Positions 1 through 64,000 of a stretch of 64,000 nt of DNA are shown in pieces; position 1 is the stretch's first letter; the number at the start of each line of letters is the position of its first letter. The notes under the pieces were generated by a model. That model saw nothing but the letters and a program-made list of their open reading frames with translations, was not told the DNA's origin and searched no databases. Source of the stretch: Convolutriloba macropyga (taxonomy: Eukaryota); contig NC_134469.1 in the NCBI RefSeq assembly GCF_964194025.1, positions 1,922,001-1,986,000 on the forward strand, written 5' to 3'. The position numbers were made by a program, and so were the translations under genes.

Positions 1-542
1 CATACAAAATGTTTCTAAATCTCTTTAGAGTTTCAGTTGATATCCGGTCGGTTTGTAATTGCTGATTCAATGTTTTTTCAGCATTATCCAGAGTTTTGTA
101 ACCAACTATTCCCTTTGGGCGGCAATTTTTGCTCAAGTCACTGCTCAAATTTGGTGAGCGCTTCTGAATGCTGGTTGCTTCTCCTTTTGTCGGCGGCGCT
201 GAACCATTGTATTCCACAGCTAGTTTTAGTTTTTCGAAAATCTCTCCAGTTGTCTCCACTGTGGCTCCGTTTGAAGAAAAAAGTTTTGAAGGTTGTGTAC
301 AAGCAAGGAACTGCATAAAGTTTATTTCGTTTTAATATTTCCGTAGAAACGTCAGACACATCAAACAACACATGATAATGGTTAGAGGGTAACAATTCAC
401 AATAGCCGTTTTTAAAATGCATGCAAACAGCGTAATTCCGGGCAAACATTGATGATAGTTTTTCTTCTGCAACAAAACACCTGAAGTTTTTTTGAAATTG
501 TTTATAGTAACCAGGTGAGCGCTCATACATAGCTTCCACCAT
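1..542 (-). pseudogene. Polinton accessory protein with HUH-like motif (NHYHVL ... PCLYTTFK), frameshifted, runs off window
   Basis: ORF 138..542. After a frameshift near 280 it continues as GEIFEKLKLAVEYN...QLQTDRISTETLKRF, collinear with the element-B copies (GEMKNKID.AVKFN...QTQTDFLPTCTIDRF). Confidence 0.7.
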
Positions 543-554
543 TTTCTTTACAAT

Positions 555-899
555 TTACTCTTGATCAGATAATTCGTGTTCGTCGTCTTTTTGCTTTAAC
601 TTTGGTCGTTTTGCCAGGGTTGGTTTAGTTGTTGAATCAATGTAATTTGAATTTTGAGCAGCCGCTCGAATTTTTGGAGTTTTCTTTGACAACTTTTCAA
701 ACTCTTCGAAAGTCAGGGTTATTCTTTGTTGAAGTTCATAGTCATGTTCACCCTTTTTGAATAACTTTAGAAAGATATAATTTCCTGTTCCTTCATATGT
801 TTTGAGCGTGACTCGGATCAAGCGTTTTTCATTCTAAGAAACGTCAAAATGAGCGTCTCCAAACTCGGCGTCTTTTTCAGCTGTAAATGGCATTCGCAT
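555..899 (-). pseudogene. PC4-like (putative ssDNA-binding) small protein, one in-frame stop
   Basis: MRMPFTAEKDAEFGDAHFDVS*NEKRLIRVTLKTYEGTGNYIFLKLFKK...QRITLTFEEFEKL resembles the PC4 pattern (V.V..F.G..Y+.+R.+....K.I.LT.E++..L), followed by a basic KRPK tail. Stop at 834-836. Confidence 0.6.
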
Positions 900-1574
900 T
901 TTGTTGAAATTTGAAATTTGTTCAACTGTTCTTCTTCAAGAAATAGTGTATAATGTCTCCCCTGATGAAATTAAAACTCAACAATTTTTACATAGTGCTA
1001 AAATTAGAATGGTTCAACTGATAAGAGTTTTGTAAAGGGCGATTATTAAGGAGAATAATTGTTTCATGGTACTGATTAGCGTTTTAGAACCACATGTGCT
1101 CTTTCACAAACATTGTACCTAGAGCAGTCCGCTTAAGGTCATAAAACAGGTTCAGACGGATTACATGTATGTTCATTTCACCATTCAGCGCCAATGTTTA
1201 ATGAAAGACACTTGTAACCATGGGTTTTGAACAGTAAACCATGGAGCAAAACTCTTATTTAATAGCTCTAACTAAAATATTTTCATGCGTTTACTTTATT
1301 ATCAGTCCTAAAACCTATGCCGAGACCACCACGACTAAGACAAATAAAACTTCTGTAGTTTTATGCTTTTCCAGTTGACCTACTAAGTTAATCACCTGAG
1401 TACAAACTTCCAACTCTTTAAGTTGTGAACCGAATTCTGGTGACCCATTCATTCACTTTTTTACTTGCGATTGAATAACAGCAAACCAACTGCTCCATTT
1501 TTTTTCTTGAATTCTTTGAACTGTTCGTTTCAATTTCTGATTTTTCCAAAAATACAAAATTGAAATATCTAGAA

Positions 1575-2294
1575 ATGTCTTATTATATTCTGTGTGAAAG
1601 CGAAGGCTCCTGGGAACGGAAAATTGCGTATCAAACTTTTTACGAAAATTTTATTGTCCTCATACAGCAGAAGAAATTCAATGAGAAGGATGTTTGGAAT
1701 ACCCAACAACATTCCATGATTCCAAAAATCTTTCTAAACTTTCTATCTCAACTTCCTGATAAACCGTCATCAGATTCATCAGGTGTTATTTTTCCTCCCT
1801 CGAAACTGAAGGATCCTCTTGTGGCTTACGATATAGGTAATTTACCTGCTCCGGTCAAGAAAATTTTGTACAAATACTACTGTGATACAGTTCCATTCTT
1901 TGAGAACCAACTAGGTGTTACCCAAGCTTGCGATGATCTTTCTGACTTATGGAGGCTACCTCGATCACCTGAGTCGCCCTCAGCACCAACACCGGCAGTA
2001 ACTCCAGCGATTGATCCGAGTCCCGCTGTATCCCCGGCAACCAGCCCATCTCTCTTTGAAAATATGAAAAGTTGCATTAGCAGCTCTCAAGAAAATTTCA
2101 GTGGTCTCTGGAGCAACCTGTCAGGTATTAACTTTGAAACTCCAATAAAAACTCAACATTAACAAGAAAATCAGGATACAGCCAGCACTATTGAAATTTT
2201 ACCGGTGAACACAGAGAAACCGGAGACCATCAATGCTCCAAAGAAAAGAAAATCATCGACCCGTGTGACAGAGCTGTTTGAAAACTCAGACTAA
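1575..2294 (+). pseudogene. Orphan Polinton protein with S/P/T-rich linker and C-terminal APKKRK NLS, one in-frame stop
   Basis: ORF 1560..2162 reads through TAA to a stop at 2292-2294. Homologous to 17471-18045(-). Confidence 0.65.
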
Positions 2295-3004
2295 AAACTC
2301 TCTTAAAACTGGAACAATTTCAGTTAACACAGTTTTCTCCTACTCTTTGGCAAAAACATTAGAAAGTTATGTACAACAATGTATGCACAACCGGATTTTG
2401 TGGGTAAAAAAAATTGATTTTTATACAAAGTGAAAAGCAATAATTCCACATGAGAGCGGGAAATTGTCAATATATTGAAACTAAAAGGTTCAGTAGTTTC
2501 CAAATCTAATGTGTGTTGTGTTGAAGTTTCCCAAAAACTGATTTACTTGATCTCAGATAAATTTAAATTTCTTGTTTTTGGTTTTATAACAACAGAGTTA
2601 TAACCGAATTTGGCTGAATGCAAGAAATCCTTAAATATTCAAAACAGGAAACTTAAACGTACAGATTATGGAATAAAGTAGAATTGTTTATAACTAGAGT
2701 CAGTCGGCTCACTGTGAGCGAGGTTCAAACAAACCATTTTAATAGAAAAAATTTTGAGGAAAGAAGAATGAACAACAATAAATTTTCATTATTTTGGAAA
2801 AGAAATATCAAAAACCACAGAAAATATGTAAGTTATTCCTTTTTTGAAATACAATTAATCCTCGCTTAAAGCCTTCTATTAAAACATTTTGATTTCAATC
2901 AAATGAGTCCCTACAGACCAACTAATATTTTTATCATTTTTGGGGGAATTTTAGTATTTTCGAACATTTTTTTTGTAAAAAAAGTCAATTTTTGCATTTT
3001 TATG

Positions 3005-3661
3005 ATAAAATCTCAAAAACTTGAATACGGATTTTGGAAATTTTCTCTGAGCGCTCATGACATTGTGTTGAAAGTCGATTGGAAGCAATTACTTGTTCCT
3101 AAGAAGAAGATTTTTCATAACAGACCATCAGTTGATTGCAGATTTTTTATGAAAAAATCAATTTTTTTGGCAAACTTTAGGAAAAATCTCAAGAACTTGA
3201 TTAACGATTTTGGAAATTTTCTCTGAGCGCTCATGACAGTGTGTTGGAAGTCGATTGGAGGCAATTATTTGTTCCTAAGAAAAAATTTTTCATAACAGAC
3301 CATCAGCTGATTGTAGATTTTTTATGAAAAAATCAATTTTTTTGGCAAATTTTTGGTAAAATCTCAAAAACTTGATTAACGATTTTGGAAATTTTCTCTG
3401 AGCGCTCATGACATTGTGTTGGAAGTCGATTTGAAGCAATTACTTATTCCTAAGAAAAATTTTTTTCATAACAGACCATCAGCTGATTGTAGATTTTTTA
3501 TGAAAAAATCAATTTTTTTGGCAAACTTTTGGTAAAATCTCAAAAACTTGATTAACGGTTTTGGAAATTTTCTCTGAGCGCTCATGACATTGTGTTGGAA
3601 GTCGATTGGAAGCAATTACTTGTTCCTAAGAAAAAATTTTTTTATAACAGATCATCAGCTG
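3005..3661. repeat. Tandem array, ~176-bp unit, ~3.7 copies, inside Polinton A
   Basis: TTTGGAAATTTTCTCTGAGCGCTCATGAC recurs at ~3032, 3208, 3384 and 3560 with high identity. Confidence 0.95.
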
Positions 3662-4608
3662 AAAATTGTATTAACTTATTTCGTTGTATACAATTCATTG
3701 AAGACAATTCAACTTATTTGGAAACTTTGTTGACCATTTCGGTTCCCCCTAATAAGACACGGTTAATATTTTAATCTTGATCACACCTTCTTTAATACTT
3801 GGGCAAATTTTGATAATCTTGTCAAGTAGCGCAGAGTTTTATTCAATATTTGCGATATAAAACATTATCAAATCTGGGAAATAAACAAATTGTTCATTGC
3901 AAAGTGGGCGCTGGAGAGGTCAGGCACAATTTCAATTGTATACTTGATCAATAGGAGCGTTCGAAATGTTTGGGAATTATACATAGTTTTAATATTCAAT
4001 AAAACATGCAGAAATTCAACTTTGGTTAAATGCTTAGGGAAACTAAACTATAAAATTGCTCAAGTTTAACATGTTTTGCTCCAACCCATACTTATAACTG
4101 AACCAGATAAGATATATAAGAATCTGATTTCAATGTTTGATACCGAAATGCAATAAAACGAAATTCACTGGTACAATTTTGAGCTAATGTATTAGTAATT
4201 TCACTATAATTGACCTTTCAACCGAAGATAATGTTTGACATTTGATCTGTTTAGGCGTTACTGGGAGCAGCGTGTAAATTTGTATTTCTCTAACTTTCAT
4301 TTTGCTCCGTTGAATGTCTCTAAACGTGTGTTCGAACACTTTCTCAAAATACTTATCAAATTCTTGCAAAATAAAACTCAAACTACGAGTCTTGAATACA
4401 TTGGATCTTTGACTATTCCTATTGCTTCTGAAACAACCTTTCTCTAAACATTCTCTCTATCAAATTCAAACCAACTTTTATAAAACAATTTTCTATCATT
4501 ATTTCAGCTTTTTTAAAGCAGTTTCTAGTTTAATTACCATTTCTTACAATCTTGGTCAATTAGCTTTAAAAAACATCATAATCCCAAAATACAATCAATT
4601 CTGTCAGA

Positions 4609-7600
4609 ATGCCTCTGCAATGCACAAACTGTCCGGCTCAGTTGTCTGATAGACGAGCACTGAACAGGCATTTGCAAAGGAAGCATGACATTCATCCAAA
4701 CGTGCCCACGTTCAGCTGTTTCAGTTGTTCAGAACAAGTGAAAAGTTTGCCCTCCCTACGCAAACATTCACAGGTTTCCCATCACCAACCTATTCTGAAA
4801 GTGTGTTATGCATGTCGTATGGGCTTTCAGTCAAAGTTTGACTTTGCCCGTCACATAAACAACGAACACGGTATTCCAGTCTACGAAATGGATCCAGTTG
4901 AATCGAGTCCCTCAACGCCAGTTGTGAGCTCAATCAAGGGGGGCATCAACTACTATAAACTTCATCCTACCAGTAACGATCTAGACATCATGGAATATTT
5001 GTTCAGAAAACGAAACGAGATTGAAGAAATTATCAGAAAACACACCAATCAGTACCCTCAAAAAATGCAACTGATGGTTGGGATGACCCTTCAAAAACCT
5101 GGAGAAGAAAAACCAGAAAAAGGCAGCGTCTACTTCAACACGAATACAACAACGGTATACTACACAGGTATAACTGATACCGTTTTTGAGGAACTAGTGG
5201 ACAACATAGTTTCGAAGCTGGTTTCTTTTTCAAGCTATGGAAGCAGATGGCAGCTGCAGAGAATTGACGAAATCACGATCAATATGCGTTATATTCCAGT
5301 GAGGGGAGCAGCTTCATACCATTTCCGGATAGCCATCCATTGAGGAGAGCCTCCAATCTCCCTGAACGTACACAACGCAAATGATGACAAGTGCTTTCTG
5401 TGCTGATTCAATGCTGGGTATCATCTTGTCTACTTGAAAGAGAAGTTGGAACCGCCTAGACCCTGCTTCAGACCCAGAACAATTATTTTGACATATAGCA
5501 GCGAGAAACTTTCAGCAAAGCAACCGATTGGTGAATTTGATATGCCGATGAGCCTGTTGGACATTTCGAAGTTCGAGGATTTAAACGAAGTTCAGGTCAA
5601 CGTTTTCAGGTAACCCCACTTCTTTGCAATAATTATCCAAAAATTCACACAAAAAACTTTCTTAAAAAAAGAACCAGCTAATGAAATTAATTGATGTAAA
5701 AAAATAAAAAAAGCCGTGTTCATTAACTAAAGCTCTCCAAAACAATTGTTTTTAGGTATGAGTCAAAACAGCTGCTGCCTTTGAGACTCTCCGCTGGAAA
5801 AAATTATCCGTTTCTTCTTGACTTACTTCTACTCAGCAATGGAGAAACCTACCATTATGTTTTGATAGTAAACTTGCACAAACTCATCTCAAAAATTAGT
5901 GGAAAAGAATATCGTGAACGAAGTTATCAGTGTCGAAACTGTTTCCACATTTGTTCTTCCATTGAATACTTCAACACACATCAGCAAAAATGTCTCGAAC
6001 AAGATTCGCTACAAATAACTATGCCTAGTTTAACGAAAAACAAAGTGACATTCAAAAATTTTGCTGCGAGGTTGTTTTCACCCTTTGTGATTTACTTGGA
6101 CCTTGAATCACTAATAGTTCCAGTAGCAACAGTGAAAAATCATCCAAATGTCTCCAGTACTCATGCTTTAGAAAAACATCTACCATGCAGTTATTACTTA
6201 ATGGTCATAGAGCGAGGAAACCCTGAACCCATACACTTTGACATCTATACAGGTCCTGACTGCATGGAGGGATTTTTGTCCAAGATCGAGAAGCTAGCAA
6301 AAATCATTTATCATTAAAAGAGGAAGTATCCGATCTTCATTGGAACACCACCTTCAAAAACATTTCATACATGTTGTTGGATTTGCGATGTTCCCTTTGA
6401 AACTGATGATGAAAAAGTTCTGGATCATTGCCACATTCGGGGACAATTTCTGGGTTATGCTCACAATGAGTGTAACTTGAAGGGCAGAACACTTGATTAT
6501 ACGCCAGTTATTGCTTATAATATGATGAACTATGATCTTCATCACATTGTTAAAACCCTTCATTCCTCAACAGCAAATATAAAGATTGAAGTGATACCCA
6601 CGAACGATTCAAAGTTCATTGCTTTGAACTATGGTGTATGAATTGAGTCTAGAAGGCGAAAACGAGACGAGGTTGCTATCTATGAGTATTTACGATTCAT
6701 TGACAGTTTCAAATTCATGCCCAGCAGCCTGAGTAAATTAGTACAGACTCTGCCACATGACAAATTCACAATCTTGGATAACTTTTATCGTGGATATAGT
6801 CATGAACAACGTGAGCTGCTAAAACACAAAGGAAACTTTCCCTACTCTTATATAGATGGTTTTGACAAATTAAACGACCTCGAACTTCCTGGTATACGAC
6901 ACTGGAAAAACAGCCTGAAGGATAACAGCATCGACATAACATATGCGGACCTTGATCAGCTGAAAAAAGTTTTCAGAGAATTCAATTGTGAGAACCTAAT
7001 GCAATTTCTAGAGCTGTACCTCACTGGAGACGTTCTGCAACTGGCATGTTGCTTTGAAGTGTTGAGGTCTGTATGCTATAAAACATACTCGCTTGACTGT
7101 GCGCATTTTTACACCGCCTCAAATCTCTCAGGCAGCGCATGTCTAAAAGTTTGCCAACCACAACTTGAACTTTGACTGACCGCGAGCTGCTTGATATGAC
7201 TGAAAAAATGATCTGTGGTGGGGTAGCATCAGTATTCAGCTCAAGGCTAGAGAGTGCTAACAGTCCTTCACTGCCCAACTATGATGTGTCAAAAGAACTG
7301 GCATCGATCATTTATATCGATGCAAATAATCTTTATGGCGGGGTTATGTTCAATTATCCACTACTGATTATCCACGCTGAGAAAGCGTTCGAGTTGGTAA
7401 CCGAACTAACTCTTGACGAAATTCTCCAAACGGACGATAATGGAGAGATTGGGTTTGTTGTTGAAGTGGACCTGGAATATCCGGATGCGATTGATGAGAA
7501 GCATTCGGATTTCCCAATCATTTCTGACAAACAACCAATTGACCCGTTGGAGCTCAGTGAGTACCAGACCCAAATGAAAAACGCACTGAAGGTTTCAGCA

Positions 7601-8953
7601 ACAAAAACAAATAAACTCAGACAAACATTTCATCCTAAGTCTCATTACGTTACCCATTTCAGAAACCTGAAATTCTTTGTTGAACAAGGAATCATAGTAA
7701 CAAAGATTCATAAAGCTATCAAGTTCCAACAATCAAAGTGGTTATCAAGTTATGTTGAATTAAATACCCAAAGGCGACAAGAAGCAACATCAAAACTTGA
7801 CCAGGATTTCTTCAAGCTAATGACGAATTCGACATTTGGTAAACTTTGTGAAAGTTTAAGGAATCGAGTTACTGTAACTTTTGTCCGCTCTGAAGACGAA
7901 CTTTCAAAAGCTACATCTGAAGGTGTCATTAGCACTATAAAAGTTATTGACGAAAATCTGTCGCTCATTACCAAAAAGAAACAGAACATAATGTGGAACA
8001 AGCCTACCATAGTGGGCGCATGTATTTTGGAACTGTTCAAACTTTTCATGATGGACTTTCATTTTAATGTGATGAAAAAAGAAACATCATGCCATCTTTT
8101 ATACTCTGACATGGACAGTTTTATCTACAAAGTACAACCGGTTAACTTTTACGATGATCTATCAAAAAACCCAAACCTAATTGCACACATTGATCTCTCT
8201 AATCTCGCAAAAAACCACCCCCTATATGATCAATCTAATGAAAAAGTGGTGCTAAAGTTTAAGGATGAATTAGCTGGGGCACCAATTGAAGAGTTCTGCG
8301 CAATCAAACCCAAACTTTATTCTTTAATTGCTGGCGGTTTCGAAAAAATGTCTGCTAAGGGCACCAAGAAATTTGCCCAGTCAAAAGTCCACCATGAGCT
8401 GTTCAAAAAAACCCTCGAAACCGGTGAACTTGTCAGACTAGAAAATGTAAAGATTGCTTCGACAAAACATCAACTAGAAACTGTATGTGTGAACAAAATT
8501 GCCTTAAGTGCGTACGACGATAAGAGATACATAAATGCTGACCGGAAAACAACATTGCATTTTGGATAGTACATTTCAAAGAAAATATGTGATGAGCCCG
8601 ATTGGGGAATCGAATCAGATGAGGATATTAACGTCTTCAATTTATACGACGATGGGGAAGCGTCTGGATGGGGAACCCCTGATCCCGGTTTCAACCAGCG
8701 CACCTATTCAAACGAGGAATTTGAAGACGTTGTTGAAATAACTAACCTCACTGAAGTGAGCGATGAGTCTGACCATGAGACTCCCAATAACCCCTTTATT
8801 TTGACAGAAGCTGAAGAAGGCGAGAGAGCTGACACTGGTCCCTCTACCAGCGACGATTACACGCCTTTGTTAGTAATCAAACAGAGAAAAAAGAAAATCA
8901 AAAGAAGAGAGGAGAGCAAAAAAATTTACCCAGCACTAGTCGACCATAAATAA
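4609..8953 (+). pseudogene. Protein-primed family B DNA polymerase (pPolB) of Polinton, disrupted, one intron
   Basis: Motifs in order: three N-terminal C2H2 fingers; DDKCFL...YHYVLI (OTU-like); exonuclease IYLDLES; EndoVII-like CWIC...DHCH...HNECN (~6375-6480); FIDSFKFM; KGNFPYSY; YIDANNLYG; KLMTNSTFGK; YSDMDSF; KPKLY; AKG; DDKRY; in-frame acidic tail after the stop at 8567. Frameshifts near 5306, 5360 and 7172, plus several stops. Confidence 0.95.
5610..5755 (+). other. Spliceosomal GT-AG intron (146 bp, phase 2) in pPolB
   Basis: Donor TTCAG|GTAACC, branch-like TAACTAA, acceptor TGTTTTTAG|G. Removal gives contiguous FEDLNEVQVNVF-R-YESKQLLPLRLS, matching the conserved pPolB pattern FE..N...INVF.YE...YPLR.S. 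Confidence 0.85.
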
Positions 8954-9309
8954 TTGAGGAGGAAGAAGTTCAAAGTAATAGAGACTCCCCAGTTATTTCT
9001 ACTAAACGCCAACGTTTTGTTATTTATGATTCTGACTCCGTTTAAATAATACTGCTGCTTTGTATAGTTTAATTAGTACATCTTCAAAAGAAAAGAAAGT
9101 TCAAAATATGCAAAGTAAAGTGTTGGGAAACTGTTTTCTTCAATTCAAAAGTTAAAAAAGGAAACGTACTTTAGAATCTCTGTACCGTTTTCCTCCTGAA
9201 GAGGCTTCCCACCTTGTCACCCAAGCACTTGTTTTTTAAATGAAGCTTTTCCAATTTAAGTTTATAATAAAAGACCTCCTTACAAAAAGGACAAGTTTGA
9301 TCGGGAACT

Positions 9310-9786
9310 TTACCAGTTGCAAGAGAACGATAGTCGTATAAAGGGTTGGGCTGGAGGTTTGAATTGTGTTTTGAATGGGTTTTCAGTTCTGTGAGGAAAA
9401 AAAGATTTGCAACATAAAGTACAAAATTTTAGGTATATATCAGGGTGATGATGGGAAAAACGGGCGGTTTTTTCTTGATTTTTGTCAAAATAAATGTCAC
9501 AAATTTTGCAAATATGCATTTCACTGAAGCATTGAGCAAATTGTATAGATTGAGCTCTTAGCGTTTTAAGTAGAGACTTTAAAATGGAGATTGAATATTT
9601 ATAACTTCCAAACTTCAAGTTTCAAACCCTCAATTCTTTACTGTAGGCAAATAGGAATAGTTCCAGACATTCCATAACAAAATATTCCATACCACACTGA
9701 CTCAGACAAGTTAATTCGGTCCCTAAATACCCCCTTGAAGTCTTCCATTCACCGACAAAATTTGTCTTTAATCGTAATTTGAACAT
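9310..9786 (-). pseudogene. Small Cys-rich (2x CxxC) Polinton ORF, one in-frame stop
   Basis: The ATG at 9786 is in frame with ORF 9310..9618, which carries CKIC...CTLCC. It converges on pPolB next to the terminus. Confidence 0.45.
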
Positions 9787-10171
9787 TTTCCCTCACTACC
9801 GCAATATAATTTCAAAGCCCATAAGAGCATTCAGATTTGATTTTGTGTAACCATTAAATTAAATTTCCACAAATTTAATTCCCTTTGATTCCGTTCCTCG
9901 TAAATTCCAAACCGTAAGCAAATCCTTGACAAGTCCAAACATTTCCCCGCTCTCCAAACTAAATAAAATCCCAATTAAAAATAAATAAAATCCCCCTAAA
10001 TAAAATCCCTCAATCGCGCACAAAACATGAATTCAAAACCACCAAAACCCAATTCCCAAGTTTCAATTTACATGAACCATCAAAATGAAATGGAAATAGC
10101 TGAAAAGTATAGTAATTTGCCTTACACTCCGAAAAAATTACAAAGATTTCACTTTTTCAGAGGTAAAATTT

Positions 10172-10234
10172 CTTGTAGGGGGGGTGTCCGAACACCCCCC
10201 CCCCTACAAGCACTAGGCAAATTAGTGTACTACT
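10172..10234. repeat. Polinton A terminus with GC-rich subterminal hairpin
   Basis: CTTGTAG(G)nTGT-CCGA-ACA(C)nTACAAG at 10172-10210, then the ACTACT end at 10229-10234. Confidence 0.85.
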
Positions 10235-10289
10235 AACGGATATGATAACAGTGCCAATAAATGAACCGGTGGACCAGCTAATCAATATA

Positions 10290-10760
10290 TCCGATATCAT
10301 TAAAGTTTTTTTGATGTCTCACGGCGGACAAAAAGATCAGGAGCTTATTTCAGTTTCTGATGATCCGTACAATTTGCAGATTCTAAAATTCGTTCGCTGA
10401 TGGAACTTTTGAGTTATCATCCGGCACAACCGACCTTCATGTACATACTCTTGGAAGTGCTCCGTATTGTTTGTATGCTATCCTGCTCAACAAAACTGTA
10501 AATTAATGACCAAACATACATCCCAATACTTGATGCTTTCTGAACGTATTGCTCCAGATTGTAAACTTAATAATGTTTTGCTAGAATTTAAACTTGCCCC
10601 AGTAACTGCTTTCCATGAACTCCATCAAGGTTCAATGTTTCAGGGTTGCTATTTCAATTTCACCCGAAAATGTGTTGGAAACTTTGGGAACTTGTATTAA
10701 CAAAGTTGGTGTCAGAACACCTTTAAATGACCCTGGCTCCTAATTTGATCCCTGATTGCG
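10290..10760 (+). pseudogene. Mutator/MULE transposase remnant
   Basis: Fragments FADGTF, PYCLYAILLNKT, VLLEFKLAPVTAF and GCYFNF match the MULE DGTF / PCVYALLPNK / DFE.A..NAF / GCYFH motifs in order. Confidence 0.7.
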
Positions 10761-11329
10761 TTTTTGAGAATAAAAAAAAGATATAGACAAATTCTTTGAA
10801 CTTTTTATTGGAAATCTAACTGACGTGTCATTTCAACGGCATTTGCTAGTTTTGAAAATTGCGTTGTAAATATTTGAACAAAATGACGAGTTTTGTATAT
10901 ACTTTCAATCAAAAAGCATCAATCGTCCATTAAGCTCCCGTCAAAAACATGAATTAAATTACTGCAGCTACCGAGGGCAGTGCCAGAAGAAATAGTGCTG
11001 CTGAGGATTGTCATTTTGCAACAATAGCCTTGTTCAACGAATTTAATTCGAAATTTGGAAACATTTGTGTAAAATGCAACAGAAGGTTGCAGTGCAAAAT
11101 GTATAATTTCTGATTTTTTTTCAGCTGGAGAAAAGAATCCTAGGGAAAAGACTCCTAGGGGTAAGGTAAATGCAAAACATAGGTTCATTTGTACCACCCT
11201 GGGGAGCGACCAAGACTTGGCATTATACAGATTAGGACAAGCGACTACAAAAAGAACGCAGATACCGAAAAAAACTCGATCAATTCTTGTGAAATGTGAA
11301 ATGTGGCCTCTTTTAAATGAGAATAGGTA

Positions 11330-13510
11330 ACAAACGAACAAAAAAATATAAAAAGGGCACAGTAAAAAAAATACAATAATAATTTTGGAAACAATTATTT
11401 TAGAAGACATCAACAACCTTTTTAACCACTTAAATTGTTAACTAATTCTTGCTAACATCCAGAAAAACTGTTTGAAATTATTAATTATCCAGAATATACC
11501 ATGAGTTTACAAAAAAAGAACAATAACTAAAGAAAAAACCTACTAACATTTTGTTAGAAAACATTGCCGAAGTCATTAAAATCTTAATATATTCACTAAT
11601 GTCTCTTAAGATAATCAATTGCAGTTTACAGCAACACAGAAGATTTTAAAGATGACATTGTTCTAATGAAACTGGTTAATAAATGCACAAGAAAGAACGA
11701 AAAAAGCAAAAAATAGTCCGTTTCAAAACAATTAATTTCGGTCATGAAAAAAATTAGCTCAGCTGAAACCATTGAGAAGTTTTGAATAAATCTCCAACAA
11801 TTTGTTCCCATTTAGAACTTTTATTATTCATAGTTTGTCATAAGGCTATAAAAGCACGACAAATAGAGAAAAATTCATTATTGCGAGAAAACGGTATCGA
11901 AGCCGTTGAAAAGCCTTATCTATTCACTAGTTACATTAAAACCGTTTAATTCAGCGTCCTTTCAAACCCATTTTTCTGATATATGACCCTTCATCAATCC
12001 AACCAGATAAAGAGTAGACAAAATAAAGCAAAATTTTCAAAGTAGTTAGAAAAAACAAAAAAAAATTCGAAAGCAATTTTGTTCGACGTTATCAAAACCA
12101 ATAGTTTTCCAGTCAATTCAACAAAGATGTCCATTTCTGCCTTCAGCGGAAGTGACTGAAACTCATCATTACCAGAATATGCCATACGACTAAATAAAAA
12201 TTATAAAAGGAAAAAATCAATTGCAATTTGCGAGAAAAGAGTGTTGAAGCCCTTTAAATCTTTCTCTTTTCAATCAAAACTTTCCAAAGTGATCTACAGA
12301 AGTAGCTTGAAATCATTGAAGTGACATTTGAACTGCCGTTAAAGACTACGTAAAAGAGGAAAAAAGATATTTTATTTTTGTGCTCGTGAATCGTTTGAAA
12401 TCAGTTTACCTCAAAGCCAAGAAAACCAAGCTGTCAACTGAGATAGTTCAATAGTTTAAACTATGCCTCCATAGAAAGCCATCAAGAGTTCTCATTTACC
12501 AAATGAAAAGGAAATAAAGAAAAAAACTCAAAAATCAAATAAGTTTTGTGAGAAAAAAAACGTCAAAGCCATCAAAAACCAAAATCTTAAAATTTTGGAT
12601 TATTGCAATTTTGCTTGCTTTCAACTTCAATAATGATATAAGACTTCTCACTAATGTGATAATGCGACAAGACACAAAAAAGAACTTTGAAAATAATCAA
12701 ATGTCCAGAAATCAACGAAATTGTTCTTAAAACTCGTAGCATCAACTCAAAAAACTATGCAAAACTTTAAACTGCAATTATGGTTAAAACTTATTTCAAC
12801 AGCAACAAACTCCTTGTCTTTGTTGAGAACAAGTTACATTTTGATTGATAAAATTAAGATTTGAAGATGGAAAAGCTAAAAAGTCTATTTTTTGGAAAAC
12901 CAGCCAAATTTTGTTTTCAGAACTCTCACAGGACGCGTGCGTAAAAAACTTTTTATCCAGAGTTTCCATAAATTTACATATTGTGACTGAATTTTGTCTG
13001 CTTGTATGACTAATTTTTATAAAGTGGCTAAAGATGCATATTTGGGGACACTTCTGATGAAAAAACGATGAGTAAAAAGAAAAAAAAACGCCAAAGTTTT
13101 AGCCAAAAACTGGGACCAGACAATTCAGCAATACTTCTACATCTTAAAAACTAAAATCAATTGATTAAATAAATTTTACATTGTTCTAGTAAAATTGACC
13201 AACAGTTTTCACAAAAACAAGGAAAATGAGAGGAAAAACAGTCAATCATTCAAGAAAATCAGTCAAATCAGTCAAACAAGGAAAATGAGAGGAAAAACAG
13301 TCAATCATTCAAGAAAATCAGTCAAATCTTCACAAAACTTAAATAACTCCAAGTAAACAAAAAACAAAATTCAAAAAAATTTTGTTAAATTCTACACGCT
13401 GGAGGGGCTTCTAATGTTATCATTCACAACCCACTATGATGAATTTATCAAACGGCCAAAATTGAGTGACAGAAAAAACTGATTTGAGTATATAGTGAAT
13501 CCCCCCCACT
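11330..13510. repeat. Old dispersed AT-rich repeat, copy 1 (related to 51350-53770)
   Basis: Shared blocks, e.g. TTCTACACGCTGGAGGGGCTTCTAATG...GAGTATATAGTGAATCCCCCCC (13390-13508) versus TTCTACGCTGGACGAGCTTTCTAATG...GAGTATATAGTTCCTCCCCCC (53650-53766). Left boundary approximate. Confidence 0.6.
13215..13328. repeat. Perfect ~55-bp direct tandem duplication (period 59)
   Basis: AAACAAGGAAAATGAGAGGAAAAACAGTCAATCATTCAAGAAAATCAGTCAAATC occurs twice. Confidence 0.9.
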
Positions 13511-14479
13511 ACATTGTGTCTAAACAATATTTGTGCTTTGAGCATTTTTTTCGTGGACAGTTTCGGTTAGAGTTCAAAAGGACATAATTTATTTAATTTG
13601 GAGATTTTAGTTTGCAACTTATCAGTGCTTCATAACCAAAATCAGTGCTTCATAGTTGAAGGAAAACAATAAGCGTAAAATTTTAAATCAAGATGAATCT
13701 GGCTACCAAATTACCAATTAATAAAATATTGCACTTTATTCAAAATATTCAAACATTTTTGCATTTTTTTATAGAATGTCCTTAACTGTTGACGACAAGC
13801 TGTACAAAATCAACAAGATTTTTTCATTCAAATTATTTCCATTTTTCTGAAATACTCGAAGAACTGATTTTTGTTACTGGCTAGAATTTTTTAATAAGTA
13901 CAAACATTCCTTTGTGCAGAAGATAGAACAAAAACGAGAAAAAATTGTATCCGATTGTCGTTTTTTCAGCAACAAACGTTTGAAGGCATCGGATTTTTCT
14001 GCTGGGAGGAGCAAATTTTACACGTAGGAAATCTTTTAATAAACTTTTTTTGAAACTTTAGAACGCTTGGGTACGTTCCGATTGAAAAACTGAATAATTC
14101 GTTTATTTAGTTGGTTTGAAGGCTTTCCAGCTTTTGAAAGATTATGATAGCAATTATAATCTCTTAAACTTGTATCATAATTCCCTGGGAAGTTGCAATT
14201 TTACTGAAATTCGTTTCCTATTATCATGAAAATCTTAATGGAGAAATACGAAATTTTTGATCTAATTTCATTTTAAAACTGTAGCTGCCATTCTCTACAT
14301 TGATAGAGAACAAAGCTTTTGAAAACAGTTTCTTGGGTATTTTTTTGAAAAAGGTACATAACAATAAACCTCCTTCTTTAAAAGCGTACATGACGACAAT
14401 TTCCAATTTCCAATTTCCGATTTCCAATTATCACAGGTTGGCATAAAATAGTTAAATTATTCAAAAACAGTCTACTCTG

Positions 14480-15193
14480 TGAAGCATGTTGCAAAAGTTT
14501 TGCACCCTACTCTTGTCCAGGTCTATATCTCGACTTATGAGAAGGACTTAGTTTAAGATCAAGCAAAATTTTGTTCATTCATCATGAATGTGGTTTTTCA
14601 TATGATTTATACTGGTTTAGCTTGATCTGTTCATACCAAATATTCGTCTTGTATGGTATTTTCATCAGGCCGAGGTCTAAATCGAGGCGAGTGAAATCAT
14701 TTAAATTTCAGCATTCGGCTCAATTCGGAAACAAACCGAGGGCAAAATGTCACTTTTGAACAAATCGTGCAGGTCTCTCAACTCAGCTTGCGTAGTTCCA
14801 ATCGGACGTTAGGAAATGATCTGAAGGAACTTCAGTCGGGATAATCATATCAACTACAAATTCATTCATACGTTGATTGTGGTCTGTTATCCATACGGAT
14901 TTCATAATTGAGTCTGACAAACGGGCCCAAAATTTGCCATAATATTCCTTGTTATTGCACAGTAACTTCACAGTGTCATGCTTGCCGTCAAACTGGTCAA
15001 AAAGTTTGGCTGAAATGTTGGAACAATGGATTCAGACTTCAGAATACTTCAGTTTTTGTGGACCCATTTCAGCGTTCGCTGCCCTGTCCCGACACATCCT
15101 CGGACTCGGCCGAAAGATCTGATCAAACATAAGAGGTGCTCTTTCAGAACCAAAGAAATTGAGGGTTCTCCGAAATGGCAATCCATGGACAAG
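14480..15193 (-). pseudogene. Decayed coding-like segment of unknown family
   Basis: Higher GC than flanks. ORFs 15032..15256 and 14783..14971 share a frame and are separated by one stop. An acceptor-like TTTTTTCAG lies at 15194-15202(-). Confidence 0.3.
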
Positions 15194-15401
15194 CTGAAAA
15201 AAGACTAACTGACATGCAAATGGCTCTTTGTCATCGTCATTATTATCAGCGAACAACAGCTGGTTTCGAAAGAAGCTTACTTGCAGATTATGGCTCGTGA
15301 ATCTGAAAAGGCGAAGAAATTATGCAAAGAATTTGATCCAAATTTACTTCAAATTGTAATTTTGCTATATACTTTTTCAATAAAAAGCATCTATGTAATT
15401 A

Positions 15402-15515
15402 GCAGTGCATTAGAATGCGGCTCAAACACCCAAAACTTCATTGCGACGTTGAAAGAGCCCGGAAAATGCATTTATGGCTTTACTTCACCTTCAAAATTTT
15501 TCGGCTCGCTTAAAT
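15402..15515 (+). pseudogene. Possible MRH (PRKCSH/OS-9/GNPTG-like) domain C-terminal fragment
   Basis: LECGSNTQNFIATLKEPGKCIYGFTSP resembles L.CG..N.+..V.EP..C.Y.+...TP. No rest of the gene was seen. Confidence 0.3.
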
Positions 15516-15548
15516 ATTGCTTTGTTCCAGACATCAATATAACCGAAA

Positions 15549-17280
15549 ATTAGTATACTAATATACACGTATTGTCACGGGAGGGCACGACTCGTGCATA
15601 AAGTTCACACGAAGGGCACGAAGTCCCCACCCGTGACGATTCGTGCATATCGTTTTGTCACAGGAGAGGACGTCCCACCCCGTTACGAATCGTGCGGTGC
15701 GTTTCGGCGGTAAGGAAAAAACTTACAAAATCTTTCAAAAATTTTGTGACTTTTTAAAAATTCTGAATACTTTTTCTGGTCTAATAAGACTAATGAGGGA
15801 CTGACAATCAAAAGTGATTAATCTGATGGAATACTAAGGTAAAGGTTGAAACGATAGTTTAAATTTGATAAGCTTTCCTTCCAATGTAACAAATCTAATA
15901 GTTTTGCGAGTCTAAGAGCGCAAAATTGGTATTATTATAATGGGTTTTATTGCCCATATGTTCGGATTAACAAGTAGGTCCCAAGTATTCAAATTGAACG
16001 AAGGACGAATTTCAAACTTGGAGAGAAGTTTCAAGTAATGCTTCCAACTGAATAAAGCGCATGAGAATGAATGGAGGACAAAAAATCGTGAAAAGTGACT
16101 GAAAAAATGAAAAACTTGGGGTTTAAAATTTGTCTGAAAATTGGTTAAGAAAGCGTTAACTTAAGCGTTAAAAACTGTTTGAATAGAGTGCTTGAGTTGT
16201 TTTTGTTGTGTCAATTTGCGCAAAAACAGACCAAATGTGGGAAAAAATTGCAAAACTTTGTGGTTTTTGATGATAAAAATTTAAAAAGAATGTTCCAACG
16301 CCAATAAGAAGTTTAATAGATTTAAAAACATCTAATGATATGGTAGGTAGGTAGGTTAAATAATGTTGAGGAATCGGATGTATATTAAATGTTTTTACTA
16401 ATTTTGCCTTCTTTTTTCGATTTAAAAAGGGCTAAAAGATGCAAAATTGATTATCTTCGAGGAAATAAAGTGGAATAAAACAATTTTTGCCAGTTAAAAT
16501 GGAGTCGACTAGTAATTTTTTTTGTTTTTAGTTGAAATTTTGTTCAAACAAATAACAATGAGTAATTGGGTGTTATTTTCATGTTACTTTTTGTTAATTT
16601 TTGGTCAAATCTTTGCGTATTTTGATAAAAAGTGAAAAATTGTTGTTTCTCGGAGTAAGAATATGAATTAAAGTAATTTTTAGTAGTTGAAACACAGTTT
16701 TTAAGAAAGTATGTCATTTAACAGCTTGATGAAGCAAATAAAAGTGACTAACTGGGTGTTGAATGTACGTTATCTTTTGTTAATTTCTGTTTTAGTTAAA
16801 AAGTCAAAACTTTGGGGACCAAAAGTTTTAAAAAATAGTCTACTGAAATTGAAGCTTTCAAATCGAAAAATTTTTTGTGTAAAATTTCGTAATGATTTTT
16901 TGTGTTGAAATTGTGAATGAAAGGTATCAAGGAATAGGAACAAAAAAGCAAGTTTTTAGCAATTTTGCAGGCCGTTAACACAATTATTTTGCTGTAAACA
17001 TTTCTTTGAAATGTTCATGTATGACGTCATTATATGGTTTAAAAAACCTCGGGTGGGGCCCCATAAATGTTGGTTAGGTTCGAGTTTGTGTTCCAGTTTT
17101 AGCATATCTGTGCAATCGAAAACATAAAACTGAGTTTTAGAAGTCCTCATAACTAATTTTATTGGTATTGCATTTTCTTTTCAATTCAAATCGAAGTTAG
17201 TGGCATTTTGTAAATTTTGCATACGGCTTATTGATACAACTTAAAGAGTGTTTTGCCCAATGGAAATTTGTGACTGAAAC
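15549..17280 (+). repeat. Left TIR of Polinton B (~1.7 kb)
   Basis: Collinear inverted matches to 38820-40099 and 34370-35610, e.g. TGTATGACGTCATTATATGG vs CCATATAGTGACGTCATACA and TTGTTCAAACAAATAA vs TTATTTGTTTGAACAA. Confidence 0.85.
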
Positions 17281-17470
17281 TTTTTTCCTTTTAAGATAAT
17301 AGAGACTTCTAACACGAAAAAATTGAAGTTCTTTTTTCCTAGAGTTAAGTACTAGAAATAAACTAAGTTGTTTGGAAATTAAATTATGAAGTGGACTAAA
17401 CTTTAAAGTCAACCTTACAGAAGAAAATCTCACACACAACAAACTCAATCAACAAAGGAAGAGGTTTGAG

Positions 17471-18045
17471 TTAGTTTTCCTTCTTGAGATCGGTTTTTCG
17501 TTTTTTCGGTGCAAAGCACGTGCTTACGGTTGGAGTCGCACGGCTCTCGCTACACGAAAAATCAACTGATTTGTTGTTAGGTGTACATGCGATTTTGTCA
17601 GTGCCCAAGGCAAGTGTTGGTGTTTCGCTAAACGTTTCTGGGCTATCAATATCTGATTTCATTTTCAAAATGCTTTTGAACACTTCAAGGTCTCTCCAGT
17701 GGCGTTCATGATTTTCGTACAGTGGGACTTCTTTTACATCATAATTGTAAAAAATTGTTGTAATTGGTTGTCTAATGTGTCCGGGTCAAATTCAAACTCT
17801 CTGGCATAAGACGTCACAAAATCCAGCAAGTATTGTGCCTGATTCATGAGGCCTTTCTCAAATCAAAAGAAATGAATGAATTCAAAAACCACAAAAGACG
17901 CAGCAATGTGATTTAGTGTGACCCGCTCATCTATCTGATACTCTTGCTGTACAATAACAACATTCTGTTTTTTGTACGTGTCATAGGCAATAGTTCTGCT
18001 GTCAGGGGTTGATTCAGCCTTTCGAATGATTGCTAGAGGAGACAT
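17471..18045 (-). pseudogene. Orphan Polinton protein, homolog of 1575-2294
   Basis: ESTPDSRTIAYDTYKKQNVVIVQQ vs ESEGSWERKIAYQTFYENFIVLIQQ; YNYDVKEVPLYENH vs YKYYCDTVPFFENQ; both end with APKKRK. One stop (17863) and one frameshift (~17750). Confidence 0.65.
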
Positions 18046-20549
18046 TAGAAGTAATTTGTTTGGCTGTAGCAGAATTTTGGTAAAACAATATAAAAAAGAA
18101 TCTGTAGCTAAACTCGTGTAACAGTTTTGGTAACCACTACATGGAGTGGCTCAAAAAAATTGCAGCCAAAATTAGGAAAATGAGAAATCAGTTATAGATT
18201 TTTTAAGTCGTGTTTATTCAATTCGATCCGTTTGTGTTGTAAAAAGGTCACCTAAATAACTGCTACAAAAAGTTTTATTACCCCCCTTTCCTTGTATTCT
18301 GAGTGATCTCAGAATAGTAATCTTTTCCAATTTTTTTGCTAGCTGCGTTGCGTGAGCACACGCAGTTTTATTACTTTCTTATCTAGAGTAATTAATCAAT
18401 AAAGTATGATTTATAAATACCTAACAGCATTAATATGAAGAACTCTATGTAGGTCAAATTTTGTTTGAAGCTTTATGCCTTGTTTAAATCTTAGTTTGAA
18501 CGTGTGTTCTCGCAATTAGTTCCATTTTCATGTCGGACCGATTTACATCAACAGTAATCTCACACAAAGTTTTATTACACTGGTGTTTATTAAGCTTTTG
18601 AACAAAATGTGAATTCAGTTCACATATGTCTGCTGTTCCGTCTGCATTCTACTAGAAAGCATTTAAAACTCTCCTATCATCAATAAGAAACAATCTAACG
18701 CATTTTTCGCTTTCTGTGTAGACGTATTTGAGTTTTGGTTGTGTGTATATGTGCAGATACTAGAGGGCTGGATAAGACTAGACTAGCCCTTGCTGGGAGC
18801 TTTTGTTTATGGCTTTTCTTATTATGAAAGGGTTTTAAAGGGTTTTAATCATGTATGAACAAAATTAAGTACATGCTTCTTAAATCAACTTTCATTTTTT
18901 CTGTTGCTAATGAACTGGTTAAACCGACAAAATTAAAAATAACCACCTTTCTGATATTTCCAATGATTTTATTATGCAGCCAAACTAGTGAAAGGAAGGT
19001 ATCTGTCTCAGAAAACCGATTGTATGCAGAAACAATTTGCACAAAGTCCACACAATTAATTTGTCCGTTTCGCCAAAATACCCAAACAACATTGTAAGGT
19101 TAATTTATTTTCTGGCTAAGTGTAAATATTTTAGTGAAGTTGAACGGTTTGATTTTGAAATAAAGCTAAAAGTAAGGCCTATAGTGGTATTATTGGTATA
19201 GATAATTTTTCAGTAGATAAAAACTAAACGTTCTACGTTTGCACGCTTTTTTGTATGAGGAAGTTGGATTCATATAAGAAATATATAACCAGGAAGTTAT
19301 TTGTTTATGCCTCCGTGGAAAAAGTAGCAACTGTTTTAGTGGGCATTTGTTGGCAATAACATTTTGCCTATATTTAAAAATTTTTCATCCATCTATTTGT
19401 CACCTATTAGAACGCTGAGCATTCAAACAGTTGTGTGAGACGGTGAAGGATTTCGTCACAGAAAAAAAATTATTGTAAAAAAGTTTGGTCCTTGTACTGA
19501 GGAAAACTTCTACTGTGTCATTTTTACAACCAACAAATTATAGCGAGTTAACAGCTCACCAAATGCAATATTTCTGTTGGTTGAGTAGACAGTTGCACGG
19601 TATTGATTAGGACAGAGGAATTTTTCCGTATATTTATCTGAAACAAATAATTCAAAGAGTTGGCTTGCGGAATCCGGGCACAGTATTCTACGCTAAGGGA
19701 GAGTTGATCTTTAATTTTTAGTCAGAGTTGCTTGAATGCTCTATCATTTATCTGAATTCACTTGAGTGTCCTTCGATATCTGTGAACTATTTTACACAAA
19801 AAATTGTCAGAATCAGTCAAAGGCTAATAACAATTTCAACAAACATTGTGCAAAAAAGCATTTTTACTATTTCAACTGGTTAACCAATGAGAGAGGATCT
19901 GACAAAAGTGGAGGCACCCATGTCCCCGAGTCCAGCATTTCGTACCTTGATTACGCATGAAGGCAATCTGAGTCTTTCAATATCCAAAGACGAAACCAAA
20001 TAATCAGGAAACCAGTTTTTACAGACAAAAATTGAAGTGTTGCTGAGTAAAGACGAAATTTGCTCATTCACTCATTTAAGATAAAATATTTCAGTGGAGA
20101 AAGCAGAATGCCAAAACGGCATTCCAGAGTCTGTCCTCCGAAACCCTTACTGATGTTGAACCACCCGATTGGTAAAGAAATAGGCAAAAACGATCCTTCA
20201 CTACCAAAAGGGATTTAATACTTGGTGAAGCAAGAAAGAGTGCACAAAATTGCTCATTGTGTTAAAACTGAGAGACTGTCTGAGTGCTTTATGGTTAATA
20301 TGAAAAACCTCCCAACTGGGTTCGATTGCTATGAGTTGTTTTATGTAATCTGATATCCAATTTATACTTTTTAACAAAATTTTATTTTGTTTTGAGGTGG
20401 AGGGAGTAACAGTTTATCAAGTTGACGCTGTTGTAGAAGATAATTGTTTTGAAAAAAGTGTAGGCAAATCTTCTTGGAAATTTTGTAACCAAACAGAATT
20501 TCCACGGTCAGAGGTTGTATTTTTGTGCAAATGTTTGTTAATTACTGCT

Positions 20550-20710
20550 GGATCTTTTCCGTTTGTGCCCCCCCCAGCTTAGTGGGTGCATATTATTTGC
20601 AACCCGCAGTTGCACGTGCAATATTTTTACATAATGATTTACTATGTAATGACACGTGCTCTGTAACTGGGGGAGCATAACGTACTGGGGGGCACAAACG
20701 GAAAAGATCC
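20550..20710. mobile_element. MITE, 161 bp, Merlin-like (GG termini, 8-bp TSD)
   Basis: TIRs GGATCTTTTCCGTTTGTGCCCCCC / GGGGGGCACAAACGGAAAAGATCC; perfect TSD TTACTGCT at 20542-20549 and 20711-20718. Confidence 0.9.
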
Positions 20711-20833
20711 TTACTGCTAATATCATTTTATTTTTTTAAATTAATCGTGTAAAGACCAAAATTTGGAAGAAACTTCAGTTTGGATATCCATATTGTCAAT
20801 TTTAGTCGGATAGATTTTATGAAATCTAAGACT

Positions 20834-21500
20834 ATGAACAAAATTGAATCTACGCAAGATAGGGCCTTCATGGCTGTTGTAGGGCCATCTGGTTGTGGCA
20901 AAACAGAGTCAATTTTCAAAATGTCGAGGGAAAAAACGTATTAAGCAAAATTTAATAACATTTTTCTCAATACCGGGAAATGCAATAAACATACATTAAA
21001 ATGGAGGAACAACTTGGAGTTATTTTCCAAAAGTATGCCAATTTAGAGTTATTAAAAAAACCTCGAAAACTGTCTTTTGATAAACAACGATTTGTGCGAA
21101 GAAATCTGTATTGACAAAAAATTTGTTAATTGGCCACTGCAGGGCCTCACAAGAACATTTTAGGTAACTCACAATCTTTATCAGCAAAGCAACCGGTCTC
21201 TTACAATAGATTCCAATACAACACACATTATTTTGTTCAAATCAGCCCCTGATATTCAACAAATTGAGTTTTCGGGCAAGTAGTTAAATCTTGTTAAATT
21301 TTTAAAACATTGCTACTAATAAGCAACGAACGAACCGTCTGAGCAACTGCTTTTCGATCTTGATCTAGAATTTCTGATTATTTACGATAATGTTCAAGTA
21401 TTACTCAGTCAGCCTTCCTTCCATCTGACAAAGCACAAAGAACCCCTTTAAACATTGAAAGAGAATAAATTATAAATACTGAAGCAAATGGTGCATTTCA
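20834..21500 (+). pseudogene. Polinton packaging ATPase (A32-like)
   Basis: MNKIESTQDRAFMAVVGPSGCGKT (Walker A); LLINNDLCEEI (decayed Walker B); ATAGPHK; HNLYQQS...IDSNTTHIILFKS.PDIQQI. Multiple stops and frameshifts; absent from the ORF track. Confidence 0.9.
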
Positions 21501-22339
21501 AACAAAAGAGTCAAAGAAACCTTTCCGTATTTGTGACACCGATGTTAAACTGGTTTTGTGTGAATGTCTTCACATTGTGTTACTAGGTCATAATAGAATG
21601 AAAAAAAAGATACTTAGAGAAGTATAGACACAAAATGAATTCTCTCTTAAGAAAATGTCATCAATGGAGAAACCACGAGAAAAAAGAGTTTATTTTGATT
21701 CACAACAATAAGTTTACGAAAAACCAACCGCATTCCTCAAAAACTCTAAATGATACCAGAGTTCAGCATACCGCTGCTCAATTATTTTATTTGAACCATA
21801 TTTGACCAAACAAAAACTCTTACAAAGAGTACCAAGAGATTTTGCAAACAAGGGAAACAAATCGTCCTACTAAGTTGTCAAAATTAATTGCGGACAAATT
21901 TCTTCAAAAATCTAACGCGCTAGCGCCAGCAAAATTTACTAGAACGGAGAAAATAGATTAATCCGTTAAAGCCTTTCAAAAATGATCTTATAGACGAAAA
22001 CAAAAACTTCATTTTTGACGGAACTGCAACAGAAATAAATGTTCCCATTTCTCTCTATGATTTGCAGCAACCAACTGAAAAACTAAATAATCCAGATTTT
22101 TCATAATTTTAGAGGGTTTAAACATAAACGAGGACTTTGAGATCAACGGTGAGGCTATAGTTTTGATCTGGAAAAGAACTCAAAGAATTGCTAAACAACA
22201 AAGAATAAGAAAACTCTTTCGCCAAAAAGGGTCAAGCCTAAGGAAACCATCCAATTACATACAGAGCAATCCCCATACGCCAGAAATGGTTTTGAAACAT
22301 GAAAGGAAGACGGAACTCAGCAAGAGGAGAAAAACTGCG

Positions 22340-23235
22340 AATGAGAAAAAATTGCGTGAATTGAAATATACGAAAGGTCCCTCAGCATACGGAAGCGTAC
22401 AAAATCTACAACAAAGCACGAACTTGAAAACAAGTCTGGTGAAGTTATTTCTAGAGAACAAAAAATGCCCACTCAAAGCGTTGGAAAGTTTGAAAAAGTT
22501 TATAAATAATTGGAATTTATTACCTGCAAAATAGAAGAAATTTGGTTGCTAGACTTGAATTTCGTGGATAACTTAGTAAAAAAGAACAAATATTGGCTCT
22601 CTCTCACGTTATCTGCCTGTCCAAAACTTAACTTCAAAGTACGCCACAACAGCAGCAGATGCCTTCAAGAAATTTTTAAAGATGGAGCAATCTAAAGAGG
22701 TGTGGGTAGATGCTGGTACAGAATATAAGGGCCCCTTCAGCACTCTTTGTCAGAAAAATGAAATTGAAGTTATAAAATTTTTAGCGAGAAAAAATTGGCA
22801 TATGCGGAAAGAAATATGCCATCACTCAAAAATTTGTTATTCAAGTATTTAGAGGACAAGTGGACATACTCGTATAGTAATCAACGGCAGAGCTCTGTGC
22901 AAAACTTTAAGTCTAGAGTCAGCAGGGTAACGACACTGGCGCCAAATAAAGTGACCTAGAAAAACGTTCTTCACTTGATAGCATTAAGTTTAACGTGTCA
23001 TCAGTACTAGTTCAAAGTTTGATGTTGGGGACTTTGTCTGAGTATCAAGAGCAGATCTTCCTTTTAGAAACTGATACCAGCAAACAATTACCAAAAAAGT
23101 TTTTGTAATAAATGATATACCTGCAACAAAAACCCCTAATTATTTTTTCATTGACTCATCTCAGGAACCAGTCCAAGGAAAGTTTAGTGAATTAGAGCTG
23201 GAGGCAACAGTAGTGAAACAACAAAACATTAATTA
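22340..23235 (+). pseudogene. Polinton retroviral-like (DDE) integrase
   Basis: YTKGPSAYGSV; IEEIWLLDL; VWVDAGTEYKG; KLAYAERN; FDVGDFV.VS; PVQGKFSELEL, in order across frameshifts. Confidence 0.9.
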
Positions 23236-23239
23236 ACTC

Positions 23240-23650
23240 AAGGTTCACTTTTTTTCATCAACTTCTCCGAATGTTTTTCCTCAAAACACCGTGTCTTCAT
23301 TAAAACATATTTCAATGAGAAAATTAATCTGGAGGGAGATTGGCGAGTCGCAATAAGTGAAAGTATCTTCCCGGCAAAAAATCAAGGAGCAAAAACAATT
23401 CAAAGATATTTCTTATGAAGACCTCCATTTTCATAAGAAAAATTTTCCATTTTACATTGTCACCAAACTATACGGAAGAGAACGAGGTATCATTGTAACT
23501 GGTTCCTATGGAATCCGTGACCATCTTTTGAGATTCCTAAAAACAGCTGTCTGATGATCTCATTTTGAATTTCAATATGTCAATAGAGTATTATTCCACT
23601 TTTTTGTTTGAAACGAAACAATTACTTTTTTTAGAAAACGAAATTTTAAG
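23240..23650 (+). pseudogene. Polinton minor capsid (penton) protein, N-terminal remnant
   Basis: S.NVFPQNTVSS.KTYFNEKINLEGDWRVAISEVS matches the FP.NT.S.F....I.L.G.W.VA+.E+ penton start and follows the integrase. Confidence 0.75.
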
Positions 23651-24044
23651 TATAGCTGAACACAATCCATCGCAATTATGAATTCGCTATATAGCCAGTC
23701 TGTATCATAACGTCCTCTTTTCGCGTACTGTTCAAAGGCAAAAGCACATCAGCATAACGCTACAAATCTAATTATATATGTTAGCAGGTCTTATTATATA
23801 GGTTAGCAATTATATATGTTAGCACGTGCATTGATTCTTCCTTGGATGAAGCGATGACTTTCGGTTTGGTGGATTGAGCAGACCAATCAATTAGATCTGG
23901 TATATTGCTTACAAATTTAGTAAGCTTGAACTCACCTATATGGAGAAGATGTATCAATTCCTTCGGCCTAATGAGGGCCCTCTCAGGGGATTCTACTGAG
24001 TTTAAGTAATCGTCCTTGTGGAAGTTCTCAAGGACAGCTTTCGC

Positions 24045-24267
24045 CAATTTAAACCAATCCGTTCAAAAAGCCGAATTTTTTGGGCTAAGCGAAATCTTTT
24101 CAGCCATTTTGGAAGCTATTCTTAGTGGAAAATCGACTCTGATATTTCTGAGAAATAATACGTTTATTGCATTTAGATCGGAAAATCTAAGCGAAAGTTT
24201 TGGAGTAATACGCACAAAATTTCTCTAACTAATGATATAATGTATTCCTTTCTTTTACTCGGTAACA
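24045..24267 (-). repeat. Truncated 3' LTR of BEL element (copy 1)
   Basis: Purine-rich GGCCAGAGGA then TGTTACCG at the integrase end; contains AATAAA; breaks into RT sequence at 24044. Confidence 0.65.
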
Positions 24268-26865
24268 TCCTCTGGCCTCGCAGAAGATGTTGGGAGGATT
24301 GGTACAAGCTTAACCAGCGCGCGGACGAGCGATCCGGACGAAGTGCGTACGACGGCGGAGCGAGCGACGCTGTCGGAGCCGTATCGGAGTTCTTCAATCC
24401 GAGCAGTTGGATAGTAGCCCCTAAAGTTGCTTTCTTCAACGATCCAAACTAAGTCACCGAACTTGAGGTGCTGCTCGGCAGGCGTCTGCCACTTAGATCT
24501 ACGGTTCAGAGCAGGTACGTACTCCATGAGCCAACGTGCATGAATTGCATTGGAGTGAGACTGCGCATGAGGGCATGAACTGCTTATGATGATCAAACTC
24601 TGCAACGCCCACGATTGACCGAATTCCTGTTGCTATGTTACCAAGTAGAAAATTATTAGATGTTTTTGAGACTAGGTTGGACGGGTTGGCGCTTACGGGC
24701 GTTAAGTGACGTGCGTTTAGTGCGTATTCAACCAAACAAAAGGTAGTGTTCAACACCTCATCTGTGAGACGACGTGTACCGAGGGTAGTGTACAGTACCC
24801 TCTTAACACTATGGACCAGCCACTCCCAGATGCCACCTTGGTGTGGCGCACTTGGTGGATTGAACCACCACTTCATGCCCTTATGTTCAAATTCGGCGGC
24901 GATGATGATCGTATTCCATTTTTAGATACATTAACGGAGCTCTTTCTCCGCTCCGATAAAGTTCGTATCATTATCCGACGAAATAATAGCGGGCGTACCC
25001 CGACGGGAGAAGAACCACTCCACACCCATTAAACAGGAACTAGTGTCTATGGACGGAACGACTTCAACAAGGACAGCACGAGCAGTCAGACAAGGGAAGA
25101 GAAATCCCCACCTCTTTTCGTATTCCGACGAACGGTGACGTAGAATGAGCCGAAGTAATCAACCCCGATGTTGGTAAAGGCGGGAAATTGATATGCGAGT
25201 CTCTTCTTTGGGAGGTCTGCCATGATCGGTTGAATGGTTGCTGCGCGAAACTTTCTACACAAGACGCAGCTAGATTTGATGGAACGCACTGTGGAACGTA
25301 GTTTAAGGATGACATAACGTTCCGGTACCTTTGACCGTAAGTAATCAATGCCCTGATGATGGTTCTTCAGATGGGTATGCCGCACGAACAGTTTAACAAA
25401 AGTTTGACGCGCATCCAGCACGATAGGATGCTTATTGTCAAAGTCAATTTCCACTAGCAGTCAGAGGCGACCAGAAGAACGGATAAGGCCATGGGGCCCA
25501 ATTAACGGTGTGAACTGAGTAATGCGCCTGCTCCTCTTAACAGATTTGTTGTCAAGAAGATCTTTTTTTCAGTATCAGAGGACTCTCCTTGAACCAAGTA
25601 CTGGAGATGACGCTCGGCTTCGTCAAGCTCAACAAGGACCGCTATGCTGTTGTCTACGTTACGGTAACTTTCATGGGATGGTAAAATACGGAGCATATAT
25701 GCGGTGACCCGAAGTAGTTTTTTATAAGAACAGAACTTATCTAACGGGATTAGATTAATGCTTATTCCTTAAGGGGCTTGGTTACGGATGTGGATAAAGT
25801 TGAGATGGGGTAATCACACTGTTCCTTGGTTACAACGCTGAGCTTGATGTTATCAACGACTTCAGTATTTGCTATGAAAGAGAATTGCTTAGTTCTCAAG
25901 ATGTCAGGAACCCTAACACAGCTACTGAGTTGCAAAAATTCAGCGGACATACCACGCGTGCCAGCATCTGCCGGATTATCACAATTAGCGAAGTGGCTCC
26001 ATTGGTCAACGCTGTTGTTCTTCAGAATTTCACTAACAAGATTTGCAATGAAGATTGGGTATTGATTGGTGGAGTTTATCTTTCCACAAAAATAAATTTT
26101 TCACAGTAACCGTTAATGCTCGACAGGTTTCCCTTTTTAAACGGGCAGCGAGGTGAACAGCTTGCAATTCCAACTTCAGAACTGTCATTGCCTTCATAGG
26201 TGCAACATGGGCCTTGCCCAAGACAAACGCCAGCTCTGTTATAATCTCCCCAGATGTGCAAGTTACCAAAGAAAGCCTACTGCACTGAATATATCATGCG
26301 AGCTATCACCAAACATGTGGATATCGAGACTCTGGAACGTTCCAGAAAAGTAACTTCTTGGTATAGTGATCTTAGCCAACTGCGGCAATTCGACACACCA
26401 GGCAAGGAATCTGTCAAATGTGTCTTTAGCTAACTCGTCATCCCAACTTTGTCCATTGACACGCCAAATGTTTTTCAGGATTAACCGAGCACTAAGGGTA
26501 AACGGTGCGACGAGACCAATTGGGTCGTAGGCCTTTGACACAAGATTTAACACCAATCGCCGTGTTAAGCTTTTCGTGATGGTGTTTTCAGTGCCCTTGC
26601 CAACAACCAGAGTATTGTTGTTCTGATCCCGTTTGAGCCCAAGCACGTGCATTGATTCTTCCTTGGATGAAGCGATGACTTTCGGTTTGGTGGATTGAGC
26701 AGACTAATCAATTAGATCTGGTATATTGCTTACAAATTTAGTAAGCTTGAACTCACCTATATGGAGAAGATGTACCAATTCCTTCGGCCTAATGAGGGCC
26801 CTCTCAGGGGATTCTACTGAGTTTAAGTAATCGTCCATGTAGAAGTTCTCAAGGAGAGCTTTCGC

Positions 26866-27088
26866 CAATTTAAACCAATCCGTTCAAAAAGTCGAATTTT
26901 TTGGGCTAAGCGAACTCTTTTCAGCCATTTTGGAAGTTAATCTTAGTGGAAAATCGACTCTGATATTTCTGAGAAATAATACGTTTATTGCATTTAGATC
27001 GGAAAATCTAAGCGAAAGTTTTGGAGTAATACGCACAAAATTTCTCTAACTAATGATATAATGTATTCCTTTCTTTTAATCGGTAACA
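26866..27088 (-). repeat. Truncated 3' LTR of BEL element (copy 2)
   Basis: Near-identical to 24045-24267, offset by 2821 bp. Confidence 0.65.
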
Positions 27089-30000
27089 CCCTCTGGCCTC
27101 GCAGAAGATGTTGGGAGGATTGGTACAAGCTTAACCAGCGCGCGGACGAGCGATCCGGACGAAGTGCGTACGACGGCGGAGCGAGCGACGCTGTCGGAGC
27201 CGTATCGGAGTTCTTCAATCCGAGCAGTTGGATAGTAGCCCCTAAAGTTGCTTTCTTCAACGATCCAAACTAAGTCACCGAACTTGAGGTGCTGCTCGGC
27301 AGGCGTCTGCCACTTAGATCTACGGTTCAGAGCAGGTACGTACTCCTTGAGCCAACGTGCATGAATTGCATTGGAGTGAGACTGCGCATGAGGGCTTGAA
27401 CTGCTTATGATGATCAAACTCTGCAACGCCCACGATTGACCGAATTCCTGTTGCTATGTTACCAAGTAGAAAATTATTAGGTGTTTTTGAGACTAGGTTG
27501 GACCGGTTGGCGCTTACGGGCGTTAAGTGACGTGCGTTTAGTGCGTATTCAACCAAACAAAAGGTAGTGTTCAACACCTCATCTGTGAGACGACGTGTAC
27601 CGAGGGTAGTGTACAGTACCCTCTTAACACTACGGACCAGCCACTCCCAGATGCCACCTTGGTGTGGCGCACTTGGTGGATTGAACCACCACTTCATGCC
27701 CTTATGGTCCGATTCGGCGGCGATGATAATCGTATTCCATTTTTAGATACATTGACGGAGCTCTTTCTCCGCCCCGATAAAGTTCGTATCATTATCCGAC
27801 CAAATAATAGCGGGCGTACCCCGACGGGAGAAGAACCACACCACACCCATTACACAGGAACTAATGTCTATGGACGGAACGATTTCAACAAGGACAGCAC
27901 GAGCAGTCAGACAAGGGAAGAGAAATCCCCACCTCTTTTCGTATTCCGACGAACGGTGACGTAGAATGAGCCGAAGTAATCAACCCCGATGTTGGTAAAG
28001 GCGGGAAACTGATATGCGAGTCTCTTCTTTGGGAGGTCTGCCATGATCGGTTGAATGGTTGCTGCGCGAAACTTTCTACACAAGACGCAGTTAGATTTGA
28101 TGGAACGCACTGTGGAACGTAGTTTAAGGATGACATAACGTTCCTGTACCTTTGACCGTGAGTAATCAATGCCCTGATGATGGTTCTTCAGATGGGTATG
28201 CCGCACGAACAGTTTAACAAAAGTTTGACGCGCATCCAGCACGATAGGATGCTTATTGTCAAAGTCAATTTCCACTAGCCGTCAGAGGCGACCAGAAGAA
28301 CGGATGGGGCCATGGGGCCCAATAAACGGTGTGAACTGAGTAATGCGCCTGCTCCTCTTAACAGATTTGTTGTCAAGAAGATCTTTTTTTCAGTATTAGA
28401 GGACTCTCCTTGAACCAAGTACTGGAGATGACGCTCGGCTTCGTCAAGCTCAACAAGGACCGCTATGCTGTTGTCTACGTTACGGTAACTTTCATGGGAT
28501 GGTAAAATACGGAGCATATATGCGGTGACCCGAAGTAGTTTTTTATAAGAACAGAACTTATCTAACGGGATTAGATTAATGCTTATTCCTTAAGGGGCTT
28601 GGTTACGGATGTGGATAAAGTTGAGATGGGGTAATCACATTGTTCCTTGGTTACAACGCTGAGCTCGATGTTATCAACGACTTCAGTATTTGCTGTGAAA
28701 GAGAATTGCTTAGTTCTCAAGATGTCAGGAACCCTAACACAGCTACTGAATTGCAAAATTTCAGCGGACATACCACGCGTGCCAGCGTCTGCCGGATTAT
28801 CACAAGTAGCGAAGTGGCTCCATTGTTCAACGCTGTTGTTCTTCAGAATTTCACTAACAAGATTTGCAATGAAGATTGGGTATTTATTGGTGGAGTTTAT
28901 CTTTCCACAAAAATAATTTTTTCACAGTAACCGTTAATGCTCGACAGATTTCCCTTTTTAAACGGGCAGCGAGGTGAACAGCTTGTAATTCCAACTTCAG
29001 AACTGTCATTGCCTTCATAGGTGCAACACGGGCCTTGCCCAAGACAAACGCCAGCTCTGTTATAATCTCCCCAGATGTGCAAGTTACCAAAGAAAGCCTA
29101 CTGCACTGAATATATCATGCGAGCTATCACCAAACATGTGGATATCGAGACTCTGGAACGTTCCAGAAAAGTAACTTCTTGGTATAGTGATCTTAGCCAA
29201 CTGCGGCAATTCGACACACCAGGCAAGGAATCTGTCAAATGTGTCTTTAGCTAACTCGTCATCCCAACTTTGTCCATTGACACGCCAAATGTTTTTCAGG
29301 ATTAACCGAGCACTAAGGGTAAACGGGCGACGAGACCAATTGGGTCGTAGCCCTTTGACACAAGATTTAACACCAATCGCCGTGTTAAGCTTTTCGTGAT
29401 GGTGTTTTCAGTGCCCTTGCCAACAACCAGAGTATTGTTGTTCTGATCCCGTTTGAGCCCAAGCACGTGCATTGATTCTTCCTTGGATGAAGCGATGACT
29501 TTCGGTTTGGTGGATTGAGCAGACCAATCAATTAGATCTGGTATATTGCTTACAAATTTAGTAAGCTTGAACTCACCTATATGGAGAAAATGTACCAATT
29601 CCTTCGGCCTAATGAGGGCCCTCTCGGGGGATTCTACTGAGTCTAAGTATTCGTCCATGTACAAGTTCTCAAGGACAGCTTTCGCAGCTTCTGGACACTC
29701 TTTAGCATTATTACTTGCCATGCGTTGATGGGAGCAGATGGGCGAATTCTTTGCCCCAAAGGTGTGGCGCGTATACTGGTGTATCACAATATTTGATGTG
29801 GGGTCCTCCCGCCTCAAAAAGCGCAATTATGGCTGATCATATGGAAACACTACAACTTGGAGGAACATTTCCTCGATGTCGGCAGATACTGCAAAGGGAT
29901 GTTGTCTGAACCGTAGGAGCACACAGATTAGGTTTTATAGTAAGTCAGGCCCGGTGAGTAATGACTTATTAAGAGATGCGCCATGGAATTTAACTGATTC

Positions 30001-32392
30001 GTTTAGTACCCTACGAACCTTGCCTGGCTTGTTAAGGTTAACAACCGGATGTTTTGGTAGGCACCACTCTCGTTCCGAGCAGCTTTCCATCTTATGAGCA
30101 TCTTTGATCCTTGTCTAACTCCTCTTTGATGGTATTCGGATACTTTTCCCTTAAAAGCTGTTCTTTCGTAAGCCGCTTTTCCATTGATTTTAATTGAACC
30201 AGCGCTGAGAAGTAATTTATGGACAGTTTGATGTTATCTTCAACCCATAGCATTCCGACATCGTACCGTTTTCCAATATGCACCGTGGTATTTTCAAGAA
30301 AATCAAGCGTACGTGCATCCGCGGCAGATCGTGGGTGTACTTGCTTCAGTGCGCCGTACGACTCCATGTCGTACCAAGAGTTCACCTGACTAACGAGTTC
30401 AAAATCCTGCTCCATTTTTGCTCTGAAACAAGTCGAGACTAAACCTGAAGACGACGGTAGAGGGTCGCTCAGAACCCAACCTATAGGCAAGCGAACAGCG
30501 AAAAGCGAGCACTTCTCGACGGCAGCAAAGTACTTTAACGGGCGGATGGACAGTTCAACTAGTTTAGTGTCTAGAACCTCCTCGGTATTTATACCATTTA
30601 TTGTTAGTTTAAAAGCTGTTCCGTGCAAACCAATCTATTTGCAAGATCATTGGACATCCAAGAGTTAATGCAAGCGGTATCGCACAAAACTAAAGCTGTG
30701 GTATCTTTATCCGAAGAGCTCGGCAAATGTAATTCAGTCAGCTGAAGGAGGCCTTTCACAATACTCAAAGATGACAAAGTTGTGGTCTTACTCGATGATT
30801 GGACACTAGAAGGTTTACTTTGACTTGCGCCAGCTTTAGAATTACTGTTCTTGTTGACTGAAGAGGATTTTTTGATGGATAAACCCTCTCAGCTCCATGG
30901 AGAAATGTATTGTGGGAGCTCCTACATCCGTCCTTCCTGCATTTCCTAGGATTTGGGCATTGCACGAACATATGCTTTTCTCTGAAACATGAGAAGCACA
31001 GTTTTGCTTCCGCCACTACCTCTGTTCGCTAAGTGCTAGACTTTTCTTTAAACACCAGACACTCCCAGCAGGTTACGCTTACGCACAATGCAGCGAGGGG
31101 CTAGAGGCGCTGCCGATGTTGAGGTTAGTCTCTGAGTGCCCTTAGTTTGCGTATTAGCAGCGAAAGTTCTTGAGGCAAATTTGGTCTTGACTACTGAGTT
31201 GGTGTTATCCTCAGTTTTTCCCTTTGATGATGTTTGTTTTATTAAATAATGAGCCTTGGTTTTTTGCTTAAACCAGTCAATGATGTCAAGGAGTGTCAGC
31301 TTTACCCAATGCTTTTGTAGCGTGAAAATTGACTAAGACTCGTTCATAGTGGGCGGCAATTTTTGCACTGCCGTGTTAAGGAGCGAGGCGCTCTAAAGGT
31401 GCGAGTCATATGAAAGTGATTTAAAGACCCCAACTAGACTTGAAATATTTTGCAGAATAGTTTATGATGTTATCACTATTGTGCATCTTAAGTGGTGGAA
31501 AAGAGCTGAGTTTGTCTAAGTGTGCACTGACTACAGCCTGGAGTTGGCCAAATTTACGTTCAAATGTCTTAAGTGCATCCTTACAAATTACGCCACAGTA
31601 GGCGAACTCAGCGATGGCGGTTTCTGTTTTTCTAGTTTCAGGAGTTTTTAAGTACGTTAACTTGACATCATAAGTTGAGGAATGTGAGTCTATGGCGCTT
31701 TTATATTGTCCGAGCCATTAATGCCACTGCAGGGGGTCACCATTGTCTCTGACAACTCCCACTTGGGCAGTGGATCTTTCTTCTAACAACTGATTGCATC
31801 TCACAACTGGTTTATCAAATTCGTGGAGTCCAAAGAAGGGGTCGAAAGTGTGGGATGCGGTCGGTCACCACAACACAACAGGTTCGGAAAGTTTGTCCCA
31901 TACGTTGGCGCAATGATCGGAGTGACAAAGGTGGAGGGGCACCTGCGGAAGAACTAAATGGATTCGCTTGCATGAAGTCTGGTGTTACGTAATTTTGGGA
32001 ACCTGCTGATGCTTGTACATGAAAAGAAGAGCTGAGCGCTGTAGGGACCTGAGTGTTGCTTAACGGGGACAGTTGTACGGTGTTTACGATAACAGATGTA
32101 CCTACGAGTGGTACTGCATTATTTGGGACTGATGCACAAAAACGCCAGACTTTTGGATCTGGATGCGCAGGAGCTGCGTGGGTTATGGGTACAAAATTTT
32201 GAGGCTGACACAACTTTTGTGGGGGCGGTGGATGAATAAATTGCGGAGGAAACGAATTGTGCAGGCGGAGAAAGGGGTAACGGTTTGACATTATTCGCTA
32301 CGGGGTTATTGGCGTGTAGTGGGAGTGCTTGTGGCGGCAAAGGAGCAACACTGACTGCTGATGGGATTAACGGTAAATGAGGTCCAGACATT

Positions 32393-32910
32393 TTAATTTT
32401 TGATAAAGGGTTGCTTAGTGGTGTCACTCTGTATATCTCATTTATAAGGTGTACGAATGATTTTATTGTAAATTCCGAGTCAAACAAACAATACAAAGTT
32501 AAAATAATTAAAACTAATCTGTACGTTAAAAAAATGACAGTGGATCATGTTTATAGAGAAATTGAGAAAACTCTAAGAAAAACACCTGCCGCGTATTGCC
32601 ACGAAATTTTCAGCTACAACTGGAATAAGAATTTGGAAGCATGAGTTTATTTTTTTGAAAGAACCAGTGCGACATATGATAATTGCAATGCATCAATCAG
32701 GCATATCTTCGAACTAACCTTTTTCGCTGCCAGAAACTTAATTTGAGCCAAATTGTTGTTCACAAAAATGGTCAACCTACTGTTGGAACTCCGATCTCAA
32801 CAAATTTTAACCACCTTTTATTACAATACTCTGGAAGCTTCTAAATTTAGTGACAAAGGTGGGCAGGGTATAACCCTGGACAGTTATCCTAATCAATCTG
32901 TTGCCCAATT
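32393..32910 (+). pseudogene. Polinton major capsid protein, C-terminal half remnant (copy 1)
   Basis: DKGLLSGVTLYISFIR..NDF...YKVKIIKTNLYVKKMTV...IEKTL.KTPA.Y; EPVRHMIIAM; HKNGQP; YYNTLEA; GITLDSYPN. Confidence 0.85.
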
Positions 32911-32949
32911 TTTTCTTCAAAGACAACAAAAGAACACAAACAATAATTT

Positions 32950-33546
32950 AAAGATTTTGATTCCATATTAAATATTATCAATAATATATTATTGTCAACA
33001 TGAACACAACCCTAACCAGTAATTATTATATTACGTATTTTGGAAATCTTGCCGTACAATCAACCATTATCAACACTACAAAATATATCAATCGTACAAG
33101 TAGGCAAAAAATCAATTTGAGTTTATACACTATTGGTAAAAACACAATCAACGTTAGGTAGTTTCCACTTGGAGTTTGCAAAGCTCGAGAAATAGCGCTA
33201 ATTGTATTTCACGGCTTAGTCAATCCTCTTCTTCACTTCTCCAAAGAAAGCTGTTTTTGTTAAATTAGTTCTAATAAATAGTCTAAAATACGTGAAAAAA
33301 AAACAATGTACACTGAGTGATTTTGGATAGTGTACACTTGAAGGAATCATGAAGTTGGTCGTTGGAGGCAATAACATGATAATGAAATCCTTTACAAAAC
33401 TCATCGTTCATATACAAGTTGTAAGCAAAGTTCTTTGTCACTGTGTGACCAAGGATAGGTTCACTTTGAGATATAAAATAAAGAAAATGTTTGGCATACT
33501 GACGAAAACATTCTGATTCTGGTGTGCGCTCAAACATCGCCTCCAC
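32950..33546 (-). pseudogene. HUH-like (FHYHVI) accessory protein, copy 1
   Basis: EAMFERTP...FHYHVI, homologous to EAMYERSP...NHYHVL at 138-542; frameshifted. Confidence 0.7.
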
Positions 33547-33659
33547 AATTTTTTAGTTAGTTGTCTTTGTCACTTCCGCTTTCTTTGTTTGTAATTCTTT
33601 GTCGAGATTTTTTTGTTTCTCTTCTTTTGTACTGGGGTCTTTCTGTGAGATTACTTTCA

Positions 33660-33994
33660 CGGCTTAGTCAATCCTCTTCTTCATTTCTCCAAAGAAAGCT
33701 GTTTTTGTTAAAATAGTTCTAATAAATAGTCTAAAATACATGAAAAAACAACAATGTACACTGAGTGGTTTTGGATGGTGTACACTTGAAGGAATCAGGA
33801 AGTTGGTCGTTGTAGGCAATAACATGATAATGAAATCCTTTAAAAAACTCATCGTTCATATACAAGCTGTAAGCAAAGTTCTTTGTCACTGTGTGACCAA
33901 AGATAGGTTCACTTTGAGATATAAAATAAAAATTTTGTTTGGCAAACTGAAGAAAACATTTTGATTCTGGTGTGCGCTCAAACATTGCCTCCAC
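33660..33994 (-). pseudogene. HUH-like accessory protein, copy 2 (partial; 448-bp tandem duplication)
   Basis: 33208-33655 is duplicated at 33656-34110. Confidence 0.7.
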
Positions 33995-34000
33995 AATTTT

Positions 34001-34393
34001 TTAGTTAGTTTTCTTTGTCAATTCCGCTTTCTTTGTTTGTAATTCTTTGTCGAGATTTTTTGGTTTCTCTACTTTTGTACTGGGGTCTTTCTGTGAGATT
34101 ACTTTCACAACCGGTTCGTTGCCTTCCCTTTCTTTGCAGTTTCTCGAGAAGAGAAGTCTGGAATGGTTTTTGTTTTATGGTCAAGAAGACCGAAGTCAGC
34201 AGCTGAGAGAGTAATTATTTGGTTGATACAAATCTCCTCAGATTTTGTTTTTGAAGAACCGGAGAGTAATATAAGTGTCCGCTGCTTCGTGTGTTTTTAC
34301 TGAGGCAAGAACAATTCGTTTGTTAGAGCACAACATTTCGTGGATAACGTCACTATTATCTTCAAAAATTGTCAGTCACAACTTTGTTTCCAT
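34001..34393 (-). pseudogene. PC4-like protein of Polinton B
   Basis: NKRIVLASVKTHEAADTYITLRFFK vs KRLIRVTLKTYEGTGNYIFLKLFK (555-899). Same position directly upstream of the HYH gene. Confidence 0.6.
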
Positions 34394-34539
34394 TGACAGA
34401 AAAAGAATTTTAAATGATATCAATACCCCGTAAGCGAGGTTTACAAAATGCCGCTAGCTTTAATTTTAATTTAAGAGAAAGTGCAATACCAATAAAACTT
34501 TTTAAGAGGACTTTTTCTTAATTCAGTTTTATTTTTTCG

Positions 34540-34635
34540 ATTGCCTATATATGCTAAAAATAAAATTCAAACTCAAACTTAACCAAATTGTGGTTACCCG
34601 CCCGCGTTTTTTTCGCCATATAGTGACGTCATACA
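34540..34635 (-). promoter_or_regulatory. Putative Pol II promoter (ATF/CRE TGACGTCA, GC box, TATA) upstream of PC4-like gene
   Basis: TGACGTCA at 34624-34631, GGGCGGG at ~34598-34604(-), TATATAG at ~34545-34552(-), ATG at 34393. Same set at ~38998-39085; the CRE is also at 17022-17029. Confidence 0.5.
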
Positions 34636-35599
34636 AGAACATCTCAAAGAGTTGTCTTCATCAACAAAAGTCTGTTAATTGCCGTCAAAGTTGCTGAACA
34701 TGCTTTTTTGTTCTTATTCTTTTATATTTTTCATCCGCAATATCAACACAAAAAATCATAACCGCGTCTTAAACTGAACAATATTAAATTTGAAAGCGTA
34801 AACTTCGACGGACTGTTCATTTTCACTTTTTCATCAAAAAAACCAAAAATTGACACAAAAACAAACACATGGATAACATCCAATTACTGATTGTTATTTG
34901 TTTGAACAATTTTTTAATCAAAATGTTTTTCTTACCGACTCCATTTTAACTAGCAGAAAATATTTTACTCCCACTTCTCACATCGAAAATTACCATTTTG
35001 CACTTTTTTGATACTTTTCAAATAAAAATTCCAATAAAAAATAAAGATAACATTTTTAACTATATAACATTTATTGTAAACGCGATTCGTCAACAGTATT
35101 TCCCCTACCATATAAGTACATAGTTTAAAGTATACAAAACTTATTATTGGCGTTGGAAAACATTTTTTTAAAACTTTTTGTCATCAAAAATTACCACTTT
35201 TTGTCCGTTCTTCGAAACTTTGTCCGTTTTTTTGCGCAAACTGATTGCAATAACACAACTTAAGCTCTCTGTTTACACTGTTTTTAACGCTTAAAATCGC
35301 CAAATCCTAATTAGCCCCATATCACGCATTTCCAGACACAATAATGAACTCATAATTTTTCTTTTTTAACCAAATTTTAGACAGAGTTTAGTTCCCAAAC
35401 TTCTTCACTTTTTCAGTCAATTTTCACAATAATTTCTGCTCCTTTTTTTCTCATTTGCATATTCAGTTCGAGATTCTATTTGAAACTTCTCTCCAAATTT
35501 GATAATCAGCGACCTTTCAATTTTTTTACTTCGCACCTACTTGCCAATTCAAACATATGGGTCATACAATCCATAAAATTAATACCACTTGTGTGATCT

Positions 35600-37110
35600 C
35601 AGAGTCGCAAAGTCTACGATTGACTTTAATGTAAATTCCGAGTCAAACAAACATTACAAATTTAAAATAATTAGAGCTAATCTTTACGTTAGAAAAAATC
35701 ACAGTGGATCATGTTTTGACGGCAATTGAGAGAGCTCTACTAAAAACACTTGCCGTGTATCGCTATACAGAAGTATTGCCACGAGTTTTTTAGCTACAAC
35801 TGGAATAAGAAATTGGAGCTATGAGTATTTTTTTTTCGAAAGAACCTGTGCGACGTATGATAATTGCAAGGCAACAATCAAGGATATCTTGGAACTAATC
35901 GCATTAACCCTTTTCACTGCCAGAAATTTAATTTGAGCCAAATTGTTGTTCAAAAAAATGGTCAACCTATTGTTGGAACTCCGGTCTCAACAAATTTTAA
36001 CCTTTTTTTTTACTTCAATACTCTGGAAGCTTCGAATTTTATTGACAAACGTGTGCAGGGAATAACTTGGGACTAGACAGATATCCCAATCAATCTTTTG
36101 CTCAATTCTTTCCTCAAAGAGAACAAAATTACCCAAACAAAAATTTAAAGATTATTATTCCATATTAAAATTTGTCATTATTTTTTTATTGTCAACATGC
36201 AAACAACCCTAACCACTTTTTTTATATAAAGTGTTTCAGAATACTTGCTGTACAATCAACCATTATAAAAACTACAAAATCTATCAATCGTACAAGTAGG
36301 CAAAAAATCAGTTTGAGTTTGTACACTATTGGTAAAAACACAATCAACGTTAGGTAGTTTCCGCTTAGAGTATGCAAAGCTCAAGAAGTATTGCTAATTG
36401 AATTTCACGGCTCAGTCAATTTTGTTCTTCATTTCTCCAATGAAAGCTCTTTTTGTTAAATTAGTTTTAATAAATAGTTTTAAACACGTGAAAAGGCAAG
36501 GTATACTGAAAGGTTTTGGATGCTGTACACTTGAAGGAATCAGGAAGTTGGTCGTTGGAGGCAATAACATGATAATGAAATCCTTTAAAAAACTCATCGT
36601 TCATATACAAGCTGTAAGCAAAATTCTTTGTCACTGTGTGACAAAAGATAGGTTCACTTTGAGATATAAAATAAAATTTTTGTTCGGCAAACTGAAGAAA
36701 ACATTTTGATTCTGGTGTGCGCTCAAACATTGCCTCCACAATTTTTATTTAGTTCTCTTTGTCACTTCCGCTTTCTTTGTTTGTAATTCTTTGTCGAGAT
36801 CTTTTTGCTCGTCCACTTTTGTACTGGGGTCTTTCTTTGAGATCACTCTCACAACCAGTTCGTTGCCTTCCCTTTTCTTGCAGTTCCTCGAGAAGAGAAG
36901 TCTCGAATGGTTTTTGTTTTATGGTCAAGAAGACCGAAGTCAGCAGCTGAGAGAGTAATTATTTGGTTGATACAAATCTCCTCGGATTTTAATTTTGAAG
37001 AACTGGAGAGTAATATAAGTGTCCACTGTTTCGTGTGTTTTTCCTGAGGAAAGATCAATTCGTTTGTTAGAGCACAATTATTTTTGGAGAACGTCACTAT
37101 TATCTTCAAA
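35600..37110. repeat. Duplicated block: capsid fragment(+), HYH gene(-), PC4-like(-), preceded by internal TIR-derived sequence
   Basis: Collinear with 32450-34370. ORFs 35864..36076, 36467..36739 and 36849..37109. Confidence 0.85.
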
Positions 37111-38850
37111 AAATTTCACTTTTTCAAGCAATTTTCACAATAATTTCTCCTCCTTTTTTTCTCATTTGCATATTCAGTTCGAGACTCTATTTGAAACTTC
37201 TCTCCAAATTTGATAATCAGCGACCTTTCAATTTTTATACTTCGCACCTACTTGCCAAATCAAACCTATGGGCCATTCAATCCATCAAATTAATACCACT
37301 TGTGTAATCTCAGAGTCGCAAGGTCTACGACTGATTTCAATGTAAATTCTGAGTCAAACAAACATCACAAATTTAAAATAATTAAAGCTAACCTGTACGT
37401 TAAAAAATTCACAGTGGATCATGTTTTGACGGCAATTGAGAGAGCTCTACTAAAAAAACTTGCCGTGTATCGCTATACAGAAGTATTGCTACGAACTTTT
37501 TTAGCTACAACTGGAATAAGAAGTTGAAGCTATGAGTCTCTTTATTCGAAAGAACCAGCGCGACGTGTGATAATTGCAATGCAACAAACAAGCATATCTT
37601 GGAACTAATTGCACTAAACCTTTTCACTGCCAGAAATTTAATTTGAGCCAAATTGTTGTTCACAAAAATGGTCAATCAAATGTTGGAACTCCGGTCTCAA
37701 CAAACTTTAACCCTTTTTTACTTCAATACTCTGGATGCTTCGAATTTTATTGGCGAACGTGGGCAGGGAATAACTTGGGACTGGACAGTTATCCAATTCA
37801 ATGTTTAGCTCAATTCTTTATTCAAAGGCAACAAAAGAACACAAACAAAAATTTAAAGATTCTGATTCCATATTAAAATTTAATATTATTATATTATTGT
37901 CAACAAGCAACAACCCTAACCACTTTTTCTCATATTAATTTTTTTAAAAAACTTGCCGTACAATCAACCATTATAAAAATTACAAAATCTATCAATCATA
38001 CGAGTAGGCAAAAAATCAGTTTGAGTTTGTACACTATTGGTAAAAACACAATCAACGTTAGGTAGTTTCCGCTTAGAGTATGCAAAGCTCAAGAAGTATT
38101 GCTAATTGAATTTCACGGCTCAGTCAATTTTGTTCTTCATTTCTCCAATGAAAGCTGTTTTTGTTAAATTAGTTTTAATAAATAGGTTAAAACACCTGAA
38201 AAGGCAAGGTATACTGAAAAGTTTTGGATGATGTACATTTGACGGACTGAGGAAGTTGGTCGTTGGAGGCAATAACATGATAATGAAATCCTGTCACTTT
38301 TCAAAAACATCATTCATATGCAAGCTGTAAGCAAAGTTCTTAGTCACTGTGTGGCCAAAAATAGGTTCACTTTGAGATATAAAATAAGGATATTGTTTGG
38401 CAAACTGACGAAAACATTCTGATTCTGGTGTGCGCTCAAACATTGACTCCGCAATTTTTAGTTAGTTTTCTTTGTCACTTCCGCTTTCTTTGTTTGTAAT
38501 TCTTTGTCGAGATTTTTTTGTTTGTCTACTTTTGTACTGGCGTCTTTCATTGAAATCACTTTCACAAACAGTTCGTTGCCTTCCCTTTTTTAGCAACTCT
38601 TCGAAAAGAGAAGTCTCGAATGGTTTCTGTTTTATGGTCAAGGAGATCGAATTCAGCAGCTGAGAGAGTCATTTCTGGTTGATACAAATCTCCTCGGATT
38701 TTGTTTTTGAGGAACCGGAGAGTTTAATAAAAGTTGTTTCGTGTGTTTTTACTGAGGCAAGATCAATTCGTTTGTTAGATCACAAAGTTTTTTGGAGAAC
38801 GTCACGATAATATTCAAAAAAATTCAGTGACAATTTATTTTGTTTCCCTT
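37110..38850. repeat. Further duplicated block: TIR fragment, capsid fragment(+), HYH gene(-), PC4-like(-)
   Basis: Collinear with 35405-37110 (period ~1.7 kb), including the same TIR-to-capsid junction CAGAGTCGCAA.GTCTACGA. Confidence 0.85.
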
Positions 38851-40099
38851 GAGAGAAAACAAACTTTAAATGTATCAATACACCGTAAGCGAGGTTTACA
38901 AAATGCCGCTAGCATTGATTTTAATTGAAAAAGAGTGCAATACCAATAAAACTTTTTAAGAGGACTTTTCCTTAATTCAGTTTTGTTTTTTTGATTGCCT
39001 ATATATGCTAAAAATAGAATTCAAACTCGAACATAACCAAATTTTGGTTCCCCGCCCGCGTTTTGTCCGCCATATAGTGACGTCATACAAGGACATCTCA
39101 ACGAGTTGTTTTCATCAAAAAAATGTGTTAATAGCCGTCAAAAATTGCTAAAAAATGCTTTTTGTGCTAATTCTCTCAAACATTTCATCCTCAATTTCAA
39201 CACAATAAATCATAACGACATTTCAAACTAAACCATTTTAAGTTTGAAAGCGTAAATTTCAGTGGACTGTTTCCTTTGCCTTTTTAATCAAAAAGACCAA
39301 AATTTTAACAAAAACGAAGACATAAACAACACCCAATTACTGATTATTATTTGTTTGAACAAATTTTAATCAAAATATTTTTCTTGCCGACTCCATTTTA
39401 ACTAGCAGAAAGCATTTTATTCCAGCTTCTAACCTCGAAAATTTCCAATTTTGCATTGTTTTTAACACTTGAATTCGCCAAAATCTAATTAGACCCATAT
39501 CACGCATTTCTAGATATAATATTGAACTCATAATACTGCTTTTTTAACCAGATTTCAGACACAATTTAAGTCCCAAATTTCTTCACTTTTTCAGTCAATT
39601 TTCACAAAAATTTCTCGTCCTTTTTTTCTCATTTGCATATTCGTTTCGAGTCTCTATTTGAAACTCCTCTCCAAATCTAAAAATCACCAACTTTTCAACT
39701 TTTTTTTACTTCGCACCTACTTGTCAATTCAAACAAATGTGCGATACAATCCATAAAATTAATACCACTTGTGTGATTTCAGATTCGCAAAACTATTAAA
39801 TTTCATACATTGGAAGCAAATCTTATAAAAATCACCAATCTTTTCTACCCTTACTTCAGTATTCCATCAGGTTAGTGACGTTCGATTTTCAATCCTCATT
39901 AGTTTTATTACAACAGAAAAAGTATTCAGAGTTTTAAAAAAGTCAGGATCAGTAACGGGGTGGGCCGTCTCCACCTCTGTCAAAACGTTAAGCATGATTC
40001 GTAACGGGTGGGGACCTCCCCACCCGTGACAAAACTTTATACACGATTCGCCAGGGGGGACGTCCCCCAGTTAAAATGCGTGTACATTAGTATACAATT
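38820..40099 (-). repeat. Right TIR of Polinton B (internally deleted relative to left)
   Basis: Inverted match to 15549-17280; subterminal hairpins at 40004-40027 and 40055-40068. Confidence 0.85.
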
Positions 40100-43000
40100 T
40101 CGAGATCTCCAAAAGTACATGCATTCAAAATAATTAAAAAAAGGTATTGAATAAATCAAAACTATACGCAAATCGCCTAATAAACTTCTGGTTATTGGTT
40201 GATATTACCAATTAAGCTTTTCGTTTTTGTATACAAAAACAGTAACCAAATGAAACTAATTGTCTTTCTTTTGGAATATTTTCATGCTAACTTCGCAAGA
40301 ACTCTGTTTAGGCTGTTTTGTAAACATGTTATCTCCCTCCGCTTCTACTTTAACAATGAAGTTAATCCTGTTTGGTTGCTCCTTGAAACCGAAAATGTTT
40401 CATACTGCTTAGTATGTTTTTGTGTTTTTATTATCAGCTCTTATGCGCCTTTGTTATGTTGTTACTGTTGCAGGATTGCACACTTTTTATCTGTTTCTGA
40501 GTAAATTTTTTGCAAAGCTTTGTCAGATTAAGCACAGAAATATTTGATTCAGGTGGTAGGACATATGATTCGAGAAGAACATCACGAAAATGATTATGGG
40601 TAAAGCGCATATAACACGTTTTTTGACCCATATAGTATATCCATTTGTTTGCTTCATTTTCTTTGCTGAAATTGTTTTTAAAAAACACATGAATGAAAGA
40701 TGAGACAGGATAACAAGTTTGAATACAAGAAGCTTAAAGTTACTTGATTTCTTACCATATATAGTGAGCAAAAGCAGCCGCCCTTTTACTTGAATCAACT
40801 CTTAAATATAAATTAAATGTTGGTTCAGGGTGTTTTCCTAAAAACCAACAGCTCTCAGTAGATTTTGTTATATTCGGGTTTATGTAATTATCGGCTCTAA
40901 ATCATTCCGTGTAGAGAAAAAGGTAGCTCTTATTTATTATCATTAAAAGTCAGTTCTTTATTTACAAGTACCTGTCTGTCTCAATAAAATAATTCCTTTT
41001 TTTCTCTTCAAGTTTTCCTCGTATTCACATCAACATAAAATACTTAGATTTTCTGCTAATTGTGAATTACAATATCACCTTAAACTTTTTGTGAGAAATC
41101 GTTAACTTATAAAAGAAAAATAAGGAGTCCTAAAACTGTGCATTGTGGTTTGCCAAGCTTCATCAAATTGTTTTCAGACATCTGGGAGCCTTTTTTAACG
41201 CACCGCAATCGTTCTTTGTGAAAAAATTGTAGTGGAACTTTCTCGAAAAACGATCACAGTGCGTTAAAGCAGCTGCATTTTTTTCCGATCTTTGTGTTTT
41301 TCTTTGATATTGCAGTGAAAAAAGCACTGAATCTGTTGACAGGTTTTTGTTTTGGAATCAAAATTTCTCTTTTTGAACTGATTTTTGATTGATGTAGTCC
41401 AACATTTGGGTTCACAATTGTGATCAAAAATGGTCGATAGTTGCTAATTTGAGTGGTTGATCGCTTTATTTTTAGAATTGGCGTGACATTCATCGTTCAC
41501 AATAATCGGAAAATTTTTTGAAAACAACTCTTAAAATTTAATTGCAGATTCCTATCAATTGATTGTTTTCCTATTTTTAAAGTCCACGCATGGTCAAATG
41601 CTAGACCTACTGATTTACTGTTGTTTAGGTTGACAAGGCTTGAACTTTAATGTTTTGATATTGAGGTAAACGAATCACCAGAATGCTTGCGAAATTAATC
41701 AATTGTTTTACTTAAGGGGTTGAAATTTTCAGTTATGTCTGGAATGCGTTTGCTTCAAATTCGGAAAAATTCATACCTTTGTTGCAATTTTCTGATTTTT
41801 AAAAATTTTCATTTCCGCTTCGATGTTTCAAATTTTATGAGAGTTGGCGAAAAACTGTTTATATACGTCTCTTAGTCTTCGTTTCACAAGGTAACGGCAT
41901 TTTTTGAACTCTCGGAAAATATCGCTGTTTTAATGAGTTTGTATCGGTTGTACAGCTGATGTCTTTCTGCAATTATTATTATCAATTTTGATATTAATTG
42001 GTTTAGCCTTTTTCTGCTTTGGTTTTTGAAGAATTAAAGATTCGTATCGGTGCAGGTTGTTCAAGTATAAATTGAAAACTTCCGTTAAATAGTGTATCAT
42101 TCCTATGAAATTTTTTGGTACACATGTCGCCAGTCCGCAAAAGCAACGGAATAAATCGTAAACTCAAAAACAGCAGTTATTTCAAAACGCAATTAAACAA
42201 AAAAATTATATACAATTCTATCCAATTTTCAATTGCTTTGAATTCCCATTAAGGACAAGATGAGATAACCATTTTGCTAATTGTTAGTTATAGTTGTGTT
42301 TTTAAGTTTTTAGTTGTATTGAGTCGTTAGATTTATCTCCCTGACACATATGAGCAAAGAATGTACAGATTAAAACCGGGTTGAAGTGACTGAGGTGTCA
42401 ATGACTGAGTAAACAAGAAATGATGAACAGGATTGAAAATAGATCTTATCTCTTTTGAATGGAATCAAATTTTTTCTCGGAGGAAAAACTCAATGGGGCA
42501 TTTGCTATCTTTGATATGGTTTTTTATATGACTTACTTCCAACGACCCTCTCAGGGCTGACCTATCGCGTTGACAAATCGTGGCAACAAATTATTATCAC
42601 TAAAGCTGACTCATGTTTTTGTGTACTATTTGCAAAACCCGTTTTATAAGTATTGTTGTGAACTAACAAGTAGAGGCTGATGTTTCACCCACATAGTGTA
42701 AATATATTGTGTAAAATACTAGAAGAGATCTGGGAGGTCCCAAAAAGGCAATCAGTGTAGCCCCGATTTGTTAAAGACAACATATGAACGAATCCAGTTT
42801 GCTTGACGCGGATTCAGAGCAGGTAACCAAGCAAGGATGGGAGTCCAGTGCTAGTACTTGGTTGAATCTTGGTGATGCAGCCAAGACGCGAGAACAGCGA
42901 AAGAAGAAGAGAACCTACAGGAAGAACTGTTTATCGTCGAGAGAAAGAAGATTGCTAGATGTTTTAAAACCCAAGCAATCAGAAGTTAAGTAAGTTATTC

Positions 43001-43172
43001 GCTTTTCAAGTTATTGAAAGGCTTTTTAAGTCATCGCTTTTTAAGTTACTTCGAAGTTTTGTATTCGCTGCTCTCCAATGTTGTTATTGTTTTTCCCATC
43101 TTCCGGAAAATTCTTTGAAAACGTCCTAGTGAACACATTTATCAGGTTCGTGTCTTGTCTAGTTTATTTTTT

Positions 43173-45155
43173 GGATCTTTTCCGTTGCCCCCAACTTAGC
43201 CAGGGCATATTTTTTGCACCACCCCTCCCCCCAGACCCACGTACCATACAAACAAACAATATTCTCTCAGGAAGGTACAACCCAAGGCGACCCCTTTGCG
43301 ATGTCGATGTATGAAATTGCCATTATTCCCCTAATTCAACTTCTTGACGATTGCTCCACTGTTCAAAAGTGGTATGCGGACGATGGCAATGCTGTCGGCT
43401 CTCTTGATAACGTGGAAAAGCTTTTGACTCATTGATAAAACATGGTCCTGCTTTCGGTTATCATCTTGCCAAATGCCACATCATTACTAAAGAACATCTT
43501 TTTACTAAACAACATCACAAGAAAAAGCACAGCAGATTTTTGTCAACGCCGAAGTGGAAATAGTTGACGTTTCTAGAGTACTGGGCAGTGTAATAGGCTC
43601 TGATAATGCAGAAAAGAAATTTGTAGAAAGATCACTAAAGCAGCAGAAATTGCTGTTAAAAAAGCTGGCCGCTCATGCCAATGTTTCACCTCAAAATGTT
43701 TATAAATCGTTCACTTCATCGGCTCAGCATAAACTGACTTTCTTAGTACGTACAACACCCAATATTGAAGACCTTTTTAAGAATGTGAGATATCAATCAA
43801 CAATGAGCTATTACCTAACCTATTAAAGAATCCCGCGTACAATCAAAAATACAGGAACATCTCGTTGCCGATAAGGGAGGGCGGCCTGAACATCCTTTTA
43901 ACCCGAAGACCGCCTTAAGGAATTTGAACGATCAGTTCAATTGTCAAGTAGTTTATCCCTAACTTTACCGGAAGTTGAAGTAAAGCAACAACAGATCATA
44001 CAAGAAATAAAAAAGGAGAAAGAGCTTGCTATCAAATCAAAAAAAGTTCGAAATTAAGAGCGAATTAAATAAGAACGAGATTCGTTCACTTGACTTAGCT
44101 AGTGAAAAGGAAGCATCAAGCTGGTTAAACGCTATGCCATTGAAGCGATATCACTTTGAACTAACTAAAAGCAAGTTTCGTGATGGCATAGCCTTTCGCT
44201 ATGGGTGGGACCCAGTGAAGATGCTATCACTAAGCGCATGCAATGAAAACTTCACTGATGCACATGCCCTCCACTGTCCGAAAGGAGATACACGCACATG
44301 AGACATAATGAACTCCGCGATTCCATTGCGAACTTGTTAAGTGAAGTCTGTCATGATATGGTGATCGAACCTCATCTTCAGCCGTTGCAAGGGGAAACCT
44401 TTGCTCTTAAATCAACAACTGATGATGATGCAAGATTAGATATCAAGGCCAACGGAATTTGGGAATCGAGGTTCAACAAAACCTATTTTGATGTTAAAAT
44501 TTTCAACCCGCTGGCAAAAAGTTGCCCTGAAAGCAGTAGCGAAGCCTTCAAGTATCATGAATCTATTGAAAAGAACAAGTATGAACAAAGAATAACTGTG
44601 GTTAAGAGAGCAACATTCTGTCCGCATGCACTGGTGGAGCTGGCCCATCAGCTTCAAAAGCGCTGAAACAACTGTTATCAGAGCTCTCTGCGCGAAAAGA
44701 AGACAGCTACGCTGATATCATATCATATCTGAGGACAAAAATCAGCTTTGCTCTCCTGAGGAGTTCCATGCTCTGCATTCGCGGGTCAAGGACTCTTAGG
44801 CGGCGCGAAATTGTTGATGCTTCGATGAGAGTTGTGGTTGAAGAAGGTAGGCTGCTAGTTTGACTCGTCCACGTTCGTGATTAGTTATTTGTTTTCTAAT
44901 GCTGTCTGTCTTTTGTTTTTCTTCCTCAGCTGTTTTTATATAATCATTTTATTGATAGATTTAATCAGTACGAAATGCTTTATCAAGACGTAGTGCTAGG
45001 AGGGCCCCGGACCGGCCAATATTACCCAGTGTTGGGGAGGGGCATTTCTTAATTTACTTTTTTTAAAAAAATTTTATAATGAATTGTTATGTAATGGCTC
45101 GTGTTCCGCAGATGAGGACGTATATCCTTCTGGTGGGCACAAACGGAAACGATCC
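43173..45155. mobile_element. Merlin-like MITE split by a CRE retrotransposon
   Basis: GGATCTTTTCCGTTGCCCCCAACTTAG at 43173 and GGGCACAAACGGAAACGATCC ending at 45155 match the TIRs of the 20550 MITE. Flanks TATTTTTT and TGTTGTTT (6/8). Confidence 0.65.
43250..44960 (+). mobile_element. CRE-clade non-LTR retrotransposon (RT + CCHC + restriction-like endonuclease), 5'-truncated, disrupted
   Basis: QEGTTQGDPFAM, WYADD, LP+.EGGL, ASSWL, C...H...C..G..RHNELRD, RLDIKA...YFDVKIFNP, KNKYE, ISFALLRS..LCIRGSR; stop at 44861-44863. Confidence 0.9.
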
Positions 45156-47028
45156 TGTTGTTTAGTTTCGACGCAGTCATTCCCCTCACAGTGTTGTGGC
45201 ACCAATATATGGATGCAGTGTTTCCCGAGTGAGTTTATAATATTAAGTTCGTCAAATTTTGAGCCAGCTGTTTTTGAAATGATCATAGGTTAACTCTTCA
45301 TTCTGATTTAAGGGAGAGAAATTTTGCGGACACAATGCGACTGTATAAATGCGAGTTCACGGGAGCTGTCCTGATCGGTAGGGAAAAATTACTCTCAAGC
45401 GAGATCTGTCAAATATTAATACATTTTGACAAATTTCCTGGTTAACCAACCTCTATACTTCCTTTGACTTTAGTGTCTGAATCCAAGTGTTTCTCGTATG
45501 TTGGAATCAATGGAATCGTTGTTCAAGATTTAAAGAAGTGCTTCAGAATTGTAACTCCAGAAAACCGGCTTATAAGTAAGTGATGGTTAAAAGTAGTCAT
45601 TTTGTAGCTAAAAATATTGGGTAAAATTCCAAACTATTTGTTCAGTTATACCCAAAACTGGATCAGTGTTCATCATTCATCACGGAAACTTCGAAATACG
45701 ACTGCGGGGTGAATTTTTGTGCAATAAATCTTATGAAAGATCACGTTCGAAAGCGAAAGTCCAGAACATCAAACGGAAGTATAATTTCTGATCACTCAAT
45801 CTGAAAACTGATTATTGTATTGTTTTTTTTTTGAATTTAAATCGCTTTCCTTAACCGTTTTTTAAATTAGTTGCCGAATCAAAGGAAGAAATGTTGACGG
45901 TGTTTTGTCATTTGAATAGATATCATGGAATCGAATTTTGTTAAAATTCGTGAAGTCATGTATTTGCCTGGTCCCTTTATGAACTGATTTTTCACCATTT
46001 ATTTGAGCGTAATTTTATTGTCAGACTTGAAATGAGACATCGTATGCAAGTTGTTTTTGTTTTTCAGTTTTGAATGAGAAGTTAGAAAAATTGATGATTT
46101 ATTGCAACTTAGATTCCAGATGTAATCTCGATGATCTTGTCTGCTACTCCGGGCGTTGCTATATCTTCAGCGACTCTCGATGTCAGCATCAATCAATTTA
46201 TCATATCTTTGTTTCATATGTGAGTATTGTATCCAGAATAATAATTTCGAGCCAAGAATATTAGCACTTAGAAAAATGCGAGTTTGACCATGGTGAGAAT
46301 TCATGGTATTTATACAATTTAGGACTAGTTCTTCAATTCAAGCTATAAAGAAGTTAAATATGTTGTCTTATATATTCATTGTTGTTGATGGCCTTTTTCA
46401 ATTTCTGGTAACTTGGCATGAACGTAGGTTTGACATTAAATTCTATGCCCATTTTTTGAGACATTATAAAATAAAATTGTTAATTTTTTGCTGAGATTTG
46501 ACGGAAAACATTCGAGTGTTCATGGTGACTAATATCGTAATCTTTTGAAAAAAAAAAACAGTTTGCGAGAAGACTGATGGACTGGGTGCTCCTAGTCCTC
46601 AAATTTGGAAAAGGAGATCTATGGAAAAACAGGAATTAATATTTCCGTACAGAAGTATAATTCAGCTTGCTGTTTCGATAGCTCAGCTTTTTTTTAATTT
46701 TTCAGATGTAACAAAACAATTTTTAATCGCTCTCAAACGAAGTTATTTTAGACCTGTGGTCTTTTTACGAAAAGAGTATTGGTATTCTATTGGTTTTTAA
46801 AACTGAATCAAGTTTGCTCATCACCTGAACTTCGACTTTTGTTTTCGAACATTGACTCCTGTTTTAGGATGTTGATTTCTGTGTGCGAACATTGAACTTT
46901 GACCTTTTTTTTTTACTAATACTTTAGTAAGTAGGCTGGTGAAGTTCGACAGGTCAATTATAGAAGTTTGGTTCCCATGACAGTCCATCCGTCCTATCCA
47001 AATTTCTAAACATCACCCCCGCCTACCT

Positions 47029-48968
47029 ACCCTACCACCCCAAATCTACCTACCCCTCCTCATACCTACTCCACCTACATACATACCCCCTCATCGCCTT
47101 CTGACTCCTTGCCATTAGCCTATCAACCCCCCCCCCCCTCCCCCTCCCGCCAACCTTAACCCTTAAACATAAATATTTTGGCTGCTTTTTGTTGAAAACA
47201 CTCCAGTTCTATTATGCAATTATTTTTTTCTTTTGCTTTGATAATTCCCTTGTAGGTAGAACACCGGCTCTTTTAAAAAATTGAGGTGTTGCGTTGTACG
47301 GACCTCCAGTCGTTTCCGGTATTCTACCGGCTATTTTTTTTCGCTGGACCAATTTTTGTTGTGTGAACTTTTTAACTTTTCATCCTCAAAAAAGTTTTAA
47401 ACTTTTCATCCATAAACACGTAAAGACCGGAGGGCATTAAGTGGCTGACCAGCTCTATTAGAGCCTTACTGGTATCCAAGTATGCGATTCACCGAAACAG
47501 TTGAGGACTCCCTTCCCCTAATGCTATCATCCCTAAGCCCCAGCTGACTAACATCGAAGCCAACCTGTTGTTGGTCGTTCGAGAGCAATTTTTCATATTT
47601 TGATGAATTATGTAGCCGGCTCGTGGATAATCGAAAATGATAGTAAGATTTTTAGAAGAGCAAATTTGGCTTAATAATGTTAAATTCTCTCTTTTTTTGC
47701 ATCTTAAAGGCTCTTTTTTGAAAATTCCGATTATTCTGATTAGTGGAGTACCAGAGCGAGTTATGTAATATCTTTAAAATTGTGCCTCCTTGGTTTAAGA
47801 TTAGTAATTGAAAACAGCCTTTACTATTGGGCAATCATAACTTATCTAACAAATCGGGGATCTTTTCTGTATGGGTCCTCAGTGTTTTTTATGCCCACAA
47901 AATACAATTTACGAGTTGTTATATTGCTTTTTATACTGTAAAAAGTACATGCGTGCGTATAGATATGCCCACTAGGATGGGGAGGGGGTGGCGAAACCCT
48001 ACCACCCCAAATCTACCTACCCCTCCTCATACCTACTCCACCTACATACATACCCCCTCATCGCCTTCTGACTCCTTGCCATTAGCCTATCAACCCCCCC
48101 TCCCCCTCCCGCCAACCTTAACCCTTAAACATAAATATTTTGGCTGCTTTTTGTTGAAAACACTCCAGTTCTATTATGCAATTATTTTTTTCTTTTGCTT
48201 TGATAATTCCCTTGTAGGTAGAACACCGGCTCTTTTAAAAAATTGAGGTGTTGCGTTGTACGGACCTCCAGTCGTTTCCGGTATTCTACCGGCTATTTTT
48301 TTTCGCTGGACCAATTTTTGTTGTGTGAACTTTTTAATTTTCAAACTTTTCATCCTCAAAAAAGTTTTAAACTTTTCATCCATAAACACGTAAAGACCGG
48401 AGGGCATTAAGTGGCTGACCAGCTCTATTAGAGCCTTACTGGTATCCAAGTATGCGATTCACCGAAACAGTTGAGGACTCCCTTCCCCTAATGCTATCAT
48501 CCCTAAGCCCCAGCTGACTAACATCGAAGCCAACCTGTTGTTGGTCGTTCGAGAGCAATTTTTCATATTTTGATGAATTATGTAGCCGGCTCGTGGATAA
48601 TCGAAAATGATAGTAAGATTTTTAGAAGAGCAAATTTGGCTTAATAATGTTAAATTCTCTCTTTTTTTGCATCTTAAAGGCTCTTTTTTGAAAATTCCGA
48701 TTATTCTGATTAGTGGAGTACCAGAGCGAGTTATGTAATATCTTTAAAATTGTGCCTCCTTGGTTTAAGATTAGTAATTGAAAACAGCCTTTACTATTGG
48801 GCAATCATAACTTATCTAACAAATCGGGGATCTTTTCTGTATGGGTCCTCAGTGTTTTTTATGCCCCCAAAATACAATTTACGAGTTGTTATATTGCTTT
48901 TTATACTGTAAAAAGTAGCATGCGTGCGTATAGATATGCCCACTAGGATGGGGAGGGGGTGGCGAAAC
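47029..48968. repeat. Near-perfect tandem duplication, ~970-bp unit x2
   Basis: 47029-47997 is repeated at ~47996-48968; differences are C-run length, a short indel and a few substitutions. Confidence 0.95.
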
Positions 48969-49541
48969 AGTATAGATCACAAATCATTAAGGTTTTGTAG
49001 GTTTTTGAGATATTCTCTTTGAGCCCCCAACTTTTGTGAGTATTAAGAATGTGATTTAAAATTGAAATTTGTATGTTTTCAGACATTATAAGTGAGTTAT
49101 ACATTTTTGCCTAATCGATATTTAACCGTCATTTCCAAAATTACTGTTTAGTTGTTCAAAATTGTTCGCCGATTTACGTATTGCTTTGACCTTTTAGTTT
49201 CGCGTTGCCTATCCTTGAAGCATGCTGATATTTTTACCCTTATAGATAGAAGTTCAGAAACTTTTTCAATATAAATTTATCGAAGAAAGACAAGTAAAAA
49301 TAAACAGATGAGAAAATGTTAACAAAATTTGAACCACCTCAATTTTTCTGGAAATTTAGAATAAAAGCTGTTAAATATCAACCTTTGTTTGCAAAAACGT
49401 AATGAGGTTTTTGGTTCGTCAAATTTCGAATAGTTGCCTAATTTGTGTCTAGGAAATAAATACCCACGGAGAAAGCCCACCAAATTTTAAATAATTGCCG
49501 AGAGAAGCTCTGCTAATAAGAGTTTGCTTGTTTTTCTTCAG

Positions 49542-50100
49542 GAACTGTCACTTGTAACAACGTAGACCCAGACGCGACAGTGAATGTGAACCATCAAAAT
49601 ATCAACCAGACACAAGCTACGAATGAAGGCAAAAGTTTCTTTGTCTACACAGCAATAGGATTCAAAATCACGCATGATGTCACAACACATTACTGCCGAG
49701 AACAGTTTTTGACCGATTACGGCGAAAACATCACAAGTAGTTTGGTAGAATCGCTGAAAGATATTCTGAACCTTAATGCTGCTCAACAAGTTGATGTCCG
49801 ACAATTTCACTGTTATTATGAGAAACTTGAAGCTTTGGTCTATATTGGAAATTTCTCGACCTACAATGAAGCCGAAGAGTCGCGTCAAATTCTGAAAAAC
49901 CTCCCGGATGTTGAATTCGTACTGGATGTTGCAGCATCAGATTTCGAATTGCTGCTAGTTCAGATTGCGGTTGAAGTTTCAGAGATTGGTGGTGACCGAA
50001 GATCGAATAGAAGCTACTGGAAACAGAATTTCATTTTTGGAGGGACGATCGTTGGTTTGATCTTGTTTGTGGTCTTGTTCACTCTCGTGTTCACAATAAG
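49542..50100 (+). CDS. Host single-pass membrane protein, internal exon (SEA-like ectodomain + TM); 5' exon(s) not located
   Basis: Acceptor TTTTTCTTCAG at 49541; open frame; N-glycosylation sequons; TM FIFGGTIVGLILFVVLFTLVFTI; donor AG|GTTAGA (phase 2). Confidence 0.75.
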
Positions 50101-50517
50101 GTTAGAACAATTATTTGATTTCTTGAGTGGTTTGTGGATAATCGTTGATTTTGCTTAAATTAGCTTTTTATAGAATTTTTAGAGACAAAAGAGCTGTGTT
50201 TTACAAGACGCTTTGGCATTTAATTGAGCTTCAAAAATCATAACCATTGAATTCGTCAACCTTGTGGTTTTCGGTTGGATAATTTTGTATCATGAATTGT
50301 GGTCGGACATTCCGATTCGGAGATTGCAACAAAATTGCAATGTTTTCGAAATTGGTGGAGCAGCTGTACGAAATTCATTCGTTTAAATAATTCTTTGTGA
50401 ACTGTTGATAGTTTTTAGGGAAACAGTTATGCGCGTTTTTCTAGCGTTGCCAACTCGTTAATAAATGCATTGAGCGCATGAATTTCATAAAAGCAAATGT
50501 TCAGAAATAGAAGTTAC

Positions 50518-51245
50518 GGATCTTTCCATTATCCCCCCCCCAAACAGCTTAAACAGCTTAGTGCTCATAAAACCTACAACCTACACCCCCGCCCCTACTC
50601 ATAATACAACCTACACCCCCGCCCCTACCATAATGCGGGGTTATAAAGGAGAAAGACCTGAAATTACATGACAACATCATGAACAACATGAACTGATCTG
50701 AACCGCAGGTTTTTGTTTAAATTTTGGGTAGTTTATATAAGACAAGGCGGCTCGGTAATGTGCGATGGCACATAAGGTTCCGACCCCGCCCATCCACAAT
50801 TTTGGCATAATTGTCTACCAAATGAGGAACAGATAGAAAAACCCAAAAATTTTTTTTCTCCTTTATAACCCCGCATTATGTTATAATTACCATGAGTAGG
50901 GGCGGGGGTGTAGGTTGTAGGTTTTATGAGCACTAAGCTGTTTAAGCTGTTTGGGGGGTAATTATGGTACTCATGGTAATTATACCATAATGCGGGGCTA
51001 TAAAGGAGAAAGACCTGAAATTACATGACAACATCAGAACTGATCTGAACCGCAGGTTTTTGTTTAAATTTTGGGTAGTTTATATAAGACAAGGCGGCTC
51101 GGTAATGTGCGATGGCACATAAGGTTCCGACCCCGCCCATCCACAATTTTGGCATAATTGTCTACCAAATGAGGAACAGATAGAAAAACCCTAAAATTAT
51201 TTTTCTCCTTTATAACCCCGCATTATGGTATAATTACCATGAGTA
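50518..51245. mobile_element. Foldback/MITE-like element with long inverted arms plus tandem copy of its core
   Basis: Arms ~50526-50655 and ~50853-50967 are inverted. The core is repeated at 50968-51245 with its own ~44-bp TIRs TACTCATGGTAATTATACCATAATGCGGGG. Begins GGATCTTTCC like the other MITEs. Confidence 0.75.
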
Positions 51246-51349
51246 AGTCTTTTTCAAAAAATTCTGTATGAACGATAAGATAGACTCCAAAGCAAATAAC
51301 TCAGTGGAGTAAAAATTGATGCATTAGATTGCTGTTATATGTCAATATT

Positions 51350-53770
51350 AAGAAAGCGAGTCAAGACGAACAGCAAAATCAAACAACAACAAACATTAGT
51401 TACATCAAAAAATTTATGTCCCTCTTAAAAACTAAATTTAATAGAAAGTCAACATACCGTCAGATAAAATTAAAACTAGACAAAAATTACATATAAATCA
51501 CCAGAAAACATATGCGACCAGTCCATAAAAAGGTTTGGTAACAATTATACAAAAAAGAACAAAAACAGTAAAGTAAAAAAATTAACTTATTTTTTTGAAA
51601 CAGTTAACTTCAAAGTAATAAATACCATCAGGAATCAATTAGTATTACCACAAATTTACGATTAACACTGCTCCTATAGAAGGGCATTAGGACCTGTCCT
51701 TGTTCATTTTTTAAAGCGGCTAAAAAGAACAACAAAGAAAAACAAAATTTCAATTGAAACTTGCCAGAAAACGCTGTCAAAACCGTGAAGCCAGATTTTG
51801 GCACTCAAAATATATTTGATTGTGCCTTCTTCAAACAGCTATAATGTAGTACGTGGCCATTCAATTGTAAGACTAGGTAACAAGTAGACAAAAACGAAGT
51901 GCTAAAGTATGTAATACTTTTAATTTCTTTTTCGAAACAAAGTTACATTCAATGTCATGAAAGGCATTAATTACAAAAACAGCTATTTAATTAGGGTCGT
52001 TTATTCATGAAAAGGAAGCCCTCAAGACCTGTAATTATCCAGAATATTTCTTGCATCTACAAAAAGAACGTCAATTATGACAAAATCAAATTAATTTACT
52101 TTTTTTTGTGAAAAACCGGTGTCGAAGCCAGTAAGGTCATAACAAATTCTTTAAAAAAAAAATTATGGGGCACCATTCCCTTTTATTCCCTTGACACCCA
52201 TAATGTCATATTTGACCTGTAATTAACTAACGAGATTAGGTAACAAAAAGAAACATAAAAAGAACAAAATTGCGAAGTTAAAAAGTTTTTTTTTTAATTT
52301 TGGAAAACGATTGTTTTCAAAGTCATGAAAGCCATCAGCTTTCTACTAATATCAGAATATCGGTTCTTCTTTTCTTCCATGACAAATCAATGAAAGCTAT
52401 CACTATACAGGAAATTTCATACGACCGAAACGACAAAGTATAAATGACAGTTAGAGACAAAATTAAAATTTCAATTGATTTCTTCAAGAAAGAGGCGTCG
52501 AGGCCGTTAAAACGATGATGTATATCTTTCAGGATTTTAATATGTCCAATTGTGTTTTATTCTGAATGCTAATAAGGTGACATGGAACTGTCAATAATGT
52601 GATAATGTGACAAAATTAGAAAACGTGAAAAACTGGCAAATATCAAAAACAAAAATCTGAAATCTTGTAGTATCAAAGCCAGAAAACAATAACTTCAGGC
52701 TTAAAACTGCAACCGAGAATAAATGTTAACTCAGTAGAAAGAAGAAGCAGTCTTTCTTTGCTGACACTAAGCTGGAAGTTGAGCAAATTAAGAAAAAAAT
52801 TTAATTAAACCAAGAGGAAAAGTTAATTAAACCATTACTTATTGAAAAGTCAATTATTTTTAAAAAAAGAAACGACCATAAACTTTCAATTAAAAAACTA
52901 AATGCATTAGCTTGGAGATGCTTAGCAAGCGAATTGGTTGGACCTATCACTCCTGAGCTTTGATTTGATATGTTCTGTTCTTTATTATTAAAAAAAAAGT
53001 CTTTTTTTTTTTTAAAAAAAAAGACCGACTTATTACAACCCGATTTCTTTTGGATTGTAACAGTCCAAGAATGGCCCAGAACTAGCCCTGCTAATATTTA
53101 TTGTCCGTTAGGAACAATTGATTTTTCGAATGTTGTAGATATAGATAATTTGTTAGTTGAAAACTCAAAATAAATTCTGCATTTTTGATAATCAGCGAGT
53201 AAAGTTAGCAAAAAACGGCAAAGTTTTAACTACAGTGCACTCTCAGCGGACTCTGAAGTAGAAATAGCCCCCCTCTGAGTCTACAAAGATTGTATGAGTG
53301 TTTTTTGGGGGTGTACTGTCGGCAAATTTAATCAAAGTGGACTAAAGTAGCTTATTTCGTGCTGTTTTTGATGAAAAAGGCTAAATTTTGAAATGTTTAT
53401 CCAGATTTTTTGACCAAAAAAATTAAATCAAAACAATCAACAATGCTTGTTCGTCTTCACAAATGAAATCAACGACACTATTCTTAAAAATTATAACAAA
53501 TTTTACCAAAATTGACGAAAATTTAGGCAAAAATTCCGGAAAATGTGAATAAAAACAACGTGAATTCACTCTTCTTTTCTCAGAAGTTTAAACCTCGATA
53601 ACTCCCTGTAGAAAACGAAAATTAAAAAAATCTTTTTTAAATTCCATATTCTACGCTGGACGAGCTTTCTAATGATACCAGTCTCAACTCTCTACGATGA
53701 ATATATCGAGCGGCGAAAATTCACGGAACAAAAAAAAACCCAGTTGAGTATATAGTTCCTCCCCCCTCAA
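51350..53770. repeat. Old dispersed AT-rich repeat, copy 2 (intronic)
   Basis: Homologous blocks to 11330-13510 with the same right end; left boundary approximate. Confidence 0.6.
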
Positions 53771-53870
53771 GAGGGTCGGAACAATAATAGCATTTATAGT
53801 TTAGAAAGGAAGGCAATTCTATACTAGGCAGAGGGGAGGCAATTATCGAAATGACTCCTTTGTTTTTCAG

Positions 53871-54195
53871 TAAGGTATCGGAGCGACTCGGTCGGCGAAT
53901 CAGCGAAGAGCGGTGGCTCAAGTCTTACAACATGATGGGAGGAGACGAGTTCTCGCAACGCTTCAACGTCGGCAGAGACGGAACTGGTGGGGTGTATACA
54001 ATCAGCAACTACGACCTCAACAGTCCAGTTCACATTCCGAGGCCATTTGTCTTCTTCTGTGCCAGTTCCGAGTCCTCATTAAGTATGGATCACCTGGAAC
54101 AGAGTGTCAATGGACGTGGAAGTCAAAACGGATCATCGTCGGTTGGAGGTTCGAGGTCGCCATACGTGATAGAACCGAATGTCATCGCCTCGTGA
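53871..54195 (+). CDS. Terminal exon (cytoplasmic tail) of the membrane protein at 49542-50100
   Basis: Acceptor TGTTTTTCAG at 53870, phase 2 compatible (AG|T = Ser). Gives basic juxtamembrane SKVSERLGRR, then Tyr motifs and HIPRP. GC-rich; stop at 54193-54195. Confidence 0.75.
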
Positions 54196-55744
54196 AAAAG
54201 CAGTTGTTAATCAGTTTGCAATCTCTCCCTGAAAAAGAGCTATGACCGTAGAAAATTTCAATTTTAGTACTGCATGGAAATAATTCGAAAGGGTCATTGA
54301 TATTGGCAGGTTTTCGTCTTTTTTAATGTGAAGGCATTTTTATGTAGGAAAATTTTGTAAGCGTTTCAGTTTACTGAGAAAAATGAGGGAGTTGAGAGCT
54401 TAGCCAGTTCTAAGTTTTATCACGTGTATAGACAACTTGCGAACTTGTTTCCTATTAAAACAATAGCCCTGTTTGTTAGATGCAGGAAAATTCAAATTTT
54501 TCAGGGGAGATAGGATCAGTTTTCAATTTAAAAATTTCGGTTCAAGAAAATGGGAAATCGACAATATAATAATGTAATTTTGCTGGTAATCTTGCATCGA
54601 ATTGGAAGAACATTAAATCCAGAATTATAAAACTCTTCCTCAAATCAATTGGGTCGAACTCAATAGTTATAGACGGTGTCAGGACAAAATACCCAATGCC
54701 AAAATATACCTAATACTTTACCCTATTGTCACAATTATCAGAAAGACTTGTTTGAATAATAATGTCTAAAAATGTAAGTATACTTCATTTGGCAATGCCT
54801 CAGCGTCCTGTGCAACTTGATATGAAACATCGAACATGGGATTAAATTATCCGCTTAACTCTGATAAAACATGCTTCTAATACCGACCGCTAATTTGTAA
54901 GACTTTAAATGAAAGTTGAAAGAGAATAAATTAGGAATTATGGCATCGGGTTTTTTCGGTATTGGGTAAATTGTCATGTAATCTCTATAGATATTTTGCC
55001 ATGAAATTGGTCGATTGAATTGAATCAATTTTTCCCCATTAACCATCGATGGTTATTGAAGTCTATCCATTGGGACCCTTCTAGTTTCCCTGGGTTAAAT
55101 TATTGCTGCACGTCTATGACGTTTATCCATCATCAATACAAGTCAATCCTTTAGATTACTAACTGTATGTGTTGGTCCCGTTTTATCATTAAATTAAAAT
55201 TGATCAGTTTAATTGCTATCAGATTTAAATTAGAAATGTTTCAATTAGCCGACTAGAATGTTACATTAAGGCTAATACTATAAGACAATTCATAGGTTTG
55301 AAAATTGAATTAACTTTTAGTTTGGAGCTAATTATGACTGCTTAATTTTTTCTTTCAAAAGTGAAATTTAGACTTCAGGTTTAAAAGAACTATTTGGTTC
55401 CGAAATATGCCCAGTTCTCCGATTCGGTTAAATAGAGTGTCGGTTAATTGATAAACAGTGCTGTTTAATTGTCCCCTCTAAAGGGAGTTATTAGCCCAGT
55501 GCAGTTGATAATAAATTATATTTGGTGCTTAATCTTAGCAGTTGCTAATTATCATGCTTTTGTGCACCTATGTGGCAATTAATATCAGTAGCAAAAGATA
55601 AACAGAAAAACAGAAACCAGAAAATTCAGAAGTTCATATTTATTTACTACTCGTTTTCCAGTTTTATATCTATATTTCAGTTGAAGCGCAAAATGAATTT
55701 CAATGAGAAACAGAAAATTAAATCTTTTGAATCCCAAACCAACA

Positions 55745-55776
55745 CCCCCCCCCCCCCCCCGGGGGGGGGGGGGGGG
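55745..55776. repeat. C16-G16 perfect homopolymer palindrome
   Basis: Seen directly; lies 40 bp before a MITE-like right end (GGGAAAAGATCC, ending 55816). Confidence 0.85.
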
Positions 55777-55939
55777 CGTGAAATATTTTCTTTGGCGCCA
55801 AAAAGGGAAAAGATCCATCGAATATTAAAGTTCCGTAGTTAATATATAGTAATGTGAGGGTTGAACGTGTGCTAAGCGGTTCATAAACAAATTGAAGTCA
55901 AATTCAAAACGGACTATAACTTTCAGGTGAATGTAAAAG

Positions 55940-56273
55940 ATGTTTTCAATCAGTGTGGGTGACGTCAAGTCACATGTGATAACATTAGCAGCAGGCTTTT
56001 CAGTCGGTTTTGTCCTAGCAAAATTGCTAAACGGTGTCCCGATGTTTTTCAAACTGACCTACAGATCTAAACCAGTTTCAACTGGAAACGACAAAACTAA
56101 TTTGCAAGTCGCCAAAGCGCCCCCGGGTGACTACAAATTGGTGATTGGAGCCAGACAGGATTTGCAAATGGGGAAAGGAAAAGTTGCGGCCCAGTGTTGT
56201 CACGCGGCAGTGGCCTGTTTTGAAGACGCCCAGGAATCGCAGGAGAGTGTTTTGGAAGAGTGGATGGAACAAG
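55940..56273 (+). CDS. PTRH2: Peptidyl-tRNA hydrolase 2, exon 1
   Basis: N-terminal hydrophobic anchor; YKLVIGARQDLQMGKGKVAAQCCHAAV; donor CAAG|GTAAAT, phase 1. Confidence 0.95.
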
Positions 56274-57100
56274 GTAAATGGGTTGAGCTTTCTGGCTACC
56301 ATTCTAAGTTGTCTGCTGATTGATGTTGATCGTACTTTATGAAAATAGTGACAAAGTTAGAGGTTAAAATAAACATTAAAATGGTACAAAATTACATTCC
56401 TTTGAAAATCAAATGAGCAGCTAAAATTCTACTTGATGTTTTTGAGAAAAATTGTGAAGAGATGTACATTATATCTGCATTGTAAAATAGGAAGATGGCG
56501 GCAAATTTCGACTTTTTCGCAACTGGTTCTGCTTGAAAATTTGTTTTGGCTCCAGTTTGCGTTGTATATAGCTGTCGCTTTGGTGTCAGCAATTTGCTGG
56601 TTATGTCAAGTTTTCCATCCCTCCGTGAAATTGGTGCTGGGAACTTAATTTGAGCCTTGATTTTTTTGGCAAATTAATTTATTCGATCGAAATTTTTCAA
56701 GTACACATATCTACGCAAGATATGCAATCCAGCAGGCCAAAAACGGAATAAGCAGAGAATTAAGTGGCTGAGAAGCTGATTAGAGTTTTACGCCTTACTG
56801 GTCTCTAAGTAAGATTCACCGAAACTGTTGAAGACATGAATCCTTTGCGTGAAGTGCGGTTCTTAGAAAATTGAACAACCCTCCCTCAGTCGCCCCATCC
56901 ACCACTCATCCCATCCACCGTCTTCCACCTGACAGTTTGGACCCCCTCTTCTTCAGCACTCACCCCCCCCCCCGTCCAGTCCCCCCTCTCTGATCTCATT
57001 CCGTTCCTAACCCCGCACGATCGACTCCCTCCACAAGACAATTACTCAGCTCCCGCCTAATGCTAGCATCTCTAAGCTCTAGCTGGCTACCACCAAAGGC

Positions 57101-57353
57101 AACCACTCGTTGGTCGTTTGAGAGGAATTCGCCCGACGTTAGTCGGTTATGTTTATTTGCTTTGTTTTGTTTGTTGTTTGCTTTGAAACCAAATCTGTCG
57201 GAAACTAAGTACTCCAGAACTATTTTGCATGCAAATATTGTGTACTTAGTTTACAAGAGATTTGGTTTCAAATCAAACAACAAACAAAACAAATCAAATA
57301 AACATAACTGACTAACGTCGGGCAAATTCCTCTCAGACGACCAACGAGTGGTT
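57101..57353. repeat. ~250-bp inverted repeat (hairpin, ~110-bp arms) in PTRH2 intron
   Basis: AACCACTCGTTGGTCGTTTGAGAGGAATT... pairs with ...AATTCCTCTCAGACGACCAACGAGTGGTT with few mismatches. Confidence 0.92.
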
Positions 57354-58208
57354 CTGATTTTTGTTTTCTGGTTTTTGTTTTCGTCTATATTTTGTTTTCG
57401 TGTACATGTTGGTTCTTTGATTTGATATGACTAAATATTGTGGATATTACTTTTGAGCATTTTCTTTGAAACATAGACAGTTGCAGGTTATCTGCCTACT
57501 GATTTTTCTGGAAAATAATTTTACTACTGAAACTGATCAGCAGGCAGAACTCGTTGTTTGAAATTTTTGCCTTTTTTAGAAAATTTTAAATTAAATTTTC
57601 CAAAAATGGATGTTTTGAATTTTCGTGAGTTCAAAGTGTCCGCCAATTGAGTTCATTTTCTCCGGTATGTTAGATGAATTTATGGAGTTACATTAGCATT
57701 GAAAAGGTGACAAATGTTAGATTTTCTCTTGCTGATTCTGATGGTGTTGAAACAATTTTGTGCAATCTCGGGTCTATGAGAATGATTTTTTTTGAACATT
57801 TAGTTGACACCTTTATTTACACTGGACGATGAAGAGCAGCTTACGAAGTTTTAAAAATTTTATAATCAATTTTAATAGTACTTAAAATACAAAACAGGTC
57901 TCAAAATCTACAGATAAGTTTTTAGTAAAATAAAAAATGCTGTAACTCGATTGACAAAAATATTTCCCTTTATTATTTTGTAATTTTTGACCTAGTTTTT
58001 GAGGGACGCAACAATCGCTGGAATTACAAGTTGACCAGGAATCGCATTTATATAGCTATTGGTCAACCAGCGATTGTAGAAGAACTATGCTATAATGCAT
58101 CTGAATGGTTTTAGTATTTAAAATAATAAATTGTTGAACACTTGAGGGGTTGGAGCATTATGTGCGAACACACGTTGCTGATTCTCTTTGTGGTTAAAAT
58201 TAATATTC

Positions 58209-61200
58209 TTGAACAGTACAAATTGAGCTACCATCTAGTACCGGCAATAAACTGCAGTGGCGGTATAATAACAATTTGGAGCGAAGAAATCAAGACCAAC
58301 GAACAAAGGTTTCAATCAAGAGATCATTCAGCAGTAACGTTTCCAAATTTAAACTTTGTCTTAATCAATACGTATTTAAATCCAAACGATTACACAAAAA
58401 AGCTCAGACAATTAAATTCAAGCCTCACTAAAATTGAACCTGGAAGATTTGTAGTTTTAACAGGAGATTTCAATGCTTTTAACCATGATCCAAGAAACAC
58501 CTCAAATGCTCTTAGAAGTGAAGATGACAGAATAAAGCTATTCGCTAATCTAAAGCCGGTCATCGAGAAAGCGCTCCTTTTTGATATAGCAGTTGAACTA
58601 GACGTCCAAGACTTCACACATTATGATAAGAGAACATCATCTTTCTCGTGCATAGATTATTTCTTTACTAATCATCTCAATTACAGTAACATGGAAATAC
58701 ATAGAAATAATCTCTCAGATCACATGCTTTTGGAGCCAAGCAACAAAACTGAAGAAAAGGAACGTGGTCAGAGCTTTTGGAAAATGAATGACACTATACT
58801 AGTAGAAAATAAAATTTATATCAGAGAAGAACTGAAACAATTTGGTGATCTTTATCCGATTGAGGACACATATGAAGATTTGATGTGTCATATACGTGAT
58901 GTATGCCAAACCTTAGCGATTAACAAATCCCGAGTGATAAGTTCAAAGATGAAAGGCAGCTTACGTGAAGAAAAGGATTTAAGGGAAAAAATTCAGCAAG
59001 GTAAATCAGACCAAACCATTTTAAATCGGTACAATGCAACAATATCCCAAATCAACGAGCACGAGAATAACAAACAACGACTGAGCTTTAAACACTTTAA
59101 AAAATTGATGCAATCCTGTGAAATTGGTAATGCCAGAGATCTCAAAAGATGGTCGAAAACTAAAAACAGCACAAATAGTACTACATCATTGAAAGTTGGT
59201 GACAGTGTAACAAGTAATCAAGAAGAGATCATTAAAATATTTGAAAATAATTTCTCAAAACTGTATAAAAGTAAAAAGAAATCGTCATTTGAAAGCTTGC
59301 TTGATCAACTGCAGGAGCAAGAAACTGAAACGACAACAGAAAACGAAATCACCTTAGGCGAAGTGAAGAAAGCAATCGACAAACTAAACGCAGATAGTTC
59401 ACCAGGATCAGACGTTATTTTTTCTAATTTTTATAAAGTATTTAAACGAGGAATGGCTCCCATATTGAAAAAAATTTTCAACAATGTAGTGAACACCAAT
59501 AGACTTCCAGACAATCAACAAATTGTAATATTGAAACTCCTTCCAAAAACCGAAAACCCTGAACAGTAGACGAGTTCAGACCCATAAGCCTGCTGAACAC
59601 TGACTTAAAAATTCTGTCGCATGTTTTGGCTAACAGGTGAATCAAAAACCTCGAAGCAGTAATTGGTCAACATTAACACGCCTACCTAAACAAACGACAA
59701 ATTAATACAGCACTGATGAAGATACGCAAAGCCCATAAACAAATGAACAACAATAAATGCATCGTAAATCTAGACTTCTCGAAAGCTTTCGACAAAGTAG
59801 ATAGGGATTATATATTCGCTCTTCTCGATAGAATAGGTGTAGATAATTTTACAAAATCTGCAATCAGATCAATATATAAGCAAACCAAAGCAATTATTGA
59901 AATCAACGGCTACCTCTCCCAGACAATTGTTCTCGAACGTGGAGTAAGACAAGGGTGTCCTCTATCAGCTCTGCTTTTTATTCTTGCTATTGAGCCGTTA
60001 CTTTGTTCCGTTGACAACTCAACTCACATCAAAGGTTTCGTAAATGCCAAAACTGTTGCTTATGCTGATGACATTACATGTCTAGTTCATATATCATCGA
60101 TTGAAGCGCTCTTTGGTACTGTGAAAGATTTTCGTGATCAAACCCAGCTAGAAATTAATGTTAAAAAGAGCGAAATCCTATCTACTAACAATATTCCCTT
60201 TTATAAAACTGTGCGATCAACAAAAATACTTGGTATAGTATTCCACGCTGACAAATCTCAGCCGAATCTTCTTGGTCTCCTGAAAACACAAATAGCCAAC
60301 TACAGTCGTTTTATTTCTCGAGCAAAAACACTGAAAGCCAAGAAAAATATTATTGAAACATTCATTCTTCAAAAATTCCTTTACTATGATCGACACACAG
60401 ACACGACCATGAAAAGCTTGGGAATTATGCTGAACCTCGTTAACAGCCGTTTGAAAGCTGGACAGAAAATGGAAATTAGAAACGAAGTCCTATACCAGTT
60501 ATCAGCTAGAGGCGGGATCTCCCTTCCACACATTGTTTCAAAAATTGTTTCTTCAAAACTATTTGACGAATTTAATTCATCTGACGAGAACTCGATCACC
60601 TTTTCCATTTTAACTATCCATTTTAATAAGCTCTTTAAAGCTGAAAGTTGTCCAGAACGGGAATGTTCTACTTCTAATCAAAAACAACAGAGAATCCTCG
60701 CTCAGGTTACATAATCACATGAAAACAAAAGAAATCTATGTGGTATATAATCACTGAAATTTTCCCCTCCAGTTTTATTGAAAATCGTTTACGCAAAGCT
60801 GTCGTAAAATGCAATTGTTCAACGGAAGAATTAACCCGCTTTTGTGGAGATATTTGGAAAATAAACGAGCTCTTACCTCAACAGCAAAATTTGTTGTATC
60901 GACTAGCATTCAAGTGTCTTGTTGACAAACAAGTAAGATGGCTGAAAAATTTCTCTGACTCGCCGATTTGCAGTTTCTGTGAAAACAAATTTGTAACATC
61001 TGAACACTTAGTTTTTGAATGCGAAAAATTAACTGCAGCAAGAACTTTATTACAATTGACAAACTGGCGTGATATATTTGTCCATATGAGAGTCGAAACT
61101 CTACGATTTACTGCAAGTGTTTTAAACGGATCATGGCGAGAAGCTCCTGGGCAAACTAAAAACTATTTTTATTCTTTTTATAAAAAACTATAAAAAGAAT

Positions 61201-61541
61201 TTTTATTCTTTTTAAACTATTTTTATTCTAAAAAACTTTTTATTCAATCTGTAATGCTGTTTCGATTAAGCTACTGTTGTAATGTACAGTTAGCATTTGT
61301 AAATACCTGCTTCTGAATTTATTAAAAACCTAATTGTTGTGTAAAGCCCCATTGTTGTGTTTGACACTAATCTTGTAATTATTTGTTAAGCTTCATCAGT
61401 GTAACCTATGAAACCTGCTGAGTTAGTTTAAATTCTTTGTAAATATCAACTGTAACGCTTCATCAATGGAACCTGCTGAATTATTTTAACTTCTTTGTAA
61501 CTACCAACTGTAAATAATAGCATCTGAATTTATTATTTAAA
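58209..61541 (+). mobile_element. L1/Tx1-clade LINE, 5'-truncated ORF2 (APE-RT-zinc knuckle), disrupted, in PTRH2 intron
   Basis: GDFNA, IDYFF, SDH, RGQSFWKMN, RPISLLNTD.KI, LDFSKAFD, GVRQGCPLS, YADD, CSFC...H...C. TSD AAAATTAATATTC (58196-58208) / AACATTAATATTC (61542-61554) at a TT|AAAA site. A ~65-bp duplication lies in the 3' UTR. Confidence 0.93.
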
Positions 61542-61658
61542 AACATTAATATTCAACGAACCGGTTCAATGATAAATATTGCTAATAATTAATAGATTTA
61601 TTCAGTAAATGAATTTGTTTTGGCTTGGATAAAAAAATATTTCGCAAGTTTTTTTCAG

Positions 61659-61864
61659 GCCAGCGGAAGATAGTTGTGAAAGTTGAATCAGAGGAACAGC
61701 TTTGCCAGTTGTACAATCACGCCAAAAGTATAGGACTTATCTGTTCTTTGATTGAAGATGCTGGACGTACACAAATTGCTGCTGGATCCAAAACAGTCGT
61801 TGGAGTTGGACCAGGTCCAGCGTCCGAGATTGACAAAGTCATGGGTCATTTGAAGCTGTATTAG
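61659..61864 (+). CDS. PTRH2: Peptidyl-tRNA hydrolase 2, exon 2
   Basis: Acceptor TTTTTTTCAG at 61658; GQRKIVVKV...[23 protein letters not shown]...GHLKLY*. Spliced CDS is 540 nt (179 aa). Confidence 0.95.
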
Positions 61865-62653
61865 AACAATTATTGCCGAGTGTGGATATCAGTCGCACCT
61901 CAAAGGTGAAATCGAATCAAATATGACATCAATGAGCTGAATAATTGGTGCTATTTGATGTGAACGAGCTGGTTTTTTGGTCATTGATTTTTGGCCAAGA
62001 AATTTGCTTGGTGTAAAGATTAAAAATAATTATTGCTCATAATCTGAGGTTTTTGATTTGTTGCCGTTTTTATGTGTTTAAAAATAATTTAATGTGCCTG
62101 AAAAAATTGTATTGTTCCTGCAATTAAGAACAGAAAACTATCTGTCTCTTAGTTCGACGGAAACAAATCTGTCTGAAGTTAAGTAATCATTTTTGACATA
62201 AAGGTTTTAACATATAGTTTTGCTTGCAGCGCGTTTGTTTCTAAAAATGAGAGTAATTTTTTAATATGAAGGTTAATGTGTGAACACTTGTTTGATTAGA
62301 TTAGAATATCTCGAACTATCAAGCAAAAATCAACAGCGATTTTCATAGCAAATTTTTGACATACTGTAACCAATCTTGCGGAAGAGTGGGGGAATCATGT
62401 GGGGGTATCATGTGACTTTAATCGTTTTATTGATTGTAAATTTTTAACGTCGCAAGTGGATATGATTCTTTCAATAAATGTCCTTTTCCTCCTATAATTT
62501 CACTCCGATTATTTCACCCCTCCATCATTTAACCCCGATTTTAATCCTTTATATAATTGGTGTTTTTAATAGCCGCACAGCGATAGCTGGGGCTATTATT
62601 GGCCTTCTCTTGGTTTTTTTTTATTTCGTCGTCATGATTTTTGTTACGACCAT

Positions 62654-62721
62654 ATGACGTCACAGCCACTTTTTGTTCATTCGTTCATGCAATTTCAACT
62701 GAATTGCATGTGTGACGTCAT
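62654..62721. promoter_or_regulatory. Pair of TGACGTCA (ATF/CRE) sites in inverted context, ~700 bp upstream of UBLCP1 ATG
   Basis: ATGACGTCACA at 62654 and TGTGACGTCAT at 62711 flank CATGCAATT..AATTGCATG. Confidence 0.35.
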
Positions 62722-63403
62722 TTTTCGCTCTTAGTGGAGCGAGTTTTTTTGTTCATGCGCGTGATTAAATTTTTGGTCACACTTGACTTACCTCACTCAC
62801 AAAAATGACTTCCTCACTTTGAAATTGACTTTTATTTACTTTAATTCAAAGAGATAAGGTCAAATGGGTGTGTGTTACTCTAAATGAAGGTTATTTGAGA
62901 TCAGCTAATAGAGGCAGCAATAACTTATACAGATTTTTAATCAAAATATAACAGATCAGCCTTCAATGAAAATACGAATTTTTTTGGTCTTTCTTTTTTA
63001 CTGTTTTTTAGACTGTCGATCTACGAATCTATTGCGGCTATTTTCTGGCAATCTGCCAACTATGTTTAACGTTGGGACGATAATGATTTGGCCATGCCTC
63101 GCGGGCCGTGGTCATGGCTCAGTGGCCCGTTGGACTTGATGTGAAACTATCGAAACCCAACTTGAGATTAGATTATCCGCTTAAGTATGAGAAAATACTT
63201 GAAGTTCTGATTTGAGAGATAGAGGAGTGAGATGACATGGTATTAAGATATGCGGGAATAACTGAATTGGGGTGAAAAGCAGAACCAAAATTATGTAAAG
63301 TTCAATTTGTAATTACTTTGCATCTATACTTCCTTTGACATGGAAACTGATATTTGTAACTCGAGTTGAAGTATTCCTAGGCCTCTAATTTTCAGAATTT
63401 TAA

Positions 63404-63670
63404 ATGGGCGATGGTCTGATTAGCATCGTGATCAAATGGCAGGGCAAAGAGTACGAATTGGACGGCCTGGAGGGCTCCACCTCAGTTGAAGATGTGAAGA
63501 AACAGCTGCAGGACAAAACGAGTGTGAGATGTGAGAACCAGAAGCTAATTGGATTGAAGCACAAGAAGGCAGGAACTGCAGTTGTTGATGCAACTGTGTT
63601 GAGCGACTTGAACTTGAAGAAGAATGCCAAAATTATGATGATGGGTACTGTCGATGAAGAGATTGAAAAA
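63404..63670 (+). CDS. UBLCP1: Ubiquitin-like domain-containing CTD phosphatase 1, first coding exon (UBL domain)
   Basis: IVIKWQGKEYEL...V.DVK..L...T.V..ENQKLIGLK...L.LK.N.KIMMMGT.E matches the UBLCP1 N-terminus; donor AAA|GTTAGT, phase 0. The rest of the gene lies beyond the window. Confidence 0.88.
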
Positions 63671-64000
63671 GTTAGTTATAATATTGTCTTTCCTTCTCAA
63701 AATATAGTTTTCGGTTACATGGCAATATACCAAATGTGCCAATATACTCAATCTAATTATACCCAGTTTATAAAACCCCAGATTACTGCAACCAGTTTAA
63801 GCGTTGGTCCAAAGTACCTACATTACAAATGAAAAAGATCATGGCTGATCTATAGTGGCTGTATTTTTAGATCTCTCTAAGGCCTTCGATTCAATATCTC
63901 ATAGAAAACACCTCAACAAGTTAATTGATATCGATTTATGCACCGATTCTGTAGAACTTTCAACATCCTATCTCAACCATAGATAACAAAAAGTGACATT

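Follow-up and report, generated by a model that had tools for sequence, protein, structure and literature searches.

A Fixed Pair of Genes with Predicted HUH/Rep and PC4/Pur-alpha Folds in Polintons with and without a Polymerase Gene

What do two small, closely linked genes, one predicted to resemble replication-initiator nucleases and the other single-stranded DNA (ssDNA)-binding proteins, do for the Polintons that carry them? In the available text of PMC11131425, the exit of Polintons and the start of their replication are presented as an untested model that involves the integrase and the polymerase only. We analyzed a 64,000-nucleotide stretch of the Convolutriloba macropyga genome (NC_134469.1, positions 1,922,001 to 1,986,000; hereafter the window), which holds two Polintons, elements A and B, each with the gene pair. 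An initial annotation had proposed an undescribed ssDNA-processing module in which a tyrosine of a HUH endonuclease nicks subterminal hairpins for excision or resolution. With two small fixed genes of DNA-handling folds, natural hairpins, and families with and without a polymerase for comparison, the question can be tested with purified proteins.

Element A is a Polinton with AGTAGT/ACTACT ends, terminal inverted repeats, and a 6-bp target-site duplication. Its right end, ACTACT plus the duplication AACGGA, lies at 10229..10240 (+ strand); the duplication was matched at the left end in locus L021, and the element is ∼18.3 kb long. On the minus strand, the PC4/Pur-alpha-fold gene (555..893; 112 aa in natural intact copies) is broken by an in-frame stop at 834-836, and the HUH/Rep-fold gene (1..542; intact natural copies encode about 220 aa) starts with MVEAMYERSP at 542 and shows a frame change near 276. 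The pair had been placed at 1-899 with a gap of ∼10 bp. The genes and the gap (12 nt, 543-554) stand, but the span falls short, because the HUH-like gene continues for ∼120 bases past the left edge of the window. A broken gene at 4609..9039 (+), named as protein-primed DNA polymerase B (pPolB) by its motifs while Pfam gave no match, showed that the element A family has a putative polymerase of its own. In the right terminal inverted repeat, the subterminal hairpin at 10172..10210 (+) was confirmed as a real one (z −3.73; 0 of 200 shuffles). Between the pair and the polymerase gene are a conserved gene of no assigned function, orf246 (1575-2291), which adjoins the PC4-like gene in polymerase-bearing families but lies at the other end in families that lack the polymerase (L138:2204-2653), and, at 2498-3662, a ∼175 bp tandem repeat. 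Elsewhere in the window, 58130-61193 contains non-LTR retrotransposon frames (endonuclease and reverse transcriptase).

Element B (15550..40100, no strand assigned) has decayed; it belongs to a Polinton family that lacks a polymerase and shares 74-84% DNA identity with the elements in L139 and L032. It carries tandem duplications and an insertion at about 23700-32400, which is GC-richer and includes a 2.82-kb tandem unit in three copies. No polymerase match was found in element B at E ≤ 1. Its copies of the pair, all on the minus strand and all broken, follow the same gene order: a HUH-like gene (32950..34000), whose 5′ part is repeated in a 448-bp tandem duplication (33286-33552 and 33734-34000), with a PC4-like gene (34108..34375), then a second copy of the pair (36259..37115) and a third (37913..38723). 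Profile scores (E 1e-8 to 1e-12 for the HUH-like gene; best E 3e-6 for the PC4-like gene) and gene order bear out the proposal that A and B share the same co-oriented pair. Six-frame translation of the window showed the motif EAM[YF]ER[ST]P at four sites (536, 33543, 33991, and 36736), and a fifth, altered copy was seen at 38455. As the initial annotation had noted, the DNA of the two elements has diverged; A versus B, the only common stretch was 32 nt around the start. Element B also has subterminal hairpins of its own, at the left end in 15550..15644 (+; z −5.45) and at the right end in 39950..40094 (+; z −2.7 to −4.4), and these differ in sequence from that of element A. The protease segment is absent between the capsid and HUH-like genes in the element B copies (32400-32900).

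We then followed the pair through the 1.18-Gb genome, where 40 of 389 candidate loci were scored. The order was MCP>protease><HUH-like<PC4-like, in which Pfam identified the protease, and the integrase, ATPase, and capsid proteins were named by motifs and gene order. Both genes were present in 28/28 loci chosen by the cassette itself. In 20 loci chosen instead by the capsid gene, the HUH-like gene lay tail-to-tail with the protease gene in all 20 and was followed by the PC4-like gene in 19. These loci were hand-picked along the 150 matches listed by a capsid-gene search (4,480 candidates); the listed matches were all ≥72% identical to the query, and the sample therefore represents one broad clade. 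Among 20 loci fetched from the candidate search, the 112-aa PC4-like frame was intact in 16, and HUH-like frames of at least 211 aa were found in 7. Between families, dN/dS was 0.13-0.34 where dS could be computed (near saturation for most such pairs) and 0.15-0.17 for the best-measured pairs, a pattern of purifying selection on the gene pair. Within families, values of 0.16-0.92 fit the decay expected after insertion. The pair is a fixed core cassette of this Polinton lineage. A search of 50%-identity representatives gave 272 homologs at E ≤ 0.001, the most distant of them from several databases (JGI/IMG, Logan, NCBI, and ENA); among the viral contigs and metagenome contigs searched, we found no related loci. 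At L050:1456-2523, the PC4-like and HUH-like genes occupy a single 356-codon open frame, a one-copy arrangement that may be a chance read-through.

In the model of the smaller protein, four antiparallel strands lead into a long helix, and the tail is disordered. PC4, Sub1, and Pur-alpha made up the top 8 of 48,161 chains compared with this model (Z 6.5-7.9), and MoSub1 came first in Foldseek (E 0.014), in agreement with the PC4 assignment made at the outset. We therefore describe the protein as having a predicted PC4/Pur-alpha ssDNA-binding fold. It shares four strands and a helix with PC4/Sub1/Pur-alpha proteins (human PC4 6ycs, MoSub1 4bhm, phage T5 4bg7, and Borrelia Pur-alpha 3n8b; Z 6.0-7.9) and differs from them in that Pfam PC4 (PF02229) recognized none of 28 members at E ≤ 1.

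In cells, PC4/Sub1 acts as a transcription cofactor, and polyomavirus large T origin-binding domains also regulate transcription. The pair could accordingly regulate transcription, with the PC4-like protein as a coactivator and its partner as a DNA binder of origin-binding fold on the element's promoters. The large T domains are among the fold matches described below, and the pair forms a transcription unit of its own, opposite the virion genes. We nevertheless consider this improbable, given that the small protein is about as close to Pur-alpha and to the phage T5 replication protein as it is to PC4 and that Pfam PC4 missed all 28 members.

The model of the larger protein (pLDDT 85) has two domains, with the C-terminal one at about residues 163-220. 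Residues 15-108 matched Rep nuclease or viral origin-binding domains: Rep nuclease or polyoma/papilloma origin-binding domains filled 13 of the top 14 rows out of 48,161 chains, Rep/origin-binding domains took the top 31 rows of a second structure comparison, and parvoviral NS1 ranked 2-4 in a viral library. The scores were weak, with a best Z of 4.7, a best rmsd of 3.0-3.5 over 77-79 residues, and a best Foldseek PDB E of 0.13. We reasoned that the case for the fold lies in the consistency of the matches and not in the strength of the scores, and we regard the larger protein as having a predicted Rep/HUH origin-binding fold, as had been proposed. Sequence comparisons were less telling. HHalign against 12 Rep_2 proteins (from 31 loci screened by motif) gave probabilities of 15-37%, with only the HUH strand aligned confidently. 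Pfam gave no family match for either gene; in PHROGs, nothing useful was found, and a single member of 54 matched a replication initiation family (E 0.024); the PDB sequences offered no useful match for the HUH-like protein, and those to MCR-1 were chance (E 0.5). The best ESM Atlas value was 0.85, with no lead at 0.9, and a plasmid tblastn and a PF01719 search of the genome yielded nothing useful.

Might the Rep likeness be a chance resemblance between alpha/beta sandwiches, and the protein an unrelated zinc-binding one? The Z scores below 5, the lack of a family match in Pfam, PHROGs, and the PDB, and the ESM Atlas result speak for chance. However, three fold searches, all with the same model, ranked Rep/origin-binding domains above unrelated sandwiches, and the HYHVL strand and an upstream His line up with Rep_2 proteins. 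We find a chance likeness doubtful on balance and give it little weight.

Next, we examined the residues on which a HUH enzyme would depend. Among 60 diverse natural proteins, H42 (58/60), C48 (58/60), H55 (58/60), H57 (59/60), and C80 (60/60) were almost invariant. The HUH motif lies on strand 56-61 and has Y, F, or W as its middle residue; HYH is kept in the copies of both window elements, and the His pair is conserved as predicted. A profile alignment, itself weak, paired H42 with the SPLH His of Rep_2. This His/Cys set likely binds metal. A deaminase-type PCxxC motif was considered and rejected, as its spacing differs and its second Cys is present in 19 of 54 proteins.

The tyrosine behaved differently from the His pair. 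The initial annotation had drawn attention to LYTTFK in element A and LFTCLK in element B, and both sequences were found, the latter in the copy at 36415-36600; it had also taken the tyrosine of YxxxK as catalytic, and conservation of this residue did not hold up. Position 82 was Tyr in 36, Phe in 17, Leu in 5, and Val in 2 of the 60 proteins, and YxxxK was present in 13 of 54. Other positions had Tyr in 5 (position 87), 42 (position 111), and 46 (position 198) of 60; Y111 was Phe in 13/60, and Y198 was Phe in a 66-member cluster. No column was invariantly Tyr in 21 intact family representatives, and clusters P0036, P0040, and P0056 (91, 65, and 66 member sequences) had no Tyr at 82, 85, 87, or 111. 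Catalytic Rep tyrosines are numbered Y96 and Y106 in the available text of 10.1101/2020.09.01.278671 and Y91 in that of PMC9973303. By range arithmetic rather than superposition, namely from the range ends of the structural matches under an ungapped assumption, the catalytic position maps to 85-89. Natural Rep_2 protein spacing points to position 87, and a weak profile alignment (37%, versus Rep_2) puts the Rep Tyr on Y111 instead. The Tyr at position 82 is thus probably off the catalytic position, about five residues before it.

A canonical HUH endonuclease, whose LYTTFK tyrosine nicks the subterminal hairpin during excision or resolution, would explain the HUH motif, the Rep-like fold, the YxxxK in family A, and the hairpins. 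Yet the tyrosine is not conserved in any register, which leaves a canonical tyrosine nickase without support: intact high-copy families lack Tyr at position 82, and this position is Phe in 17/17 copies of B1, the family of element B. We judge this explanation very improbable. In predicted fold and probable metal site, the protein resembles a HUH domain, but one in which the tyrosine of the tyrosine nickases is not retained. With no conserved Tyr, a binding role is also more likely than nicking in excision or resolution.

To place these residues in context, we compared families with and without a polymerase gene. A polymerase gene lay beyond the PC4-like gene in 6 of 12 loci, where the pair and pPolB coexist, and none was found in the other 6. 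Families A, C, D, E, and F have pPolB, and B1-B3 and element B of the window do not. Coexistence in 6/12 loci rules out the HUH gene as a simple replacement of the polymerase. Among nine polymerase-less elements examined on both sides, both ends were located in seven, at lengths of 12.9-14.1 kb; in the remaining two, the left end lay outside the stretch in one and was not found in the other. A 6-bp target duplication was present in six of these seven, and the terminal repeats, ∼1.4-2 kb long, were 94-99.9% identical. An example is the element at G000:C16:36480117-36494237 (L139, L032, and L127), with six similar ones. No polymerase match was obtained in 12/12 further stretches, and there was no room for the gene between the element ends. 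The polymerase-less elements retain intact integrase, ATPase, both capsid genes, protease, and the gene pair, and dN/dS between two of the polymerase-less families was 0.15-0.17. At least three recent, complete Polinton families thus lack a polymerase gene but have kept all virion genes and the integrase. By sequence, B1-B3 and element B are polymerase-less derivatives; B1-B3 grouped together (support 92) in a quick tree, which we used only for grouping and residue states. In B2 and B3, position 82 was Phe/Leu (4/4) and Tyr (7/7), respectively; position 87 was mostly Leu in the polymerase-less families, and Y39, Y111, Y179, and Y198 were kept in all three. A literature search found no description of polymerase-less Polintons; the available text of PMC11071296 describes related viruses without both PolB and integrase.

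How might these observations be reconciled? The loss of the tyrosine, coexistence with the polymerase, and retention in both kinds of families led us to the reading that the HUH-fold protein binds metal and the element's termini without cutting them and acts with an ssDNA binder in protein-primed replication, and that the polymerase is borrowed where it is absent; we would put its chances at about even. After excision, the HUH-fold protein would recognize the terminal repeat or hairpin of its own family and help to load the terminal protein and the protein-primed polymerase, while the PC4-fold protein would coat the displaced strand. Polymerase-less families would borrow a polymerase from autonomous families and keep their own terminus-specific pair. 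Without a conserved catalytic Tyr, the HUH-fold protein likely binds the termini rather than nicks them. For the pair, we infer metal binding, DNA binding, a role in replication, and trans-complementation. Strict retention of the metal site counts against a non-cutting binder to some extent, as it would also be expected of an active enzyme.

The same retention could point to an active nickase of a non-canonical type: the HUH-fold protein would open the terminal hairpin, after which a host polymerase would copy the element. The nucleophile would then be another Tyr in cis or in trans, a His or Cys, or hydrolysis would take its place, and hairpin opening would free some families from the need for their own polymerase. 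Y39, Y111, Y179, and Y198, kept in B1-B3, leave room for such a nucleophile. The seven complete polymerase-less elements with an intact pair, the low dN/dS between two such families, the near-invariant metal ligands, the hairpins of elements A and B, and the HUH/Rep-like replicases of mriyaviruses, some PLV clusters, and Gulliviroviridae are all consistent with this possibility. However, no Tyr is invariant: Y111, which is Phe in some proteins, is located beyond the final strand aligned in the small-Rep matches, and Y198 lies in the second domain. A longer, helicase-fused form was not found among 7,988 scored candidates, which is weak evidence; the natural frames of about 200-245 aa end before the protease gene, with no fused SF3 helicase. 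Moreover, the pair is equally kept in polymerase families, and autonomous families could supply the polymerase in trans. Our view of a non-canonical nickase is hence tentative; it is unlikely, though a serious contender. A more specific form, in which a Rep-derived HUH protein cuts terminal hairpins without the motif III Tyr and, together with the PC4-fold binder, allowed the polymerase to be dropped in favor of parvovirus-like copying by host enzymes, we regard as rather unlikely. If the protein does cut, its HUH chemistry would be new, as would the replication mode for animal Polintons; if it does not, it would parallel the polyomavirus and papillomavirus origin-binding domains as a further domestication of HUH.

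We compared the pair with known systems. Among the closest are Rep HUH domains (those of the CRESS-virus Reps of FBNYV 6h8o, circovirus 7kii/6wdz, and geminivirus 6we1, of the plasmid pMV158 RepB, Rep_2/PF01719, and of parvoviral NS1), with which the Polinton protein shares the predicted fold of residues 15-108, the HUH strand, and a separate C-terminal domain; with Rep_2 proteins, an upstream His also aligned, in the weak profile alignment, to that of SPLH. Unlike Reps, it lacks a conserved motif III Tyr/Lys and a helicase domain, carries two additional Cys that are near-invariant, has, in the model, no helix between the first two strands, and is encoded by integrase-bearing Polintons. The origin-binding domains of polyomavirus large T and papillomavirus E1 belong to the same fold class (Z 3.4-4.4). 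They are not known to have kept the His pair. They are also fused to an SF3 helicase, whereas the Polinton protein has retained this pair and is a stand-alone protein. In the available text of PMC13595969, these domains are Rep derivatives without nicking; for RepB, the available part of PMC5714925 covers Y99 and the oligomerisation domain.

The elements share with animal Polintons/Mavericks (adintoviruses, Polintoviricetes) the AGTAGT/ACTACT ends, the 6-bp duplication, integrase, ATPase, protease, major and minor capsid proteins, and, in family A and others, pPolB; they differ in the fixed PC4- and HUH-fold cassette and in having at least three recent families without pPolB. The adintovirus maps of PMC8502044 (Suppl. 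Fig. S2) show genes labeled MOSUB, SSDBP, and NS2-like, as well as Adintoc genes without names. The PC4-like adintovirus gene is therefore known by label, and its likeness to the Polinton gene is one of label; the Adintoc or NS2-like genes could be the HUH-fold protein. Hence, of the idea of an undescribed module, the HUH-fold half stands, as such a gene appears unreported in animal Polintons in the literature searched, but a PC4-like gene had already been labeled MOSUB/SSDBP in adintoviruses.

Further afield, the available texts report HUH genes in mriyaviruses (PMC11253617) and some PLV clusters (10.64898/2026.06.19.733378) and Rep-like nickases in Gulliviroviridae (10.64898/2026.10.13.758929). 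According to these sources, mriyaviruses, Zora/VC218 PLVs, and Gulliviroviridae resemble our elements in combining a double jelly-roll capsid with a HUH/Rep-like gene, some also with a retroviral-type integrase or an ssb gene. In contrast to the Polinton pair, they are reported to conserve motif III, mriyaviruses encode helicases, and all are other lineages, mostly of unicellular hosts. In its available text, PMC11296320 mentions HUH only in general, and the available portions of PMC11071308, PMC11131425, PMC4061559, 10.1101/2023.08.22.554363, and 10.1101/2025.02.07.637071 mention neither HUH nor PC4. A literature search for Polinton/Maverick with PC4 returned only an unrelated match, and no published HUH-fold gene in animal Polintons was found in the openly accessible papers searched. 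Within this scope, a core cassette of a predicted Tyr-less HUH fold and a predicted PC4 fold, in Polintons with and without a polymerase, is new.

We also observed Rep genes of a CRESS-type virus in this genome. Tandem arrays with a unit of ∼1.9 kb (L120-L125; G000:C5:7.95-7.96 Mb), and similar arrays at C9:39.88-39.90 Mb, represent an endogenous CRESS-type virus and carry a Rep (HLQ, EYCTK, and P-loop) and a capsid-like frame.
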